Shown one piece after another: positions 1 to 64,000 of a stretch of DNA of 64,000 nucleotides. The position numbers and the translations under genes are program-made. The notes under the pieces were generated by a model. That model was not told the DNA's origin. It saw nothing but the letters and a program-made list of their open reading frames with translations, and searched no databases. Each line of letters starts with the position of its first letter. Positions within the stretch are counted from its first letter, which is position 1. This DNA is from Candidatus Pacearchaeota archaeon (lineage in GTDB: Archaea > Nanobdellota > Nanobdellia > Pacearchaeales > GW2011-AR1): contig JBBDJP010000001.1 in NCBI GenBank assembly GCA_040879805.1, forward strand, positions 66,173 to 130,172. The letters are read 5' to 3'.

Positions 1-170
1 GAGAATCGATAAGAATAAAAAATTCTGTTGTGCATACTAACCCTAAAAGCGACGCTTCAAGAGCTTACAAAGAAGTTGCTGCAAAGCTTCTAGGAGTTCA
101 TTATGATTCTAACAGGGATAAAGAAAAAATAATTGAAAAACTCCTTAAAAAACTAGGTTTACGATCTTAA
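1..170 (+). CDS. 3' end of a gene that starts upstream of the window. The tail ...NSVVHTNPKSDASRAYKEVAAKLLGV... resembles the C-terminus of ParA/MinD-family ATPases.
   Basis: Frame 3 is open from position 3 to a TAA at 168-170. The C-terminal motif SxxxAYxxLAxxLLG is typical of MinD/ParA proteins. Only about 55 aa are visible. Confidence 0.3.
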   Translation, partial: ESIRIKNSVVHTNPKSDASRAYKEVAAKLLGVHYDSNRDKEKIIEKLLKKLGLRS

Positions 171-505
171 CTAATGCTACTACCATTATCAATATCTTTT
201 TCTGGACAAATTAAAACGACTTTCTTGTGATCTTTTGTTGAAGCAGCTAATAACATCCCCTGACTTTCTATTCCCATTAATTTTCTTGGTTTTAGATTTG
301 AAAAATAAATTACTTTCTTCCCTTCCAAATCTTCCTTGGAATAAAACTCCTTCAAGCCTGCACAGACGATTCTTTCTCCAAGTTCACCAACATCTAAACG
401 AATCTTGTACAATTTATCTGCGCTTTCAATATCTTCAACTTGTTTAACTTCTGCAACTTTCAAATCAAGTTTAGTCCAATCTTCAAAATCAACTATTCCT
501 TCCAT
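167..505 (-). CDS. Stand-alone tRNA-binding domain protein (Trbp111 / MetRS C-terminal domain-like, EMAP-II OB fold).
   Basis: The protein begins EDWTKLDLKVAEVKQVEDIESADKLYKIRLDVGE...RIVCAG, the pattern of Trbp111/MetRS C-terminal domains. Its ATG lies inside the last codons of the upstream MetRS ORF, a 13-nt overlap. Confidence 0.7.
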   Translation of the reverse strand: MEGIVDFEDWTKLDLKVAEVKQVEDIESADKLYKIRLDVGELGERIVCAGLKEFYSKEDLEGKKVIYFSNLKPRKLMGIESQGMLLAASTKDHKKVVLICPEKDIDNGSSIS

Positions 506-1908
506 TTTATTTTATTAAATAAAACTTCTCCTTTTTTAATTTTTTCTGAAGAAAACTGTTCTTTGATTTTATCTGCCGTAGAAGGCATGAATATCCAAAG
601 ATAGGGCGTTATTTTTCTTATAGATTCGACAACCTCAAATAATACTCTCTTGTCTTTAGTCTCCCATGGTTTTTTGTTTTGGATATATTCATTGCAAACA
701 TCAATAAAAGCAAATATTTCATTGAGAGCTTTATCAAACTCTAAATTATTAAGATGATTTTCAACTTTCTTTTGATTAAAATTACTTAAGAACTTGCTTT
801 TTGTTTCTTCAATTCCAAATTTCTCTACTAGAGAACTTACTCTAGAAACTAAATTCCCCAGCTTATCTGCAAGTTCATTATTATGTCTATCTATAAGTGC
901 TTTTTTAGAAAAATTTCCATCATCTCCAAAAGGTGTTGCCCTTAATAAAAAATACCTAGCAGAATCTTCTCCTGCAATACTAATTAGTTCATCAATATCA
1001 ATAACTCTCCCTCTTGACTTAGAAATTTTCTCTTTATCAAAAGTCCACCAACCATGGGCAAATATTTTTTTAGGAAGATCTATTCTTGCAGAAATCAAAA
1101 ATGCTGGCCAATAAACCGTATGAAACCAAAGTATGTCTTTCCCAATTAAATGTATATTTGCTGGCCAAAAATCTTTTTTATCTTTTTCTCTTGTTGCAGA
1201 ATAATAATTGAACAATGCATCAAACCAAACATAACAAACATGTTTTTTGTCAAAGGGCAAAGGAATTCCCCAGTCAAAATTTACTCTTGAAATACTTAAG
1301 TCTCTAAGCCCTTCTTTAACCCTATTAATTACTTCTTGCTTTCTCTTATTTGGAGAAATAAAATCAGAATTTTTTTCATATAAATCCAAAAGTTTTTTTT
1401 GGTATTTGGAAAGCTTGAAAAAATAACTTTCCTCCTTTATAGTCTCAACTTCTTTTTTGTGAATTAGACAAATATTTCCATCTAATAAATCTTTTTCAGT
1501 ATAATATGCTTCACAACCAACACAATATAGGCCCTCATAATTTCCTTTGTAAATATCTCCATTATCATAAACTTTTTGGAGAACCTCTGAAACAACTTTC
1601 ATATGTTTTGGATCTGTTGTTCTTATAAACTTATCATATTTTAAATTAAGTTTTCTCCATGCATCTTTGAATTTAGGAATTAATTCATTAGTAAACTCTT
1701 TAGGACTTTTGCCCTTGCTTTTAGCAACTTCTGCAATTTTCTTTCCATGATCATCAGTCCCAGTTAGAAAAAAAACATCTTTTCCTTTAATTTTGTTCCA
1801 TCTAGATAAAACATCTGCAGCAATTGTAGTATATGCATGACCAATATGAGGGATGTCATTAGGATAATATATTGGGGTTGTAACATAAAATTTATTTCTA
1901 TTTTTCAT
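493..1908 (-). CDS. metG: Methionyl-tRNA synthetase (catalytic plus anticodon-binding domains, without the C-terminal tRNA-binding domain).
   Basis: Class I HIGH motif (PHIGHAYTT), KMSKS-like KISKSRG, and overall MetRS architecture. Confidence 0.9.
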   Translation of the reverse strand: MKNRNKFYVTTPIYYPNDIPHIGHAYTTIAADVLSRWNKIKGKDVFFLTGTDDHGKKIAEVAKSKGKSPKEFTNELIPKFKDAWRKLNLKYDKFIRTTDPKHMKVVSEVLQKVYDNGDIYKGNYEGLYCVGCEAYYTEKDLLDGNICLIHKKEVETIKEESYFFKLSKYQKKLLDLYEKNSDFISPNKRKQEVINRVKEGLRDLSISRVNFDWGIPLPFDKKHVCYVWFDALFNYYSATREKDKKDFWPANIHLIGKDILWFHTVYWPAFLISARIDLPKKIFAHGWWTFDKEKISKSRGRVIDIDELISIAGEDSARYFLLRATPFGDDGNFSKKALIDRHNNELADKLGNLVSRVSSLVEKFGIEETKSKFLSNFNQKKVENHLNNLEFDKALNEIFAFIDVCNEYIQNKKPWETKDKRVLFEVVESIRKITPYLWIFMPSTADKIKEQFSSEKIKKGEVLFNKIKWKE

Positions 1909-1992
1909 AAGACCAAAACAATTTAGAGATATAAAAAGTTAACTAAGAGTCTTTAGGAAAAATTATTTAAAAGAAGGGAATGTTCTTTTAAT

Positions 1993-2673
1993 ATGTTCAA
2001 CAAAAAAAGATGTAGTAATTGTAATGAAAAATTGGATAGTGACTACAACTTTTGCCCTTACTGCAGGACCCCAACAAAGGGGAAAAACATTAATGAAGAT
2101 TGGGGCATGCTTGGAAAAAACGACTTTGACCAAAATAATGGAGAAATATTTCCTCGAGGATTAAACACTTTATTTAATTCGCTATTTAGTAATCTTAGTG
2201 AACAAATGGATAAACAACTTAGAGAAATGGGAAAATTAAAAGACCAAAAACAAAGAAAAGAAAAGAAAAGAGGAATTGGAATAAGTATTCATACTTCTAA
2301 CGGTAAACCTCCTGAAATAAGGGTGACTTCATTCGGAGGACCTGTTTCAAATTTTAAATCAAAGAAGAATACTAAAAAAAATAAAAGTTCAGTTCTTGAG
2401 CTTCCATCTGCAAACGCAAAAAAATTTCTGGGACTTCCAAAAGAAGAACCAAAAACAGAAATTAGAAGGCTTTCTGATAAAGTTATTTATGAATTAAAAT
2501 TGCCTGGAGTAAAGTCTCTCAAAGACATTTCAATTTCCCGACTTGAAAATAGTATAGAAATTAAGGCACTTGGGAAAAACAAAGTGTTTCAGAAAATTAT
2601 CACATTAAATTTGCCAATAAAAAAATACAAATTCTTGAAAAAGAAATTGGTTCTTGAACTTGATGCAGATTAA
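1993..2673 (+). CDS. Hypothetical protein with an N-terminal zinc ribbon (CSNC...CPYC) and a K/E-rich linker. The C-terminal segment is weakly reminiscent of an Hsp20/alpha-crystallin-like domain.
   Basis: CxxC...CxxC at the N-terminus. No confident family assignment. Confidence 0.3.
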   Translation: MFNKKRCSNCNEKLDSDYNFCPYCRTPTKGKNINEDWGMLGKNDFDQNNGEIFPRGLNTLFNSLFSNLSEQMDKQLREMGKLKDQKQRKEKKRGIGISIHTSNGKPPEIRVTSFGGPVSNFKSKKNTKKNKSSVLELPSANAKKFLGLPKEEPKTEIRRLSDKVIYELKLPGVKSLKDISISRLENSIEIKALGKNKVFQKIITLNLPIKKYKFLKKKLVLELDAD

Positions 2674-2735
2674 AATTCTAATTAGTTTAATTAACAAAAC
2701 TTATAAAACCTAATATTTCTTATTCTATTATTAAT

Positions 2736-2810
2736 GAGCCTGTAGCTCAGTCTGGCTAGAGCGCTGCTCTGATAAGGCAGAGGTCCACGGTTCAAATCCG
2801 TGCAGGCTCA
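2736..2810 (+). tRNA. tRNA-Ile (anticodon GAU).
   Basis: Manual cloverleaf: acceptor GAGCCUG/CAGGCUC, D-arm GCUC...GAGC, anticodon stem CUGCU/GGCAG with loop CUGAUAA, T-arm CACGG-UUCAAAU-CCGUG, discriminator A. No encoded CCA. Confidence 0.85.
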
Positions 2811-2835
2811 TTTTAAACTTGAGAAGTCTAAAATA

Positions 2836-3255
2836 ATGAAATTAGAAAGAATCAAAAAACATCTTAGAAAATCAAAAAAATTCAAATTTCAAGAAAGACA
2901 TATTGTTTATAATTTTGAAAAATCTCCAGAAAGTTCTAATGACTTAGGAATCTTAAGATATCATTTTATTGTTTCTGATGATAGGTTCAGGGAGAATAAA
3001 ATAGAAAAAATATTAAATAATTTTCAGGAAAAAAGCATAATTAATTACCCTTTTGATGAGGTCCGAAGGTTAGAGGGAAAACACTATGGAACAAATTTTA
3101 GATTTCTTTTTGTTAGTTATGACACTCAATATAGTCCAAAATTCCTAGATTTTAAAGGTGTTTCAGAAAATGTTAAAAGAGACACAGATTTAAGAGAAAG
3201 AAAGGTAGGAAGCATTGAAGATTATATTCTAAGAAAATATGAGATCCTTACTTGA
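2836..3255 (+). CDS. Hypothetical protein.
   Basis: ORF with no recognisable motifs. The track ORF begins at 2800 inside the tRNA-Ile 3' end, so the internal Met at 2836 (MKLERIKK) is the more plausible start. Confidence 0.35.
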   Translation: MKLERIKKHLRKSKKFKFQERHIVYNFEKSPESSNDLGILRYHFIVSDDRFRENKIEKILNNFQEKSIINYPFDEVRRLEGKHYGTNFRFLFVSYDTQYSPKFLDFKGVSENVKRDTDLRERKVGSIEDYILRKYEILT

Positions 3256-3304
3256 ATTTCTGAACAACCAAAGAGCTTTTAAACCAACTTTTTCTCAATA
3301 AAAT

Positions 3305-3877
3305 ATGGTCAAAGGAATGTATCATTATTTAAGAAAGGCTTGGAAAAAGCCAGACAAGAAGACACTCCGAGAAAGAATGGTTGAATGGAGAAAATCTCCA
3401 GTGGTTGTAAAAGTTGATAAACCCTTAAGAATCGATCGTGCACGATCTCTTGGTTATAAAAACAAGAAAGGATTTGTTGTCGCGAGAATTAAAATTAAAA
3501 GGGGAGGTCACAAAAGATCTAGACCCAATAAAGGAAGAAGAAGTAAAAGACTTCATACGAGAAAAAATCTTAGAATGAACTATAAATGGATTGCTGAACA
3601 AAGAGTTGCAAGAAAATTCTCAAACCTTGAAGTTCTTAATTCTTATATGATTGGAAAGGATGGTATACATTATTTCTATGAAGTTATTCTTGTAGATCCA
3701 AAAAGACCCGAAATAAAAAATGACAAAGATATGAAAAAGTTTGTAAATTTAAACAATAAAAAGAGAGCCATGAGGGGAATTACAAGTTCTGGGAAAAAAT
3801 CAAGAGGTCTTAGAAATAAATCCAAAGAGAACAAAGCCAGACCAAGTCTAAGAGCCAATAAAAGAAGAGGAAAATAA
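3305..3877 (+). CDS. rpl15e: 50S ribosomal protein L15e.
   Basis: Strong similarity to L15e: YLRKAWKKPD...VEWRKSPVVVKVDKPLRIDRARSLGYKNKKGFVVARIKIKRGG...LEVLNSYMIGKDG. Confidence 0.85.
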   Translation: MVKGMYHYLRKAWKKPDKKTLRERMVEWRKSPVVVKVDKPLRIDRARSLGYKNKKGFVVARIKIKRGGHKRSRPNKGRRSKRLHTRKNLRMNYKWIAEQRVARKFSNLEVLNSYMIGKDGIHYFYEVILVDPKRPEIKNDKDMKKFVNLNNKKRAMRGITSSGKKSRGLRNKSKENKARPSLRANKRRGK

Positions 3878-3919
3878 ACAAACTTAAAAACCACTTCTTC
3901 TTTAATATCAAAAGAAAAA

Positions 3920-4153
3920 ATGGTAAATTATTATATTTTTGGAATTTTAGGTTTAATATCTATTATTCTTGGAACTTTCATATTATCTTTAAAAAAACAG
4001 GTTGACCGAAAAAAAGTATATCCTTTCTTGTTCTTAGGAGGCGTATTTTTATTTTTATACAGTATTTACATAGATGATATTATTTTTATGATACTTCAAG
4101 GAACTTATACTCTTGTAGTTGCTTATAATATCTTTAAAATTTACTCTAAATAA
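3920..4153 (+). CDS. Small hydrophobic (2-TM) protein, hypothetical.
   Basis: 77-aa ORF with two hydrophobic helices. Confidence 0.25.
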   Translation: MVNYYIFGILGLISIILGTFILSLKKQVDRKKVYPFLFLGGVFLFLYSIYIDDIIFMILQGTYTLVVAYNIFKIYSK

Positions 4154-4154
4154 T

Positions 4155-5864
4155 ATGGAATATAAAAAACTCGCAGAATTTTATGAAGAAGCCTCATCAA
4201 CAACAAAAAGACTTGAAAAGATTAGAATTTTATCTAAATTTTTAAAACAAATTAAAAAATCTGATAGGAATGTTCTCTATTTACTTCTTGGAGATATTTA
4301 CCCTGAATATAATGAAAAGAGAATTGGAATTTCAAACAGACTAGCAATAAAATCAATCTCAAAAGCGACAGGAACTGATGAAAAAAAAGTTGTTGGAGAA
4401 TGGAAAGAAATTGGAGATCTTGGAAAAGTTTCTCAAATTCTAACTTCAAAGAAATTACAGTCTACACTTCATAAAAAAAGTTTGACTGTCGATAAAGTAA
4501 TCTCAAATCTTAGAAAACTTCCAGAATTGGAAGGCAAGGGAAGTGTGGGTAAAAAAATTGGGCTTATTACTGAATTGCTTACTTCTGCAACTCCTGTGGA
4601 AGCTCTCTACCTTGTTAGAACTATAATTGGAGATTTAAGAATTGGGATACGAGAAAGTACTATCAGAAATTCTATTGCTGCCGCTTTTTTTGATTCTAGA
4701 AAAGATGCTAAAAAGAAAATCCGGGAAGCTATCGACAAAACAAATGACATTGCAGCAGTATTTGATGTAGCTAAAAAGAAAAAAATCAAAGAATTTGATA
4801 AGCTTCAGCTTGAAGTTGGGAAACCTATAAAAGTTATGCTTGCACAAAAAGCAAAAAATGTTAGTGACGCGTTCAAAGCAGTTGGGAAACCTGCTGCAGT
4901 AGAATACAAGTATGATGGTTTTAGAATGTTGATTCATAAAAAAGGAGATAAAATAACCTTATTTACAAGACGTTTGGAAAATGTAACAAAACAATTTCCA
5001 GAGGTTGCAGAGTTTGTGAAAGAATATGTTAAGGGAGAAACTTTTATCTTAGACTCTGAGGCTGTTGGCTTTGATAAAAAAACAAAGGAATACAAACCCT
5101 TTCAGGAGATAAGTCAGAGAATAAGAAGAAAATATAATATTGAAAAACTCCAGAAAGAACTACCTGTTGAAATAAATGTATTTGATGTTTTATATTACGA
5201 TGGAAAATCACTTCTTAATGAACCTTTCAAAAAACGTTCCAAAATAATAAGAAAAATAATCAAAAACCATCCTTACAAAATAATTTGTTCAAAACAAATA
5301 ATAACTTCTAATGAAAAAAGGGCTGAAAAATTTTACAAAAAAGCCCTTAGTGATAATCAAGAAGGTGTTATGTTTAAGAATCTTGAGGCTATCTATCAGC
5401 CAGGCAGCAGAGTTGGCCATATGTTAAAAATAAAACCTGAAGAAAGGGACCTTGATTTAGTAATTACTGGAGCAGAATATGGGACTGGAAAACGTTCAGG
5501 ATGGCTTTCAAGCTTCATACTCTCGTGTAGAGGAAAGAAAAAAGGGGAATATCTTGAGATAGGAAAAGTAGGGACAGGAATAAAGGAAAAAAAAGAGATG
5601 GGGATGTCTTTTAATGAATTAACCAAAAAATTAAAACCACTTATCATAAAAGAAAAAGGCAAAAAGGTTGAAATTAAACCAAAAATTATTGTTTCGGTAA
5701 CCTATCAAGAAATTCAACATTCTCCTAATTACAATTCTGGTTTTGCTTTAAGATTCCCAAGATTCACTGCCTTAAGAGAAGATAAACCCTTGTCTGAAGT
5801 TGCAGATTTAAAAGAAGTTCAAAAAGATTTTGAGAATCAGAAAAGAAATTATAGGTATGGTTAA
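4155..5864 (+). CDS. lig: ATP-dependent DNA ligase.
   Basis: Adenylation motif KYDGFR (EYKYDGFRMLIHK). N-terminal DNA-binding domain, nucleotidyltransferase and OB domains recognisable. Start set at the internal Met MEYKKLAEFY, which avoids overlap with the upstream ORF. Confidence 0.9.
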   Translation: MEYKKLAEFYEEASSTTKRLEKIRILSKFLKQIKKSDRNVLYLLLGDIYPEYNEKRIGISNRLAIKSISKATGTDEKKVVGEWKEIGDLGKVSQILTSKKLQSTLHKKSLTVDKVISNLRKLPELEGKGSVGKKIGLITELLTSATPVEALYLVRTIIGDLRIGIRESTIRNSIAAAFFDSRKDAKKKIREAIDKTNDIAAVFDVAKKKKIKEFDKLQLEVGKPIKVMLAQKAKNVSDAFKAVGKPAAVEYKYDGFRMLIHKKGDKITLFTRRLENVTKQFPEVAEFVKEYVKGETFILDSEAVGFDKKTKEYKPFQEISQRIRRKYNIEKLQKELPVEINVFDVLYYDGKSLLNEPFKKRSKIIRKIIKNHPYKIICSKQIITSNEKRAEKFYKKALSDNQEGVMFKNLEAIYQPGSRVGHMLKIKPEERDLDLVITGAEYGTGKRSGWLSSFILSCRGKKKGEYLEIGKVGTGIKEKKEMGMSFNELTKKLKPLIIKEKGKKVEIKPKIIVSVTYQEIQHSPNYNSGFALRFPRFTALREDKPLSEVADLKEVQKDFENQKRNYRYG

Positions 5865-6373
5865 TTAATAAAATCCACAAAACTCTCTTCACTAACCACT
5901 TCTTTCCCTTTATATTTTATCTCTCCCACGAAATAATCATCTCTACTTAACAAAGCTTCATAAAAAATATTGTCTCCTGAATTTTTTGGAAGATCTAAAA
6001 TTCTTTTTTTAGGAATCCAGAGGGGAATACCTTCATCTCCTGCTTTAAGAGTTCCTCCATATTCTTCTGTAGAAAAAAGGTAAATATAATAGTCTTCAGG
6101 ATTATCCCAATTATCAAAGATTCTTTCTTCATTAAGAAATGTTATCTGTCCTCTAATTGAATGGTTAATCATTTTGATCCCGGTTTCCTCTTCACACTCT
6201 CTGACTGCAGACTCCAGTTTGCCGTGAGAATTTTCCATTTCACCATCATTTATTTTTCCTCCTGGAAGTGTGAAAAGTCCAGAATTTGGGTCATTTTCTC
6301 TTTTAAATTTCTTTATCATCAAAACCCTTTCTCGCTCTTTATCTAAGACATAAGACATTGTTCCATATAACAT
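5861..6373 (-). CDS. NUDIX hydrolase.
   Basis: Nudix box GGKINDGEMENSHGKLESAVRECEEETGI (Gx5Ex7REUxEExGU). Confidence 0.8.
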   Translation of the reverse strand: MLYGTMSYVLDKERERVLMIKKFKRENDPNSGLFTLPGGKINDGEMENSHGKLESAVRECEEETGIKMINHSIRGQITFLNEERIFDNWDNPEDYYIYLFSTEEYGGTLKAGDEGIPLWIPKKRILDLPKNSGDNIFYEALLSRDDYFVGEIKYKGKEVVSEESFVDFIN

Positions 6374-6435
6374 AGCTTATTTTAGAAGAGAATACTAATA
6401 AAGATTTATGCTATGAAAAACATATGTTTTCAAAG

Positions 6436-6470
6436 CCTTTATAAAGGCCAATTTCCCTTTATAAATAGTC
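6436..6470 (+). promoter_or_regulatory. Putative tbp promoter: two TATA-like elements (TTTATAAA at about 6438 and TTTATAAATA at about 6459) just upstream of the likely tbp start.
   Basis: Archaeal TATA consensus-like sequences 15-45 nt upstream of the ATG at 6482. The ORF track extends the ORF through this region, which is unlikely to be coding. Confidence 0.35.
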
Positions 6471-6481
6471 TTGATTTAAAA

Positions 6482-7105
6482 ATGGCAAAGAAAAAAGATA
6501 CTAAAAAAAAGACTAGAAGGAAGAAAAAAAGCAACTATAAAATCCAAAATATCGTTGCAACAACTTCTCTTGAAAAACCTATTCCTCTAACAAAACTTGC
6601 AAGAACTCAACCAAACACTGAATACAATCCTGAAACTTTTCCTGGACTAGTATTAAGAATCAAAGAACCTAAATCTGCAGTCCTTGTTTTTAGTTCAGGG
6701 AACCTCGTATGTACTGGGACTAAGTCAGTTGCCCAAGTAAAAAGGGTTATACAAGCAGTGATAAAACAACTGAAAAAGATTAATGTGAATATAACTACAA
6801 AACCAAAAATAACTGTGCAAAATATAGTTGCGTCAGGAACAATAAATCTTGACTTAAATCTCAACTTCCTTGCACTTGAAATGAAAAATACAGAATATGA
6901 ACCTGAACAATTTCCGGGGCTTGTTTACAAACTTATAGAACCAAATGCAACTTTCCTCCTTTTTAGCAATGGAAAACTTGTTTGTACTGGAACAAAAAAC
7001 AGGAAACAACTAGAATTCAGCATGACACAACTTTTAAAGGATGTTAAAATTATACTAAAAGATTACGAAGCATGGAAAAAAGAACGTAGAAAACAGTGGA
7101 CTTAA
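6482..7105 (+). CDS. tbp: TATA-box binding protein with a short basic N-terminal extension.
   Basis: Two TBP direct repeats (IQNIVATT...LVCTGTKS and VQNIVASG...LVCTGTKN). Start taken at MAKKKDTKKK. Confidence 0.9.
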   Translation: MAKKKDTKKKTRRKKKSNYKIQNIVATTSLEKPIPLTKLARTQPNTEYNPETFPGLVLRIKEPKSAVLVFSSGNLVCTGTKSVAQVKRVIQAVIKQLKKINVNITTKPKITVQNIVASGTINLDLNLNFLALEMKNTEYEPEQFPGLVYKLIEPNATFLLFSNGKLVCTGTKNRKQLEFSMTQLLKDVKIILKDYEAWKKERRKQWT

Positions 7106-7157
7106 ACTAAATTTCTAAAAACTCAATATTTAAAAAATACAAAGTCCATAGTATTTT

Positions 7158-7460
7158 ATGGTTAATCTCTTTAAAAATTTTAAGAAAATAGGTAAAAAAA
7201 CAAATTTTAGGGCATTAATTTATGGTATGTTTTCAAACTGGGGACTTATAGTTCTTTCCAATATAATTGGTTCAATATTTACAAACACCATTGGAATAGA
7301 CCTTGTAAGAAAATTCATCCCTGCACTATACTTATTAATTGGAATAGCTTTCTATTTCCCTTCTCCGAAATCAAGAGATTTTAGAATTGGATATATTTTA
7401 GCGTTCGTAATCGGACTTATACTCATAACTTTATTCTATTATCCTATTCTAATATCTTAA
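7158..7460 (+). CDS. Small integral membrane protein, hypothetical.
   Basis: Three predicted hydrophobic helices. No motif. Confidence 0.3.
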   Translation: MVNLFKNFKKIGKKTNFRALIYGMFSNWGLIVLSNIIGSIFTNTIGIDLVRKFIPALYLLIGIAFYFPSPKSRDFRIGYILAFVIGLILITLFYYPILIS

Positions 7461-7526
7461 CTCTATTTTCTAAACTATTCTGTAATTTATAATAAAGTAT
7501 AAAAACAATAACTATATTCTCTAAAC

Positions 7527-9566
7527 ATGGATCCTCAAATTCAATCTGGAAAAAGCAACAAAGGGAAAAAGGATGATTTAATGATTGAAGCAAAAAACTT
7601 TTTTGAATTTCATAAAAAAGAGATTGGAAAATCAATAAGAAGGGGTAAAAGTGTTATCAACACTGATTTTACTCAGCTTACAGAATTTTCGAACAAACTT
7701 TCAGAAGAGATTCTGACAAATCCTGAAGAAACTTTGAGAATTGTTGAAATTGCAATAGAAGAAACAGGACTAATAGATAATGTTAGGGTCAGACTACATA
7801 ATTTACCCAAAAGTCAAGAAGTCAAAGTTAGAAATATCCGTTCTAAAAACATTAATGAAATGATTGTTATTGAAGGTATTGTAAAACAGGCCTCAGATGT
7901 AAGGCCCCAAATAGTAAATGCAAAATTTGAATGTCCTTCTTGTGGAACTGTTACGCCTGTTCTCCAAATAGAAAAAAAATTTAGAGAACCTTCAAGATGT
8001 TCTTGTGGAAGAAGGGGTGGATTTAAATTAATAAGTAAAGATCTTGTTGATACTCAAAGACTTGTAATTGAAGAAGCTCCAGAAACTCTTTCGGGAGGAG
8101 AACAACCAAAAAGAATAAACATCTTCCTAAAAGAAGATCTTGTCGAACCCAAAATGGAAGAAAAAACGACTCCTGGAAGCAGAGTTAAAGTTATTGGAGT
8201 TCTTAAGGAGGTTCCAGTGCCTTTACGTTCGGGAGGATTATCAACCCGATTTGAACTTGCAATAGAATCTAATAATATAATCCCTCTTGAAGAAACTTTT
8301 GAGGAACTAGATATTGGCGAAGAAGATGAAAAACAAATAATTGAACTTTCACATGATCCAAAAATATTTGAAAAATTAACCCAAAGCATAATTCCCAGTG
8401 TTTGGGGATACACTGAAATAAAACAATCTTTAGTTTTGCAATTATTTGGAGGAGTCACAAAAATTCATACTGATGGACAACGAAGTAGAGGAGATCTTCA
8501 TATCCTTTTAATTGGAGATCCTGGTGTTGCAAAATCTGCAACTCTTGGATTTATGGCAAGAATTTCTCCTAAGGGAAGATATGTTGTAGGTAAATCTGCT
8601 TCTGGTGCAGGACTTACTGCTACTGTAGTGAGGGATGAATACCTTAGAGGGTGGTCTATAGAAGCAGGAGCTATGGCTCTAGCAAACAAAGGCCTTGTTT
8701 GTATTGATGAACTTGAAAAAATGGATCCTAATGACAGAAGCGCCATGCATGAGGCTATGGAACAGCAAACGATCACTATAAGTAAGGCAAATGTTCAAGC
8801 AACACTACGTGCAGAAACATCTGTGCTTGCTGCAGCAAACCCAAAATTTGGTAGATTTGATCCCTATCAATCAATAGCTCAACAAATTGACCTTCCTCCA
8901 ACTCTTATCAACCGATTTGATGTTATATTCCCTTTAAGAGACCTTCCAGACAGAAAAAAAGATGAAAAAATTGCGAGTCACGTTCTCGATGAACATAAAA
9001 AAAAGGGGAGAGATATGATCATCCCAAGAGATCTCCTTAGAAAATATGTGGCTTACACAAAACAAAAAATCAATCCAATTTTAGAAGATGAGACTGTCAA
9101 AGAAATAAAAAAATTCTATGTTGATTTAAGAAATATGCCTGTTTCAACAGAAGGAACTTTAAGACCCATTCCAATTTCTGCAAGGCAGCTACAAGCACTA
9201 ATAAGGATGTCTGAGGCCTCTGCAAAAATGAGGTTAAGTGATAGGGTAACTCTTGAAGATGCAAACAGGGCAATAAAAATAATGAAATATTATCTTTCTC
9301 AAGTTGGTTATGATTATGAATCAAAAACATTTGATATAGATAGGGGAACTGGTGGAATGCCTGCATCACAAAGAAACAAGGTCTTTCTTGTAAGAGATAC
9401 AATTACCAAATTAGAAGATAAACTTGGAAAAATGGTTCCTCGAGAAGAATTAGAACAAGAACTTGAAGGAAAAATGACTAAGGATGAAATTGATGAGGCA
9501 ATAACCAAACTTGACATAAGTGGAGTAATCTTCAAACCTAAAAAAGGGTATGTTTCAAGAACTTAA
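7527..9566 (+). CDS. mcm: MCM replicative helicase.
   Basis: Zn finger CPSCG...CSCG, Walker A IGDPGVAKSA, Walker B CIDELEKM, arginine finger, C-terminal winged helix. Confidence 0.9.
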   Translation: MDPQIQSGKSNKGKKDDLMIEAKNFFEFHKKEIGKSIRRGKSVINTDFTQLTEFSNKLSEEILTNPEETLRIVEIAIEETGLIDNVRVRLHNLPKSQEVKVRNIRSKNINEMIVIEGIVKQASDVRPQIVNAKFECPSCGTVTPVLQIEKKFREPSRCSCGRRGGFKLISKDLVDTQRLVIEEAPETLSGGEQPKRINIFLKEDLVEPKMEEKTTPGSRVKVIGVLKEVPVPLRSGGLSTRFELAIESNNIIPLEETFEELDIGEEDEKQIIELSHDPKIFEKLTQSIIPSVWGYTEIKQSLVLQLFGGVTKIHTDGQRSRGDLHILLIGDPGVAKSATLGFMARISPKGRYVVGKSASGAGLTATVVRDEYLRGWSIEAGAMALANKGLVCIDELEKMDPNDRSAMHEAMEQQTITISKANVQATLRAETSVLAAANPKFGRFDPYQSIAQQIDLPPTLINRFDVIFPLRDLPDRKKDEKIASHVLDEHKKKGRDMIIPRDLLRKYVAYTKQKINPILEDETVKEIKKFYVDLRNMPVSTEGTLRPIPISARQLQALIRMSEASAKMRLSDRVTLEDANRAIKIMKYYLSQVGYDYESKTFDIDRGTGGMPASQRNKVFLVRDTITKLEDKLGKMVPREELEQELEGKMTKDEIDEAITKLDISGVIFKPKKGYVSRT

Positions 9567-10026
9567 GATGTTATCAAAATTGGTTTGCCAATTATGGATG
9601 AAAAATCCAAAGGATTATTTTTTAAATAAATCTCTGATCACACACATAAATGAACATCCCTTGGAAGAATCTTGTATAGAATATTTTGTGAAAAATAAAT
9701 TTATTGGATACAGAAATAGTGCCTTGGGGGCTTCTGCATTCTTAAAAATAGAAAATGAAAAATGGGATTGGCATCTTTATAATAAATTTTTATATTCTAT
9801 TAATTTCAACAAAAATCTTTTAGAAAATGAAAAGATTGGTGCGTTCATACATGAAATAACTCATGCACATTATTTGAAATCTTTTAATGTTACTGAGTGG
9901 GATGAAAAATTAATTTCAAGTGAAGGGGAAAGATTCTTATCTGAAAATGAAAAATTTTGTGTAGAGATGTATGAATTATCAATTAACAAACTTTGGAAAA
10001 ATTTAGATAAAGATAATAGCATCTAG
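9550..10026 (+). CDS. Hypothetical protein with an HExxH motif (HEITHAHY). Possible small zinc-metallopeptidase-like protein.
   Basis: Single HExxH motif. Overlaps the mcm stop by 17 nt. No other family signature. Confidence 0.3.
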   Translation: MFQELKMLSKLVCQLWMKNPKDYFLNKSLITHINEHPLEESCIEYFVKNKFIGYRNSALGASAFLKIENEKWDWHLYNKFLYSINFNKNLLENEKIGAFIHEITHAHYLKSFNVTEWDEKLISSEGERFLSENEKFCVEMYELSINKLWKNLDKDNSI

Positions 10027-10028
10027 AA

Positions 10029-10087
10029 AATTTTAGCTAAAGACTTAAAAATCAAAAACCCCAAATAATTTTAGCTAAAGACTTAAA
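10029..10087 (+). repeat. 21-bp perfect direct repeat AATTTTAGCTAAAGACTTAAA (10029-10049 and 10067-10087).
   Basis: Read directly. Lies between the HExxH ORF and the RPA-like gene. Confidence 0.7.
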
Positions 10088-10102
10088 TTTGCAAAAATAA
10101 AA

Positions 10103-10753
10103 ATGGCTGAACAACAATATAAAAGAAACATTGCATACAAACTAAGAATTGGAGATCTTTTAATGGGAAAACCTGTGAACAATGGAGAAAGATTTGGTTT
10201 TCTAGAACTTGGAGATAAAAAAATAGTTAGAGTTAATATAGTAGGAAATATTATCGAAAGATATGAAAGTGAGGGAGAAAGAAAATATTTATTTTTGACG
10301 CTTGACGATGGTTCTGGACAAATAAAACTTAAAATTTTTGGAGATGATTCTGATAGATTTAAGGAAGTAGTACAGGGACAAACAGTAGTCGTCATAGGGA
10401 CTCTAAGATACTGGAATGATGAACTTTATATTTCTCCAGAAATTATAAGGGATCTGGACCCAAAATATCTTTTGATTAGGAAATTGGAAACTGAAAAAAA
10501 TAAAACTCAAAGTTCCTCTAACAAGGATGATTCTGACAATGTCCTAAGTGAAAAAGAACAAACAACTGCAATTAAAGATAAAATTCTTGATCTGATTAAA
10601 TCTGCGGAAGAAGATGGGGGTATTGAAACTAAAAAAGTTCTTGAAAGATTCTCGGATGTCTCTCCAGACATAATAAATCAGGAGATAAAAAAATTCCTTG
10701 AGGAAGGAATTGCTTTTGAACCACGACCAGGGAAAATTAGATACTTGGGTTAG
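10103..10753 (+). CDS. OB-fold nucleic-acid-binding protein with a C-terminal winged-helix-like domain (RPA32/RPA-associated-like).
   Basis: OB-fold pattern (KLRIGDLL...VRVNIVGNIIE...LFLTLDDGSGQIKLKIFGD...VVVIGTLRYWNDELYISPEII), then a K/E linker and a C-terminal helix-rich domain. Adjacent to mcm. Confidence 0.4.
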   Translation: MAEQQYKRNIAYKLRIGDLLMGKPVNNGERFGFLELGDKKIVRVNIVGNIIERYESEGERKYLFLTLDDGSGQIKLKIFGDDSDRFKEVVQGQTVVVIGTLRYWNDELYISPEIIRDLDPKYLLIRKLETEKNKTQSSSNKDDSDNVLSEKEQTTAIKDKILDLIKSAEEDGGIETKKVLERFSDVSPDIINQEIKKFLEEGIAFEPRPGKIRYLG

Positions 10754-10757
10754 ATCT

Positions 10758-11366
10758 TTATTTTTTCTTACATAAATAATCTAAAAAATTCTTCCCCTTA
10801 CCTACATTTATCTTCCAACTGTCAAGCACAACAAAATAGTCTTTTAAAATTCCTTTAATTTCTTTATCAGAATATAGCGAGAACCATCTTTTTCCTCCTT
10901 CCTTAAAATCTACAAACCCTTCCCCTTACCCTTCTTTTAAGGATAAAAAGAAAAAACCATCTTCTTTGATTATGTAATGAATTTTGCGAATGATTGATTT
11001 TATATTGGATTTAGGTATATGTAAAAGTGAAGTATAGGCCCAAATAACATCAAAATCTCCTTCCTTAAAATTTAAATTCTCGATGTCTGACTTAATTGTA
11101 TTCAATCCTTTTTCCTTACATTTCTGGAGCATAGATTCTGAAATATCTAAGCATAAAACATCAAATCCTTTATTTTTAAGAAATAATGCATGGTTTCCAG
11201 GCCCTGATCCTAAATCAAGTATCTTTGCTCCCTTGGGAAATTTTTTGGAAATCCTATCTAACTCTTTCTTAATAAATTTTAAAATATATTCTCTAAATTT
11301 TTTGTCGAAATACTCTGGAAATTTATCATACACTTCTCTTGTCTTTTTCTTATAATTTTTAATCAT
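10758..11366 (-). pseudogene. Class I SAM-dependent methyltransferase interrupted by one in-frame TAA (10926-10928). The N-terminal 146 codons and the C-terminal ~55 codons are in the same frame.
   Basis: SAM motif I ILDLGSGPGNHALFL. Read-through of the TAA gives ...SLKEG*GEGFVDFKEGGKRWFSLYSDKEIKGILKDYFVVLDSWK..., a typical MTase C-terminus. A 12-bp direct repeat CTTCCCCTTACC lies at 10791-10802 and 10919-10930; the latter copy contains the stop codon. Confidence 0.5.
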
Positions 11367-11396
11367 TAAATAAAATTGAAACTAATAATTAAAAAA

Positions 11397-12059
11397 CTAT
11401 CCTCTCTTCCGCACTTTTCTCTTTTTTTTCTTTTTTCCAAATCTCTTTTCAAACCAATAAGCAAGCCAGATTAAGGTGATTAGTCCTATAATAGAAATTA
11501 TAAATTTGAGCCAATTATCTGCAAATTTCCAAAAGCCTCCAACACTCCAAAAAATTACTCCTACTCCTCCTGCCATTAATCCTGATCCAACTGTTTCAAG
11601 GCCAAAAATAACTAAACCTAGGGCAATTATTAGAATTCCCAAAGGAACTGCCAAAAGAAATATATTTCGAGAATATTTTTCTCTTTCATCCTCATAGACA
11701 TCCCAACAATTTTCTCCAGAAAGTGCTATCTTGCATTGTTCTAAAGTTTCAAAAGTTGTTTTACCATCAGGCCCACATCCCGAACCACAATCATTTAAAA
11801 AACAATCTTCATTCTCAATATCAAGTTCATACATCTCTACACAAACTGCAGGACAGACCTCTTCATTAGCGTCTCCAATATCTGGAACAGGACTTCTAAT
11901 ATTGAAACATAATTCTCCATAATCTGGAGGAGAGTAAAAAGAATAAATTCCATAAACAACTGCAGAAATTGTAAGAATCATGATTGCAACAGCAATAATA
12001 AAACTTTTCAAATTCATATAATAAATCTGATTAAAAGATTTATAAAGATTATCACACAC
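11397..12059 (-). CDS. Membrane protein with a Cys-rich extracytoplasmic domain (~10 Cys), 3 TM helices and a polybasic C-terminal tail.
   Basis: Signal-anchor-like N-terminus (probable start MNLKSF at 12017). CxxxC/CGSGCG clusters. C-terminal KKKKKRKVRKRG. Confidence 0.4.
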   Translation of the reverse strand: MCDNLYKSFNQIYYMNLKSFIIAVAIMILTISAVVYGIYSFYSPPDYGELCFNIRSPVPDIGDANEEVCPAVCVEMYELDIENEDCFLNDCGSGCGPDGKTTFETLEQCKIALSGENCWDVYEDEREKYSRNIFLLAVPLGILIIALGLVIFGLETVGSGLMAGGVGVIFWSVGGFWKFADNWLKFIISIIGLITLIWLAYWFEKRFGKKKKKRKVRKRG

Positions 12060-12067
12060 ACAAAACT

Positions 12068-12472
12068 ATGGAATATGAAAAATTACTCGAAGAAGCCTAT
12101 AAAAAAGTTAAAAAAACCAATTCATCTGGAGAGAGGTTTAAAACTCCGAAAATAGAGGGTCATTTTGAAGGAAAAAAGACTATTCTTACAAATTTCTTTC
12201 AAATAGCTTCAGATCTAAGAAGAAATCCAGATCATTTCCAAAAATTTATGCTTAAAGAACTTGCAGCATCAGGACAAAAAGAAGGTGATCGACTTATTTT
12301 GAACAGAAAGATCTTAAGAGATAATCTTGATAAAAAGGTTAGTGAATACACTAAGGAGTTTGTATTATGTAAGGAGTGTAAAAAACCAGATACTGAATTA
12401 GTTAAAGAAGGGAAGGTTAATATTCTTCGTTGTCTTGCTTGTGGGGCAAAACACCCTGTTAAAGGGGTTTAG
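12068..12472 (+). CDS. eif2b: Translation initiation factor 2 beta subunit (aIF-2 beta).
   Basis: C-terminal zinc ribbon CKECKKPDT...CLACG and conserved aIF2-beta core. Confidence 0.85.
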   Translation: MEYEKLLEEAYKKVKKTNSSGERFKTPKIEGHFEGKKTILTNFFQIASDLRRNPDHFQKFMLKELAASGQKEGDRLILNRKILRDNLDKKVSEYTKEFVLCKECKKPDTELVKEGKVNILRCLACGAKHPVKGV

Positions 12473-12515
12473 AAACTCTTAAAAAAGAACTTTTCTTATG
12501 TTTTATATAAATCAC

Positions 12516-12522
12516 GGGAGGT
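12516..12522 (+). promoter_or_regulatory. Shine-Dalgarno-like GGGAGGT located 5 nt upstream of the ATG at 12527.
   Basis: Read directly. Complementary to the 16S 3' end. Confidence 0.5.
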
Positions 12523-12526
12523 AAAA

Positions 12527-12721
12527 ATGGTAACAGGATATTGCGTAAAGTGTAAGGAGAAAGGCGTTGAACTTAAAGATGCTGCAATTCATCAAACTGC
12601 AAGAGGCGGATATATGGCAAAAGGAAAGTGTGCTAATGGATGTGGCACTACTGTCTGCGCTATGATGTCAAAGGACAACGCAGAAAAAGCAATTCAAGAC
12701 GGAGCAAAAAAAGCTTTTTAA
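12527..12721 (+). CDS. Small zinc-ribbon protein (64 aa; CxxC...CxxC, DUF5679-like).
   Basis: YCVKCKEK...GKCANGCGTTVC four-Cys arrangement. Strong RBS upstream. Confidence 0.5.
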   Translation: MVTGYCVKCKEKGVELKDAAIHQTARGGYMAKGKCANGCGTTVCAMMSKDNAEKAIQDGAKKAF

Positions 12722-12743
12722 GGCTCAATTTGTTTGTTCTTAG

Positions 12744-13040
12744 ATGATTGTAAACATTATAGAAAGTTACAGAGATGTAATTGCTATCTGCGATAAGAAT
12801 CTTCTAGGGAAAAGATTTGAAGAAGGAAAATTTCAACTTCATATTAAGGAAAGTTTCTACAAAGGAAAAGAAAAATCTGAGAATGAAGTTCTTGAAATAA
12901 TTAAGAATATGGCAAAAGAAGATGCGACTTTTAATATTGTTGGAGAAAAATCTGTAAATGTGGCAATAAAAGCAGGAATAATCAATGAGAATAGTGTTGG
13001 AGAAATTCAAGGGATAAAATTTGCCCTTGTTTTATTATAA
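12744..13040 (+). CDS. DUF424-family archaeal protein.
   Basis: Length and pattern (VIAICDKNLLGKRFEEGKFQLHIKESFYKG...NIVGEKSVNVAIKAGII...IQGIKFALVL) match the conserved archaeal DUF424 family. Confidence 0.5.
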   Translation: MIVNIIESYRDVIAICDKNLLGKRFEEGKFQLHIKESFYKGKEKSENEVLEIIKNMAKEDATFNIVGEKSVNVAIKAGIINENSVGEIQGIKFALVLL

Positions 13041-13042
13041 TT

Positions 13043-13393
13043 TTAAGATTGGCTTAAAACAGAGAATTTTCTTCCTGTTATATCTTCATATTGTTTCGAT
13101 AAATCATCTGCTATTCCAAACCGAGAATCAAATTTATTGTCAACTACCTCAATTATATTTTCATGATAATTAAGGTCTATTACCAAAGTAACAAAACCTG
13201 ATCTATTCTCCGTAACTCCATCTCTGCTAGGAAAATAAACATCTCTTAGTATAGAAAAATCAAATCCGTCAAAAGTTACTTCAGGACGACCTAAGTAAAG
13301 TTGATTCGTAGGTTCTTTCTCATTATGTAAGTTAACAAAATTCAGAGTAGTTTTAACAAGTTCACTCTCTTTGTCAAATAAATCTGTTTGCAT
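13043..13393 (-). CDS. Hypothetical protein.
   Basis: 116-aa ORF with no recognisable motif. Confidence 0.3.
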   Translation of the reverse strand: MQTDLFDKESELVKTTLNFVNLHNEKEPTNQLYLGRPEVTFDGFDFSILRDVYFPSRDGVTENRSGFVTLVIDLNYHENIIEVVDNKFDSRFGIADDLSKQYEDITGRKFSVLSQS

Positions 13394-13475
13394 TCTATTT
13401 CAAATTTGATTAAGTTTTTAATTATTTATATTCACAAAAATAATAAAATTTGTATTGGTTCTTCTTTAAAACAAA

Positions 13476-13769
13476 TTACTCAGACACTTTAACCTTTCCC
13501 ACATAATAGCTATTACTGCCTCTTGAAAAGGGGTTGGTGTAAAAAACCTCCAATTCTTTTAATTCAAACGGTAATTCATCAACATCAGTAGAGCCATAAT
13601 AGCTTAAATTTCTTTGTACATAAACATGATGTTTCCGCGCTTCATCAATAAAACTAGAAAGGTCTAGAAAACCTTTACCTGCAAGTTCTTCTATGCCTTT
13701 TTTATCATCTTCTTCAACCAATATTCCTTTTCCATAATCTTCTTCCAGTTTTAAAACTAATTTAGCCAT
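13476..13769 (-). CDS. Hypothetical protein.
   Basis: 97-aa ORF with an acidic N-terminus and no recognisable motif. Confidence 0.3.
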   Translation of the reverse strand: MAKLVLKLEEDYGKGILVEEDDKKGIEELAGKGFLDLSSFIDEARKHHVYVQRNLSYYGSTDVDELPFELKELEVFYTNPFSRGSNSYYVGKVKVSE

Positions 13770-13852
13770 AACCCTTCAAACTCAATATCATTTAAATAAA
13801 TTTATATTCTAGAATGCATTAAACTTATAAATAAAACTAATTTCAAAATCAT

Positions 13853-14176
13853 ATGAAGAAGTACAATAAAGAAACTAATGACGAGCCAAAAGTTAAAAGG
13901 GCTCGCCTTCCAAAAGGAGAACAAATGATAGGGATAGTTGAACAACGGCTTGGAGGAAACAAAATGTTTGTAAACTGTTTGGATGGGAAAAAAAGAAATT
14001 GTCGTGTTCCCGGAAGATTAAAAAGATATTTATGGTTACGTCCAGGTGATGTAGTAATTATAGAACCTTGGGAACTTGATAAAGACAGGGGAGATGTAAT
14101 ATTCAAATATAGAAAAAATCAAATTGAATGGTTAAAAAGGAATGGTTACTTAAAAACTGAATCAGAAGAATTCTAG
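13853..14176 (+). CDS. eif1a: Translation initiation factor 1A (aIF-1A).
   Basis: S1-like OB domain: GEQMIGIVEQRLGGNKMFVNCLDGKKRNCRVPGRLKRYLWLRPGDVVIIEPW. Confidence 0.85.
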   Translation: MKKYNKETNDEPKVKRARLPKGEQMIGIVEQRLGGNKMFVNCLDGKKRNCRVPGRLKRYLWLRPGDVVIIEPWELDKDRGDVIFKYRKNQIEWLKRNGYLKTESEEF

Positions 14177-14177
14177 A

Positions 14178-14705
14178 ATGAAGAAACAAATCTATCAAAA
14201 AGCTCCAAGAATTCTAAAGAATAGAAAAAAGCTTGAAAGAGGTTTGAATGTTAAAATTATTAACCGGGGAAAAGAGATAAATATTGATGGAAGTCCTGAG
14301 GAAGAATATGTAGCTGAAAAAGTTCTTGAAGCAATTGAATTAGGATTCCCTTTCAGTGCTGCAATGTCATTAAAAGAATTTGGATATACTCTTGAAAAAC
14401 TAAATATAAAGGACCACACTAAGAGAAAAGATTTAAGAAGTGTCCGAGCAAGAATTATTGGGAAAGATGGAAGAACATTGAAAACCCTTCATACTCTTAC
14501 TCAATGCTTCTTTGAACTAAAAGACAATACTGTTGCAATCATTGGAGATCCCGAACTTGTTAAAAATGCGCACGAAGCAATAATATCTTTGATAAAAGGA
14601 TCTAAACAATCAAACATTTATAGCCGTCTTGAAAAAAGTCAACCAAAAGAAATTTATGACCTCGGATTAAAAAAGGATTTTGATAAACGCGGAAAGTTTA
14701 AATAA
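14178..14705 (+). CDS. KH-domain RNA-binding protein (archaeal Dim2/Pno1-like).
   Basis: Two KH-like modules, IIGKDGRTLKTLHTL being KH motif GxxG-like. Located right after eif1a as in other archaea. Confidence 0.65.
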   Translation: MKKQIYQKAPRILKNRKKLERGLNVKIINRGKEINIDGSPEEEYVAEKVLEAIELGFPFSAAMSLKEFGYTLEKLNIKDHTKRKDLRSVRARIIGKDGRTLKTLHTLTQCFFELKDNTVAIIGDPELVKNAHEAIISLIKGSKQSNIYSRLEKSQPKEIYDLGLKKDFDKRGKFK

Positions 14706-14727
14706 CAAAATTTACTACAAATTTCGA

Positions 14728-14800
14728 GTCCTGGTAGCTCAGTTGGTAGAGCGCGCGGCTGTTAACCGTGAGGTCGTAGGTTCGAGTCCTACCCGGGACG
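14728..14800 (+). tRNA. tRNA-Asn (anticodon GUU).
   Basis: Manual fold: acceptor GUCCUGG/CCGGGAC, D-arm GCUC-AGUUGGUA-GAGC, anticodon stem CGCGG/CCGUG with loop CUGUUAA, T-arm GUAGG-UUCGAGU-CCUAC, discriminator G. Confidence 0.85.
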
Positions 14801-14801
14801 T

Positions 14802-15533
14802 TTAATTTTTAAAATAAGAATTTATTGTTCCTTGGAGGGAGTTATACCCTCCAATTTCTGCCCTTAAATTAAAATATGTATATTTAGATAACATCCTTAA
14901 AATTCCTTTATCTTCGTACCTACGTACAGAATTCTTTAATTTGCCACATTTTTTTAATATTCCAAAATTCATTCCTTTATCAACAGCTCTTTCAGCAAAA
15001 TCAGAATCTTCGCCAAAAAGACCTTCTCTAAACCCATTAAGTTTATTGAATGCTTTCCTTCTTACGAACATCCCTGACTGCATTTTTGGTTTTTTAGAAT
15101 TTTCTTTCTTAACGAATATCTTGTTTTCAAATTCATAAAGTTTTTCATAAAAAGTTTTTTTTAACCCATCTCCTTTATATTCTGGAGATAAAAGGGTTCC
15201 TGCTACATCCAAATTCTTTGAATTAAATTCCATAAGAGCTCTTAATAAAAAAGTTCTACTATTTGAGTAAGTATCTGCATCTAAAAAGAATAGAATATCA
15301 AATGAAGAATGTTTAGCGCCCTTATTTCTCACTGTTGCCGGCAGCCCCCCTTTAACTATTCTTGCCCCATATTTTCTTGCAATTTCTTCTGTCTTATCTG
15401 TTGTATCTGGAGAAATAGAAACAATAATTTCTAAATTAGTTATTTTTTCTTGAGAACTTAAAAATTTGAGAATTTTTGATAAGTATCTCTCCTCATTTTT
15501 ACATGGAATTATAACACTGATTTCTTTTTTCAC
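14802..15533 (-). CDS. Family 2 glycosyltransferase.
   Basis: N-terminal VIIPCKNEERYL and FLDADT (DxD) motifs typical of GT2. Confidence 0.8.
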   Translation of the reverse strand: MKKEISVIIPCKNEERYLSKILKFLSSQEKITNLEIIVSISPDTTDKTEEIARKYGARIVKGGLPATVRNKGAKHSSFDILFFLDADTYSNSRTFLLRALMEFNSKNLDVAGTLLSPEYKGDGLKKTFYEKLYEFENKIFVKKENSKKPKMQSGMFVRRKAFNKLNGFREGLFGEDSDFAERAVDKGMNFGILKKCGKLKNSVRRYEDKGILRMLSKYTYFNLRAEIGGYNSLQGTINSYFKN

Positions 15534-15583
15534 AAAGTAATACTAATAAAGAAATTTAAAAAGTTTATCTCTTAACAGATATA

Positions 15584-16699
15584 ATGAAAGATCAAACAAA
15601 CAAACAAAAAGTCCTAGTTGCAATGTCTGGTGGTGTAGACTCAAGTGTAGCAGCACTTCTCCTAAAAAAACAAGGTTACGAAGTTATTGGGGCATTCATG
15701 AAAAATTACACTAACGAAAACACAGATATTGAAAATTGTAATTGGGTTAAGGATAGAAAAGAAGCAATGAAAATAGCGACAAAACTTGGAATTCCTTTAA
15801 TCACTTTTGATTTTGAAAAAGAATACCGAAAACTAGTCGTTGATGAAATGTTTAAACTCTATAAGAAAGGAATTACTCCAAACCCAGATGTTGATTGTAA
15901 TAATAAAATCAAATTCCCTCTTTTAAAGAAAGCTGCAAAGAAACTTAATGCAGATTTTATAGCCACAGGACATTACAGCAAAATAAAAAAAATAGAGGAT
16001 AAATACGAACTCCTACGTGGAAAAGACGAATCAAAAGACCAGAGTTACTTTCTATACAGACTTAACCAAGAAGATCTAAAAAACACACTCTTCCCAGTCG
16101 GAGAACTTACAAAAAAAGATGTCCGAAAAATTGCTAAGAAAAACAAATTTCAAAATTTTAATAGAAAAGGTACAGTAGGAATTTGTTTTATAGGGAAAGT
16201 TAACTTAAAAGATTTTTTGCAAAAAAAGATAAAACCAAAAAAGGGAAAGATTCTAAGCCCTGAAGGAGACCTTATTGGAAATCATGATGGCATATATTAT
16301 TACACAATAGGTCAAAGAATTGGTCCGCGATTTGGAATTAAAGTTGAAAAAAATCCTGAAAACGGAAAAATGAAACGATGGTATGTTGCAAAAAAAGATT
16401 TAAAGAAGAATATTATTATAGCTGCTCCAGAAGGTCACTCTCTTCTTTACAAAAAGGAAATAATTTTGACAGATCCTCATTGGATAAATGAAACTCCAAG
16501 AAATTCTATGAAACTTCACGCAAGAATACGACAAGTAGGGGAACTTCTTCCATGCAAACTTGAAAAAAAATCCAGAAAATGGAAAGTAACTTTAAATAAG
16601 GCAATTAAGGGAGTTTCACAAGGTCAGGCGTGCGTCCTCTATGAAAGGAAAGGAAAAAAATGTCTTGGCGGTGGAGTTATTGATTTCAACAAATCTTAA
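15584..16699 (+). CDS. mnmA: tRNA-specific 2-thiouridylase MnmA (bacterial type).
   Basis: PP-loop VAMSGGVDSSVAA, catalytic Cys region, conserved C-terminal domain. Confidence 0.85.
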   Translation: MKDQTNKQKVLVAMSGGVDSSVAALLLKKQGYEVIGAFMKNYTNENTDIENCNWVKDRKEAMKIATKLGIPLITFDFEKEYRKLVVDEMFKLYKKGITPNPDVDCNNKIKFPLLKKAAKKLNADFIATGHYSKIKKIEDKYELLRGKDESKDQSYFLYRLNQEDLKNTLFPVGELTKKDVRKIAKKNKFQNFNRKGTVGICFIGKVNLKDFLQKKIKPKKGKILSPEGDLIGNHDGIYYYTIGQRIGPRFGIKVEKNPENGKMKRWYVAKKDLKKNIIIAAPEGHSLLYKKEIILTDPHWINETPRNSMKLHARIRQVGELLPCKLEKKSRKWKVTLNKAIKGVSQGQACVLYERKGKKCLGGGVIDFNKS

Positions 16700-16723
16700 A
16701 AACTTACTATTCTTCTAATACTC

Positions 16724-17281
16724 ATGAACTTAGACAAAGTAATCAAATCAAGAAAAAGTGTTCGTAAATTCTCTGATAAAAAACCAGACTGGCGCGAAAT
16801 TATTAAATGTATTGATGCAGCAAGGTATGCTCCTATAGCAGGAGGGAACAATATTTCAAAATTCATTCTTATAGATGATAAAGAAAAAATCAATAAGCTT
16901 TCAGATTACGCTCAACAAGATTTTATCTCTCAAGCTAATTATGTGGTAGTATTCTGCTCTAATCCTTCAAGGCTAAAAAATGCCTATGGAAAAAAAGGAG
17001 ACGACTATACAAAACAACAAACAGGGGCTGCAATTCAAAACTTTCTCTTAAAGATTGAAGAATCAGGACTTTCTACTTGCTGGATTGGACATTTTGTTGA
17101 AAAACAAGTAAAAAACCTTCTAAAAATTCCTAATGAAGTAAATGTCGAAGCAATGTTTCCAATAGGATATGATTCAGAGAAAAAGAAAACAAAAAAAGCC
17201 CCAACAGATATGGACAATCTTCTTTACTTCAATGAATATGAAAACAAAAGGATGAAAAAATCAAAGAAGTTAAATGTTTAA
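16724..17281 (+). CDS. Nitroreductase-family protein.
   Basis: N-terminal RKSVRKFSDKKP...DAARYAPIAGGNN motif characteristic of the NADH-oxidase/nitroreductase fold. Confidence 0.7.
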   Translation: MNLDKVIKSRKSVRKFSDKKPDWREIIKCIDAARYAPIAGGNNISKFILIDDKEKINKLSDYAQQDFISQANYVVVFCSNPSRLKNAYGKKGDDYTKQQTGAAIQNFLLKIEESGLSTCWIGHFVEKQVKNLLKIPNEVNVEAMFPIGYDSEKKKTKKAPTDMDNLLYFNEYENKRMKKSKKLNV

Positions 17282-17355
17282 AACTAAAAAAGAAAAAAGA
17301 AAACCGGGAATTTCTTCCCGGAATAAATAAGTTTTTAAGATAAACTAATTTCTGT

Positions 17356-18438
17356 CTATCTACCTCTCCAGACCTCTATTCCTAAATCAGAAACTTCTTT
17401 AGATACTTCTGAAGTATCTTCTGAATTTTTTGAAAGCAGATATGGAGAATTGACTCCTGTCATAATAGTAATAACTCGTACTTTTCCTTGAAACTCTTTA
17501 CTAATTCTCGCACCAATTATTACATTTGCATCAGGTCCAAGGTTCTCAGATACAATTCTTCCAATGTTATCAAACTCTTCTAATTTCAAATCTGATCCAC
17601 ATGTAACGTGTATCAAAGCTCCGTTAGCACCCTTATAGTCCACGTCAAGTAGAGGATGTGTAAGGGCCTGCTTTACTGCTTGATTTACACGCTCAGAAGA
17701 ATCATCTTCACCTATTCCAATGACAGAAACTCCACCTTCTTTCATAATTGCGGATACGTCTGCATAGTCAAGGTTAATCAAGCTAGGCAAAGTTATTGTT
17801 TCAACAAGTCCTTTAATAAAAGAACTTACAAGCTCATTTGCGACAGCAAAGGCCTGTTCAATAGGCAACTGTCCTGCTATATCTACCAACCTATTGTTAT
17901 CAATAATTATTGTTGTATCTGTAACTTCTCTAAGCTCTTGAAGACCAAAATCTGCCTTGTCAAGCCTTGCTTTTTCTGAATCGAAAGGCATTGTAACAAC
18001 TCCTATAACTACTGCACCTGATTCTTTAGCAAGCTGAGCAACGATGGGTGCACCTCCTGTTCCAGTTCCACCACCCATTCCTGCAACAACAAAAACCATG
18101 TCTGCACCAGATGTAGCTTTCTTAAGATCTGTAAGAGATTCTTTGGCAGCTTCTCTACCTACTTGGAATTTTCCTCCTGCTCCAAGACCTCTTGTTAATT
18201 CCTTACCCATCAAAATCTTCTCGTCAGCTTTAGTAACACTTAAGTGCAGAGCGTCTGTGTTTGCAGCATAAACTGTAGCACCTTGAATTCCTTTATTATA
18301 AAGCCAAGTTACTGCATTGCCGCCCATTCCTCCAACACCTAAAACCTTTATGTTGGCCTTTCCTGCCTTCAACTCATCAAAATTGATACTATGAGTCTCC
18401 GCATTCTGTACTGCTTCTTTTGCAAAATCTAACGCCAT
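17356..18438 (-). CDS. ftsZ: Cell division GTPase FtsZ.
   Basis: Tubulin signature GGGTGTG (AGMGGGTGTGGAPIVA), GVGGMGGNAV, T7 loop. Confidence 0.9.
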   Translation of the reverse strand: MALDFAKEAVQNAETHSINFDELKAGKANIKVLGVGGMGGNAVTWLYNKGIQGATVYAANTDALHLSVTKADEKILMGKELTRGLGAGGKFQVGREAAKESLTDLKKATSGADMVFVVAGMGGGTGTGGAPIVAQLAKESGAVVIGVVTMPFDSEKARLDKADFGLQELREVTDTTIIIDNNRLVDIAGQLPIEQAFAVANELVSSFIKGLVETITLPSLINLDYADVSAIMKEGGVSVIGIGEDDSSERVNQAVKQALTHPLLDVDYKGANGALIHVTCGSDLKLEEFDNIGRIVSENLGPDANVIIGARISKEFQGKVRVITIMTGVNSPYLLSKNSEDTSEVSKEVSDLGIEVWRGR

Positions 18439-18445
18439 TTATTTT

Positions 18446-18452
18446 AACCTCC
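18446..18452 (-). promoter_or_regulatory. Shine-Dalgarno AGGAGGU located 7 nt upstream of the ftsZ ATG.
   Basis: Reverse complement of AACCTCCT, read directly upstream of 18438. Confidence 0.5.
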
Positions 18453-18660
18453 TTTCAATTGTATTATTTAGTCGTTAAGTAATCTCAAGACAAACTTTTC
18501 AGCGAAAAGTTTATATACTTGATACACTTCCGACTAATAACAAAGAATTCACCTCAATAATTTATTCAATCCCCCAACCGAATAAATTAATATTATAAGA
18601 GGGCAAGTAACTTATTCTTTAAAAACATTATGTTTCTTCAAAACAACTTTTAGAAAAAAA

Positions 18661-19365
18661 TTATGAAATTAATTTTTTAACTAAATCCTCTCTTGACTTT
18701 GGAACAAACCATCTCTTTGCCCAATATTTAGGCTCTTTCTCTAAACAAAAACCTAAAACACCTATGAGATTGAACAAACTTTTCTCAGCAGATTCTCTTT
18801 TAACATCTGATCTCTTTGCAACCTCTGAAATATAAAAAAGAGGGTAACGATGATTGATTCCCTTCATCCTTAATTCAAAATTCCTCTTATAAATCACTTC
18901 CAAAATTTCCAGATCACCCTCATGAAATTCTTTATTAAATTCTTGTCCACTAACCAATGATTTCTTTGTTGCATCCAAATTTTCCTTGGGAATAAAATAA
19001 TTGTGGAAATATCTCCAAGACTTGGTACTCCTAATTTTCTGAAAACCAATTATCCCATACAAGCTTCTTATAATATGATTCGATCTTGAATTTAAATCAA
19101 ATTCTTTCTTTGACTGAAGTATTTCCCTGCCCCTTAAAATTTTGTTCAAAAGAGGATTAAAAGGGCCATTAATTCCGTTTTCCTGTCTAAGATTCTCTTT
19201 AGTTATATCATTAAAGGAATTGTAGAATAATTCCAATTCCTCTATCCTTTCTTCAGTCATTTTAGGAGGAACATAAATGTCTTTGTCGAGAAAGAAAAGA
19301 GTATCATAATTTTCTGAAATAAATTCTCTTTGAGAAGAACTCAAATTTATAGAGTATTCAACCAT
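18661..19365 (-). CDS. Hypothetical protein (234 aa).
   Basis: No recognisable motif. Confidence 0.3.
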   Translation of the reverse strand: MVEYSINLSSSQREFISENYDTLFFLDKDIYVPPKMTEERIEELELFYNSFNDITKENLRQENGINGPFNPLLNKILRGREILQSKKEFDLNSRSNHIIRSLYGIIGFQKIRSTKSWRYFHNYFIPKENLDATKKSLVSGQEFNKEFHEGDLEILEVIYKRNFELRMKGINHRYPLFYISEVAKRSDVKRESAEKSLFNLIGVLGFCLEKEPKYWAKRWFVPKSREDLVKKLIS

Positions 19366-19409
19366 AAATAATATTTTGAAGGCCTGCTTAAAAGCATTAT
19401 TGTTCTAAA

Positions 19410-20075
19410 CTATTCTTTCTTCAAAATCTCTGCCCGAATTCCTTCTTCTTTACACAATTCACAAAATTCTTTAGCATCATTCTCACTTCCAATAATTGTT
19501 CCCCAGTGCATTGGTATTGCTAAAGTCGGTTTAATCAATTTTGCTGCTGAAGCAGCTTCCTCTGCACTCATAGTAAATCGACCTCCAACAGGCAACAAAG
19601 CAATAAATTCTTTATCTTGCTGCTTATACCCTGTAAGCTTCTGCATTTCAGGGATAACATCAGTATCTCCAGAATGATAAATAACAATATCTTCTATCTT
19701 AATTACATATCCAACCCATCCCTCTTCCTTAGGATGAAAATGTTTGTCAATATTATATGAAGGAAGAGCGTAAATCCTAACTTCACCTAAATCCAATTCT
19801 CTTCCAGGCTCAATCAATTCTATTTTCACAGGAACATCAAACCGTGTAATTTTACTCTGGCAATCTGCAGAAGCAACAATCTTAGTTCCTTCCTTTACTA
19901 TCTTCTTCATATCAGGATAGCTACAATGATCATAATGACTATGTGTAATTAGAATTATGTCTGCTTTAGGTAATCCTTCCTTAATATTATAAGGATCAAT
20001 ATAAATTGTTTTCCCATTATTTATGAGAAACCCTGAATGTCCAAGCCACTTAAGCTTAATTCCATTTATTTTCAT
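19410..20075 (-). CDS. Metallo-beta-lactamase-fold hydrolase.
   Basis: HxHxDH motif ILITHSHYDHCS and downstream His/Asp ligands. Confidence 0.75.
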   Translation of the reverse strand: MKINGIKLKWLGHSGFLINNGKTIYIDPYNIKEGLPKADIILITHSHYDHCSYPDMKKIVKEGTKIVASADCQSKITRFDVPVKIELIEPGRELDLGEVRIYALPSYNIDKHFHPKEEGWVGYVIKIEDIVIYHSGDTDVIPEMQKLTGYKQQDKEFIALLPVGGRFTMSAEEAASAAKLIKPTLAIPMHWGTIIGSENDAKEFCELCKEEGIRAEILKKE

Positions 20076-20251
20076 AAAATAAAAAATCTCTCTGGGTTTT
20101 TAAGGGTTTTGAGTGGTTATCTAAATAAAAATTAATAAGTAAAAAACAACATGGAAGGAAACAATTTAGGTATCTATTAATAAAAAATAGGGCTACAACC
20201 ATAAAGAAAAAGAAAAAATAAAATAAAGAAAAAATTATTGAAGATATTTAT

Positions 20252-20404
20252 TTAGTAGTCGTCGTCTTCGTCTTCATCATCACTATCTTCATCATCTTCG
20301 TCTTCATCGGAATCGTCCTCAGAATCGTCGGAGTCTTCTTCGTCCTCAGATTCTTCGTCTTCATCCTCGAAGTCGTCTTCGTTTTCCATGTCTTCGTTTT
20401 CCAT
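20252..20404 (-). CDS. Candidate 50-aa poly-acidic mini-protein MENEDMENEDDFEDEDEESEDEEDSDDSEDDSDEDEDDEDSDDEDEDDDY.
   Basis: ATG-to-TAA ORF below the track cutoff. The segment is markedly GC-richer than its flanks. It is flanked by an 11-bp direct repeat GGGTTTTTAAG (20094-20104 and 20444-20454). Confidence 0.3.
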   Translation of the reverse strand: MENEDMENEDDFEDEDEESEDEEDSDDSEDDSDEDEDDEDSDDEDEDDDY

Positions 20405-20540
20405 CTTAAAACCTTTGGTTTTATTGGAAATCTTCTAACTTCAGGGTTTTTAAGACTTTCTAACTTACAAAAAAGACTTCAAATCTATACTTTAATAAAA
20501 ATTAATTAAATTAATAAACATCTATATTTTTATTTATATA

Positions 20541-21899
20541 ATGGCTAAAATAGGTTTAGAAATTCATGGTTACCTTGACACAAATGAAAAATTATTCTGT
20601 GGCTGCAAATCTATACATGGAGCAAAGCAAACTAAACCTAACCAAAATATTTGTGCAACCTGTACTGGCCAGCCAGGAGCAAAACCAATGCTTCCAAATA
20701 AAAAAGCTATTGACAAATCTTTAGAAATTGCATTAATATTGGGCTGTAAAATAAATAAAAATTTGATTTGGCAAAGGAAACATTATGACTGGCCAGATCT
20801 TCCAAAAGGGTATCAAAACACGATCTCTGGAGCACATTCAAGACCTGTGGGAGTAAATGGAAAATTCCTTGGGATAAATATAACAGAAGTCCATCTTGAG
20901 GAAGATCCTGCCGCATGGAATCCAAAAACCGGAGAAATAGACTACAATAGATCTGGAGTTCCTTTAATAGAGATAGTGACTGAACCTGAATTCAAAAATT
21001 CTGAAGAAGTGATCTATTGGCTAAAACAACTAATAATAACTCTTGGATACATAAAATCAATAGATAAAAACCTAGGAATTAAGGCAGATGTTAATATCTC
21101 TCTCCCAGAGATTAAGGGTAAAAGAGTTGAAATCAAAAATGTGAATAGCCTAAAAAACATAAAAGCTGCACTTGAATACGAAACCTCTAGGCAAAAAAAA
21201 GAAGGGCAAGAAGAACAGGAAACAAGAATGTTTGATGAGACAAAAGGAGTAACTAAAAAAATGCGTTCTAAAGAATCTGCACAAGATTATAGGTTTATTT
21301 CAGATCCAGACCTTCCTGCAATTATTATTGAGGAAAAGAGAATAAAAAATATTGAAAAATTTCTTCCTGAAACACCAGAGAAAAAATTAGCTGGATTGAT
21401 AAAGAAACACAAAATACCTAAAAGTTCTGCAAAAATATTGGTCAAAAATATTGATGTTATGGGATTATTTGAAGATGTTGTTAACAAAGTTGATTCTAAA
21501 CTAGCAACAAGATGGATTACTGAAGAGTTATTTAGTGTTTTAAATTACAATAAAAAAGAACTTGAAAACGTTAAGATTAAACCAGGACACTTTATAGAGC
21601 TATTAAAACTCATTGAGAATAAAAAGATTACCGAGCATAAAGCCAGAGAAATTCTGAGAAGCTGGACTTCAGAATCACGTTCTCCTAAAGAAGAGATTTC
21701 CAAACATAAAATGATCTCTAATAAAGAGGTGGAGAATATTTGTGAAGAAGTCATAAAAGAACACTCTTCAGCAGTTGAAGATTATAAATCTGGGAAGGGG
21801 GCTGCACTCAATTTCCTAATGGGGCAAGTCATGAGAAAAAGTGATAAAAGAGCAAACCAAGAAGTTGTTATTAGGATTTTGAAGGAGAAGTTGGGTTAA
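20541..21899 (+). CDS. gatB: Asp/Glu-tRNA amidotransferase subunit B (GatB).
   Basis: IGLEIHGYL...KLFCGC, PNQNICATCTGQPGAKPMLPN, HLEEDPA, DYNRSGVPLIEIVTEP, and a C-terminal GatB/YqeY domain. Confidence 0.85.
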   Translation: MAKIGLEIHGYLDTNEKLFCGCKSIHGAKQTKPNQNICATCTGQPGAKPMLPNKKAIDKSLEIALILGCKINKNLIWQRKHYDWPDLPKGYQNTISGAHSRPVGVNGKFLGINITEVHLEEDPAAWNPKTGEIDYNRSGVPLIEIVTEPEFKNSEEVIYWLKQLIITLGYIKSIDKNLGIKADVNISLPEIKGKRVEIKNVNSLKNIKAALEYETSRQKKEGQEEQETRMFDETKGVTKKMRSKESAQDYRFISDPDLPAIIIEEKRIKNIEKFLPETPEKKLAGLIKKHKIPKSSAKILVKNIDVMGLFEDVVNKVDSKLATRWITEELFSVLNYNKKELENVKIKPGHFIELLKLIENKKITEHKAREILRSWTSESRSPKEEISKHKMISNKEVENICEEVIKEHSSAVEDYKSGKGAALNFLMGQVMRKSDKRANQEVVIRILKEKLG

Positions 21900-21900
21900 T

Positions 21901-22575
21901 TTAATCCAACCCTTTTCCAGGAAGATTGTAAAAATTGTCTATGACTATTTTTGTTGGAGCAATATCATACTTCAAAATTTGCCTTGCATAATCTGCGACT
22001 ATTTCGGGAGAGATAAATCCTTTTGAGTTCGTCTCCCAATCTTCCTTGGGTTTCAATGGAACTCTTTCCCACATTTTTGTATCTACAGGACCAACTTGCA
22101 GATCATACATAGAGAACTTGCTCTTTCTTCCATTTATAGCATTTGAACTTTTGGTCAAATTAGATAGATAAGCAAAATTAGCGCCCATGTAAGGAGCTGC
22201 AGGCAATCCCATGTCAGCACTTGAGCCAGAGATTGTTATGATTTTTCCACCTTTATTTAACTTTTTTATTCCCTCGGTTAGAGCATAAACATGGCCTTCA
22301 AGAAATTTCTCGGCTTTAAGATAACCTTCAAAATCTGTAACTGGACTTAATAGTTCGGGCATACAAGAAAAAATTATTGCATCTAAGCCTCCGACATTAG
22401 AATAAACTTTGTCTATCTCTTCAAGTGAAGTTATATCACAAACATACTCTTCAGAGATATTTACATTTGGTTCTCCTTTAAATCTTGTACCATAAACTTC
22501 ATATCCTCCTTTCAATTTCTTAGCAATTTCATTCCCAATGTCGCTTGATGTGCCGAAAATTAAAACTTTCTTCAT
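21901..22575 (-). CDS. Short-chain dehydrogenase/reductase-family (NAD(P)-binding Rossmann) protein.
   Basis: N-terminal VLIFGTSSDIGNEIA (TGxxxGxG-like) dinucleotide-binding motif. Confidence 0.55.
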   Translation of the reverse strand: MKKVLIFGTSSDIGNEIAKKLKGGYEVYGTRFKGEPNVNISEEYVCDITSLEEIDKVYSNVGGLDAIIFSCMPELLSPVTDFEGYLKAEKFLEGHVYALTEGIKKLNKGGKIITISGSSADMGLPAAPYMGANFAYLSNLTKSSNAINGRKSKFSMYDLQVGPVDTKMWERVPLKPKEDWETNSKGFISPEIVADYARQILKYDIAPTKIVIDNFYNLPGKGLD

Positions 22576-22580
22576 TATAT

Positions 22581-23723
22581 TTACCTCTGGTCGTCATAAC
22601 GACTCATTTTATCATATCCTATTAAAAGATAATTTTTGTTCTTAGTATTTTTAGCTAGCTTCTTAGCCACCGCTATTCCTGCTCTCGTTGATCTTCCAAA
22701 ATCCTTATATTTTTCAGTATGCCATCGAGGGATAGCGGCATCAAGATTATTTCCAGTAAATTCCTTATAATTCTCATCCATTTGCCAGTCGCTAACAAGA
22801 ACAACATCCTCAAGAATTCCTTTATCTACCGCTTCTCTTATATGAGGTGTAGGTACATGATCTCCTTTTATTGAGAAGCTCGTCCCAGGCAGCAGACTCC
22901 TTGGAAGTGTTCCAGGTTCAATTCCATATAGTTCCTTGTATTTTCCAGGATGAATTAAGTCGTAAGCTAATGCAGCCTGAAAAGGTTCAAAAGCAATTAC
23001 CCTAGTATTACTATTAAGAGCCCTTCCTGGTCCAAGAATCGATGAGCCATTTCCCACTGCAGGAATAAAATAATCTATTCCCTTATCAAGATTATCCAAT
23101 TCCCTCATCGATTCTTTTGCAATATTCTCCATTCCCTGAAGTGTAACTTCATTAACCATATCCTTAGCTTTACCCATAGAATGGTTTAGGAAAAAAATAT
23201 CTCTATTTTTAACCAAGAGAGGTTTTATCAAATCCATAAAACCATTAACATATTTATCTTTTGGAGTTAAAATTAGATAGTTGGTATTATTCTCGATTAT
23301 TGGAATATCTTTGTTTTCAGGGTTATAATTCACAATCTTCTTATCTTTATCAAAAGAGTTAAGTATTGCATTCTCTCTTGCTTTTTCTCCTCCGGCAGGC
23401 ATCGCAATGTGACATTCATATCCAAGTTCTTTTCCAATATTTACCATTGAAACGCCAGCAGATCCAGAAGTTGATTCAAACACCTTATCTCCTGGTTTAA
23501 TCTTGCCCAAATTTTCATAGTGCTCAAATAATTTTAAATAAGAGAGATCATAATGACTTCCAAATTCACTATCTGCAACATTCTTTATCCAAATATTATT
23601 CTTGTTTGGAACTTCTCCTTCATACTTATCTAAAGGAGTATTTAGGATTCTTTTTTTCAATTCCCTATATTTATTTCTTCTTTTTGTTTCCATTTTTCTT
23701 ACTATTAAGTAGTTTTGTAACAA
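22581..23723 (-). CDS. PLP-dependent fold-type II enzyme (cysteine synthase/CBS-like).
   Basis: ESTSGSAGVSMVNIGKELGYECHIAMP resembles the cysteine-synthase ExTSGNTG...MP core. C-terminal GNGSS glycine-rich PLP-phosphate loop. The catalytic Lys motif is not clear. Confidence 0.45.
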   Translation of the reverse strand: MLQNYLIVRKMETKRRNKYRELKKRILNTPLDKYEGEVPNKNNIWIKNVADSEFGSHYDLSYLKLFEHYENLGKIKPGDKVFESTSGSAGVSMVNIGKELGYECHIAMPAGGEKARENAILNSFDKDKKIVNYNPENKDIPIIENNTNYLILTPKDKYVNGFMDLIKPLLVKNRDIFFLNHSMGKAKDMVNEVTLQGMENIAKESMRELDNLDKGIDYFIPAVGNGSSILGPGRALNSNTRVIAFEPFQAALAYDLIHPGKYKELYGIEPGTLPRSLLPGTSFSIKGDHVPTPHIREAVDKGILEDVVLVSDWQMDENYKEFTGNNLDAAIPRWHTEKYKDFGRSTRAGIAVAKKLAKNTKNKNYLLIGYDKMSRYDDQR

Positions 23724-23823
23724 TATAAAACCTCTCGTCCAATATATACTTATAAAAACAATTTTTATTAAAAATTTGTAATTAAACCAAAAATAATATA
23801 AAGGATCACATTCTTATTACATT

Positions 23824-24786
23824 ATGAAATTAGATTTAAGAGATAGAAAAATCCTTTATGAACTTGATGTTAATGCTAGACAAAGCGATGCTCAAATCGG
23901 AAGGAAACTAAAAATAAGTAAAGAAGTTGTAGCCTATCGAATAAATAGGTTGATCAAAGAAAGAATAGTAAGGAACTTCACGGCAATTATAAACACCCAT
24001 GCATTTGGATACCAAGGGTTCAGAATCTTCTTCAAATTCAAAGATATCTCTAAAGAAAGGGAAAAAGAATTCATAGATTTTGTAAAATCCAAATTTATAT
24101 GGATTGTAAGGGTCAGGGGAAACTGGTCTTATAACTCCTTAATTTATACAAATAATATGATTAAACTGGAAAAATTCCTAAACCAAATAAAGGAAAAATT
24201 TGAAGATAATTTCCTAAAAATGCAAATAAGCCCAGTAACCCAAATATATCACTATAGAAGAGAATTCTTACTAGATAATAAAAAAATAAGAACTTCTTAT
24301 GAGATACTTGAAAAAATAAAGGAATTTCAGCTTGATGAAAAAGATTTCAAAATTCTTGAGGCAATCGCAAATAACGGAAGAGCCACAACAGTGGAACTTG
24401 CAGAAGAAATAAATTTGACTGAAAGAATTGTAAGATATAGATTAAAAAATCTGGTAAAGAACAAAATAATTCTTGGGTTTAGAAGTCATTTAGATTTAGA
24501 AAAGTTAGGATATCGATATTACAAAATTCATCTCTTTCTGAATAAACACTCTAAACAAACAATTGAAAAACTCACAAATTTCACCCACACTCATCCAAAC
24601 ACAATTTATTTAACAAAAACAATTGGGGGCTGGGATTTTGAACTTGAAGTTTGCTTTAAAGGTAGTAAAGAACTTTATAATTTTCTTGATAAATTAACAA
24701 ATAAATTCTCTGGCATAATTAGAGATTATGAGTTCCTTGAATATGATAAAGAATTTCAAATAAAGTATTTCCAAGTTCTTGACTAA
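23824..24786 (+). CDS. Tandem Lrp/AsnC-type winged-helix transcriptional regulator (two HTH plus RAM-like units).
   Basis: Two AsnC-type HTH segments: DRKILYELDVNARQSDAQIGRKLKISKEVVAYRINRL and DFKILEAIANNGRATTVELAEEINLTERIVRYRLKNL. Confidence 0.6.
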   Translation: MKLDLRDRKILYELDVNARQSDAQIGRKLKISKEVVAYRINRLIKERIVRNFTAIINTHAFGYQGFRIFFKFKDISKEREKEFIDFVKSKFIWIVRVRGNWSYNSLIYTNNMIKLEKFLNQIKEKFEDNFLKMQISPVTQIYHYRREFLLDNKKIRTSYEILEKIKEFQLDEKDFKILEAIANNGRATTVELAEEINLTERIVRYRLKNLVKNKIILGFRSHLDLEKLGYRYYKIHLFLNKHSKQTIEKLTNFTHTHPNTIYLTKTIGGWDFELEVCFKGSKELYNFLDKLTNKFSGIIRDYEFLEYDKEFQIKYFQVLD

Positions 24787-26108
24787 CCCCTCTCAAAAAC
24801 CCTGGCAATCTGAAGCATCTTTTCTTCCTGGAATTTGTCACAGGTAATCTGTAATCCAACAGGAACTCCATCAATTTCTCCAACAGGAACCGAAATAGAG
24901 CAATTCCCCGCAAGATTTGAAGGGGCAGTTAAAACATCATAACTATACATGTCTTCAACAGAAATTTTCTCCCCGATTTTGTGAGGAAGTCTTGGAACTG
25001 TGGGAGAAATAATACAGTCAACTTTCTTAAACGCTTTTTCAAACTCTTTTTCAATAAAATTTTTGGCTTTCAGCGCCAAGTGATAATACCTTTCATGAAA
25101 CTCTTCTTTTGAAATCTCACTCCCCCCTAAAATTCTCCTTAAAACTTCTGGTCCTGCAGCATCCTCAATTCTCTTTCCATAACGCCTTCCATCAAGTCTC
25201 CGAGTGGCAGAAAAAAACTCAGTATAAACAAGAGGGTAATAAGTTTCAACAGCCAAATCTATATTTTCTATTTCTATTTTTTTAACCTTGAACTTATTTT
25301 TATCAGCCGTCTCCCTAATCTTTTTATTAATTAAATCATTAATTTTCTTGTCAACTCCTTTAAAATCAAGAACTCCTATCGTAAGAGTTTTTGGAGAGAT
25401 TTTAATTTTTTCAAAATTCAAATTGTCCGATTTTACTGAGGTAGAATCATTTTCATCTTTCCCAGAAATAATACTTAGAAGCAAGGCTGCATCTTCAACA
25501 CTCTTTGCTAAAGGTCCAATCTGGTCCAAACTCATAGATAAATCTATTAAACCATAACGTGAAACGCTTGAATAAGTCGGCTTAACTCCGACAACACCAC
25601 AATGTGATGCAGGATTTCTTATACTTCCTCCAGTATCTGATCCAAGAGCCATATCACAAAAGCCTGCAGCAACGGCGGCGGCACTTCCCGAACTTGAGCC
25701 GCCAGGAATTAAATCAGATTTCCGCGGATTTCTCGTCGGACCAAACGCACTTGTCTCACCACTGCTCCCACAAGCAAACTCGTCCATATTCAACATCCCA
25801 ATAATCAAGCCATCTTCATCTTTTATTCTTTTAACAACAGTGGCATCATAAGGTGCTTTATAATCTTCTAAAACCTTGGAACCACAAGAAACAGGAAGAC
25901 CTTTAACATTGATGTTTGACTTGATTCCTATTATCTTGCCTGCCAGTTTCCCTGAATTTCCAGATTTAATCTTAGAATCAATCTTCTTAGCTTCCTTCAA
26001 TAAATCTTTTTTTTGTCTCAAATGTAAAAAAGCGTTTATCTTCTTGCCTTTCTTATCATTCTTCTCAATCTCTGCCAAATATTTTTTTATTTTTTCAACA
26101 GTTTTCAT
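24783..26108 (-). CDS. gatA: Glu/Asp-tRNA amidotransferase subunit A (GatA, amidase signature family).
   Basis: Amidase signature GGSSSGSAAAVAAGFCDMALGSDTGGSIRNPASHCGVVGVKPTY. Confidence 0.85.
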   Translation of the reverse strand: MKTVEKIKKYLAEIEKNDKKGKKINAFLHLRQKKDLLKEAKKIDSKIKSGNSGKLAGKIIGIKSNINVKGLPVSCGSKVLEDYKAPYDATVVKRIKDEDGLIIGMLNMDEFACGSSGETSAFGPTRNPRKSDLIPGGSSSGSAAAVAAGFCDMALGSDTGGSIRNPASHCGVVGVKPTYSSVSRYGLIDLSMSLDQIGPLAKSVEDAALLLSIISGKDENDSTSVKSDNLNFEKIKISPKTLTIGVLDFKGVDKKINDLINKKIRETADKNKFKVKKIEIENIDLAVETYYPLVYTEFFSATRRLDGRRYGKRIEDAAGPEVLRRILGGSEISKEEFHERYYHLALKAKNFIEKEFEKAFKKVDCIISPTVPRLPHKIGEKISVEDMYSYDVLTAPSNLAGNCSISVPVGEIDGVPVGLQITCDKFQEEKMLQIARVFERG

Positions 26109-26470
26109 TTTTTTGGTTTTCTTGGCTTATACATAATGACCAATCCTCCAAGCACTTCGTTAAATTTTAACCTTAATTTTTGAGAACAATGGATTGTAAC
26201 AAACATCTTTTTATCCCCATAGAAAATATCTACTCTGTTGTTGTTTCCAACCTTGGTTATGCTTTCATGATGATCTTTAAAATTTCTTACATCAATTTTT
26301 CTTCTATTACCTTTTTCATTTATGTCATAAAAATCCCAATGAATATCAAAAATTTCAGAGATAGATTCGGAGAGTCTATCTGCAACTTCCTGTTTCTTAT
26401 CAAAAACATAATAATTGAAATTTCCTTCATTTCCAATTAAATGTAAATTTATTTTTTTGGTTTTCACCAT
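26105..26470 (-). CDS. Hypothetical 121-aa protein embedded in the gatC-gatA operon.
   Basis: Start overlaps the gatC stop (ATGGTGA) and stop overlaps the gatA start (ATGA). No recognisable motif. Confidence 0.4.
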   Translation of the reverse strand: MVKTKKINLHLIGNEGNFNYYVFDKKQEVADRLSESISEIFDIHWDFYDINEKGNRRKIDVRNFKDHHESITKVGNNNRVDIFYGDKKMFVTIHCSQKLRLKFNEVLGGLVIMYKPRKPKK

Positions 26471-26715
26471 TTTCCTTTCTCTCCAATAATAAAATCTTTA
26501 TTTTTCTTAGGTGCATTATCAAACATAACTTCTCTTGAAAAATCCTTTAATTTTCCTTCTTCTTTTCTCTCAAATTCATCTCTTTCAAAATAAGCCTTAT
26601 CAAGATTTCCTTTCACTCTATTCAACTTCTGAGAAAAAGAATCAATTATATTTTTAGCATCTTCCTTAATTTCTTCTTTTTCCTTTTCAGAAACCTTATG
26701 CCATAAAAAATCCAT
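26464..26715 (-). CDS. gatC: Probable GatC subunit.
   Basis: Size, position upstream of gatA, and C-terminal REVMFDNAPKKNKDFIIGEK resembling the GatC NAP motif. Confidence 0.5.
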   Translation of the reverse strand: MDFLWHKVSEKEKEEIKEDAKNIIDSFSQKLNRVKGNLDKAYFERDEFERKEEGKLKDFSREVMFDNAPKKNKDFIIGEKGKW

Positions 26716-26745
26716 GAACTAGAAAGGAATGAGGCATTTATAAGA

Positions 26746-28128
26746 TTAATTCTTCTTTTTCTTCTTATCCTCAATAACAGAAATATGAACGTCTTTAAGT
26801 TGTTTAGCAGAAACTTCCGACGGAGCATCAAGCATCATATCTTTGGCCTCTTTATTCTTTGGAAAAGCAATAACTTCTCTTATTGAATTTTCATCAGCCA
26901 TTATCTGAACAAGTCTATCAAAACCAAACGCAATTCCTCCATGGGGAGGGGCCCCAAAATTCAATGCATTCATCAAAAACCCAAATTTCTCCTCTGCTTC
27001 CTTCTTTGAGATTTTCAAAACATCGAAAACCTGGCTCTGAATCTTAGAATCATGAATTCTTATACTTCCTCCTGCAATTTCAGATCCATTTAAAACTAAA
27101 TCATACGCAAGAGACGAAGCCTCTCCTTTTTTCTTTTTGAATTCTTCTATGTTCGGCATCGTAAATGGATGGTGAGTCGATTTGTATCTTTTCTCCTTTT
27201 CATTATATTCCATTAAAGGAAAATCCACAATCCAACAGAATGCAAATTTATCATTAGCTTTTCTCAAATCAGGCCTGTCAGAACCATATTTCTCAATCGC
27301 ATCTATATATTTTATCTTTTTGAAAGGGATTTTCACCTCTACGTTAAGAACTTTTTTAAAAACATATTTTATCATTCTCTCTATTAACTCAATTATATCT
27401 TCTTGTTCAATAAAAGACATTTCAACATCAATTTGTGTGAATTCTGGCTGACGATCCGCCCTTAAATCCTCATCTCTAAAACATCTTGCAATCTGTATAT
27501 ACTTATCAAATCCTGCAACCTGTGAAAGCTGCTTGAACAATTGTGGAGATTGAGGTAAAGCATAAAACTTCCCAAGATGATTTCTACTTGGGACAATATA
27601 ATCTCTTGCACCTTCTGGTGTCGACTTAGCCATAATGGGAGTCTCTATTTCCACAAACTCCTCTTGATAAAAAAAATCGCGAACAGCCTTCAAAGTATTA
27701 CTTCTCAAGACCATATTCTTTTTCATTCTTTCACTTCTCAAATCAAGGAAACGATACTTAAGCCGAGTATCTTCATTAACTTCCTTATCATTAATTTCAA
27801 AAGGTATAATTGGTGCCTTGTTAAACACTTCTAGAGTTTCTATTGAAACTTCTACATCACCTGTAGGAAGCTCTTTGTTCTCTGTTCCCTTTGGGCGCAT
27901 CTTGACTTCTCCTTTAATTAAAATGCAAGACTCGACAGTCAAACTTTTTATTGAATCAAAATTAGAATTTTTCTTTGACGCAACAACCTGGATTCTTCCA
28001 TACCTATCTCTTAAGTCAATAAAAATAACATTTCCATGATCACGAATAGTCTCTACCCATCCTGCCAGAGAAACCTTTTTACCAACGAATTTCTTATTTA
28101 CTTCACCTATCTTGTGCGTTCTTAACAT
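26746..28128 (-). CDS. aspS: Aspartyl-tRNA synthetase (archaeal-type, presumably non-discriminating).
   Basis: N-terminal OB anticodon-binding domain, class II motif 2 FRDEDLRADRQPEFTQID, motif 3 GGIAFGFDRL. Confidence 0.9.
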   Translation of the reverse strand: MLRTHKIGEVNKKFVGKKVSLAGWVETIRDHGNVIFIDLRDRYGRIQVVASKKNSNFDSIKSLTVESCILIKGEVKMRPKGTENKELPTGDVEVSIETLEVFNKAPIIPFEINDKEVNEDTRLKYRFLDLRSERMKKNMVLRSNTLKAVRDFFYQEEFVEIETPIMAKSTPEGARDYIVPSRNHLGKFYALPQSPQLFKQLSQVAGFDKYIQIARCFRDEDLRADRQPEFTQIDVEMSFIEQEDIIELIERMIKYVFKKVLNVEVKIPFKKIKYIDAIEKYGSDRPDLRKANDKFAFCWIVDFPLMEYNEKEKRYKSTHHPFTMPNIEEFKKKKGEASSLAYDLVLNGSEIAGGSIRIHDSKIQSQVFDVLKISKKEAEEKFGFLMNALNFGAPPHGGIAFGFDRLVQIMADENSIREVIAFPKNKEAKDMMLDAPSEVSAKQLKDVHISVIEDKKKKKN

Positions 28129-28136
28129 TTTAATAT

Positions 28137-29579
28137 CTATTTAACATACTTTTTAATAATTTCCATGGCCTTTTTCCCTTCAACCTTCCCTCTAAACTCC
28201 TTCATAATTAAACCCATGTATGCTTTGCGAGAAAGCCCAGGCTTATCTTTTAATATTTTGAGAATTTTTTCTTCCAAATACTGAGATTCTAGACTTTCAA
28301 CCTCAACAGCTTCTTTATGGCTCTTACCCTTTACAATTTTTTTCATAACATATTTCAGCTGGTTCTCTGAAAACTTTCCTTTTTTCATGCTTTCAAAAAG
28401 ATGGACAAAGACATCCTTATTTAGAATCTTTTCAACATTATCTAATGAAATATTTTCTCTTGATGAAATTTCTTTAGGAAAAATTAAAAGAGCTTTACCA
28501 ATTAAATTAGGATTATTACAAACGCTAAGTAATTCCTTAAACTCATCAATTTTTCTTTGTTTTAATAACAATGAAATTAACTCTTTATTCAAACCTTTTT
28601 TCTTTAATTCCTCCCTTGCTTCTTCACGAAGTTTAGGAAGGGTCTTCTTTGATCGATCAATTAATTTTCTTGATATCTTTAGAAGAGGTAAATCAGTTTC
28701 AGGATACATTCTTTCAGAACCTGGTAAAGGACGTAAAAACTTTGACTCTCCATTCTTCAAGACCTTCCTAACCTCAGGTCTACTTTTTTCTTTCTTAACA
28801 AGTTCTATCTGTCTTTTAATTTCAACCTTCATTGCTTTTTCAATATTCATTATATCTTGAAACCCTTTTAATTCAACCCTCATCCCACCATCAATTGAAA
28901 GATTTACATCCTGTCTGATTGTTCCTAAACCTCTTTTAACATCACACGATCTCAAAATCTCCCCAATTTTCAAAGCAACTTCTTTCGCTTGTTCCGGTGT
29001 CTTTATATCTGGTTTTGTAGCAATTTCGATTAAAGGTATCCCAAGCCTATCTAACCTAAAAATTCCTTTTTCTTTATTGATAATTCTTGCAGAATCTTCT
29101 TCAAGACAAACAGAATCAATAGCTACTTTTCCATTACTTGTTTCAATATAACCTTCATTGGCTATGAGAACAGTTCTCTGAAATCCTGATGTATTGCTTC
29201 CATCTACAACTGTTTTTCTCATTATCTGGGTGATTGGAATTATCTTACAATTAAGGATAAGTGCTATATGTAATCCTATGTTCAATGCTTCCTTATTTAT
29301 CTCATGTGGAGGTTCTTCATCCAACTCGACCAAACAAGTAGTTTCATATCCTTGGTAAGTAAACTCTCTCTCAAAAGATGCCTCATAGGAAGCTGCAACA
29401 TCCACCTCTCCAGACTCTCCAGGAACTGCATGAAGTTTTCTTTTGATTATAAAATCAGGATTATCTTGCCTTAAAACAGAAGGGCAGTCACAAAAAAGCT
29501 TGCTCGTATTTAATTGTTGATGAATTTCCAAACCGCTTTTTAATCCAATTTTTTTGTAATCTAAAACTTCTTTAACCAT
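28137..29579 (-). CDS. gatE: GatE-like subunit (GatB/GatE family). Shorter than canonical GatE.
   Basis: GLEIHQQLNTSKLFCDCP, TTCLVELDEEPPH, RQDVNLSIDGG and a C-terminal YqeY-like domain match GatE hallmarks. At 480 aa it lacks the usual insertion domain. Confidence 0.65.
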   Translation of the reverse strand: MVKEVLDYKKIGLKSGLEIHQQLNTSKLFCDCPSVLRQDNPDFIIKRKLHAVPGESGEVDVAASYEASFEREFTYQGYETTCLVELDEEPPHEINKEALNIGLHIALILNCKIIPITQIMRKTVVDGSNTSGFQRTVLIANEGYIETSNGKVAIDSVCLEEDSARIINKEKGIFRLDRLGIPLIEIATKPDIKTPEQAKEVALKIGEILRSCDVKRGLGTIRQDVNLSIDGGMRVELKGFQDIMNIEKAMKVEIKRQIELVKKEKSRPEVRKVLKNGESKFLRPLPGSERMYPETDLPLLKISRKLIDRSKKTLPKLREEAREELKKKGLNKELISLLLKQRKIDEFKELLSVCNNPNLIGKALLIFPKEISSRENISLDNVEKILNKDVFVHLFESMKKGKFSENQLKYVMKKIVKGKSHKEAVEVESLESQYLEEKILKILKDKPGLSRKAYMGLIMKEFRGKVEGKKAMEIIKKYVK

Positions 29580-29623
29580 AGAAAAAGAAAAAGAAAAAGA
29601 GTTTATTAAATTAATTGAAAATT

Positions 29624-29962
29624 CTAATGAAGATATTCTTGAACAAACTCATAAAGAGGATTTTTTAAAGATTCTCCCAAACGCTGAGCAAAAATTTGAT
29701 CTTTTGAAAGAGGTGAAAAAAGAACACAATCTCCTCTTTGATAATCTGAATAATTATTTAGCTGTCTTTTAACTTTTTTCATTAAAACAGAAGAAGGTGA
29801 TGTTTTGACTTCTCCATTAATTTGTATCTCTCCTTTTATTGCAACAATATCTATTGAACCTTTACCTCTTGGTAAAGAAACTTCATTTAAAACATTAAAT
29901 CCTTGTTCAATAAAAAAATCAGAGATTTCTTTAACTAATTTTGAATGGTTTTCTTCTGTCAT
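29624..29962 (-). CDS. Small PD-(D/E)xK nuclease-fold protein (Hjc/archaeal endonuclease-like).
   Basis: LVKEISDFFIEQGFNVLNEVSLPRGKGSIDIVAIKGEIQINGEVKTS matches the Hjc-type pattern (GF-V....G.G..DIVA.K......IEVK). 112 aa. Confidence 0.4.
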   Translation of the reverse strand: MTEENHSKLVKEISDFFIEQGFNVLNEVSLPRGKGSIDIVAIKGEIQINGEVKTSPSSVLMKKVKRQLNNYSDYQRGDCVLFSPLSKDQIFAQRLGESLKNPLYEFVQEYLH

Positions 29963-30030
29963 GATTATTAATTTCTTTCCTTAAAATAAACTCAATTGTA
30001 TTTCATCTCATCGAATGTCTTTTTATTTTT

Positions 30031-30837
30031 TTACTTTATTGAACAGACTACTTTATCTAGAGAATCATTTAATTTTCCTGCCATAAATGTATAAAATCCT
30101 TGCTCGCCGCCTGTTGAACCATTACATATTTCTCCACTAGACTTCAATCTTTTCCAATCATAAACTGCTTTATCAAGAAAATCAAAATAAGTGTATCTCT
30201 CTCCAGAATTGATTATTGGTGTAGGAATTCCATTAAAATCCAAAATAATATCTTGAAGTGTTCTTGAAGTTCTTCCATTTCCATCCTGAAAAGGATGAAT
30301 TCTTACGAGATGTAAATGTGCAAAAAAGGATGCAAGTATTTGACTAATTTTGTCAGGATATTTTAGTTTTTTATTTAATGAATCTACAAACCAAGGCATC
30401 TCTTTCTCTCTAACCTTATAGGGGTCTGGAGGTGTTGTAGTTGCTCCAAGAATCCTAGTTCCAGAATCTCGGTAATTTGCCAAACTTTCACTGTAAATTT
30501 CAGGAGTTATTCTAATAGATAATTCTTTGATAAAATCCTCATTTACCTCTCCTTTAAAAAATTTTTTCCCCCAATTAAATGCATTTTCTATATTTTCAAC
30601 ACCTTCTTTAATTGTTTGTTTATTACAATTTCGAGGAATAGAATAACTTGATCCTGAATTGGGATATTCTATCCTAAATGACTGATATTGGGCTGCTTTG
30701 AGAATTTTATTATCTAATATCTTTCCTTTTTTTAGAATTGATTCTGGAGACATCCTTCTTTCTAAATAATTTAACTTTCTAGATATCTCTCCCAATAAAC
30801 CTTTTTCAACATATTTCATAATAAAAAGACTATTCAA
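30031..30837 (-). CDS. Fic/Doc-family protein (AMPylase-type Fic motif).
   Basis: Canonical Fic motif HPFQDGNGRTSR. Confidence 0.85.
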   Translation of the reverse strand: MNSLFIMKYVEKGLLGEISRKLNYLERRMSPESILKKGKILDNKILKAAQYQSFRIEYPNSGSSYSIPRNCNKQTIKEGVENIENAFNWGKKFFKGEVNEDFIKELSIRITPEIYSESLANYRDSGTRILGATTTPPDPYKVREKEMPWFVDSLNKKLKYPDKISQILASFFAHLHLVRIHPFQDGNGRTSRTLQDIILDFNGIPTPIINSGERYTYFDFLDKAVYDWKRLKSSGEICNGSTGGEQGFYTFMAGKLNDSLDKVVCSIK

Positions 30838-30882
30838 ACATTTTTAAACCTTTCTCTTTTGTAACTCCTTTTAAGTCATAAA

Positions 30883-32154
30883 TTACTTCTCAAGCCTATT
30901 TGAAAGTTCTCCAGAAATATTTTGAATCATTTTTTCTTTAACCTTTTCAGGATTTTTTATCCATTTTTTATGTGCCAAAACCCATCCAAGTTTTACTAAA
31001 GCTGTTTCTGAAAGCATGTCTTCAAGAAAAATAACTTCTGATTCAAGAAGTTTCCTCCCACTTGAATAAACAAACGGATCTAGCCTGCCATAAATTGTTT
31101 GTGCGGTTGCGCAAAAGAAAATTCCTTTTTTTGCAACCTCTTTAATTTTCTTTATCCATTTTTTTGAAGGAACATGACCAAGACCAAAGACTTCAAGAAC
31201 AATTCCTTTATACTTTTTTTTAACATAATAATCTAGAATATCTGGATTTTGACCAGGATAAACTTTTACTAAAGCAACTTTTTTTTCAAATTTTAAATCA
31301 ATTTTTGTTTTTCCTTTATTTCTAATATTATAATCTGAAATAACATTTACCCTATCTGTATACACTTCTGCAAAAGGTTTACCATTAACAACCTTAAAAG
31401 CATCTCTCTTTGAACTGTGAAGCTTCCTAGTTTTTGTTCCAGGTAAGGCATTGCAATAATCATCATTTGTTGTTGCATGGCCTACAATCATGACTTCTGC
31501 TATATCAGATATTGCGGCAAGTGCAGAACATTGAAGATTCAAATTTGCATCTGAAGATGCTCTATCAATACTTCTCTGGCTATATGTTAAAACAACTGGT
31601 TTTTTTAAATCTCTTAAAAAAAATGAAAGAGCTGCAGAGGTATAATGTAGAGTATCAGTTCCATGAGTTATTATAATTCCTTTAATATTAGGATCATTCA
31701 AAAGATTTTCAGCTGAACGGGCAATTTTCTTCCAATCAGAAGGACCCATATCTTCAGAAGGTTTCATGAAAGGAACTTTGACTTTGACTACATTAACTTT
31801 CTCAAACATCTTTGGATAAAATTTGAAAAGATCTTTAGGTTCAGTCATAGGATCAACGCCCCCAGTCTTAGAATCATATTTTGAAGCAATAGTCCCTCCT
31901 GTAATTATCATTGCAATATTTGGTTTTTTAGAATCTTTTTTTACTTCAAAATCTTTCTTTTCAGAAGATATTTTTTTTAAAAATTTTATATCTAGAATTT
32001 TTTTTCTATCAAAACCAATATTGTAACCTGAGTCAAGCTTAAGTAAAATTATCCCTTTTTCAGATTTGGGAACTTCTAAAAGGACTCCTTTATAGTTTCT
32101 CTTAACCAAAGAAATTTCAACATAATCTCCAGGAGAGGGTTTTCTTGATTTCAT
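30883..32154 (-). CDS. gatD: Glu-tRNA(Gln) amidotransferase subunit D (GatD, asparaginase-like).
   Basis: N-terminal GatD-specific domain followed by an L-asparaginase fold (IMIITGGTIAS...ITHGTDTL). Confidence 0.8.
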   Translation of the reverse strand: MKSRKPSPGDYVEISLVKRNYKGVLLEVPKSEKGIILLKLDSGYNIGFDRKKILDIKFLKKISSEKKDFEVKKDSKKPNIAMIITGGTIASKYDSKTGGVDPMTEPKDLFKFYPKMFEKVNVVKVKVPFMKPSEDMGPSDWKKIARSAENLLNDPNIKGIIITHGTDTLHYTSAALSFFLRDLKKPVVLTYSQRSIDRASSDANLNLQCSALAAISDIAEVMIVGHATTNDDYCNALPGTKTRKLHSSKRDAFKVVNGKPFAEVYTDRVNVISDYNIRNKGKTKIDLKFEKKVALVKVYPGQNPDILDYYVKKKYKGIVLEVFGLGHVPSKKWIKKIKEVAKKGIFFCATAQTIYGRLDPFVYSSGRKLLESEVIFLEDMLSETALVKLGWVLAHKKWIKNPEKVKEKMIQNISGELSNRLEK

Positions 32155-32195
32155 GCATAAAAGACATAACAGACATATAAAAAGTTATTGTGAAA

Positions 32196-32267
32196 TGGGT
32201 CTGCCAGGACTCGAACCTGGATCAACGGGGCCGAAACCCGTCATTCTATCCATTGAACTACAGACCC
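32196..32267 (-). tRNA. tRNA-Arg (anticodon UCG).
   Basis: Manual fold of the reverse complement: acceptor GGGUCUG/CAGACCC, anticodon stem ACGGG/CCCGU with loop UUUCGGC, T-arm CCAGG-UUCGAGU-CCUGG, discriminator A. Confidence 0.8.
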
Positions 32268-32328
32268 TACAAAATTAACAAAAAGAAACAATAAAAAGGT
32301 TTTTATTTGTTATTATGTAAGATTAATC

Positions 32329-33171
32329 ATGCCTCTGAAAAGACACCATAAGTGGGTGATTGGAAGTTTTAGTTCTTTTGTTGTAGTTGCCCTTATAGTT
32401 CTTGCAATATTGCTAAATGGACTTATTGTTAAACAAAACACCGATTACAACAATTTAAATGATAAAATAGATGAACTTCAATCAAATATACAAAGTCAGA
32501 TAAATTTATTGTCAGAATCTATCTCAGACACTCAAATAGGTCTTGAGGAAAGCCAACAAGAGCTAAGTGTTTTGAAAGCTTCAATAGGAGAAGATTTTTC
32601 AGGAATATATTCTAATTCTGTTGAGTCTGTTGTCATAGTTTCAACAAACACTGGGCAAGGAACAGGATTCATAATTAATGAGAAAGGATACATTGTCACA
32701 AATAACCATGTTTTGAAAGGTGCAACCAGGGCAGGAATTTATGATTCTGAAGGCAATCTTTATGATGTATCTCTAATTGGAAATGATGAGTTCATGGACA
32801 TTGCACTCTTAAAAATTAACGGAAATTTTGAAAAACTAGAATTAGGAGATTCAGATAATGTCAATGTAGGCGAAAAAGTAATTGCAATAGGAAATCCTTA
32901 CGGACTGGTATTTTCCGCAACAGTTGGTTCTGTCTCTTCAGTGCACCGTGAGGGGCCAAATGGAATATTTGCATATACTCAAATTGATGCTGCAGTAAAT
33001 CCCGGTAACTCTGGAGGACCATTAATTAACAATAATGGAGAAGTTATAGGGGTCGTAAATTTTAAAATAAGTGGGGAGGCAGAAGGACTTGGGTTTGCTC
33101 TAGAATCAAATTATGTTAAAGACACAATTAATGAAATCTATAGAAATTATGCAAACGAGACCTTAATTTAA
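32329..33171 (+). CDS. Membrane-anchored trypsin-like (S1C/HtrA-like) serine protease without a PDZ domain.
   Basis: N-terminal TM, then coiled coil. Catalytic triad context TNNHV (His), D, and GNSGGPLIN (Ser). Confidence 0.8.
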   Translation: MPLKRHHKWVIGSFSSFVVVALIVLAILLNGLIVKQNTDYNNLNDKIDELQSNIQSQINLLSESISDTQIGLEESQQELSVLKASIGEDFSGIYSNSVESVVIVSTNTGQGTGFIINEKGYIVTNNHVLKGATRAGIYDSEGNLYDVSLIGNDEFMDIALLKINGNFEKLELGDSDNVNVGEKVIAIGNPYGLVFSATVGSVSSVHREGPNGIFAYTQIDAAVNPGNSGGPLINNNGEVIGVVNFKISGEAEGLGFALESNYVKDTINEIYRNYANETLI

Positions 33172-33196
33172 TAAACTAAAAAATCCAACTAAATAA

Positions 33197-34621
33197 ATGG
33201 CAAAAAACAAAGAAGGATTGACTGTAAAAAAATCAGAAGATATTTCTGAGTGGTACACTGAGATAATCCAAAAAGCAGAACTTGCAGATTATGCTCCTGT
33301 AAAGGGTTTTATGATAATAAGACCTAATGCATATTCAATTTGGGAAAAGATTCAAAAATATTTTAATGATGTTTTAAAAAAACTCGAAGTAAAAAATGCA
33401 TATTTCCCTCTACTAATTCCAGAATCATTTTTCAAAAAAGAGGCAGAACATGCTAAAGGTTTTTCTCCTGAATTAGCTTACATAAAAAACTCTGGAAAGG
33501 GAGAAAAACTGGCACTGAGACCAACCTCTGAGACTATCATATATGATTCCTATTCAAAATGGATCAGATCGCACAGAGACCTTCCCTTAAAAATTAATCA
33601 GTGGTGTAATGTAATAAGATGGGAGGTTAAACAAACAAAACCTTTCTTAAGAACCCGTGAATTCTTATGGCAAGAGGGACATAATGTTTTTGAAACAGAG
33701 AAAGAAGCAGAGAAAGATATGACAAAAATGATTCATGAATACAAAAAATTACTTGAAACGCAACTTGCAATTCCAGTTCTTACAGGATTAAAATCAAATT
33801 CTGAAACTTTTGCAGGAGCAAAAAAAACAATGACTATTGAAGCTTTAATGCCTGATGGAAAATGCCTACAATGTGGAACTTCTCACAATCTTGGACAGAA
33901 TTTTTCAAAATCATTTAAAGTTTCCTTCAAAAATGAAAATGAAGAGGACCAATATGCTTGGCAAACCTCTTGGGGATTCTCAACGCGACTTATAGGTGCC
34001 TTGATAATGATTCATGGAGACGACAAAGGTCTTGTCTTACCACCAAAAGTTGCAGAAAATAAAATTGTGGTAGTTCCAATTTTATTTGAAAAAACAAAAT
34101 CTAAAACTTTGAAAAAAGCTAAAGAAATTTCAAAGAAACTTAAAAAATTCAATCCTTTTTTAGATGATCGAGAAGAATATTCTCCAGGATGGAAATTTAA
34201 TGAGTGGGAATTGAAAGGTATACCTTTAAGGATAGAAATTGGTCCAAAAGACATTGCAAATAAACAAGTAGTTGTTGTTAGGAGAGATACTGGAACAAAG
34301 GAAATTGTAAAAGAAAGAAACTTAAAAAATAAAATTCCTGAAATTTTAGAAGAAATACAAAAATCACTTTTTAAAAAAGCTAAAAAATTCCTTGATGAAA
34401 ATATAGTTGAAGCAAATTCCATTAAAGAATTAAAATCAAAAATAAAAGAAGGAAAAATTGTGAAAGCTTACTTTTCAAACAATAAAGAAACGGAAAAATT
34501 GATCAAAGACTTTACTGATGGGGCCACTTCAAGAATTGTTAAAGAATCTACAAAATTAGGTAAATGTATTCAAACAGGTAAAAAAACAAATACTTTAGGA
34601 TATTTTGCTAAAAGCTACTAG
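33197..34621 (+). CDS. proS: Prolyl-tRNA synthetase (archaeal/eukaryal type).
   Basis: Class II motifs and the archaeal ProRS C-terminal domain ending in ...GYFAKSY. Confidence 0.9.
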   Translation: MAKNKEGLTVKKSEDISEWYTEIIQKAELADYAPVKGFMIIRPNAYSIWEKIQKYFNDVLKKLEVKNAYFPLLIPESFFKKEAEHAKGFSPELAYIKNSGKGEKLALRPTSETIIYDSYSKWIRSHRDLPLKINQWCNVIRWEVKQTKPFLRTREFLWQEGHNVFETEKEAEKDMTKMIHEYKKLLETQLAIPVLTGLKSNSETFAGAKKTMTIEALMPDGKCLQCGTSHNLGQNFSKSFKVSFKNENEEDQYAWQTSWGFSTRLIGALIMIHGDDKGLVLPPKVAENKIVVVPILFEKTKSKTLKKAKEISKKLKKFNPFLDDREEYSPGWKFNEWELKGIPLRIEIGPKDIANKQVVVVRRDTGTKEIVKERNLKNKIPEILEEIQKSLFKKAKKFLDENIVEANSIKELKSKIKEGKIVKAYFSNNKETEKLIKDFTDGATSRIVKESTKLGKCIQTGKKTNTLGYFAKSY

Positions 34622-35076
34622 AATAGCATATGCTCAACTAAATGAACTTAATTTAAAATGCAAATTTTATCAATCTTTTTGTCTGATTGCAAGTTCAAGT
34701 TCATATTCAAGATTCAAGGTGATTTCCACAAGTGAACTAAGTTCTCTTTCCACCTCTATTCTCTCTTCATGTTCCAAAGGGATTTCTGTTATGCTCTCCA
34801 TTTTTGAAAACCCAACTTAAAACAAAATTCTTCCGAAACTTAAACTAATTAGAATAATCTCAATTCAATCCAAGTTTCGGGAAAAATTACTTGAATTAAA
34901 TTGAGTAAGTTTTAATTTTTATGAATGCCAGCTTAACTGAGACCATATTAGGCAAACTCCAACATCTATTCATATTCCTAAAGTTGTCTTCTAAACTTCC
35001 AGCATTCATAACGACTTGAAGAAAAAACTCTTTTTATATATTTCTATTCTAAGTAATCATTTTTGAGTGAACAATT

Positions 35077-36132
35077 CTATCTCTTAGATGATTTAAGAAT
35101 AGATTCAATATTTTCTTTGAATCTCTCAATATCTTTTGCTTTTATTTGTCCCCCAACAGCATCTTCATGGCCTCCCCCTCTAGCACCTTCAATACCTTCA
35201 ATTGCCTTGACAAGAACATTCCTACACTTTTTTCCCCTCATAGAAATATTCCCTTTAATTCCTTTAACATATATTACTGCTATAATCTTTTTAGGGAAAA
35301 AATAGCTCAACTTGTTCGATAAATCTCCACTCATACTCATATCTCCACCATATTTAAAAAAAATAAATTTTTTATTCTCTCTTCCAATTGAAATTGCCTT
35401 ATCAAAAATTTTCTGAAACTTCAAATCTATCACTTTAAATCTTTCATGCATTGTATGGTTCTTTGTATTTTCTTCAAGAGCGTCATAAGGATTTTTTGCA
35501 TCAATTAAGAATCTTATCATATTCATTACATTAGTTGTTCTATCTTTTAGACCAAATCCAATCATTCTTGCAATTTTTCCAATTTGAGATTTATAAAATA
35601 TATCTAATGGGTCTTTTGATTTAACAACAAGGTCGGGATATTTCTTTTCAAAATTTTCATAGAAATCTGGGACAAACTTATCTGAGATACATCCTGCAAC
35701 CGCAATCCACATATCTTCCTTTCTTCCTGAAATTTGATAACATAATGCAGTAACAGGTTCTTCTTTTTTTGGTTTGTTAAAAATAGGATTATAATAATTG
35801 ACAAAAGAGGGAACTAAGTTTTTATCAATCTCATGATGATCTATCCAAACAATTGGAATGTTGATCTTTTCAGCCTCTTCAAAGAATTTTTCAGAAACAA
35901 CTGGTTTATCTAAAATGAAAATATAGTCTGAATTGAATTCACTTGCTTTTGATAGATAATCTTTAGACAAATCTGGAAAGGATTTAATTGGAACTCCCTT
36001 CCCCCTACCTATATATTTACGAAGTAAAAGGAAAGAACATAAACCGTCTTGATCATTATCAAAAAGAAAAAGGGGGTTTTGAGCCTTACTCAAATGTTCC
36101 TTAATCTCCTGGACTTCTTTTTTTGTGAGCAT
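35077..36132 (-). CDS. DHH-DHHA1 phosphoesterase (NrnA/stand-alone DHH-type).
   Basis: DHH motifs DNDQDG, IDHH. DHHA1 GGGH motif (GGGHEDAVGG) at the C-terminus. Confidence 0.75.
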   Translation of the reverse strand: MLTKKEVQEIKEHLSKAQNPLFLFDNDQDGLCSFLLLRKYIGRGKGVPIKSFPDLSKDYLSKASEFNSDYIFILDKPVVSEKFFEEAEKINIPIVWIDHHEIDKNLVPSFVNYYNPIFNKPKKEEPVTALCYQISGRKEDMWIAVAGCISDKFVPDFYENFEKKYPDLVVKSKDPLDIFYKSQIGKIARMIGFGLKDRTTNVMNMIRFLIDAKNPYDALEENTKNHTMHERFKVIDLKFQKIFDKAISIGRENKKFIFFKYGGDMSMSGDLSNKLSYFFPKKIIAVIYVKGIKGNISMRGKKCRNVLVKAIEGIEGARGGGHEDAVGGQIKAKDIERFKENIESILKSSKR

Positions 36133-36167
36133 TTAATAAAGGATTCAGAGAAGTATTTAAGTTTAAT

Positions 36168-37289
36168 CTAAATTTTCTTTCCCATCAGAATTTTTTCTTT
36201 TAGATTTTTTAGGCTCTTTAAAAGTGAATCAACAAAATTTTCATTCTTAAAAACAGATTTCAAATCTTCTTTATCCAAATTAAAAATATTATCTAATGTT
36301 TTGAATTTTTCTAGAAGAATTTTTATATCTTTTTCAAGTATGTTGGTTTTATTGAGGATTCTCATACCTCTAGGAGAAACAGAACTATCATGGAGCTCGT
36401 CAAAAAGAACTCGCAAAACATTTGAAGTTTCAACAAGAAAATCAAAATTCATATTATTTAAAGTTTCATTTACTTTTAGATGATCTTCACCAAAATAATC
36501 TCTCAAAATTGATTTTCTTTCGTTAGATAAATTTTTAGTAAGTTCCTTTAATCTCATACTCACAATAGTTCCTTCTTTACCTAGTTCAGACAGGTACTCT
36601 TTAACTTTCTCAGATATTCTTCTTATCATTTCAAGAGTTTGAAGAACATTACAAACATCACTCATAGTAGTCAAATTGGTTATTTCAAGTATGTTTAAAT
36701 GTGACGAAAGGTCATTAAAAACTTCTTTCTGTTTCTCCAGAATCTGTAAAGTTTCAGCAGCCCTCCTCAAAATTTCAGAAGTTTCTTCAAGATAATAATT
36801 TTCATCTTTAAAATAAAGGGTTATTTTGTTCTTTCTTTCTGAAACTGCAACTGAAATAGTATCAAATTGTTTAGCTGTCCTCTCCGCTGCCTTGTGCCTT
36901 GTCCCAGTTTCACTAGTCTTTATCTTCATATCTGGTGCCAAAAGCGTGTTCGCATAAAGAATTTTTTTCATATCTTCTGAGATTATTATTGCTCCATCCA
37001 TTTTAGCAAGCTCCACAAGTTTCTGGGAACTAAATTTTGAATTAATTTTAAATCCTCCTTCAACAATATCTAAAAGACCCTCTTTTTTTATAACAATCAA
37101 CGCCCCCATCCTTGCCCTGAGTATATCATCAAGCGCAACTCTTATCGAGGATCCTGGGGAAAAAAACTTTAAGACATCAAAAATATTTTTTTCACGTGAC
37201 ACTTCTGCAGATTCACTTAATTTCTCCTTTGATTTTTGATTTGTATCTTTTTTTCTTAGAACAACTTCTTGACTAGATTTCTTTGTCAT
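36168..37289 (-). CDS. disA: DisA-like diadenylate cyclase (DAC domain, helical linker and C-terminal domain).
   Basis: DAC motifs DGAIII and GTRHKAAERT (RHR-type). Three-domain length of 373 aa. Confidence 0.7.
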   Translation of the reverse strand: MTKKSSQEVVLRKKDTNQKSKEKLSESAEVSREKNIFDVLKFFSPGSSIRVALDDILRARMGALIVIKKEGLLDIVEGGFKINSKFSSQKLVELAKMDGAIIISEDMKKILYANTLLAPDMKIKTSETGTRHKAAERTAKQFDTISVAVSERKNKITLYFKDENYYLEETSEILRRAAETLQILEKQKEVFNDLSSHLNILEITNLTTMSDVCNVLQTLEMIRRISEKVKEYLSELGKEGTIVSMRLKELTKNLSNERKSILRDYFGEDHLKVNETLNNMNFDFLVETSNVLRVLFDELHDSSVSPRGMRILNKTNILEKDIKILLEKFKTLDNIFNLDKEDLKSVFKNENFVDSLLKSLKNLKEKILMGKKI

Positions 37290-37341
37290 AAAAAATTAAA
37301 TAGATTGGAATATATAAATATTTATGAAAAATTTAGAAATA

Positions 37342-38334
37342 TTATCTTTTTTTCGCGAAAGTTTTTGCCACAATTAATGGAAACAATATAGTCGCATCTC
37401 CATGAACTTTTATTGATTCGGAATTTTTACTCTTGACTTTACCCCATGAAACTGCCTCATCAGGTCTGGCATTGGAATCTGCGCCATCCCATTCTTCACC
37501 AGAATTTATGTAAACCGCATAATCTGCACCGTTCCTCATCATATTTGCATTACAAATATGATGCTTCATGATTCCAGAGCCAAGAAGGATAATCCCTGTT
37601 TTCTTTCTTGTTATAGTATATTCATTTAATTTATGTATATCTCCTACTATATCAAGTTTAAAATCAGGATTCTTATACATAAAAAAATGGATCATGTCTC
37701 CAGTACTCCCATCAGTAATTGCAGGACAATAAACATCTATATCATTTTTCCAACACCAATACAAAATACTTTCCTCATTGTCAATTTTCTTACCAAGAAT
37801 TTTCACAAATTCGGATACAGAGATTATTTTTCCGTTTTCTTTCTGATCTTTATTAATTATCTCTAAAAGAGGATTCATAAATTCTTCATATTTTATATAT
37901 CTTGAATTCGGAACAAAAATATTTCCAGTTCTATTTATTCCTTTAGATCTAAGAAGCTCTCCCGAAGCAGAAAATTTACCTATTTTAAAATCACCAAGAC
38001 ATTTTATTATATCTTCTTCTATACCTCCTGCAGTTGTTACAAAAACATCAATCATTTTGTTCTTTGCAAGATACCTAACAATATCTCTTACACCTGAAGT
38101 AATCAAATTTGAGCTGCAACCCAGAAAAACAGTTACTTTTTCTTTAATCATTTTTTCTATGATCTTTACCGCCTTTCCAAAATGACTTGCCTGGAAACCT
38201 GTTGATAAATAACTATCCAAAATTTTCTCATAATTAACTCCTTTATCAAAATCATAACCTTTTACTGAAATTCCTTCTACTTCTTTAGATTCCTTAAATA
38301 TGCTCTCTCTCGAAATTTTTTCCGATTCTTTCAT
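37342..38334 (-). CDS. dys: Deoxyhypusine synthase.
   Basis: Conserved DHS core (ITSGVRDIVRYLAKNKMIDVFVTTAGGIEEDIIKC, GDMIHF...). Confidence 0.85.
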   Translation of the reverse strand: MKESEKISRESIFKESKEVEGISVKGYDFDKGVNYEKILDSYLSTGFQASHFGKAVKIIEKMIKEKVTVFLGCSSNLITSGVRDIVRYLAKNKMIDVFVTTAGGIEEDIIKCLGDFKIGKFSASGELLRSKGINRTGNIFVPNSRYIKYEEFMNPLLEIINKDQKENGKIISVSEFVKILGKKIDNEESILYWCWKNDIDVYCPAITDGSTGDMIHFFMYKNPDFKLDIVGDIHKLNEYTITRKKTGIILLGSGIMKHHICNANMMRNGADYAVYINSGEEWDGADSNARPDEAVSWGKVKSKNSESIKVHGDATILFPLIVAKTFAKKR

Positions 38335-38452
38335 TAAAATAAAACAAAAACATGTCTTTTAAGCTTAACTACTCCACCACAAAAATCTTTTTAAATGTAA
38401 AAGTATACTAAAATATATGGTTAAAGATATCATAGCTGACTAAAATTTTAAA

Positions 38453-38668
38453 ATGAATAAATGGATTGAACTTATACTTGGGCTTATACTTTTGGTAGGA
38501 ATAATTTTAGTAGGATGGGCTTCCTCAGCATATTCTTGGACAATATTTGGAAAAGACCTGAATTTTCTACATTCTGCATGGATATTTCTTAAGGGAGGAA
38601 TTTTCTGGCTTGTTGCCATGATTGCAATTCTACTAATAATTCTTGGAATAAGTGATCTAAAAGAGTGA
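38453..38668 (+). CDS. Small 2-TM membrane protein, hypothetical.
   Basis: 71-aa hydrophobic ORF. Confidence 0.25.
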   Translation: MNKWIELILGLILLVGIILVGWASSAYSWTIFGKDLNFLHSAWIFLKGGIFWLVAMIAILLIILGISDLKE

Positions 38669-38670
38669 TA

Positions 38671-39270
38671 TTATCTAGATAAAAAAATTAGGCTTCCCTC
38701 TATAATTGCTGCAATAATAAGGAGGGGTAAAACAACTAAAAAGAAAACTCTTAACGAATTCAGAATATAATTTTTAAATGTGTTTACTTTGTCTTTTTCA
38801 AAAATAAAAGTTCCTAATTTTAATCCAAGTCCAAGTGATATGAATAATGCAGGTAATTCGAAAATTCCATGAGGAACTAAATTCCATAAAGTCAAAAAGC
38901 CTGCCATTTCTACAGATTTAGCTGCCACATAACCAACAAGATATCCATTTATAACTGTGGAAATAAAAGGAAAGATACCAAAAAACAACCCAAAGATTAA
39001 TCCAAAAAAACTAGCCTGGATATTATTCAAAAAAATAAATTTTACAAGTTCGCTTTGAGACATTCCTTCAGTACTTAAAATTAATTCTTCAATAAAAATC
39101 AAAATTTTTTCTTCTAAAACAAGAGGGGCAGGAACCAAAGATCCAACCAATATAAAAAGAAAAAAGATTCCAATAATAGTATAAATAAAATTTTTAGATT
39201 CGTTCAAAAATCTAAAACATTCAAAATAATTTGTTATTAGGAAGTTCTTGTTAGTTTTTCTCATAAACAA
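38671..39270 (-). CDS. SpoIIM/DUF95-family membrane protein.
   Basis: HGIFELPALFISLGLGLKLG motif typical of DUF95. Confidence 0.55.
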   Translation of the reverse strand: MFMRKTNKNFLITNYFECFRFLNESKNFIYTIIGIFFLFILVGSLVPAPLVLEEKILIFIEELILSTEGMSQSELVKFIFLNNIQASFFGLIFGLFFGIFPFISTVINGYLVGYVAAKSVEMAGFLTLWNLVPHGIFELPALFISLGLGLKLGTFIFEKDKVNTFKNYILNSLRVFFLVVLPLLIIAAIIEGSLIFLSR

Positions 39271-39282
39271 CCTAAATTTTTT

Positions 39283-39954
39283 CTATTTAAAATGGTTTCT
39301 AATCATTCTTGTTTTTCTCTTGTATTTTTTTCTCAAATAAATTCCATATGTAAGTCCTATTATAAGACCTCCCAAGTGTGCAGTATTTCCAATAGGAATA
39401 TCAGCCCACACTGAAATCAGCCAAAGCAAAACAAGGATCCCTGGACCTGCATACTTCATTTTTATTGGTACTGGGATAAACATCGCATAAACTGGAAGAT
39501 TTGGAGTCAAAAGAACAAGTAATCCGACCAAACCAAATAATGCTCCAGAGGCACCTACTGCCCCAAGACCTGAGGGAAAAATCAGCTCAAAAATTATGTA
39601 AAGTAATCCTGCAAATAATCCTGAAATCATATAAAATCCAAAATACCTCTTAGGTCCTAAAATTTTTTCTAGAAGTCCTCCTAAAAAAAACAATGAAAGC
39701 ATATTCACAAAAAGGTGGAAAAATCCCCCATGCATAAACATGCTTGTTAAAAAAGTCCAAAACCTAAAATTTTCTATATTTTCCAATGAAAGGGCTATAT
39801 TATTACTAAAAAAAGTTTCAGAAAAAACTCCTGTAAGAAGCAAGCCCCATACAAAAACAAATAAAATTACATTTGTAAATATTATGTTTGAGTTCACACT
39901 AAAATAGCTAAAAATATTTCTCCCACTTTTAGATGAAAAGGTGTATTTTTTCAT
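39283..39954 (-). CDS. Rhomboid-family intramembrane serine protease.
   Basis: HGGFFHLFVNM, catalytic GASGALFG (GxSG) and the downstream His in AHLGGL. Confidence 0.8.
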   Translation of the reverse strand: MKKYTFSSKSGRNIFSYFSVNSNIIFTNVILFVFVWGLLLTGVFSETFFSNNIALSLENIENFRFWTFLTSMFMHGGFFHLFVNMLSLFFLGGLLEKILGPKRYFGFYMISGLFAGLLYIIFELIFPSGLGAVGASGALFGLVGLLVLLTPNLPVYAMFIPVPIKMKYAGPGILVLLWLISVWADIPIGNTAHLGGLIIGLTYGIYLRKKYKRKTRMIRNHFK

Positions 39955-39961
39955 TATTTAA

Positions 39962-40837
39962 TTACTTAGATTTTTTAGAAGACTTTTTTTTCTTTTTTGT
40001 GCTCTTGCTTGTTTTTGATTTTTTCTTCACTACTTTTTTTGTTTTTCTTTTTGTTGAACTCTTTGATTTTGGCTTTTTGGGACTTTTCTTTTTTGTGCTC
40101 TTGCTTGTTTTTTTACTTTTAGATTTTGACTCTTTTTTCTTGGCTCTCTCTTTTTTCCTCTTGGCTCTTTTAGCAGCACGCTTTCTTTTTTTCGCCCTTT
40201 GCTCTCTTTTATATTTCCTAATCTTTATTTTCTCCAGTCTCTCCTGCTCTTTTTTAATTTCTTTATCAATTAACTCAATATTCTCTTTCAATTTAGATAG
40301 ATTTTTTTTCATTCCCTTCAAAACTTTCCTATTATCTTTTACAGTGAAGATGGCCCCACATTCATGGCATAAAAAATCTTGATTTAGTGCGTTTTCTTCT
40401 GTTAATTCTATATTACACCTTTTACAAACATAAAATCTCTCTGTTTCTCTAAGATTTATTTGTCTTTCAACTTGAGACTTTTTCTTAAGAAAATGTGTTT
40501 TTACAAATTCAAGGGCTTTCAAAACTTCTATTTTCCAAAAATAAGTATACCATCCTTTTTTCTTATCTTTTTTCCTTATTGAAGAAAGTAATCCATGATC
40601 AGAAATTTTGTAAAGGATATTTCTGGTTTGATTTATAGTTATATCTAATTTTTTTGCCAGAAGAAATTCATTCACGTGTTTTTTAGAGTATAATAATTTC
40701 ACTATTTCTTCACTATTTCTTCCAACAGTTAAAGTTATTGCTTCTTCAAGAAATTTTTTCAAAGAATCAGAATCACCCTTTTTACTTGATTTTTTCTTCT
40801 TTATTATTTTTTCTTCTTTTTTCTTTTTATTTGGCAT
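39962..40837 (-). CDS. tfe: Transcription factor E alpha (TFE/TFIIE-alpha-like: winged helix plus Zn ribbon) with a long lysine-rich C-terminal tail.
   Basis: N-terminal wH, Zn ribbon CKRCN...CHECG. C-terminal ~100 aa of K/S/T/P repeats (KKSPKKPKSKS). Confidence 0.7.
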   Translation of the reverse strand: MPNKKKKEEKIIKKKKSSKKGDSDSLKKFLEEAITLTVGRNSEEIVKLLYSKKHVNEFLLAKKLDITINQTRNILYKISDHGLLSSIRKKDKKKGWYTYFWKIEVLKALEFVKTHFLKKKSQVERQINLRETERFYVCKRCNIELTEENALNQDFLCHECGAIFTVKDNRKVLKGMKKNLSKLKENIELIDKEIKKEQERLEKIKIRKYKREQRAKKRKRAAKRAKRKKERAKKKESKSKSKKTSKSTKKKSPKKPKSKSSTKRKTKKVVKKKSKTSKSTKKKKKSSKKSK

Positions 40838-40945
40838 TTCAAAATTAAAAATGATTTAAATATATACCTTTCGGTTTACTACTTAAAAAGGTTTTTAAAC
40901 TGAGAGTTATTATATATTTTACAATATCTATATTCAATTGATAAA

Positions 40946-41461
40946 ATGGGACTATTTAGCAAAAAAAAAGAGGCTGAGCAAAAAGAGTTTCCTTCTCTTC
41001 CACAACTTCCAAAATTGCCTAAAATGGAAGGTATTGAAGAAAAACCTCGTAAGGAACCTCTTCACCAATTACCTAGTTATCCTCCCGGATCACTTGGAAC
41101 AAAATTTTCTCACGACACAATAAAAGATGCAGTTTCAGGAGAAAAAAGCGGGAATTCTTTTGATGAAGATGATATGAGGGTAATACAGAGTTCTTCAAAA
41201 AATTCAGTAAGAACTAGAGAAATTAGGGGAGACAAAGATGATATTGGGGGGCCTGTTTTTATTAGGATAGATAAATTTGAAGATGCCTTAAATGTTTTCA
41301 AAGAATCTAAAAGAAAGATTTCTGAAATAGAAAAAGTATTAGAAGAAATAAAAAAAGTTAAAGAGAAAGAAGATAAAGAATTTCATTCTTGGGAACAAGA
41401 AGTGAGATCTATGAAAGAAAAAATAGCTAAAATAGATAGAGATATTTTCTCAAAAGTATGA
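40946..41461 (+). CDS. Hypothetical protein with an N-terminal amphipathic MGLFSKKK motif and a proline-rich linker (weakly SepF-like).
   Basis: MGLFSKK resembles archaeal SepF membrane-targeting helices. PVFIRIDKFEDA is only a partial match to the SepF core. The C-terminus is coiled-coil. Confidence 0.3.
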   Translation: MGLFSKKKEAEQKEFPSLPQLPKLPKMEGIEEKPRKEPLHQLPSYPPGSLGTKFSHDTIKDAVSGEKSGNSFDEDDMRVIQSSSKNSVRTREIRGDKDDIGGPVFIRIDKFEDALNVFKESKRKISEIEKVLEEIKKVKEKEDKEFHSWEQEVRSMKEKIAKIDRDIFSKV

Positions 41462-41462
41462 A

Positions 41463-41828
41463 ATGGTAAAAGAAAATTTAATCCATATAAGGCTAGATTA
41501 TTCCGAATCAATCGATGCAAAAAAAGACATTCTTTCTTCTCAAATGGGTTTGTTAAAAATTGCAGGAAATATGAAAGATTATTATTTCTATAGAAGTGAA
41601 GAAATAGAATTTAAACAACTTCTATATAAAAAAATTAAAGAATTTAAATCAAGCCTTGGACTACTGGAAAAAACTTTGCCTAAGGCAAAAATCCCACAAA
41701 TTCTTAAAGAGGAGAATTATAAAAAGGATGAAAAAACAAAAAATAGAAGAAAACCTAGTGGAGATATTGAAGAGCAGTTAGAAGAAATTCAAAGAAGGCT
41801 TAGAGAACTTCAAGAAAGAAATGTTTAA
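41463..41828 (+). CDS. Hypothetical protein (121 aa) with a coiled-coil C-terminus.
   Basis: No motif. Starts 2 nt after the preceding ORF. Confidence 0.3.
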   Translation: MVKENLIHIRLDYSESIDAKKDILSSQMGLLKIAGNMKDYYFYRSEEIEFKQLLYKKIKEFKSSLGLLEKTLPKAKIPQILKEENYKKDEKTKNRRKPSGDIEEQLEEIQRRLRELQERNV

Positions 41829-41863
41829 GAAATATTTTAAAACTCTGATTCTATTTTAAATAT

Positions 41864-43630
41864 ATGAAATGGACAAGAAAAAAATTAATTAAATCCTACT
41901 TAGAATTCTTCAAATCTAAAGATCACAAGATTCTCCCTTCATCATCTCTTGTCCCTGAAAACGACCCTACAGTTCTTTTTACAACTGCAGGAATGCATCC
42001 CCTTGTTCCCTATCTTCTTGGACAAAAACATCCTCTTGGAAAAAGATTTGTAAATGTTCAGAAATGTATCCGAACTACAGATATTGAAGAGGTAGGCGAT
42101 GAAACTCACCATACTTTTTTTGAAATGCTTGGAAACTGGTCTTTTGGAGATTATTGGAAAAAGGATGCAATAAAATATACTTTTGAATTTCATACTAAGA
42201 TTCTTGGTATTCCTTTAAGTCATTATGCAATCAGTGTTTTTGAAGGTGATAAAGATGCCTCCCAAGATAAAGAATCTGCAGAAATTTGGGAATCTATTGG
42301 AGTTCCTAAAGAAAGAATAGCATTTCTTTCAAAAAAAGAAAACTGGTGGGGTCCTGCAGGAGAAACCGGACCTTGTGGACCTGACACTGAACAATTCTAT
42401 TGGATTGGAAAGGAAAACCCTCCAAAAAAATTTGTTCCTGAGGACAAAAGATGGATTGAAATCGGGAATGATGTTTTAATGCAATATATTAAAAATAAAT
42501 CGGGAAATTTCAAAGAAGCTAAACAAAAAAATGTTGACTTTGGAGGAGGTGTGGAAAGAACTGTCGCAGTTCTAAATGGACTTAAAGATAATTATCTAGC
42601 GGATATGTGGAAACCAATTATAGAAAAAATTGAACACCTTTCTGGAAAAACTTATGAAAAAAACAAAAGAACAATGAGAGTTATCGCAGATCACACAAAA
42701 GCCGCAGTATTCATAATTGCCGACGGCGTCAAACCAAGTAACACTGGGAGAGGGTATGTTTTGAGAAGGCTTATTAGGAGAGCAATTGTCAATTTGAGAA
42801 AGCTAGGATTTGTAGGAACAGATTTAATAAATCCTATCGCAGAACCAATTTTTGAGCTTTATGACGATTATGGTGAATTGGAAGGAAATAAAAAGAAGAT
42901 CCTTAAGGAAATAGAAAAAGAGGAAAATAAGTTTGAAAAGACTCTTGACAAAGGAATGAAAATCTTCGACAAAGTTGTAAAAGGTAAAACTCTTTCTGGA
43001 AAAGATGCATTCTTACTTTATCAAAGTTATGGATTCCCTATAGAATTAACGAGAGAGATTGCAAAAGACAGAGAAATAGATCTTGATGAAGGAAGTTTTG
43101 AAAAAGAACTTCAAAAACACAAAGATCTTTCAAAAACAGCATCTAAAGGAAAATTTGCTTCTGGACTGGCAGACCATTCTGAAAAAACAACAAGACTTCA
43201 TACCGCAACACATCTTCTTAATGAATCTCTAAGACAAGTTTTGAACAAAAACATAAAACAAAAAGGTTCAAACATAACTCCTGAAAGATTAAGGTTTGAT
43301 TTTGATTTTCCAAGAAAACTTACTAAAGAAGAAATAAAAAAAATTGAAGATCTTGTAAATAAAAAAATCGGTGAGGGCCTTAAAGTTACATCTAAAGAAA
43401 TGTCTCTTGAAAAAGCTCTAGAATCAGGAGCCCAGTCAGAATTTGGAGCTAAGTATCCTAAAAGAGTTTCTGTTTATAGTATTGGAGATTTTAGCAAAGA
43501 AATTTGTACTGGACCACATGTAAAAAATACCAAAGAAATTGGAAAATTTAATATTACAAAAGAACAATCTTCTGCTGCAGGCATTAGAAGAATAAAGGCA
43601 ATTGTTGAGAAATCAAATAAAAAAGATTAA
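41864..43630 (+). CDS. alaS: Alanyl-tRNA synthetase, compact form (catalytic plus editing domains, no C-Ala domain).
   Basis: Catalytic core FTTAGM...QKCIRT...THHTFFEMLGNWSFGDYWK. Editing-domain HTATHLL and CTGPH motifs. Only 588 aa. Confidence 0.85.
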   Translation: MKWTRKKLIKSYLEFFKSKDHKILPSSSLVPENDPTVLFTTAGMHPLVPYLLGQKHPLGKRFVNVQKCIRTTDIEEVGDETHHTFFEMLGNWSFGDYWKKDAIKYTFEFHTKILGIPLSHYAISVFEGDKDASQDKESAEIWESIGVPKERIAFLSKKENWWGPAGETGPCGPDTEQFYWIGKENPPKKFVPEDKRWIEIGNDVLMQYIKNKSGNFKEAKQKNVDFGGGVERTVAVLNGLKDNYLADMWKPIIEKIEHLSGKTYEKNKRTMRVIADHTKAAVFIIADGVKPSNTGRGYVLRRLIRRAIVNLRKLGFVGTDLINPIAEPIFELYDDYGELEGNKKKILKEIEKEENKFEKTLDKGMKIFDKVVKGKTLSGKDAFLLYQSYGFPIELTREIAKDREIDLDEGSFEKELQKHKDLSKTASKGKFASGLADHSEKTTRLHTATHLLNESLRQVLNKNIKQKGSNITPERLRFDFDFPRKLTKEEIKKIEDLVNKKIGEGLKVTSKEMSLEKALESGAQSEFGAKYPKRVSVYSIGDFSKEICTGPHVKNTKEIGKFNITKEQSSAAGIRRIKAIVEKSNKKD

Positions 43631-44742
43631 TTTAATTCATAATCTCCATCAAGACCATATCTTTCTCTTATATTATCATATCTCCAAGACTTTAAAATTC
43701 CTATAAAACTTCTATCACGTATTTGTTTTAGAGTCTGGGCATCTCTATATTCCTTCATGTTTTCAGGAAGAGAAATTCCTTCAGAAATAATCATTACTTC
43801 AGGGACCGATTCAAGTTTAATCCCTCCTATAAACTCCATTTCATGATCAGAAATTATTGAAGGACCTCCAGTCTCAACGAAGCAAAATCCAGTCCCATAT
43901 AAGCTTTCTTTGACAGGACATTTTATTCCTACAGCCTCATGGTTCTCTTCAACAAAATAAAATATTGAAACTCCAAATCCAAGTTCTTTTAATAAAAATG
44001 ATGCAAGCTCAGATTTTTCACCACAAATTCCTTGATTTTCAAACAAAATTTCATAAGGATATCTAGAATAATCTACTTCTTCATCTCCAAAAGAAAAAGT
44101 CTTGTTTGAAGATCCATAAGGAATATTTTGAACTATACTTAATGCTATTCTTGCCTGATCTGTTTTACTGTCTGGAGCAAGATTCTGAATTTTTTTAACT
44201 AAAGGCATAAGCATTGCTCTTTGAACTTCTTCATTTACACTAAGAAGTTTAAAATTCGTCCTAAATGGAATTTCGTCACTTTCATAAACTATCTCTCTTG
44301 TTACGTTTGAGACATATTCATTTACTTCTTCATAAACCGTATAATTGAACCTATGTATTTCCCCTTCTAATAGATATTTTAAAGGTACATCCTTAGAACT
44401 TGTGCCTTGATTGGGAACACAAAAATCTCCATCCTTCTTAAAATTAAAACTTTCAGGACTTTCACAACCACACAGTGAGGCTTTTTCTGTCAAAATTCCT
44501 TCTTCACAGTAAAATGGCTTGTCTAAAGAACAAGTCTCATAAAAAGTTCCGTCTCCACACTTAGAAATTTCTTCACTTTTTGGCTCTAAAGAAGCTAAAT
44601 ATGCTGCAAAAAATGTCAATATCAGGACTAATAGAAATATAATTACAATATAGAAAAATTTATGCCTAAAGATATTCTTTTTTTTCAGAGAATTTTTTTC
44701 AAGGCTATCTTCTTGAAAGGAATCACTTTTTTTCTTTGCCAT
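43627..44742 (-). CDS. Membrane-anchored secreted protein with a transglutaminase-like (Cys protease-like) core.
   Basis: N-terminal TM. QGICGEKSELASFLLKELGFGVSIFY resembles the transglutaminase-like GxCxxxAxxxxxLxRxxGIPAR motif, followed by NHEAVG. Confidence 0.45.
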   Translation of the reverse strand: MAKKKSDSFQEDSLEKNSLKKKNIFRHKFFYIVIIFLLVLILTFFAAYLASLEPKSEEISKCGDGTFYETCSLDKPFYCEEGILTEKASLCGCESPESFNFKKDGDFCVPNQGTSSKDVPLKYLLEGEIHRFNYTVYEEVNEYVSNVTREIVYESDEIPFRTNFKLLSVNEEVQRAMLMPLVKKIQNLAPDSKTDQARIALSIVQNIPYGSSNKTFSFGDEEVDYSRYPYEILFENQGICGEKSELASFLLKELGFGVSIFYFVEENHEAVGIKCPVKESLYGTGFCFVETGGPSIISDHEMEFIGGIKLESVPEVMIISEGISLPENMKEYRDAQTLKQIRDRSFIGILKSWRYDNIRERYGLDGDYELN

Positions 44743-44856
44743 AACAACAATCTTTAGAAGAATAATTATAAAAAACTATCTATGTGTCTGTCTTGGCTCA
44801 AGACTAGTATTGTACTTTTTCAACAAATTTAAATAATCTCTTATAATAAAAAACAT

Positions 44857-45375
44857 ATGAAAAAAATTCAGGCCCATCTTATAGGAGAAACCATATTTAG
44901 CAATTCTTCAGAAGCATTTTCATTACATAAAAAAAGTCATTTTGGAGAGCCATCTGGTGAAAAAGTAATATATTCTTTATCTGAGGCACTTTTTCTTATA
45001 GAGGAAAATAAATTAGAAGTTTTAAGCCAAAAGAAAATTTTATCATTTGATGAATTAATGAGAAAATCACGAAGGTTTGATAAAAAAATACAAATAAAAT
45101 ATCCTGTATTCAAGAATTTAAGAAAAAAAGGAAATATAGTAAAAACGGCTCTAAAGTTTGGAGCTGATTTCAGAGTTTATGAAAAAGGTACAGGACCTGG
45201 AAAAAAACACGCAAAATGGATTGTATTTGTAGATCATGAATCAAAAAGAACTTCTTGGCAAGACTTTTCCGCAAAAAATCGTGTAGCACACAGCACAAAA
45301 AAAAAGCTTCTTATCGCAATTGTTGATAATGAAAATGATGTGAGTTACTATGAAATTAAATGGCTAAAATTCTAA
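44857..45375 (+). CDS. endA: tRNA-splicing endonuclease (EndA).
   Basis: C-terminal catalytic domain with conserved Y...H...K context (KHAKWIVFVDHESKR...KKKLLIAIVD). Confidence 0.8.
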   Translation: MKKIQAHLIGETIFSNSSEAFSLHKKSHFGEPSGEKVIYSLSEALFLIEENKLEVLSQKKILSFDELMRKSRRFDKKIQIKYPVFKNLRKKGNIVKTALKFGADFRVYEKGTGPGKKHAKWIVFVDHESKRTSWQDFSAKNRVAHSTKKKLLIAIVDNENDVSYYEIKWLKF

Positions 45376-45413
45376 CACAAAATCTTTATAACTATTCTTT
45401 AATTATCTTTCAT

Positions 45414-46316
45414 ATGCCCACACAAAATACTTCAGAAATAAAAAATAAAATAATTAGTATTCTTAGAAAAAACGGTCCAAGTCTTCCAGTACACATCTCA
45501 AAAGAGATACAATCAAATTCTTTATTTACTTCTGCATTCCTATCAGAACTTTCTTCAGAAAAAAAAATAAGAATGAGTAATATGAAAATAGGAAGTTCTT
45601 CATTGTACTTTTTACCAGGACAGGAAAAATATCTTGACAAATTTTCTCACCATTTAAAAAGTAAAGAAAAAGAGGCCTACGATATCCTTAAGAATAAAAA
45701 AATTCTCAAAGATTCTGAGCAAGAACCTGCAATCAGGGTAGCACTTAGAGCGTTGAAAGACTTTGCAATACCTTATAAAAAAGGGGAAGAAATATTCTGG
45801 AGATTTTTTAATATTTCTGAAGATGAAGTTAAAGATAAAAAAACTATTGAAAAAACAACTCAAATACCTGTTGAGAATGCAGAATCCAAAAACAATACTA
45901 ATGAATCTTTAAATATATTTGATAAAAATAATTCTGGGAAAGATTATGGGGAAAAAATAGAAAAAGAAAAAATATCTAAAAAAAAGAGAAATTCTGGAAA
46001 AACCTCTGGAAAAAACGAAAGTGATTTCTTTATGAAAATTAAATCATTTCTTGAGAAAAATTCAATTGTTCTTTTAGATATCTTAAACTTTAACAAAAAA
46101 GAAATAATCCTCCGAGTAGAAGAAGAATCTGAAGAAAAGATTCTTATAGCATATGATAAAAAAAGGGTTAATGAAAAAGATATTATCAAATCATTTGATA
46201 AAACAAAAGAGTTTGGAGAAAAATACATAATTTTAATAAAAGGTTCCCCTTACAAAAAAACAAAAAAACTTCTAGACGCAGTAAGAGGGCTTGATTCGGT
46301 AAAAAATCTTAAATAA
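45414..46316 (+). CDS. Hypothetical K/E-rich protein with a possible N-terminal winged helix.
   Basis: IISILRKNGPSLPVHISKEI wH-like segment. The rest is low complexity. Start moved to the internal Met to avoid the endA overlap. Confidence 0.3.
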   Translation: MPTQNTSEIKNKIISILRKNGPSLPVHISKEIQSNSLFTSAFLSELSSEKKIRMSNMKIGSSSLYFLPGQEKYLDKFSHHLKSKEKEAYDILKNKKILKDSEQEPAIRVALRALKDFAIPYKKGEEIFWRFFNISEDEVKDKKTIEKTTQIPVENAESKNNTNESLNIFDKNNSGKDYGEKIEKEKISKKKRNSGKTSGKNESDFFMKIKSFLEKNSIVLLDILNFNKKEIILRVEEESEEKILIAYDKKRVNEKDIIKSFDKTKEFGEKYIILIKGSPYKKTKKLLDAVRGLDSVKNLK

Positions 46317-46350
46317 TAACGTTTAAAAACAAACCTTTCCAGAATTTAAT

Positions 46351-46554
46351 ATGGGAAAAATAAAATCAAAACTCATTAAAAGAACTGCAAAAGAACTGCA
46401 AAAGAAAGGTATTGAGTTTAGTGAGGATTTTGAAGAAAATAAGAAAATTCTTGGAAAAACTATGCCTAGTAAAAAGATAAGGAACCAAATAGCAGGTTTT
46501 TTGACTAGAGAGAGAAAAAGAGAAAGGTATGAAAAAGAACTTTTGTCAGAATAA
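46351..46554 (+). CDS. rps17e: 30S ribosomal protein S17e.
   Basis: MGKIKSKLIKRTAKELQKK...PSKKIRNQIAGFLTR matches the S17e pattern. Confidence 0.8.
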   Translation: MGKIKSKLIKRTAKELQKKGIEFSEDFEENKKILGKTMPSKKIRNQIAGFLTRERKRERYEKELLSE

Positions 46555-46566
46555 ATAATTTTAAAA

Positions 46567-46806
46567 CTATTTCTTCTTTGTTCGCTTTTTTGAAATTAAT
46601 TTGTTTACTTTTTTCTTTATATCTTGTATATCTTTATACATTTTCTTTATCTCTTTATTCTTCCGCCAATTCAACACAGCTCCAACAATACTAAAAATTA
46701 CATAAATTATAAGAAGCCCTCCGATGGCTTGAATGATTCCCATTAGAGAATCCATAGGTATTGACACCGATTCTACAACAGTACTAACAATAGTTTCGTT
46801 TACCAT
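46567..46806 (-). CDS. Small single-TM protein with a basic tail, hypothetical.
   Basis: 79-aa ORF, one hydrophobic helix. Confidence 0.25.
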   Translation of the reverse strand: MVNETIVSTVVESVSIPMDSLMGIIQAIGGLLIIYVIFSIVGAVLNWRKNKEIKKMYKDIQDIKKKVNKLISKKRTKKK

Positions 46807-46849
46807 TTATTACCTTAAACCTTTTAAACCAAATCTATTTATTAACTTT

Positions 46850-46922
46850 GTCTCTGTAGCTCAGGGTTTAGAGCGCCGCTCTCATGAGGCGGAGGTCGGG
46901 GGTTAAAATCCCCCCAGAGACA
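46850..46922 (+). tRNA. tRNA with CAU anticodon (elongator Met, or Ile2 if agmatidinylated).
   Basis: Manual fold: acceptor GUCUCUG/CAGAGAC, D-arm GCUC...GAGC, anticodon stem CCGCU/GGCGG with loop CUCAUGA, T-arm GGGGG-UUAAAAU-CCCCC, discriminator A. Confidence 0.8.
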
Positions 46923-46985
46923 TTACTCTAAGAATAAAACAACCTTTGACACTATGATGAACTATAGAAAAATTATGAAATAATC

Positions 46986-47345
46986 TCACCCCAAATAAAA
47001 CCCTTTATGCCCATCGCCTTTTTTTCTTGGAAGAATATGGAAATGCAAATGTGGAACCCTCTGACCTGCAACCTTCCCATTATTAACTGTGATGTTAAAC
47101 CCTTCAGCCCTGTATTTTTTTAATAATTTCTTTGCAACCTTTTTCACAAATTTCAAATACCCTTCAGAAGTTTCGTCATCCAAATTTAAAATTGTCTCAA
47201 AATGTTTTTTTGGAATTACTAAAGTGTGTCCTTCTCCAACCGGATTCGCATCCGCAAACGCCAAAAATCTTTCATTTTCATACACTTTCTCTGCAGGAAC
47301 CTCTCCACTAACTATTTTACAAAAAATGCAATCACTCTCTATCAT
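46986..47345 (-). CDS. HIT-family (histidine triad) protein.
   Basis: HLHFHILPR histidine triad. Confidence 0.85.
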   Translation of the reverse strand: MIESDCIFCKIVSGEVPAEKVYENERFLAFADANPVGEGHTLVIPKKHFETILNLDDETSEGYLKFVKKVAKKLLKKYRAEGFNITVNNGKVAGQRVPHLHFHILPRKKGDGHKGFYLG

Positions 47346-47406
47346 AAAGAATTAGAATAAAATATAATTTAAAAATTTAATTGAAAATAAAAAAAGAGAA
47401 AATTTT

Positions 47407-47613
47407 TTATTTCCTCTTTTTTCTTGAAGCTCTCTTTGCAGTTTTCCTCTTGGTTGTCTTCTTTGCAGTTTTTCTCACAGACTTCTTCTTTGGGGCTTTC
47501 TTTTTCTTAGCCGCAGCAACTGCCTTCTTTTTTTGTGCTTCAACTTTCTTCAACTGCTTCTTAAGAGATCTCAACTTAACTTCAAGCTGTTTCGGAGTTT
47601 TTGTTCTTGCCAT
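47407..47613 (-). CDS. 68-aa lysine/alanine-rich basic protein (histone H1 tail-like or Hc1-like candidate chromatin protein).
   Basis: MARTKTPKQLEVKLRSLKKQLKKVEAQKKKAVAAAKKKKAPKKKSVRKTAKK... About half the residues are K/R. No other domain. Confidence 0.4.
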   Translation of the reverse strand: MARTKTPKQLEVKLRSLKKQLKKVEAQKKKAVAAAKKKKAPKKKSVRKTAKKTTKRKTAKRASRKKRK

Positions 47614-47676
47614 TTTACACCTCTATTTTAATTCAAATTAAAGAGTTTCAATTCTTTAAAAAGTTTTGGATAATTT

Positions 47677-47803
47677 AAACATTTTTCAAATCAGAAATTT
47701 ATGTTTTGTCGACGGTAAAATTAATAAACCTTTTTACCTGAATTTTTAAAATCAATTTTTTGATAAATTAAATCTCTTAAAACATTTTTCAAATCAGAAA
47801 TTT
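47677..47803 (+). repeat. 24-bp perfect direct repeat AAACATTTTTCAAATCAGAAATTT (47677-47700 and 47780-47803).
   Basis: Read directly. One copy is inside the glyS 3' coding end, the other 21 nt past the glyS stop. Confidence 0.7.
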
Positions 47804-49382
47804 TTACTCTGACTTGTTCTTTAGAATCACGATCCCTAATTGTAACATTTTTCTTTTTCAAGCTCTCTTCATCAATAGTAATACAAAAAGGAGTTCCAAT
47901 TTCATCATTCCTAGAATATCTTCTTCCAACACTTCCTCCAGAATCATAACCCACATTAAATTCTTCTTTCAAATATTCAAAAATTTCTTTGGAAAATTTA
48001 ACAATTTCATCATTAGACTTTACAAGAGGGAATACTGCAGCCTTTAATGGAGAAATCTTTGGATGAAATCTCAATATAGTATTATCTCTTTTTTCATCAT
48101 AGTAATATGATTCAAACATAAATGCGAGGAAAGCTCTTTCAACACCAAATGAAGACTCTATCACTTTTGGAAGAACTTTTTTGCCTTCTTCTTCATCATA
48201 AATTTCAAGACTTTTCTTGGAAAACTTTTCATGTTGTGACAAATCAAAATTTCCCCTGTCATGACTCCCAAAAATCTCTTTCCATCCATTTGGAAAATTA
48301 TACTCTATGTCTACTGCAGCCTTTGCATAATGGGCCAGCTCATCTTTCTCATGTTCTCTTAACCTGAGGCTTTCTCTACTTATTCCTAATCTTAAAAACC
48401 AACTATAGGAATAATAGAGCCAATAGGCATGCCACTTATTTTTGAATATTTTTTTCTTGACCATTTCATCTATGCTTAGAATATTTTCATTCTTTTTTGA
48501 ATCAAAAATTTTAATCTTTTCATTCTTTATTTCATCATAAAAAGGACAATTATCCATTCTCTCTGGATTAATAAAGAACTGCATTTCCATTTGTTCAAAT
48601 TCTCTCGACCTAAACAGAAAATCTCTTGGCGCGATTTCATTTCTAAAAGCCTTACCAATCTGTGCTATTCCAAAAGGAAGTTTTGATCTAGAACTATTAT
48701 GAACTGCTTTAAAATTTACAAAAATCATTTGTGCAGTCTCTGGCCTCAAATAACTTTTATCTTCTTGACCAACATTAGTCTCAAACATTAATTTAAAATC
48801 TTTAGCTGTTTTTGAATCATAATCTCCCCCACAGTGAAGGCATTTAGCTTCTTCTAATTCATTCTTATCAACCTTTCCAGGTTTCTTACATTTTTTACAA
48901 AGAACAAAAATATCACTAAAACTATCTACATGGCCTGATGCCTTCCAAACCTTTGGATGAGTAATTATGCTTCCATCAATTCCAAAAATATCTTCCCTGC
49001 CTACAAAATATTTCCACCATTCTTTTTTAATATTTTCTTTAACTTCAACCCCTATAGGTCCAAAATCCCAAAAACCTGCAAATCCTCCATATATGTCTGC
49101 AGATTGATATACAAACCCTTTTCTTTTACAAAAAGTTGCTAGATCTTCAATTGAGATTTTTTTTCTTTCCATTGTTTCTTTTGGTATTTCTGCATCTTTA
49201 CTCTTTTTTATTTTTTCCTGTTCCAATTTATTTAAAATATTTTCTGCTTTCTTTTTGGCTTGCTCTTCATTTTTACCAAGATAAGCTAAAGTTTTGGTTT
49301 TTACTTTTCCTTTTACTCGCTTGTTCTCATTAAGATAATAATATTCTCTTCCGGAAATATTTTTCTTTACTATGAATGCCAT
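47721..49382 (-). CDS. glyS: Glycyl-tRNA synthetase (archaeal/eukaryal alpha2 type).
   Basis: Conserved GlyRS N-terminus YGGFAGFWDFGPIGVEVK, class II motifs, C-terminal anticodon-binding domain. Confidence 0.9.
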   Translation of the reverse strand: MAFIVKKNISGREYYYLNENKRVKGKVKTKTLAYLGKNEEQAKKKAENILNKLEQEKIKKSKDAEIPKETMERKKISIEDLATFCKRKGFVYQSADIYGGFAGFWDFGPIGVEVKENIKKEWWKYFVGREDIFGIDGSIITHPKVWKASGHVDSFSDIFVLCKKCKKPGKVDKNELEEAKCLHCGGDYDSKTAKDFKLMFETNVGQEDKSYLRPETAQMIFVNFKAVHNSSRSKLPFGIAQIGKAFRNEIAPRDFLFRSREFEQMEMQFFINPERMDNCPFYDEIKNEKIKIFDSKKNENILSIDEMVKKKIFKNKWHAYWLYYSYSWFLRLGISRESLRLREHEKDELAHYAKAAVDIEYNFPNGWKEIFGSHDRGNFDLSQHEKFSKKSLEIYDEEEGKKVLPKVIESSFGVERAFLAFMFESYYYDEKRDNTILRFHPKISPLKAAVFPLVKSNDEIVKFSKEIFEYLKEEFNVGYDSGGSVGRRYSRNDEIGTPFCITIDEESLKKKNVTIRDRDSKEQVRVKISDLKNVLRDLIYQKIDFKNSGKKVY

Positions 49383-49642
49383 TATTCTAAATCCATTACA
49401 ACAAATCCAAATTTATTTATGTCTTCTTCATTCCAGTATTTTAATCTGTTAATCTTTGTGACAAAACCAACTTTTTTCCGAACTTCTCTTCCAGTATATT
49501 CTTTTTTATCAGGATCCCATTCTTTTAAAACAATAAAATCTCCTTTTTTTATTTCAAAATCATCTAACCTTATTTCATGTTTCTTTTCTCCCAACAAAAT
49601 TTTCTCAAACATTTCAGGCCATGTCTTTTTTTCAACTTCCAT
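49382..49642 (-). CDS. DUF3850 (ASCH-like) domain protein.
   Basis: WPEMFEKILLGEKKHEIRLDDFEIKKGDFIVLKEWD...YTGREV matches the DUF3850 pattern (FEIRKNDRxFxVGDxLxLxE...YTGR). Confidence 0.55.
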   Translation of the reverse strand: MEVEKKTWPEMFEKILLGEKKHEIRLDDFEIKKGDFIVLKEWDPDKKEYTGREVRKKVGFVTKINRLKYWNEEDINKFGFVVMDLE

Positions 49643-49684
49643 AGAATTAGGTACTACAAAACTATTTAAATCTTTCTTTAGGTA

Positions 49685-51355
49685 CTACTTATTATCTTTT
49701 TTATTTGTACCAACAAGACTCTTAATTGTCTTTTTGGATTTTCTCATTCTTCTAACTATGAAAAATAGAACTCCTAAAATAAGTACAACTGCAATTAGAA
49801 TATATGCTTCTCCTGCCCCTATTCCTTCAAAAACTGCGAATCCTATAGGGGCTCCAATAGTTATTGGTTCTACTACAGAGCTAGAATAAACTTCAGAGTT
49901 ATATAGGATAGATAATAATAGGGTCCCATTTAAAGACTCATTTATTCCTAAATTTGTCCTAAACTCCTCAGTTCCATTTGCATTAATACTTTTATTCTCA
50001 GAAATACTGGAGAACTCTGTTCCTTCTTCATCAGAAAGGGTAAAACTAATTTCAACTTCTTGATCTTCTCCTGTAAGTTCAGAAAGAGAATATAAAATTC
50101 TCACCCTATCTTGCCTTGTCCTCTGTGCATCAATAAGTTCAAAATCTATCTTTTTTTCCTCGACAGTCAAAACAAAAGTCTCTGAAACTGATGTAGAAGA
50201 ACAATCTACAGAAACTTGGATAGAATAATCACTTTCCTCAGTTTCATTAGGTATTTCAATATCAAAATTAAAATTAACTTCTTCATCAGGATTTATGTTC
50301 CTTTGTTCCCCTTCAAAAGATATCCAATCAGAATTCTCCCCCGAAGTGGAAAACTCGCATGAAAATAAAAATCCCTCTCCATCGTTTATAACTTTCCATG
50401 ACATCTGGGTGGAATCTCCAGGATTGAGTTTTACGTTATCTATCTTTGATGCAGAAAGAGATGCCAAGTTAGAAAAATCTTCTTGGGTTCCTTGAGTATC
50501 TTGAGAACTTTGAGTTTCTCCTACTTCCTCTTCTGTTCCTGTTTCATTTGTTTCTTCTTCAACTTCTTCATACTCACAACTTCCATCATCCTCTGTTGCA
50601 TTCTCATCATAATTTATTGCATCAGAATCTGTACATCCCGGAATGCTATCCTCCTCACCATAAGATAATTCAATCGAAGATATTGAAGGGCTCAACTCAA
50701 AGTCTGATGTTTCAAATATGACCTTGTACTGGAAATACTGTCCTGTAAGGTTCAAATTGTTTACATCCGAAACAGTTTCAAAACTTGAGTTTGTGAAGTT
50801 TGCATCCTCAGATGCTCTTACTTGAAAAGATAGTGAAGAGTTGATTTCCATATCATATTCATAGCTTATTAAAACATCGTTCCAGGAAAAATTACTTGCA
50901 TTTGTCAGTGTTCCTGTTGATGAATTCAATGAAGCATTTCCAACATTAATAGAGTTATTGTTTTCTGAATCATACAATGAGGTCAATGATAAATCAGTCC
51001 AGAAAGAGCTAAAATTCGCCAAAGTATAACCTGTAGAATTGACCCATCCACTCTCATTTATCACATTTATCGTTTTTGAATTTGGAACATTTCCTTCCCA
51101 CGTTAGGTTGTTCCATAAAACAGATTCATTAGATTCAAAAACCTCTGAAGTATAAGAACCTGAAAGATTCTCTCCAGTTAAAGAAATATTCCCATTATCA
51201 AAAGAAGTATTTTCATAAACCCCTTGACTAAAATTAGATTGTACTTCAGAAACTGCGAATCCTGTTATTCCTACATTAAGAATATATGCAACAGCCAAAA
51301 CACCTAAAATTAAGAAACCTATTGAAAGATAATTTCCTGCCTCTTTTTTTGCCAT
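49685..51355 (-). CDS. Cell-surface glycoprotein candidate (S-layer-like): N-terminal signal/TM, Asn/Ser/Thr-rich ectodomain, C-terminal TM anchor with a basic tail.
   Basis: About 25 N-x-S/T sequons counted by eye, an acidic TNETGTEEEVGETQSSQD linker, Cys pairs, and a C-terminal hydrophobic helix plus RRMRKSKK. Confidence 0.5.
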   Translation of the reverse strand: MAKKEAGNYLSIGFLILGVLAVAYILNVGITGFAVSEVQSNFSQGVYENTSFDNGNISLTGENLSGSYTSEVFESNESVLWNNLTWEGNVPNSKTINVINESGWVNSTGYTLANFSSFWTDLSLTSLYDSENNNSINVGNASLNSSTGTLTNASNFSWNDVLISYEYDMEINSSLSFQVRASEDANFTNSSFETVSDVNNLNLTGQYFQYKVIFETSDFELSPSISSIELSYGEEDSIPGCTDSDAINYDENATEDDGSCEYEEVEEETNETGTEEEVGETQSSQDTQGTQEDFSNLASLSASKIDNVKLNPGDSTQMSWKVINDGEGFLFSCEFSTSGENSDWISFEGEQRNINPDEEVNFNFDIEIPNETEESDYSIQVSVDCSSTSVSETFVLTVEEKKIDFELIDAQRTRQDRVRILYSLSELTGEDQEVEISFTLSDEEGTEFSSISENKSINANGTEEFRTNLGINESLNGTLLLSILYNSEVYSSSVVEPITIGAPIGFAVFEGIGAGEAYILIAVVLILGVLFFIVRRMRKSKKTIKSLVGTNKKDNK

Positions 51356-51436
51356 TATAATGTTTATGCTTTTTTGGTTTAAAAACTTTTTTAGTTTCTA
51401 CTAACTAGTTTACTACTTAAAATAGTGAAATATCTT

Positions 51437-51862
51437 TTACTCTCCAATAATCTTTACCATTATTCTTTTATTCCTCTGACCATCAAACTCTCCATAAAAA
51501 ATAGCTTCCCACGGGCCAAAATCCAAATCTCCATCCGTAATTGCAACAGTTGTTTCTCTACCCATAATTGTTCTCCACAGATGAGCATATGCATTGTCTT
51601 CTCCCGTCAAATTATGTTTATACTTTGTTAAATCATCCAAATTCATTGGTGCAAGTTTTTCAAGCCATTTCCTAAAATCATGCAATAAACCAGATTCATT
51701 GTCATTTATGAAAACACTCGCAGTTATATGCATTGGATTAACTAGAACCAACCCTTCTTTAACTCCAGATTCTTTTACAATCTCTCTAACTCTCTTAGTA
51801 ATATTCACAAAATCAATTCTTTTCTCTGTATTTAACTTAATATACTCCGTGTGAGTTTTCAT
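51437..51862 (-). CDS. YjbQ/UPF0047-family protein (secondary thiamine-phosphate synthase-like).
   Basis: Family pattern [15 protein letters not shown]...[36 protein letters not shown]. Confidence 0.7.
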
Positions 51863-52431
51863 TTCGTTACCTCTTTAAGTAATTCTGGAAATTCTTCTGT
51901 CTCCATATCTTCAAGAGTATAATGTCCACAATTTTTTAACTCTATTAACTTCCCTCCTAAAGCTTCTTTGAACAATTTCGCACTCTCTCTACCTGCTTTT
52001 TCCTCATCATCAGAAGTAAAAATGATTATATCTTCAACATTGTTTCTAACTTCTTTATCAATCTCAAAACCATAAAACTCTCTTTTATCTTCCTTCTTAA
52101 GATAATCTCCATATATTATTTTCCAAGGTGCAACTAAAATCAATCTTTTAATTTTAATTTTTGTGTCTGCAAGCCATCTGACCAAAAATGCAGATCCACA
52201 GCTGTGTCCCACCAAGATACTATCTTCATTTATATCTAAATTATCAAAATCTTTCTTCCAGTCTTCATAAACCGCCTCCCAGGGTTTTGGCATCAAAGGA
52301 ACATAAACATCAAACCCTCTTTCTTCCAGTCTCTCTTTAAGCCAAGGAATCCAATGTTTGTCATAAGTTCTCTTTTTAGGATCTTTCTCTTGATTATCCG
52401 GACAACCATGAACAATTATTACTTTTTTCAT
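51859..52431 (-). CDS. Alpha/beta-hydrolase (YdeN/RBBP9-like serine hydrolase).
   Basis: GHSCG nucleophile elbow. Size and N-terminal IIVHG motif fit the YdeN family. Confidence 0.6.
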
Positions 52432-52694
52432 TTTATTACTTTAACGTTTTTAGAAGTTATTTCATTTCCATCAACAAATTCTTCTTTAACAATCTTTCCA
52501 AAAACCTTTTTTCCATTGTAAATTTTTAGAAAATGTGTAGGCTGAATTTTTCCTGATCCTTGTTTGACTAATCCAAAATAACTATGCTCACCAACCAAAT
52601 CATCTCCATGGACATCATCTATATCTGGAAAAAACTCGCAAACGTCGTATTTTTCTCCATTAATTTTAACAACATCTCCTTTATTAACTTCCAT
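52428..52694 (-). CDS. Hypothetical protein (88 aa).
   Basis: No motif. Translationally coupled (4-nt overlap) with the hydrolase gene. Confidence 0.3.
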   Translation of the reverse strand: MEVNKGDVVKINGEKYDVCEFFPDIDDVHGDDLVGEHSYFGLVKQGSGKIQPTHFLKIYNGKKVFGKIVKEEFVDGNEITSKNVKVIK

Positions 52695-52744
52695 ACATTA
52701 ACAAAAAGAGAAAACTATATAAAATCTTTTCCTTCTTCTTTTTT

Positions 52745-52990
52745 ATGACATGGCAAACATATTTGGTTTTGTATTTTAAAGCTGGAAATTCAAAAGTTTC
52801 TGAAATTGTGAAAAAAGTTGAAGAACTTGGTTTTGAATCAGCACTAGGTCCTGTTGATTTGAAATACAAATGGGAAAACGAACCAACAACAGAACAAGTA
52901 TTGAAATTGGCAGATAAGATTTCTGAATCTTTGAAGGGAACAGAAGTTATGTTTAATATAGATACGCAAAAAGTTCCTTCTACAGAATAA
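52745..52990 (+). CDS. Hypothetical protein (81 aa).
   Basis: No confident motif. Confidence 0.3.
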   Translation: MTWQTYLVLYFKAGNSKVSEIVKKVEELGFESALGPVDLKYKWENEPTTEQVLKLADKISESLKGTEVMFNIDTQKVPSTE

Positions 52991-53011
52991 ATTATTTTGA
53001 AATAATTCTAA

Positions 53012-53084
53012 AGCGAGGAGTGGGATTTGAACCCACGGATACTCGGGTTGCAGCCGAGCGCGTTAACCACTTCGCCATCCCCGC
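53012..53084 (-). tRNA. tRNA-Cys (anticodon GCA).
   Basis: Manual fold of the reverse complement: acceptor GCGGGGA/UCCUCGC (one G-U), anticodon stem CUCGG/CCGAG with loop CUGCAAC, T-arm GUGGG-UUCAAAU-CCCAC, discriminator U. Confidence 0.8.
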
Positions 53085-53141
53085 ACAATATTATCTATAA
53101 ATAGAAGGTATAAAAGTTTTTGTAGTTAAATTAAAACAAAA

Positions 53142-53215
<74 letters not shown>

Positions 53216-53275
53216 CTGTAAAAACTTAAGAAATAATTGTATTTAAAATGTTTCCATTATAAAATCTCTAAAAAT

Positions 53276-54184
53276 TCAAACCTCCACAACATCCAAATCC
53301 TTAGGTAAATATGAATTTTTGAAAATCTTTTTAGCTTCTTTTAAAACTTCTTCCTGATTTTTAGAAAATCTTTGACTTACATGTACTAGAAATAACTTCC
53401 CAACTTTTGATTTCTTCGCGATTTTAGCAACCTGGTCAACTGTGAGATGCTTGTACTCTTTAGCCTTTTCCTTCATATCTGGCATAAACGTCGACTCTGA
53501 TACCAAAACATTGGAATTTTTAACAAACGGTGCGATTCTCTTATTAAACGAAGTATCCAAGACAAAAGAAATCTTCTTTCCTTCTTCAGTATAAGTTAAT
53601 TTTTTTGCAGAATATTTTTTGCCTTTGTAAATTATTCCTTTCCCTTCCTTAATTTTCTTCAAATGAGGTCCTTCTTTAATTTTAAATTTTTTAAGTTTCT
53701 TTTTATCAATTCTTATTTTATTTTTTAATTCGAAAGAATAGGCATTGCAAGGAGTTCCATGAGTCATACTCTCTGCATTTAAAGAAAAATCTATCCCTTT
53801 AAAAAAATTACTAGAAACTTCACTAACTTCAATTTCATATTCTCCTCTAACATTGAACATTTCCATAAAGGCTTTCAACTTTCTTTTTGTTCCACGAGGT
53901 CCATAAATAAACAACTTCCGATTATAGCCACTCATTTCCAAGGTCTTTAACAGTCCAGGAATTCCAAGAACATGATCTGCATGCCAGTGTGTGATTAAAA
54001 TTCTTGTAATCTTGCAAGGGTTCAATCTCGCCTTACGAATTTGTCTTTGAGTTCCTTCTCCACAATCTATAAGAATATTTTCTCCTTTATAATTTAACCA
54101 AATAGAGGGATGATTTCTTTTTGCGCTTGGAACAGAATCGCTAGTTCCTAAGAAATAAATTTTAATGTTTTCTGCCATGACCAA
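53276..54184 (-). CDS. rnz: Ribonuclease Z (tRNA 3' endonuclease).
   Basis: MBL motif ILITHWHADHVLG and an N-terminal FLGTSDSVPS...LIDCGEGTQ pattern typical of RNase Z. Adjacent to two tRNA genes. Confidence 0.85.
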   Translation of the reverse strand: MVMAENIKIYFLGTSDSVPSAKRNHPSIWLNYKGENILIDCGEGTQRQIRKARLNPCKITRILITHWHADHVLGIPGLLKTLEMSGYNRKLFIYGPRGTKRKLKAFMEMFNVRGEYEIEVSEVSSNFFKGIDFSLNAESMTHGTPCNAYSFELKNKIRIDKKKLKKFKIKEGPHLKKIKEGKGIIYKGKKYSAKKLTYTEEGKKISFVLDTSFNKRIAPFVKNSNVLVSESTFMPDMKEKAKEYKHLTVDQVAKIAKKSKVGKLFLVHVSQRFSKNQEEVLKEAKKIFKNSYLPKDLDVVEV

Positions 54185-54221
54185 ATAACCAAAACAAGAT
54201 TAATAAAAGTAACTACTAAAT

Positions 54222-54536
54222 CTAATCATTCTTCAATGCAGTTGAGGCCGGAGAAATAAAAATTATTGTGTCTCCTCTTAAAAAAGTCAAACCAAGATTT
54301 CTTTTGACCTCGCCATTATCCATTTCCTTAATGTTATCAAGAACAAGGTTTATATGTATGTCAAATGCTAACAAAGTTCCTACAAATTGTTTGTCTCCTT
54401 TCAAATGCACAAGAACTTCTTTCCCTTTTGAATTATTCAAAAGATCCAAAGGCCTTTCAATTTTTTTTACCATCTTATTTAACTCCAAATTATGGAATAA
54501 TACAATAGAATATCTTAGAAGTTTATTTATAAACAT
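54222..54536 (-). CDS. Sm-like archaeal protein (SmAP/LSm).
   Basis: Sm1/Sm2 fold pattern PLDLLNNSKGKEVLVHLKGDKQFVGTLLAFDIHINLVLDN...LGLTFLRGDTIIFI. The true start may be the internal Met MVKKIERP. Confidence 0.7.
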   Translation of the reverse strand: MFINKLLRYSIVLFHNLELNKMVKKIERPLDLLNNSKGKEVLVHLKGDKQFVGTLLAFDIHINLVLDNIKEMDNGEVKRNLGLTFLRGDTIIFISPASTALKND

Positions 54537-54600
54537 TTCGTTAAATTTGAACTATTAAGATAACAGAAAGGTATTTAAACAAAAATTAGGTTTTTTTTAT

Positions 54601-54960
54601 ATGAGAAAAGGAAGAAAAATTTCCGGAGGGAAATATAAAAAGCATAGGAAGAAAAAGTTTTACGAGTTGTCAGGACAAAAGAAAACTACTAAGCTTGGAG
54701 ATGAGAAAAAGAAAATAGTAAGAGTTATGGGAGGAAACAAAAAAACTTTTTTACTCAAATCAAAAACAGTTAACGTTAAGATAAAAGATAACACAAAAAA
54801 ACTTGAGATAAAAAATGTTCTTGAAACTCCTTCAAACAGATTCTTGGCAAGGCAAAATATTCTTACAAAGGGAACAATTGTTGAAACAGATTCTGGAAAA
54901 GTTAGAATAACCAACAGACCAAGTCAAGAAGGTTTAGTTAATGGTGTTTTGATAGAATAA
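54601..54960 (+). CDS. rps8e: 30S ribosomal protein S8e.
   Basis: N-terminal RKISGGKYKKHRKKK and conserved S8e C-terminus. Confidence 0.85.
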   Translation: MRKGRKISGGKYKKHRKKKFYELSGQKKTTKLGDEKKKIVRVMGGNKKTFLLKSKTVNVKIKDNTKKLEIKNVLETPSNRFLARQNILTKGTIVETDSGKVRITNRPSQEGLVNGVLIE

Positions 54961-54989
54961 TCCTTAAATCAATTTCTCCGAGGACAAAA

Positions 54990-55105
54990 TCCAAAATTTT
55001 CTAAAATAGAAAGGTTTATAAATGGAAACATTTATAAATAAATTATAAACTTAGTTTATAAGTCTTTTTATCCAACCTCAAAGTAACAAAAATTACAAAA
55101 ACAAA
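54990..55105 (+). promoter_or_regulatory. tfb upstream region containing three TTTATAA(A/G)T TATA-like elements.
   Basis: GGTTTATAAATGG, ACATTTATAAATAAATTATAAAC and AGTTTATAAGTC, read directly upstream of the tfb ATG at 55111. Confidence 0.3.
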
Positions 55106-55110
55106 AAACA

Positions 55111-56037
55111 ATGGCTTTTATAAAAAAATGTCCCGAATGTGGAGGAATTCACCTCACTTATGATTCTCACTTAGGAGAAATTATCTGCAATGATTGCGGA
55201 CTTGTAGTTGAAGAAAAAATGGTTGATTCTGGAATTGACCTTTCAGGTAAGTTTGACAAGGGAAAAAAGAAAGGTAGAGGGGGAGCTCCAACCAGCATAC
55301 AAAAATTTGACAAAGGCCTTACTACAAATGTTGGAGAAATTTCTGATATTTACAGGCTTGATTCTAAACAAACAAGAAAATTTTTGAGGTTGAAAAAATG
55401 GCAAGAAAGAGTTTCAACTTCTATAGAAAGAAACTTAAGACTTGCTATGGCTGAATTAAGAGTTATTTCTTCTTACTTGAATCTTCCAAATGTAGTCCGA
55501 GACGAAGCAGCCAGGATTTACAATTTTGTTCTTCAAAGAGGACTTGTAAGAGGAAGAAGTATGGAATCAGTCATTGCTGCATGTCTTTATGCAGCTTGCA
55601 GAAGCTACAATATTCCTAGAACACTTGACGAAATGGCAACTGCTTCTGATGTAGAAAGAAAAGAGATTGGAAGAACTTATAGATTTGTTGTGAGAAAATT
55701 GGGAATTAAAGTTGCTCAAAGCTCTCCAAAAGATTATATCTCAAGATTCTCCTCTGTATTAAATTTATCTCCAAAAGCCCAAAATGATGCTCTAAAAGTT
55801 CTAAGAAAAGCTGAAGAAGTAGAATTAACTTCAGGAAGAGGTCCCGCAGGAATAGCTGCCGCTGCACTTTATGTAGCTGCTTTGATCAATGATGAAAAAA
55901 AGACCCAAAGAGAAGTAGCAGATATTGCGGGAATAACTGAGGTAACAATTAGGAACAGATACAAAGAACTTATAGAAAAACTTGATCTAGAAGAAAAGAT
56001 AAAACAAAAAGAAGCTGAAATAAAAAATAAAAAATAG
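55111..56037 (+). CDS. tfb: Transcription initiation factor IIB (TFB).
   Basis: N-terminal Zn ribbon CPECGG...CNDCG, B-reader/linker, and two cyclin-like repeats. Confidence 0.9.
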   Translation: MAFIKKCPECGGIHLTYDSHLGEIICNDCGLVVEEKMVDSGIDLSGKFDKGKKKGRGGAPTSIQKFDKGLTTNVGEISDIYRLDSKQTRKFLRLKKWQERVSTSIERNLRLAMAELRVISSYLNLPNVVRDEAARIYNFVLQRGLVRGRSMESVIAACLYAACRSYNIPRTLDEMATASDVERKEIGRTYRFVVRKLGIKVAQSSPKDYISRFSSVLNLSPKAQNDALKVLRKAEEVELTSGRGPAGIAAAALYVAALINDEKKTQREVADIAGITEVTIRNRYKELIEKLDLEEKIKQKEAEIKNKK

Positions 56038-56098
56038 TTATCTTTTCTTATTTCCAACATCCATATATTTTTATACTAATTTTTCTAAAACCAACTAT

Positions 56099-56181
56099 GC
56101 GGGGATGCCGGAGTGGTCAAACGGGACAGGCTTAGGACCTGTTAGCTTATGCTTACCTAGGTTCGAATCCTAGTCCCCGCA
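56099..56181 (+). tRNA. tRNA-Leu (anticodon UAG), type II with a long variable arm.
   Basis: Manual fold: acceptor GCGGGGA/UCCCCGC, anticodon stem ACAGG/CCUGU with loop CUUAGGA, ~14-nt variable arm, T-arm CUAGG-UUCGAAU-CCUAG, discriminator A. Confidence 0.8.
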
Positions 56182-56219
56182 TAAATCCTAAACACTTTAG
56201 AATAATTAAAAAAATAATT

Positions 56220-59200
56220 TTAATTTAGTTCTTCTTCATAAGCAACTATGTTTGAAACATACTGAAGAACAGAAGAGGGAATATTTTCACATCTCTTCCA
56301 CTCTTCTAATTCACAAGCATTCTGAATATTTCCCCTCCCCCAATTATAAGCTGCAAGAGAAATCTTTTTAGAATCTTCAAAAGAATTCCCTCTCCCTAAA
56401 TAATATTCTTGTAACATATCAAAATATATTGTTCCAACATAAATATTCTTCCTTGGCTTAAGAATGTCCCTTTCAAAATCATTTATATTCACACTTAAAA
56501 TAATTAAAGAAGAATTATCATACCTTGCTTTCACATCTGTTGTTGCAACTTTTGTAACTTGCATAAGGCCATATGAACCTCCTGCACTTTCTACTGCTCC
56601 AGGATCTGCATAAGATTCCTGGATAATTATGGCCTTAATCAAATTTTCCTCAATACCATATTCCTGAGATACTTCCCTTATAAGACCTTCATAAGTTCCT
56701 AAATTATCAAAAAGATCTGGATCATTCATCCTACTCTCTACTTGATTTGGTTCCGGAAGTATTGGTCCTCCAGATATATTGTTATCTTCCCTAGAAATAA
56801 AATTCCCTCGTGGAAAACCTTTTTCAGTATCTAATGAAAAAATAATTGCTGCACCTTCTAAAAAATCATCAATATTTTCTAGGTTTTGAATTAATTCGGA
56901 ATTTATGTCTGTAGGCTCTCTTCCTTCAAATTTTCCAGAATTGACTTCAATTGTGTCTGTTCTCATCCAATTATTCCTATCTGGAGACCATTGCCACCCT
57001 TCTTGACTACTAAATCTAAAATAAAGATTTGTTTCTCCAATATTAATTAATGACCCTAAGCTAAATCCATCTCCTAAGACTGTAAACTCTACAGGAATAA
57101 AATTTTGTCCTTTTTCACCTATTTTCTTTAAAGTTACTTTCTCAGTAGACAACTCTGAATCTAAAAAGATATAATTTTCTTCATTCAACCAAGCACGATA
57201 AATTAATAATTCTAATCCTTCCAAGTACCCAACCTCTAAAAGAAGAGATGTCCAATACTTGTTCTCTAGATTCATATTCTCTGAAGGGAGGGGAGTTCCA
57301 TCAGGCATTGTTGCAACAAACGTCGCGTCTGAATCTATGGTTTCAAAATTTATATCAATTTCCTGATAAAAACTCTCTTCAGAAAAATTAGGTAAAGATC
57401 TATCTGTGTTTTCAAAATCAGATTCAAAAATTCCTACATTAAACCATTCTCCACCTTCTTCCGGAAGATCCCCCTCCATAGACCAATACCATCCATTTTC
57501 TATGAATGTATAATATATATTTTCTCCTGTAATTCTCCTATCTCTAAATTCAAAGATAGGATAATCCCTTTCTATATTCTGAAGCTCATTTCTTGATGCC
57601 GGACCTGAAAAATTATCTCTAAAATCTAATACATCCTCTTCATCATCTTCTCCTTCTTCTATTTGCTGTTCTCTCAAACTTTGAAGAACTCCTTTCACCA
57701 AATCTTTGTAAGCGTTTCCTCTGGATAAAATAAGGAATCCTTTTTCATAACTAAGGAAAACTCTTTCTATATTTTTATTTATTATCTCAATTCTCTCTAG
57801 AGGGTTCTCGTTTTGTCTTTCTCTTTGATTAATTTCTCTTGCAAGTTCCCTAAACTCAGAAGCACTAAGAGAATCTGTCTCATTTCTCAAGATTTCTAAA
57901 TAATCTTCAATTACATCTCCTACAACTTGATCTTCAATTCCTGTATGCCTTATTATATCTCTTGAACTTTCAGTATCAAGCCAACAACCAATTTGAGAGT
58001 TTCCACAATGTCCTACTCTTACCCATCTTGCATTTTCTGTTCCTGCTCTTGAATCTGTAGAAGATCCAGGGTCATCAGTAGAACAAATTCTTATAATTCC
58101 CCTATTTTGAAGCCCAGGATCAATAAAATTTTCTGCACCAGACTGTAGGCTTGGATTTAAAAAACTTCTAAGATTGGGCGTCCCTGAAACACATTCTGAT
58201 TCTGAATTAATGTCTGTATTTGAAACTTGATCTGCAATATACTCATCATTAAGATAATTTACAGCAAAATCTGTTGATACTCTTCCAAATCCACACTCTT
58301 CTTGATTGTTAACAACAATACACATCTCATTAAATCCTGAAGGTGCTGTAAATGTACATGGTTGATTTGGATTATCACCACAATTAGCAGTCTCTCCTAC
58401 TGGAACAAATCCTGAAGCAACTATCCTTCTTGAAGATGTGTCTTGGAAAAATGCTCCTCCTGTACTCCTCAAATAAACTTGGTAATAAGCAGGAATATCC
58501 TCTCCCGCATAAATATTGAAAAATACTTTATACTGAGATGTTGGAGGTACCGTTGCTGTTGAAAATTCCATTTCATCAAATCTTCCATGGAACTGTGGAG
58601 GAACTCTCGGACTAGTCAAAGAATCAAGAAGGCTACCTCCATCTGGTCCTGCAATTGAAACCCAATTTCTACAAATCTCTGTACCTACACCTTCTATAGA
58701 TCTTGCTTGGAATGCATCTGCCGAATTAACAGCATATTCCTGAATAAAGAACTCTGCCGAATCTGCTGCATTCTGCCAAGCTTGCCTTGCATTGAGATAT
58801 TCTCCTCCTCCCCTAGTTGGCTTTTGTCCTAAAATCTCTCCAAGAACAGAAGGAATGACTGCATTGGCAAGAGGAAGGCCTTGTCTCCAAACAAAATCAC
58901 ACATATAAATTGAATGTAATTGATCACATATTCCTATCTGTTGACCTGTTTCAAGACTGTGTTCAAGACAACTCTGATAATCTTCTAAAATATTTGCATA
59001 CCCTTGACTTGCAGCATAAACTCCTGAAACACATATTGGAATCTTTACCTCCGGGAAATTAGGTGCACAAAGAGCAAGACTTCCTGCAATTCCAGACTGA
59101 ACAACATCTGAAACAGGATACTTTCCTCCTAAATCACAACGAGAGCTAGGACAAACAAAAGGATCACAAATATTAAACATTAAATTACAATCTCTTGCAG

Positions 59201-62200
59201 ACATGAAATCTTGACATTGAATTTCAGGGATTCCTACTGAGGGTTCACCTACAGATATGGTTCTTCCAAAAAGACTAATCTCTCTCAATCCAGACTCATG
59301 CCTTCTTGAAGCCTCTGCAATTGCCTCAACAGCTCTACTAGCTAATTGAGAAGCTTCATTCTCACTTAAACCAGGAAATTGGTTATAAGGTTGATTTGTG
59401 GAAGGATTCAGTCCAACACAGTCATCATCACCAACTCCTAAGAAAAACTCTTCTCTCCCATTACTACCAACATTACAAAGGTAGAAACTAGAGACTCTTC
59501 CGGAATCATCATATGCCTTCAAAGAACCTCCTATTGGAAGATTAGATTTCATAGCAGCATACCATCCATCTCCAAGTCCTGAAGGTGCAGGAAAAGGAAC
59601 AATTGCAGGCAAACCTGCATATTGGCCCGACTCATAATATCTCAATTCACAATTTGGACATTCATTTTCATAATAATTTCTATCTCGGAACTCAAACATA
59701 AATCTCTCTTGAATTTCACTCTTAATTTCCCCTTCCTCAATTTTATTACCTGACGTATGATAAACCTCTAAAACTCTATACCTGCCTCTTCCAGTATCTT
59801 CTAATTGAACAATGTATTCTTCACCCCCATACACAAGAGTTTGAGCTGGAACTCCTGAAGGAATATCTACTAATTTTCCTGCTGTCTTACCTCCTCCATA
59901 AACATCTATGATAGATTCTCCTCTTGTGTGAACACTAACATCAAGTCCTTTTAACGCTTCAGAAAGATTATTTTTAAGATTGGTCTCTACTTCAGACTTT
60001 TTTGTGTTTAAATGAATATCTGTAAGATAAGATTTAATCTCACTTTCCGCAACAGACCTAATAACAGGATCATCAGAATTCAAAAGTCGTGCATTCAATT
60101 GCAAGTCTCTTGCTTGAGAAACATAAGTAGTCTCTGAATTTATGCCTTGAATTATTTCTTGTGCTTCCACGATATTTCCATTCACATCTATCTCAAAATT
60201 TTCAAGATTTTGATTCAACTCATTTCGATAAGACTCACTAGTAAGTCTCTTTAAAAATTCTTCATCATTTACTATGTCTTCACCAAGGAAACGGGAGGTA
60301 GTGATCCCTTCCCTAAGATTTTTCATCTCCTTATTATGTTCTTCAATTATATTTGAAACTTCTTTTACAGAATCTTCTATATTCTTATTATTCTCAAGGA
60401 AACAAGAATCAAGGTTTCTATATTCTCCAGAATTTACCATCCCCTCACATCTTTCTGTCCATCCGCCATCTCCACGCATAATCTTTTGCCTAGCAATTCC
60501 TTCTCCATGTAAATTTGAAATAAAACTTTTCAAAACAAGTCCTGCACCAACACCTAAACAAGCCTTGTTTCCGATATCCACTGTTGTCTTAAGCCCTTCA
60601 TTGATCCTTCTCCAGGTTTCGAGAGTCTCCTCTAAAGAGTTTATTCTCTCTTCAGTTTTTTCTGGAGAAAGCATGAGAAAATCATTTCTTTTTTCAATCC
60701 CAATCCTAAATGGAAATTCTGCTTGAGTTTCTTGATAATCTACATTCGGAATAATTGAAACACGTGCAACTTTTCTCAAATTAATATTATCAACAGAAAT
60801 TCTATAATTATTTTCTCCTACAACTTCAAAAGAATTTAGATTTATCCTTTGAGTGTTTCCAATAGTCGTGACTTGACTTCCTCTATCTATTCCTCTTATA
60901 TTAAAAATAGCATTATTATCATTTAATTCTTGTAGACTAATAAATTCAGACTCTGAAAGATAAATTGTCTGATCTTTTCTTATTCCTGTTTTTCTTCCAC
61001 TGTAATTTCCTGCATTGCTAACAGTTATATCTACACTATAATCTTCTAGTGAAGGCTCACTAATTCTGTCTAAAGATATACTATATGTTTTTCCTTTAAT
61101 TAAGACTGTCTGGGCAGATGTTGTTTGACTTGAAAGTTTTTCTTGTTGACTACAAATATCAGGCATTCCTCTTCCTGAGTTAGGATATGCATCTTCAAAT
61201 TCTTCGCACAATTCAACAACAGTTCTCATTTGACTTGCAGCAGAATGAATCTCTATTAAATTCCTCAATGCACTTTCACCAAAAACAGGTTCTGTTCCAG
61301 AGGGATAACTTTCACCAGAAAAACTTTGTAAAACATCTTCATAATCTCTTACTGCATTTTCATAATCTCTTCTGTGCTCTTCACTTAAACCCGAAAGCCC
61401 AGAGTCCACAGCATCTGCAAAACCTATGATTTTAAACTTATTTGAGTAAGCATCTTCATTTCCTACGATTTCATTAAACTGGGTAAGAGCTCCGCTTGGA
61501 GAAGGAAACATTTCAAAACTGCCGTCCGCCTTGACAAGTCCTGCAGGAGCATCTCCAGCTACCATCCAGTTAACAAAACTTCCAACAAATCCAAAACCTA
61601 AAGAAACAATTCTTTCCAAAGAATCTACAATAACATTTCCCGACTCAAATTCAACAACATTCATAATACTGGGTAAGCTCCTATAAACAGCTCTTTGCTT
61701 AAATTCTTCTGAAGTTTTGGCAGTACTCACAACTGGAACAAAAAACAACTCTTCTCCATCATCTTCTCCAATGTAACCTACATAGACATATTTTCCTGTT
61801 TCAGCGCCTTCTGAATCACGCCGAGAATACAATTGATCACCAACTCCTACTATAGATGATTCCCCATCTATTTCTATTTTTATATTTGGGCTAACTCTAA
61901 GATTTAATCTATTACTCCCTTCATCAACATTACAATCAACTTGAACTTCTTCAACAATTCCTTCTTTATTTATGCTTCTAACTTGACAATCATTATTAAG
62001 AAATTTGGCGCCTTCCCTTAAATCAAAAGCATCTCCATTGACTTCAATCGTTGCAGTTGTATCAGGATTTTCAACTCCATCCAGCCTTATTTCCATGGTC
62101 CCAACACAATAATCAAAACCAGGCATTGGAATTTCTCTTGATTTTTCCCCCACTAGGAGGTTTTCAGTTGTAACTTTTCTGTTTGCTGTTCTTGCCTGAG

Positions 62201-62948
62201 AATTTGTTTCTCTGTCAGAATAAATCGAAATTGAAGCACGATCATCACTAACACTTTCTGCCCTCAAATATCCTCTTCCTTGCCAAAACCCGTATCCTTT
62301 AAAATTTCTATCCCATTCTGTATCAGACATTACAGGAAGGTAAAATTGGGACCTTCCAACCCCAAATGCGTTCTGAACATCATATCTAATTCTTGCTGTC
62401 AAATTTCCTTCTACAAAATCAGGCATTTCAGATTCATTCCTTTGTTGTCTTAAAACAATAACAGCGTAACCAAGATTATCCAAAACTGGAGGATTATCTA
62501 GACCAATCTGCCCTCCAAATCTATTAAGGGCCGCTCTAGCAGAATGAAATCCAACTCCTGAAACTTCTCTAGGAAAATCTCCTGAAAAAGTAATTCTATC
62601 TATAGATCCTATATCAATTAAGGGATTTATTTGCGTACCAACAACAGGGCAAATGACTGGAACATTCTGATTCTCTAGAAGGTCGCTCCTAACTACTGAT
62701 GGTGAACATCCAATAGGAGAAATCTGAAGAATAAAATCTTGTCCTTCATGACACATCTGCCTGCTAAATGAAGGAGAAAATAGGGCATCATTTACAATAT
62801 TAGATTGTGAATTCTGGACGTAATTCCTTGAATAAGACGAAGACAGAAACTGTGCAGAAACAAAAAATGTGAGTAATATTAAAGACATGAAAACAAACCC
62901 AACTAAGAAAATCTTTTTCACACTTATATTTTTATTTTTGTATTTCAT
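56220..62948 (-). CDS. Giant (2242-aa) secreted/cell-surface protein with a C-terminal lytic transglycosylase (SLT, lysozyme-like) domain and a central Cys-rich region.
   Basis: N-terminal signal/TM (FLVGFVFMSLILLTFFVSAQF). C-terminal IIQESYADPGAVESAGGSYGLMQV...AYNWG matches the family-1 lytic transglycosylase motif (ES...AGAxGLMQ...AYNxG). Long G/S/N/D/E-rich, K-poor body. Several Cys clusters. Confidence 0.6.
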   Translation of the reverse strand: MKYKNKNISVKKIFLVGFVFMSLILLTFFVSAQFLSSSYSRNYVQNSQSNIVNDALFSPSFSRQMCHEGQDFILQISPIGCSPSVVRSDLLENQNVPVICPVVGTQINPLIDIGSIDRITFSGDFPREVSGVGFHSARAALNRFGGQIGLDNPPVLDNLGYAVIVLRQQRNESEMPDFVEGNLTARIRYDVQNAFGVGRSQFYLPVMSDTEWDRNFKGYGFWQGRGYLRAESVSDDRASISIYSDRETNSQARTANRKVTTENLLVGEKSREIPMPGFDYCVGTMEIRLDGVENPDTTATIEVNGDAFDLREGAKFLNNDCQVRSINKEGIVEEVQVDCNVDEGSNRLNLRVSPNIKIEIDGESSIVGVGDQLYSRRDSEGAETGKYVYVGYIGEDDGEELFFVPVVSTAKTSEEFKQRAVYRSLPSIMNVVEFESGNVIVDSLERIVSLGFGFVGSFVNWMVAGDAPAGLVKADGSFEMFPSPSGALTQFNEIVGNEDAYSNKFKIIGFADAVDSGLSGLSEEHRRDYENAVRDYEDVLQSFSGESYPSGTEPVFGESALRNLIEIHSAASQMRTVVELCEEFEDAYPNSGRGMPDICSQQEKLSSQTTSAQTVLIKGKTYSISLDRISEPSLEDYSVDITVSNAGNYSGRKTGIRKDQTIYLSESEFISLQELNDNNAIFNIRGIDRGSQVTTIGNTQRINLNSFEVVGENNYRISVDNINLRKVARVSIIPNVDYQETQAEFPFRIGIEKRNDFLMLSPEKTEERINSLEETLETWRRINEGLKTTVDIGNKACLGVGAGLVLKSFISNLHGEGIARQKIMRGDGGWTERCEGMVNSGEYRNLDSCFLENNKNIEDSVKEVSNIIEEHNKEMKNLREGITTSRFLGEDIVNDEEFLKRLTSESYRNELNQNLENFEIDVNGNIVEAQEIIQGINSETTYVSQARDLQLNARLLNSDDPVIRSVAESEIKSYLTDIHLNTKKSEVETNLKNNLSEALKGLDVSVHTRGESIIDVYGGGKTAGKLVDIPSGVPAQTLVYGGEEYIVQLEDTGRGRYRVLEVYHTSGNKIEEGEIKSEIQERFMFEFRDRNYYENECPNCELRYYESGQYAGLPAIVPFPAPSGLGDGWYAAMKSNLPIGGSLKAYDDSGRVSSFYLCNVGSNGREEFFLGVGDDDCVGLNPSTNQPYNQFPGLSENEASQLASRAVEAIAEASRRHESGLREISLFGRTISVGEPSVGIPEIQCQDFMSARDCNLMFNICDPFVCPSSRCDLGGKYPVSDVVQSGIAGSLALCAPNFPEVKIPICVSGVYAASQGYANILEDYQSCLEHSLETGQQIGICDQLHSIYMCDFVWRQGLPLANAVIPSVLGEILGQKPTRGGGEYLNARQAWQNAADSAEFFIQEYAVNSADAFQARSIEGVGTEICRNWVSIAGPDGGSLLDSLTSPRVPPQFHGRFDEMEFSTATVPPTSQYKVFFNIYAGEDIPAYYQVYLRSTGGAFFQDTSSRRIVASGFVPVGETANCGDNPNQPCTFTAPSGFNEMCIVVNNQEECGFGRVSTDFAVNYLNDEYIADQVSNTDINSESECVSGTPNLRSFLNPSLQSGAENFIDPGLQNRGIIRICSTDDPGSSTDSRAGTENARWVRVGHCGNSQIGCWLDTESSRDIIRHTGIEDQVVGDVIEDYLEILRNETDSLSASEFRELAREINQRERQNENPLERIEIINKNIERVFLSYEKGFLILSRGNAYKDLVKGVLQSLREQQIEEGEDDEEDVLDFRDNFSGPASRNELQNIERDYPIFEFRDRRITGENIYYTFIENGWYWSMEGDLPEEGGEWFNVGIFESDFENTDRSLPNFSEESFYQEIDINFETIDSDATFVATMPDGTPLPSENMNLENKYWTSLLLEVGYLEGLELLIYRAWLNEENYIFLDSELSTEKVTLKKIGEKGQNFIPVEFTVLGDGFSLGSLINIGETNLYFRFSSQEGWQWSPDRNNWMRTDTIEVNSGKFEGREPTDINSELIQNLENIDDFLEGAAIIFSLDTEKGFPRGNFISREDNNISGGPILPEPNQVESRMNDPDLFDNLGTYEGLIREVSQEYGIEENLIKAIIIQESYADPGAVESAGGSYGLMQVTKVATTDVKARYDNSSLIILSVNINDFERDILKPRKNIYVGTIYFDMLQEYYLGRGNSFEDSKKISLAAYNWGRGNIQNACELEEWKRCENIPSSVLQYVSNIVAYEEELN
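56223..56700 (-). other. SLT (lytic transglycosylase) catalytic domain within the giant protein (C-terminal ~150 aa).
   Basis: Catalytic Glu in QESYADP. Glycine-rich substrate-binding AGGSYGLMQV. AYNWGRGN motif. Confidence 0.6.
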
Positions 62949-62949
62949 T

Positions 62950-64000
62950 TTATCTAAAATTTATTTTAAGTTCGCTTGTTTCGACAAGGATATTATTTAT
63001 CTGAACTTCTTCAAGACTCGAAGGAATTGAAAAACTTTCTGCATCTATTTCAATTATTCCTCTTAAAAGTTCACTTTCCAATATAAAATAATCTTGTTGG
63101 CCTCCTCCAGATATGGCCTGAGTTATTGACTGTTCAGGAACTTCTATTTCAAAACACTTTTCTTCTTGTAGTCCAATAATTCCTAATAATCCTGGCCTTA
63201 GAATGGTTGTACATTGTTCTGCCACAGTTTCGGAGAAGAAAATCTCAGAATCTTCATAGACATAAACTTGAATATCATATTGACCTTCTGCCAATGAAAC
63301 TGTATCTTGATCAGGATAAACAACTGATCTTGAAATATCTTCCGAAGTGAAGTGGATTATCGCATTCCCATTATAAACTTCCCCATCAAGCGAAAGAATT
63401 ATTGGAATTTCATAAGTTTTATCCATAACAATTGTCAAACTACCTTGAGAAACTGTAGAAAATAATACACTTTCTTCTTTGAACCCTTCTGCACGCGCAG
63501 TAATAAATCCATTAGCACATTGAGGAAAACTATCTAAAAGAACTCCTGATTCTGTGGTTCCAATATTACACCTTTCGCCAAAACACTCTGAAGAAATAAA
63601 AGCATCAATAGGATTTCCATCTCTGTCTCTTACATTGACCTCAACTTGGGAATTTTTATATTGGCAAATTTCAGGTGATGTCTGAGAAAATGCACTCGCA
63701 TCAAGAGATTCTCTGGGATTATTTTTTTCAATGACTATTGCAAGAGGAAATTGAAAAAATTCTTCTCCTTCATATACTTGCACAAGAACAGGATACTTCA
63801 TGGAATAGACAAAATGGTAAGGAGTATAACAAAAACCCAACACTCCTAGACCTGGTTGATTTCCAAGAGGGTTTGCTATCATAAAATTCCCTTCTGAAGG
63901 AGTTACTTCAAAGCTATGTGGCCAATCTTTAGAATTAAGAAACCTTACTTCTTCACGTCCTGAAAAATCAACAATAAAATAATCATGAACACTTTGTTCA
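62950..64000 (-). CDS. Secreted or extracellular hypothetical protein, 5'-truncated by the window edge. Immediately upstream of, and co-oriented with, the giant SLT gene.
   Basis: The reading frame stays open from 63882 to the window end at 64000, so the true start is beyond the window. Its stop abuts the giant gene ATG (1-nt spacer). Cys-containing, K-poor composition like the giant protein. Confidence 0.4.
   Translation of the reverse strand, partial: EQSVHDYFIVDFSGREEVRFLNSKDWPHSFEVTPSEGNFMIANPLGNQPGLGVLGFCYTPYHFVYSMKYPVLVQVYEGEEFFQFPLAIVIEKNNPRESLDASAFSQTSPEICQYKNSQVEVNVRDRDGNPIDAFISSECFGERCNIGTTESGVLLDSFPQCANGFITARAEGFKEESVLFSTVSQGSLTIVMDKTYEIPIILSLDGEVYNGNAIIHFTSEDISRSVVYPDQDTVSLAEGQYDIQVYVYEDSEIFFSETVAEQCTTILRPGLLGIIGLQEEKCFEIEVPEQSITQAISGGGQQDYFILESELLRGIIEIDAESFSIPSSLEEVQINNILVETSELKINFR

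Follow-up and report, generated by a model that had tools for sequence, protein, structure and literature searches.

Does a diadenylate cyclase gene that lies directly beside a DHH-DHHA1 phosphoesterase gene in a Pacearchaeota genome represent a system for making and removing cyclic di-AMP (c-di-AMP)? The question is posed by a contig of this DPANN lineage on which three minus-strand genes follow one another: dys, disA and a gene for a 351-aa DHH-DHHA1 protein (below, the DHH gene). We analysed these within a stretch of 64,000 nucleotides, referred to here as the window. In reviews, archaeal c-di-AMP signalling is euryarchaeal and DacZ-based, dacZ being reported missing from DPANN (PMC12699388), and c-di-AMP degradation in archaea was still called unknown in 2023 (PMC10249747). 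Our literature searches for Pacearchaeota combined with RecJ, or with diadenylate cyclase, found nothing. A preliminary description of the locus had proposed a DisA-type cyclase and an NrnA-like phosphodiesterase, co-transcribed and co-oriented with dys. Its positions and gene calls proved correct, including the shared strand (Table 1); the spacers measure 52 nt between dys and disA and 35 nt between disA and the DHH gene.

Table 1. Features of the dys-disA-DHH locus, in window coordinates.
Feature	Position	Strand	Basis
dys, deoxyhypusine synthase, 330 aa	37342-38334	-	Pfam DS 372.6 bits; NCBIfam PRK03971 394
TATA-like box TTTATATA, centre ~25 nt 5' of disA ATG	37311-37318	-	sequence reading
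disA, DisA-type diadenylate cyclase, 373 aa	36168-37289	-	NF010009, 3c1y, structure model
DAC catalytic domain, aa 52-162	36804-37136	-	Pfam PF02457 97.7 bits
DGA motif of DisA	36990-36998	-	clade-wide motif conservation
R-H-K motif of DisA	36891-36899	-	clade-wide motif conservation
DisA-linker helical domain, aa 167-295	36405-36791	-	Pfam PF10635 106.9 bits
DisA C-terminal five-helix domain, aa 296-373	36171-36404	-	Pfam HHH fail; pLDDT ~88; tail conservation
TATA-like box CTTAAATA, in 35-nt spacer, centre ~25 nt 5' of DHH ATG	36154-36161	-	sequence
Compact RecJ-branch DHH-DHHA1 phosphoesterase (predicted), 351 aa	35077-36132	-	Pfam, Foldseek, family profile
DNDQDG of DHH protein	36043-36060	-	
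DHH motif of DHH protein	35833-35841	-	
GGGH of DHH protein	35167-35178	-	

Neither disA nor the DHH gene has a second copy elsewhere in the window, an Rfam scan at gathering thresholds returned seven tRNAs and no other family, with ydaO riboswitches absent, and Pfam found no c-di-AMP receptors or other phosphodiesterases (RCK/TrkA, PgpH-type HD) among its approximately 55 ORFs. We also considered an anti-phage defence cassette and rejected it, as PADLOC gave no match for dys, DisA or the DHH protein.

Residues 31-370 of the disA product match the NCBIfam DisA equivalog NF010009 at 336.2 bits (cut-off 201 bits), and residues 35-364 align end to end with Thermotoga maritima DisA (3c1y; E 4.7e-62, ~38% identity), while the structure model matches M. 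tuberculosis and T. maritima DisA over ~347 columns (E 5e-25). With the DacZ model the score is 22 bits (cut-off 430). These profile and fold matches identify disA as an archaeal gene for a genuine DisA-type cyclase, and uphold the original choice of DisA over DacZ; DisA-type cyclases are widespread in Pacearchaeota. Like the bacterial enzymes (T. maritima 3C1Y, M. tuberculosis 9Y4S, B. subtilis), the window protein is collinear over its full length, with the same order of DAC domain, helical linker and C-terminal helical domain and a preserved DGA motif (D98-G99-A100), which is invariant in 34/34 clade members. The clade also conserves T130, R131, H132 and S150-E151-R152, which vary little or not at all. 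Unlike bacterial DisA, it carries a disordered, K/E-rich N-terminus of 32 residues and an invariant C-terminal tail. The two DAC motifs named in the preliminary description fared differently: DGA was confirmed, but RHR is in fact R131-H132-K133, with K in 32 of the 34 clade members. In the remaining archaeal subclades the third residue is Q, and R occurs in bacterial sequences and, among the archaeal ones examined, in P0511 alone. The replacement of RHR by RHK or RHQ makes the predicted cyclase activity of archaeal DisA less secure.

For the C-terminal domain the top Pfam model is HHH_5, with 13.7 bits and E 0.09, whereas the equivalent segment of T. maritima DisA, our control, passes with 34.9 bits for HHH, 31.9 for HHH_2 and 29.2 for HHH_5; the helix-hairpin-helix (HhH) signature that was to be checked here is therefore not detectable. 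The segment is modelled as five helices (pLDDT ~88), is a homologue of the bacterial DisA HhH domain, has no GIG hairpin and ends in a tail, LKEKIL-GK, that is invariant in the clade. Judged by these scores, the HhH sequence signature has been lost in the DisA of clade A, to which the window's protein belongs: bacterial DisA possesses HhH hairpins, and in the window's DisA none is recognisable. In DisA this hairpin signature is thought to bind DNA.

We then turn to the DHH protein, in which Pfam finds only two domains, DHH from residue 25 (27.5 bits, slightly below the cut-off of 28.1) and DHHA1 (38.5 bits; cut-off 25.9), and no OB or other nucleic-acid-binding domain. Across 105 diverse members of the family there is no variation at D27, D29, D75, D98-H99-H100 and G320-G321-H322, and almost none at G319, the first glycine of GGGH, in agreement with the earlier view of a stand-alone DHH-DHHA1 protein with catalytic motifs. 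The accompanying assignment to the NrnA/Pde2/DhhP type did not survive: the protein falls with RecJ/GAN nucleases, the very outcome that the preliminary description had named as counting against its reading. The family profile matched RecJ-Cdc45 7bhi at 2.2e-19 and the RecJ group at 1e-14 to 2e-19, compared with 2.2e-6 for S. aureus NrnA, 1.9e-4 for TmPDE and 0.11 for Rv2837c, and Foldseek placed the structure model (pLDDT 93.7) closest to RecJ-Cdc45 7bjq (1.1e-16), with NrnA/Pde2 at 3e-9. NCBIfam's RecJ_archaeal was matched by all 105 family members and NrnA by six. On these sequence and fold comparisons the DHH protein sits in the RecJ/GAN branch rather than with NrnA, Pde2 and DhhP, and archaeal RecJ, GAN and RecJ-Cdc45 (7BHI, 5GHT, 5X4H, MjRecJ2 6TVV) are its closest relatives. 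With them it shares a DxDxDG-type motif I and a long interdomain linker helix of 28 residues, as in the RecJ core, but it is ~100 residues shorter and its motif IV-DHHA1 region is reduced. We rejected a full-length archaeal RecJ on length (351 aa versus ~430-480 aa) and on score (32 bits against RecJ_archaeal NF053576, cut-off 360; best family member E 1.9e-25). A GAN/Cdc45 orthologue is ruled out by a relative's locus (L075) where a separate, canonical 445-aa RecJ (NF053576 321 bits; Pfu RecJ 1.8e-51; GAN 9.8e-50) adjoins the mini-DHH gene; because the two coexist there, we regard the mini-DHH proteins as a paralogous subfamily. The mini-DHH gene is present in roughly 459 genomes.

Resemblance to characterised small enzymes is partial. 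NrnA, Pde2, DhhP, CnpB/Rv2837c and TmPDE TM1595 are likewise two-domain DHH-DHHA1 proteins of about 310-350 aa with the DHH and GGGH motifs, from hosts that also encode a diadenylate cyclase, but their sequence similarity to the DHH protein is weak. To our knowledge, such enzymes are not encoded beside disA in Mycobacterium or Thermotoga. The DHH-family PAP phosphatase of Methanothermococcus thermolithotrophicus (8A8K) is also a compact archaeal DHH-DHHA1 protein of similar length, and matches by Foldseek (E 7.8e-14, TM 0.69 on target) and by family profile almost from end to end (E 7.8e-8); however, it scores below the RecJ group, and the window locus has no sulfate-assimilation context. An archaeal pairing of a DacZ-type cyclase with a TrkA_N-DHH-DHHA1 phosphodiesterase of the PyaPDE type (2023, as cited in PMC12699388) again joins a diadenylate cyclase to a DHH-DHHA1 enzyme. 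The window differs from it in having a DisA-type cyclase, in a DPANN lineage, and a DHH protein in which Pfam finds no TrkA_N/RCK_N domain.

Of 73 informative metagenome loci selected by disA, 60 carry the DHH gene directly 3' of disA and five more carry it within 2 kb; at all 35 disA-bearing loci among DHH-selected genomes, disA is the immediate upstream gene. In 28/92 pairs no more than 10 nt separate the two genes. The order and orientation persist at 6 of the 9 loci examined outside clade A. In disA subclades with other flanks (HIT/MCM, ackA/PKD or L15e contexts), the junction is kept while all other neighbours differ (L081, L166, L168, L169 and L171); at L170 one small gene separates the pair. 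The proteins of L081, L166 and L168-L171 are 39% (DisA) and 44% (DHH) identical to the window's. Such a junction in lineages with unrelated flanks argues for a functional link, and we conclude that disA and the DHH enzyme probably work together. Bacterial disA, by contrast, has radA and PIN/TRAM neighbours where the window's disA adjoins the DHH gene, as seen at a bacterial control locus (L105) that reads clpC-radA-disA-PIN/TRAM without DHH. The partnership is not exclusive. Three archaeal disA loci have no DHH gene (L167, L173, L174), and among the 71 informative relatives selected by DHH, 36 lack a disA gene within 6 kb; retention of DHH in about half of the relatives whose locus lacks disA means that it is not a dedicated partner. 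Its conservation is 0.738 with disA and 0.721 without, and no site in the protein tells disA-positive from disA-negative relatives.

Co-transcription of the pair, as originally suggested, is doubtful in the window, where TATA-like boxes precede both start codons. TTTATATA is a putative promoter of disA's own, giving a leaderless mRNA, since its geometry matches that of usual archaeal promoters. At the position of CTTAAATA, TATA-like 8-mers are enriched: they occur in 16 of 40 relatives whose spacer measures 30-70 nt and in 14/44 that lack disA, compared with none of the 28 whose spacer does not exceed 10 nt. Scans for sigma-70 promoters and intrinsic terminators, models unsuited to an archaeon, gave no enrichment.

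Our preferred reading, to which we assign a probability of roughly 45%, is that the cyclase is paired with a RecJ-derived, NrnA-sized hydrolase that removes pApA or c-di-AMP and does housekeeping work as well. What we observe is which genes these are, where their products fall among families, that the catalytic residues are intact and that the adjacency is conserved; from this we infer both enzymatic activities and their coupling. On this reading the two genes form a cassette conserved in Pacearchaeota-type DPANN archaea, in which DisA would convert 2 ATP to c-di-AMP, as suggested by its intact DGA, T-R-H and S-E-R residues. The DHH protein would be a metal-dependent phosphoesterase of archaeal RecJ descent, shrunk to NrnA/Pde2 size, that cleaves short 5'-phosphorylated oligonucleotides, including pApA and possibly c-di-AMP, turning the signal off. 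It would additionally serve as a housekeeping nanoRNase or in a pAp-phosphatase-type task, which would explain its retention after disA loss. Known stand-alone DHH-DHHA1 enzymes degrade c-di-AMP/pApA, as does the archaeal TrkA_N-DHH-DHHA1 phosphodiesterase (PMC10249747, PMC12699388). Against this reading we count the RecJ/GAN placement from profile and fold comparisons, away from NrnA, Pde2, TmPDE and Rv2837c; the lack of the TrkA_N domain that one characterised archaeal phosphodiesterase has; the equal conservation of DHH without disA, together with the disA loci that have no DHH; and the RHK/RHQ seen in the cyclase sequences. A more far-reaching proposal, which we hold only tentatively, is that Pacearchaeota-type DPANN archaea run a self-contained DisA c-di-AMP circuit whose phosphodiesterase was recruited independently from the RecJ/Cdc45 lineage instead of the NrnA/GdpP type, and whose DisA sensor was rewired through loss of the HhH hairpins and gain of a new invariant C-terminal tail.

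A different partnership is conceivable, and we think it somewhat unlikely, in which the DHH protein is a RecJ-like ssDNA exonuclease acting in repair or at forks and DisA is its checkpoint sensor, with c-di-AMP degraded by other means. The grouping of the DHH family with RecJ-Cdc45, RecJ2, Pfu RecJ and GAN and the RecJ core-like linker helix fit a nuclease, and radA accompanies disA in bacteria (L105). In archaea, the disA-DHH pair of L081 lies 2 kb from MCM, and at L173 the gene after disA encodes a protein with a Lon_C domain, the type that RadA/Sms has at its C-terminus; DNA ligase and endonuclease V are encoded close by. However, a DNA-sensing DisA sits poorly with the vanished hairpin signature of clade A, and the exonuclease with the ~100 residues of canonical archaeal RecJ that are missing, the coexistence of a canonical RecJ and the lack of any OB or nucleic-acid-binding domain found in the DHH protein.

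It is less probable still that the adjacency is inherited synteny, with disA inserted once beside a DHH gene of housekeeping function, at a junction that has simply stayed unbroken, free of functional coupling. The AlaRS-to-GatD block around the pair is strongly syntenic across clade A, in about half of the relatives DHH persists without disA, its conservation unchanged, and each gene in the window has its own TATA-like box, all of which this account would accommodate. Outside clade A, though, the neighbours change while the disA-DHH arrangement stays, and many pairs overlap or have spacers of 0-10 nt. We consider it improbable that archaeal DisA has ceased to be a cyclase and now binds nucleotides as a regulator of, or scaffold for, the DHH enzyme. 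A degenerate HhH region, K or Q at the third RHR position in all archaeal sequences examined except P0511, where bacteria have R, and a clade-specific invariant tail suggestive of a new partner would suit that idea; yet K for R is a conservative change, DGA and the T130, R131, H132 and S150-E151-R152 residues are (nearly) invariant, and the score far exceeds the DisA equivalog cut-off.

The repetition of the DisA-DHH pair across Pacearchaeota turns these alternatives into a concrete and cheap biochemical question. If the hydrolase reading is true, c-di-AMP signalling extends to genome-reduced symbiotic archaea and includes a new phosphodiesterase lineage; a self-contained DisA circuit would give DPANN their first described second-messenger system, along with a new class of c-di-AMP/pApA hydrolase. 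Should the DHH protein instead act as a nuclease, archaea would have in this pair their own equivalent of the DNA-integrity module that radA and disA form in bacteria.

The third gene, dys, does encode deoxyhypusine synthase, as first described (PRK03971 394 bits, cut-off 380; TIGR00321 345.8, cut-off 304), in the same orientation as the pair. We excluded it as a member of the module: it is a block neighbour, part of a housekeeping block of 13 genes that is itself conserved and includes SpoIIM, rhomboid, TFE, ProRS, HtrA and GatD, and it is not beside disA-DHH in L081, L166, L168, L169 or L171. In some relatives a PLP decarboxylase gene lies between dys and disA.

The window is an unremarkable piece of chromosome from a Candidatus Pacearchaeota (DPANN) MAG, with a G+C content of ~31% and housekeeping neighbours comprising MetRS, L15e, DNA ligase, TBP, MCM, FtsZ, GatABC/GatDE, AspRS, ProRS, HtrA, SpoIIM, rhomboid, TFE, AlaRS, TFB and 7 tRNAs. 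The preliminary description had reported disA and a DHH-DHHA1 gene, both co-oriented with dys, as a pair that would form a c-di-AMP module if co-transcribed; we found its observation largely correct and its interpretation half right. All three are real minus-strand ORFs, with spacers of 52 nt (dys/disA) and 35 nt (disA/DHH), and NCBI annotation already names the latter two proteins DisA and "DHH family phosphoesterase". NrnA-like DHH-DHHA1 proteins have been proposed as candidates for c-di-AMP degradation in archaea (PMC10249747), and a 2025 paper describes dacZ as absent from DPANN and, where it cites Jin et al. 2023, refers to a TrkA_N-DHH-DHHA1 phosphodiesterase of Pyrococcus/Thermococcus (PMC12699388). 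Literature searches brought up no paper on Pacearchaeota and RecJ, nor on Pacearchaeota and diadenylate cyclase.

Positions of features in the window and in retrieved loci of relatives
Sequence	Feature	Position	Strand
Window	L15e, DNA ligase (adjoining TBP-MCM)	3305-5864	
Window	TBP, MCM, OB-fold protein cluster	6413-10753	
Window	Fic-domain protein	30031-30837	-
Window	DHH-DHHA1 gene	35077-36132	-
Window	disA	36168-37289	-
Window	DisA tail, residues 362-373	36171-36206	-
Window	dys	37342-38334	-
Window	HIT-family nucleotide hydrolase	46986-47345	-
Window	2242-aa ORF	56220-62948	-
L031	PLP-dependent decarboxylase	4863-5975	
L075	445-aa RecJ/GAN	5128-6465	+
L081	TBP, MCM, OB-fold protein cluster	79-3413	
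L081	HIT gene, immediately upstream of disA	4393-4794	opposite to disA
L167	LAGLIDADG/reverse-transcriptase genes	6011-8067	
L173	disA followed by 254-aa Lon_C-domain protein	4001-5838	

Pfam detected DHHA1 (38.5 bits) and DHH (27.5 bits, just below cut-off) in the DHH protein. Across 105 representatives sharing 27-61% identity with it, D27, D29, D75, D98-H99-H100 and G320-G321-H322 were invariant (105/105) and G319, the first G of GGGH, nearly so; this catalytic set therefore marks the protein, by sequence, as an active-type phosphoesterase. Its high-confidence model (pLDDT 93.7) matched M. thermautotrophicus RecJ-Cdc45 best in Foldseek (E 1.1e-16), followed by M. jannaschii RecJ2, bacterial RecJ cores, Pfu RecJ and GAN (1e-15 to 1e-13), the archaeal DHH-type PAP phosphatase 8A8K (7.8e-14) and NrnA/Pde2 (3e-9 to 1e-7). 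The family profile ranked solved structures in the same way: 7bhi (RecJ-Cdc45) at 2.2e-19, MjRecJ2 at 1e-17, Pfu RecJ at 4.8e-16, GAN at 1.2e-14, S. aureus NrnA at 2.2e-6, TmPDE at 1.9e-4 and Rv2837c at 0.11. Among NCBIfam models, RecJ_archaeal matched 105/105 members and NrnA 6/105, with 0/105 reaching a curated cut-off. Because RecJ/GAN outranks NrnA by fold, profile and NCBIfam, the NrnA-like assignment of the preliminary description falls, and the protein is of RecJ stock. Orthology to GAN/Cdc45 was ruled out as well, since the DHH protein is ~100 residues shorter and, in the relative's locus L075, a canonical archaeal RecJ/GAN gene (RecJ_archaeal 321 bits; Pfu RecJ 1.8e-51; GAN 9.8e-50) lies directly downstream of the DHH gene, so that disA is followed there by a tandem of RecJ-branch paralogues. 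We regard the protein as a compact RecJ-branch subfamily of its own. At E<1e-30 this subfamily comprises 250 cluster representatives, almost all 335-360 aa long.

The assignment of the cyclase to DisA rather than DacZ held, as it scored 336 bits on the NCBI DisA equivalog model (cut-off 201) and only 22 bits on the DacZ model (cut-off 430). Pfam found its DAC and DisA-linker domains, residues 35 to 364 align with T. maritima DisA (E 4.7e-62), and the DisA structures of M. tuberculosis and T. maritima align with its AlphaFold model (mean pLDDT 82; 32 disordered N-terminal residues) over ~347 columns. The second catalytic motif, originally read as RHR, is T-R-H-K: K133 occurs in 32/34 clade members, Q replaces it in other archaeal subclades, and R was seen in the bacterial sequences and one archaeal sequence, P0511. 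A five-helix C-terminal domain is still modelled (pLDDT ~88), but the HhH signature is gone, with "VFKNENFVDSL" in place of the "VEGIGEKRARA" of T. maritima; on this tail the Pfam HHH models reach at best 13.7 bits and fall short, while three of them recognise the corresponding T. maritima segment. The extreme tail, NLKEKIL(M/V)GK, is invariant in clade-A archaeal DisA, the group including the window's, and absent from clade B and T. maritima DisA.

Conservation of the disA-DHH pair extends well beyond the window. DHH lies immediately downstream of disA in 60/73 informative disA-selected metagenome loci and within 2 kb in 5 more. One locus, L105, proved to be bacterial and has the classical order clpC-radA-disA-PIN/TRAM. 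Other archaeal disA subclades keep the disA-to-DHH order amid unrelated flanking genes: TBP-MCM and HIT (L081, DisA 39% and DHH 44% identical to the window proteins), mTERF (L166), acetate kinase and PKD (L168, L169), and L15e and transglutaminase (L171); L170 has one small gene between the two and dys after DHH. In three exceptions, disA is followed by group II intron-like genes (LAGLIDADG and reverse transcriptase) at the position that DHH holds in sister loci (L167), by a Lon_C-domain protein in place of DHH (L173), or by a secreted or membrane protein (L174). Bacterial RadA/Sms carries a C-terminal domain of the Lon_C type. L173 also has DNA ligase and endonuclease V close by. The TBP-MCM cluster recurs in L081, with disA-DHH 2 kb further, and disA is near L15e and DNA ligase in L171 and L173; these may be traces of an earlier gene order close to replication genes.

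From 459 species genomes with a DHH match we fetched 80 loci, 71 of them informative. The gene order across the fetched loci is strongly conserved and runs AlaRS, two ORFs, TFE, rhomboid, SpoIIM, a small ORF, dys, [disA], DHH, ProRS, HtrA and GatD. disA was present in 35/71, immediately upstream of DHH every time; dys directly abutted DHH in 24, another gene intervened between dys and DHH in 8 (a PLP-dependent decarboxylase in 6), and 4 had neither dys nor disA upstream. The association is asymmetric, disA being nearly always with DHH and DHH often without disA, and dys, initially grouped with the pair, is a bystander. disA presence is patchy on the DHH tree, DHH conservation is equal with and without disA, and we found no DHH sites discriminating disA-positive from disA-less relatives.

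The disA-DHH junction persists where the rest of the synteny has gone, and this speaks for a functional link. The divergences of DisA and DHH are correlated (Spearman 0.54), a pattern that fits vertical inheritance with repeated disA loss. Plain inherited synteny, against which the persistence of the junction speaks, we consider unlikely. Somewhat more plausible, though still doubtful, is a DNA-integrity pair analogous to radA-disA; the partner here is of RecJ stock, and the bacterial neighbours are radA and PIN/TRAM rather than DHH. A DisA that is no longer a cyclase, a reading that the T-R-H-K motif favours and the equivalog score opposes, seems least probable. The best-supported reading, held tentatively at a probability of roughly 0.45, is a cyclase and hydrolase cassette: DisA would be the predicted cyclase, and the RecJ-derived, NrnA-sized predicted hydrolase would clear pApA, perhaps c-di-AMP, and also perform a housekeeping nanoRNase or pAp-type task. 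Such a housekeeping role would explain why DHH is kept after disA loss.

The disA-DHH spacer has a median of 45 nt and is <=10 nt in 28/92 relatives. A TATA-like octamer at -30 to -21 of DHH occurred in 0/28 tight-spacer relatives, where co-transcription is likely, in 16/40 with a 30-70 nt spacer and in 14/44 disA-less relatives; in the window, one is centred ~25 nt before the ATG of both disA and DHH. Over the 80 nt preceding DHH start codons (loci L001-L165), these octamers fall sharply at 21-30 nt and almost nowhere else, a placement that points to leaderless transcripts as the norm in these genomes. Because the octamers are position-specific and absent in tight-spacer relatives, the window's DHH gene probably has a leaderless-type promoter of its own as well, and the proposed co-transcription is not supported in an obligatory form.

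Among relatives, dys is of two types (~400-600 or ~115-215 bits to the window's dys protein), and the decarboxylase (~350 aa, Orn/DAP/Arg-type; Pfam Orn_Arg_deC_N 53 bits) lies between dys and disA or DHH in a subset (L031, L062, L067, L078, L068, L059, L034, L038, L058, L075, L030). The window's Fic-domain protein matches the PADLOC candidate defence models SoFic (E 1.7e-15) and PDC-S04 (E 9.3e-15), and L174 carries a Fic gene 1.8 kb downstream of disA. The sole Pfam match of the 2242-aa ORF is a C-terminal SLT lytic transglycosylase (residues 2089-2218, 62 bits). The product resembles a putative surface protein of giant size that carries a domain for cutting murein; murein is absent from this archaeon, and a bacterial host might be the target.

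Follow-up and report, generated by a model that had tools for sequence, protein, structure and literature searches.

A giant, predicted exported protein with a lytic transglycosylase domain and its conserved three-gene operon in a Pacearchaeota archaeon

Results

A giant protein gene and its upstream partner

We analysed a 64,000-nucleotide stretch of a contig (hereafter the window) whose source is labelled Candidatus Pacearchaeota at NCBI. At 56220..62948 on its minus strand lies an ORF that encodes 2,242 aa and ends in a stop codon (GenBank MEX0920783.1); we refer to its product as the giant. The protein begins with a putative signal peptide at aa 1-32 (62853..62948, minus strand), made up of MKYKNKNISVKK, a hydrophobic core and VSA|Q. 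Across the whole protein, aa ~8-32 is the sole segment of transmembrane-grade hydrophobicity; it ends V-S-A|Q, and in the homologue consensus SA likewise stands right before the mature part. The first-pass annotation, made from the sequence of the window, had called this a signal anchor; the hydrophobic segment is there, but by the -3/-1 rule it is better read as a cleavable Sec signal peptide. A hydrophobicity analysis of the whole giant found no C-terminal anchor. The central disulfide-rich region described at first reading was recovered, with 17 of the 36 Cys falling within aa 1245-1655, as was the unusual composition (Lys 3.0%, with 12.5% as the mean for the window; G+S+N+D 30.6% versus 23.8%). 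The single N-terminal hydrophobic segment and the Lys-poor, acidic composition, shared by the other surface protein of the window, suggest that the giant is exported. That other protein, at 49685-51355, is a separate candidate for a surface glycoprotein and carries an anchor at its C-terminus.

One nucleotide upstream of the giant, on the same strand, lies the partner gene (MEX0920784.1), of which the window holds the C-terminal 350 of 616 aa (62950..64000, minus strand) in a frame open to the window edge, as the first description of a same-strand neighbour with its 5' end outside the window had it. Extension past position 64000 was achieved through the partner protein, which led to a contig identical over 4,216 bp (L085) that yields the complete 616-aa partner. 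The operon runs from a 67-aa two-helix membrane protein through the partner to the giant, and the partner is found immediately upstream, on the same strand, in all of the ~65 related loci with upstream DNA. Its N-terminus looks prepilin-like by its motif: a short basic leader precedes G/A|QVTIFIIIA, whose Q, T and F are unchanged in 119 of 119 homologues, among which K-[KR]-G|Q-V-T-I-F-I-I-I-A is nearly invariant. The Pfam model Class_IIIsignal (PF04021) scores weakly here (E 6.1), though in register, and searches of Pfam, PHROG and PDB sequences returned no match for the partner. A motif scan of the window found no other prepilin-like N-termini, and the search for nearby pilus genes that had been suggested with the annotation came back empty: none of the 30 ORFs scanned in the window was identified as a pilus ATPase or an A24 peptidase. 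Domains shared between partner and giant were sought with hhalign and none was found.

The C-terminus is a predicted lytic transglycosylase

Pfam PF01464 matches the giant at aa 2089-2218 (56295..56684, minus strand), an SLT domain of the GH23 family-1 lytic transglycosylases, with E 4.9e-17 and 62 bits against a gathering cut-off of 21.3. The QES, GLMQV and AYNWG motifs are all present, and structure prediction gave a lysozyme-like, alpha-helical SLT fold. In the alignment with MltC, E2111-S2112 of the giant (in IIIQES) falls on the Glu of 'MQTES', a position where the second of the deposited MltC sequences (4cfo/4cfp/4chx) has Gln; we take these to be catalytic-mutant entries. The codon of this predicted catalytic Glu, verified by translation, is at 56616..56618 on the minus strand. 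By score, predicted fold and retained Glu, the C-terminus is a predicted family-1 lytic transglycosylase domain, in agreement with the first-pass annotation; every line along which that call could have failed, including the archaeal nature of the contig (see below), came out in its favour. Family-1 lytic transglycosylases include MltC, MltE and Slt70 of E. coli and the specialised VirB1 and EtgA. Here, in contrast, the protein is made by an archaeon in whose window no murein genes were seen, the SLT domain makes up only the last 9% of the protein, and the rest bears no relation to the lytic transglycosylases of bacteria.

The tail varies among homologues

Homologue coverage breaks at aa ~1750 of the giant, and the sequence beyond this point varies. 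The tails found among homologues are SLT, Cys-rich SLT-like, Amidase_2, Amidase_3 with DUF1615, VanY, M23, DUF2272 and PT-HINT. SLT-type domains occur in ~54% of 207 members, while the second-commonest tail, a Cys/His domain that we call class C, is present in 26%; amidases, VanY, M23 or pretoxin-HINT tails are carried by few members (PT-HINT by 2 of the 207 only). A recognised catalytic tail is missing in 26 of the 207, and ~14 more have only T1, an optional module with two W-x-W-S-type repeats that in the giant spans aa 1785-2045 (56814..57596, minus strand). Class C has no Pfam or PDB match, and its Cys...His pattern allows the guess that it is a putative hydrolase; kinship to NlpC/P60 or DUF2272 was tried with Pfam, PDB and hhalign, and all comparisons were non-significant. 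Different tips sit on bodies of 72-77% identity, and the tail class differs in 57 of 141 nearest-neighbour pairs. Judging from these tails, SLT is one of several interchangeable C-terminal modules and not the feature that defines the family, and annotation relying on SLT overlooks roughly half of it.

The tail repertoire also bears on the target. By established biochemistry, the substrates of MurNAc-L-Ala amidases, VanY D-Ala-D-Ala carboxypeptidases and M23 enzymes are features of bacterial murein and are absent from pseudomurein. Because homologues swap SLT for these enzymes, pseudomurein is an unlikely target, so that of the two walls first proposed, bacterial or pseudomurein, the bacterial one is retained.

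A conserved body without structural or viral relatives

Upstream of the variable tail, the conserved body (aa 33-1756; 57681..62852, minus strand) is shared by every homologue and includes conserved blocks at aa 60-375, 500-660, 710-1000 and 1090-1756. The last is the most conserved (57681..59681, minus strand), with a mean column identity of 63% and 17 invariant Cys, as counted across 11 diverse homologues; the homologue alignments of the giant comprise 41 rows. Within it, a highly conserved Cys-rich core (aa 1243-1447; 58608..59222, minus strand), two stretches of which rank among the most hydrophobic in the mature giant, was nevertheless predicted as helical with a pLDDT of only 30-50. This core could interact with a membrane, form an oligomer interface or adopt a fold that AlphaFold could not resolve from 41 sequences. 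A profile search with aa 1090-1756 against 1.84 billion representatives retrieved 1,113 clusters at E<=1e-3, 970 of them at E<=1e-30; in the full-length proteins among the matches listed, which measure 1,700-3,800 aa, the block lies at ~aa 1000-1950. Relatives are encoded in 371 species-representative genomes.

Outside this family, Pfam gave zero matches to aa 1-2088 of the giant. The body matched nothing among PDB sequences or in PHROG, where the matches of the giant are confined to the SLT domain, nor any BFVD structure at E<=0.001, and no relative was found in 2.9 million IMG/VR contigs. In these sequence and structure searches the body resembles no known adhesin, pore or injection device; this SLT-independent body of ~1,720 aa has no structural or viral relative.

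Could such a protein simply be a structural component of the archaeon's own envelope or surface layer, with the tail accessory or acting on its own glycan layer? The family is widespread and sits at a fixed position beside housekeeping genes, its body is strongly conserved and disulfide-rich, and in the source genome a VKOR/thioredoxin set is found just upstream, all of which would suit such a role. We nevertheless judge it improbable, given tail enzymes with bacterial murein as their specific substrate (MurNAc-L-Ala amidases, D-Ala-D-Ala carboxypeptidase, M23 and SLT), a rate of tail exchange not expected of self-envelope maintenance, the separate surface-glycoprotein candidate with its own C-terminal anchor (49685-51355) and the lack of murein genes among the window ORFs scanned. 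This last point agrees with the first-pass annotation: a Pfam scan of the 30 larger ORFs of the window detected no peptidoglycan-synthesis genes. As for the VKOR/thioredoxin set itself, we rejected it as a component of the system, since it adjoins the operon only in the source genome.

The operon belongs to an archaeal chromosome

The contig is archaeal, carrying TFB, MCM with an archaeal winged helix, S8e, LSm, GatD/E, deoxyhypusine synthase and TFE-alpha. The best 80 related loci come nearly all from Pacearchaeota, Woesearchaeota or Nanoarchaeota MAGs; two related loci labelled bacterial bear archaeal TFB, S8e and LSm, and another belongs to a single-cell genome (SCGC AAA011-D5, locus L025). 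In the window, the stop codon of the giant at 56220 is followed by 182 bp of intergenic DNA and then by TFB on the opposite strand. In 59 of 84 related loci the operon has TFB, S8e and LSm on its downstream side, in a TFB-S8e-LSm-RNase Z neighbourhood, and UbiA or RNase Z-like genes occupy the downstream position in relatives.

The GC content of 38-40% first estimated by eye for the locus was too high: we measured 35.3% in the giant and 34.1% in the partner, against 31.3% (sd 2.8) in the other 58 window ORFs, and 38% is reached solely in the 58-60 kb bin. The rise sits in codon positions 1 and 2, GC3 not being raised (0.194 vs 0.222). Horizontal acquisition, which had been offered as one explanation of the composition, is unsupported because GC3 is typical and the operon lies beside housekeeping genes in those 59 loci; a recent transfer was rejected on GC3 and synteny, and vertical inheritance of the operon is the best reading.

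It is very improbable that the giant is a viral or mobile-element protein, be it a tape-measure or tail lysin, a VirB1-like conjugation hydrolase or a classical polymorphic toxin cassette. PHROG matches that cover the SLT domain only, a body without BFVD or IMG/VR relatives, housekeeping flanks in conserved order, a native GC3 and the absence of an immunity-type gene downstream, where TFB follows on the opposite strand, all argue against this. A phage tape-measure or tail-associated lysin, in particular, was rejected, the body being unrelated to phage proteins and the locus offering no phage structural-gene context.

Discussion

The Pacearchaeota and Woesearchaeota are ultrasmall archaea, abundant and so far uncultured. 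The family of the giant, and the idea that it is directed at bacterial hosts, are already published, so the first-pass reading of the giant is reasonable but not new. Castelle et al. 2021 describe fam00969, lytic transglycosylase proteins of up to 3,000 aa confined to Pacearchaeota and Woesearchaeota, propose that it attaches to bacterial host walls, and cite Rinke 2013 and Castelle 2015 for earlier mentions (PMC8204110); Vigneron et al. 2022 report a 'large lytic murein transglycosylase' in Woesearchaeota (PMC9723730). The giant, at 2,242 aa with an SLT domain, a predicted extracellular location and a Pacearchaeota source, agrees with fam00969 by description and shares with it the lineage, the size class of 2,000-3,000 aa and the proposed binding or degradation of bacterial walls. 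That the architecture is not a named system, as the first-pass annotation put it, holds literally, but the family has been described before (PMC8204110, PMC9723730). Fam00969 is defined by SLT, and the account of it in PMC8204110 does not describe a conserved SLT-independent body, interchangeable tails or fixed partner genes; we found no published description of the swappable enzyme tips or of the fixed three-gene operon.

A host- or bacteria-directed role, proposed at first reading, is the most sensible reading of the giant. We consider it somewhat more probable than not (about 0.55) that the three-gene operon, inherited vertically, encodes a surface device aimed at bacterial murein. The giant would be exported from the Pacearchaeota cell and held at its surface by the partner, a retention that we infer from the lack of any anchor in the giant itself. 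The conserved body of ~1,720 aa would then confront a bacterial cell with an exchangeable peptidoglycan hydrolase at the C-terminus, in MEX0920783.1 the SLT lytic transglycosylase with its predicted catalytic Glu E2111, and murein cut locally would allow the archaeon to bind to the bacterium, breach it or lyse it. Swaps of the tip between lineages are frequent, presumably matching different bacterial walls. The architecture, the SLT fold with its predicted catalytic residue, the conserved operon and synteny, the modular tail and the lack of a viral or mobile context are results of the analysis; we infer the surface tethering, the bacterial target and the outcome, which may be attachment, predation or scavenging.

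An alternative is that the giant is freely secreted, lysing bacteria or digesting wall debris for amino sugars and amino acids, with neither attachment nor tethering by the partner. Its signal peptide and its lack of an anchor are compatible with this, scavenging has been proposed for Pacearchaeota (PMC11537232) and, in another archaeal lineage, secreted peptidoglycan hydrolases kill bacteria (PMC12352652). However, a diffusible enzyme has no obvious need of a ~1,720-aa body more conserved than its catalytic domain, nor of a strictly co-inherited, translationally coupled membrane partner, and the release of a 250-kDa protein would presumably be costly for an ultrasmall cell, which leaves free secretion unlikely beside a surface device.

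A conserved surface protein with murein-specific enzymes is the strongest genomic hint, itself already in print, of some archaea living or preying on bacteria. Its catalytic tips behave as interchangeable cassettes that could point to host wall types, and body and partner are candidates for the attachment apparatus. A bolder and doubtful version makes the operon a lineage-defining host-contact machine of new fold, in which the prepilin-like partner tethers the giant and the body, including the Cys-rich core, penetrates the bacterial envelope behind the exchangeable wall-hydrolase tip. If this were true, the type of tip would reflect, for each archaeon, the chemistry of its bacterial host's wall. 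The machine would then be the archaeal equivalent of phage tail tips and polymorphic toxins, and the first molecular handle on archaea living on bacteria.

Bacterial polymorphic toxin systems (Rhs, CDI, MAF and others) have reportedly been described by Zhang, Aravind and colleagues. The giant family resembles them in its N-terminal export signal, long conserved body, sharp recombination junction and variable C-terminal enzymatic domain, with tail classes differing among close relatives at up to 77% body identity, and in the pretoxin-HINT of two homologues. It differs in that the tips are wall hydrolases rather than nucleases or deaminases, and in that the giant is a single conserved chromosomal gene and not a variable island. 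No cognate immunity gene lies directly downstream, and a murein-free producer would not need one; Pfam found no Rhs/YD, haemagglutinin or other known repeats in the body of the giant and no pretoxin domain.

SPEARE proteins of Nanohaloarchaeota are giant host-interaction proteins. In a 2026 preprint on Nanobdellota, neither murein nor transglycosylase is named. The Archaeovorins of Omnitrophota are giant proteins of which some have an SLT domain, described in a preprint that names neither DPANN nor Pacearchaeota or Woesearchaeota (bioRxiv 10.1101/2023.11.21.568195). Like SPEARE proteins and Archaeovorins, the giant is very large and predicted to be secreted, and all belong to host-dependent or predatory lineages. 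It has no protease, nuclease or glycosyltransferase modules by Pfam, the SLT is the only domain in common, and the giant is ten-fold smaller than the Archaeovorins.

A giant exported protein with a lytic transglycosylase domain

We confirmed the 2,242-aa giant (window 56220-62948, minus strand) as a real open reading frame, identical to GenBank MEX0920783.1, which NCBI names 'transglycosylase SLT domain-containing protein' and which lies on a 175,703-bp contig of a Candidatus Pacearchaeota MAG. Its sole strongly hydrophobic stretch lies at aa ~8-32 and ends V-S-A before Q; given the -3/-1 rule and an 'SA' consensus in homologues, we infer a cleavable Sec signal peptide, and hydrophobicity along the whole protein revealed no C-terminal anchor. 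Its 36 cysteines are concentrated at aa 1245-1655. Pfam detects the SLT domain over aa 2089-2218 with a score of 62 bits (cut-off 21.3), and phmmer aligns aa 2083-2211 with E. coli MltC (4c5f, E 1.7e-8), matching Glu 2111 of 'IIIQES' with the Glu of MltC 'MQTES'. That position is Gln in a second deposited MltC sequence, 4cfo, an entry of the kind we take to be catalytic mutants. The first-pass annotation, which had described a secreted protein with a Cys-rich region and a C-terminal family-1 lytic transglycosylase domain, is borne out on each of these features, including the predicted catalytic Glu. Judged by its sequence features, the giant can be described as exported and disulfide-rich, with a competent-looking murein-cleaving tip.

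A conserved body with a variable tail

More than 500 relatives came out of a search through 5.8 billion proteins; almost all measure 1,900-3,700 aa and stem from Pacearchaeota, Woesearchaeota or Nanoarchaeota MAGs. When GTDB species representatives were scanned with a pattern, 371 genomes proved to encode relatives. Two contigs were deposited as 'Bacillota bacterium' (DATKUW010000047.1) and 'Parcubacteria group bacterium' (JBAZBJ010000019.1); since the giant gene in both adjoins archaeal TFB (90-93% identical to that of the window), S8e and LSm, both are apparently archaeal contigs that were misbinned. BLAST coverage of aa ~50-1750 is complete in 119/119 relatives, falling to ~40% at aa 1750-2050 and ~10% at the SLT domain. 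The most conserved block, aa 1090-1756, has 63% column identity and 17 invariant Cys; its profile matched 1,113 clusters (made at 50% identity), of which 970 reached E<=1e-30, and among the full-length matches listed the block sits at ~aa 1000-1950 of similarly large proteins.

AlphaFold models from 41-row alignments (aa 34-1010, pLDDT 72, pTM 0.54; aa 1085-2242, pLDDT 66, pTM 0.36) predict beta-rich domains at aa 60-375 and 580-720, further beta domains, and long helices at aa 730-1000. The body gave no BFVD structural match at E<=0.001, and its PDB-sequence profile searches were empty. The Cys-rich core at aa 1243-1447, the most conserved stretch, holds two of the mature protein's most hydrophobic segments and is predicted helical at a pLDDT of only 30-50, perhaps because the alignment is shallow, or because the region forms an oligomer interface or acts on membranes. 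Two more hydrophobic patches occur in the body, neither of transmembrane grade: one at aa 778-800 (window 60548-60616, minus strand), corresponding to the conserved Gly-rich stretch 'ACLGVGAGLVLKSF' around aa 795-810, and one at aa ~440-465 (61553-61630, minus strand), in a variable region.

Tails of selected relatives carried, by Pfam, SLT with DUF1615 and Amidase_3, a pretoxin-HINT domain followed by ~300 unassigned residues, VanY, an M23 insertion plus SLT, Amidase_2, or DUF2272. Many Pfam-blank tails contain a Cys-rich domain with the motifs ES / GVMQIN / YNGW, which we assign as a divergent SLT type because iterated searches from the giant's SLT domain overlap it. A further module, class C, is marked by conserved Cys and His residues ('C..S.EFVY ... 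SSHAVIF ... DWIGG') and has no Pfam, PDB or profile match; it is a suspected papain-fold hydrolase. Among 207 family members of at least 1,800 aa each, 111 (54%) had an SLT-type tail and 54 (26%) class C, followed by DUF1615 (12), Amidase_3 (3), M23 and PT-HINT (2 each), and Amidase_2, VanY and DUF2272 (1 each), with no recognised module in 26; an optional non-catalytic module, T1 (giant aa 1785-2045), was present in 107. Bodies 72-77% identical bear different tail classes, and the class differs in 57 of 141 nearest-neighbour pairs, so the C-terminus behaves like a cassette that can be exchanged, and the family is not defined by SLT.

Operon structure and inheritance

Directly upstream on the same strand, as had been noted, a partner gene (62950-64000, minus strand) is separated from the giant by a 1-nt spacer and is open to the window edge. 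Extension beyond 64000, proposed earlier as a check, came from L085, a Logan contig that shares 4,216 identical bp with the window and adds 3,457 bp, and which yields the full 616-aa partner (GenBank MEX0920784.1) and, ahead of it, a gene for a 67-aa protein with two hydrophobic helices. Among 84 related loci, each one with upstream DNA has the partner directly before the giant gene in the same orientation, and the small ORF can be recognised in roughly half. Comparison of the partner with Pfam, PHROG and PDB produced no match, and it does not resemble the giant. Aligned over 119 homologues, the partner begins with a short basic leader, then G(106)/A(10) followed by Q(119) V T(119) I F(119) I I I A(118); such invariance in a membrane helix suggests a class III (prepilin-type) signal peptide, which we treat as a lead since the Pfam Class_IIIsignal model matches weakly (E 6.1).

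On the downstream side, 59 of the 84 loci have TFB, S8e, LSm and an RNase Z-like gene; no immunity-type gene follows the operon, and IMG/VR contains no relative. With partner and downstream gene order kept and no IMG/VR relative, we conclude that the operon is a vertically inherited chromosomal feature and not a mobile element. Horizontal acquisition had been suggested from composition. The GC content of giant and partner (35.3% and 34.1%) is indeed higher than in the other 58 window ORFs (31.3%, sd 2.8), although the earlier estimate of 38-40% was too high, 38% being attained by only one 2-kb bin. The giant's rise is located in codon positions 1 and 2 (position 3, 0.194 vs 0.222) and therefore reflects amino-acid composition, not foreign origin; its reported poverty in Lys is evident (3.0% vs 12.5%). 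Composition and context together speak against transfer, and a viral or mobile origin seems exceedingly improbable.

In this genome, L085 1-2546, within the 3.4 kb that follow 64000, lies directly upstream of the operon and encodes a regulator of ArsR type, a secreted protein of 192 aa, a membrane-anchored CPHC protein with a thioredoxin fold, a homologue of VKOR and a small Thioredoxin_3 protein. A disulfide-forming set adjoins two Cys-rich exported proteins here, an arrangement seen in none of the other 84 loci.

Probable target and mode of action

The window is archaeal, as its genes for TFB, ribosomal protein S8e, an LSm protein, MCM with an archaeal winged helix, ATP-dependent DNA ligase, FtsZ, GatD/GatE, deoxyhypusine synthase and TFE-alpha indicate, and a bacterial contig, on which SLT proteins would be ordinary, is not what we found. 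As first reported, no murein-synthesis genes occur among the 30 window ORFs scanned with Pfam. A role as a component of the archaeon's own envelope we consider very improbable. The family's tips are enzymes for MurNAc glycosidic bonds, MurNAc-L-Ala amide bonds and D-Ala-containing peptides. These are features of bacterial murein and not of pseudomurein, in which N-acetyltalosaminuronic acid is beta-1,3-linked and all amino acids are of the L form. Of the two host walls envisaged earlier, bacterial or pseudomurein, the former is therefore the most likely target.

Since the giant lacks an anchor and its gene is coupled to that of the partner, the partner may hold it at the cell surface, where the body would present the tip to a bacterial wall; tip exchange could then follow wall diversity or an arms race. 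We give this reading, a surface-held protein with an exchangeable tip directed at bacterial walls, a probability of 0.55. A protein without its own anchor could also be freely released as a lytic or scavenging enzyme, which, with the partner gene so consistently coupled, we hold to be rather unlikely.

Both the protein type and the bacterial-wall interpretation are already in the literature. Castelle et al. 2021 (PMC8204110), citing earlier notes by Rinke 2013 and Castelle 2015, describe fam00969, a family found specifically in Pacearchaeota and Woesearchaeota whose large extracellular members reach 3,000 aa and carry a lytic transglycosylase domain, and propose attachment to bacterial host walls. 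The idea recurs in Vigneron et al. 2022 (PMC9723730) and in a paper in ISME J from 2024 (PMC11537232). The host-directed reading of the first-pass annotation is thus reasonable but not new; the feature itself exists and its description was right, except for the GC estimate and the suggested transfer. A 2025 PLoS Biology article (PMC12352652) reports that haloarchaeal peptidoglycan hydrolases kill bacteria, and notes many such genes in Nanoarchaeota, counting only proteins with known wall-binding domains. In the passages of these papers that were examined we found no account of tail modularity, an SLT-independent body, partner genes or conserved synteny; the family is under-characterised, and these details would justify follow-up.

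Other genes in the window

A DisA-type diadenylate cyclase adjoins a DHH/DHHA1 phosphoesterase (35077-37289, minus strand), which would give this very small archaeal genome a pair of enzymes for making and degrading c-di-AMP. A 556-aa Lys-poor protein without Pfam match (49685-51355, minus strand) looks like the S-layer or major surface glycoprotein: it starts with a signal peptide, carries N-x-S/T sequons by the dozen and an acidic linker, and ends in a transmembrane helix plus basic tail. Another protein without Pfam match (43627-44742, minus strand), 371 aa long, membrane-anchored and Cys-rich, has a 'GICGEKS ... HEAVG' pattern that recalls transglutaminase- or papain-like enzymes. Finally, a trypsin-like serine protease (32329-33171, plus strand; Lys-poor at 4.3%) is probably exported, and a similar gene is found near the giant gene in a related locus, L001.
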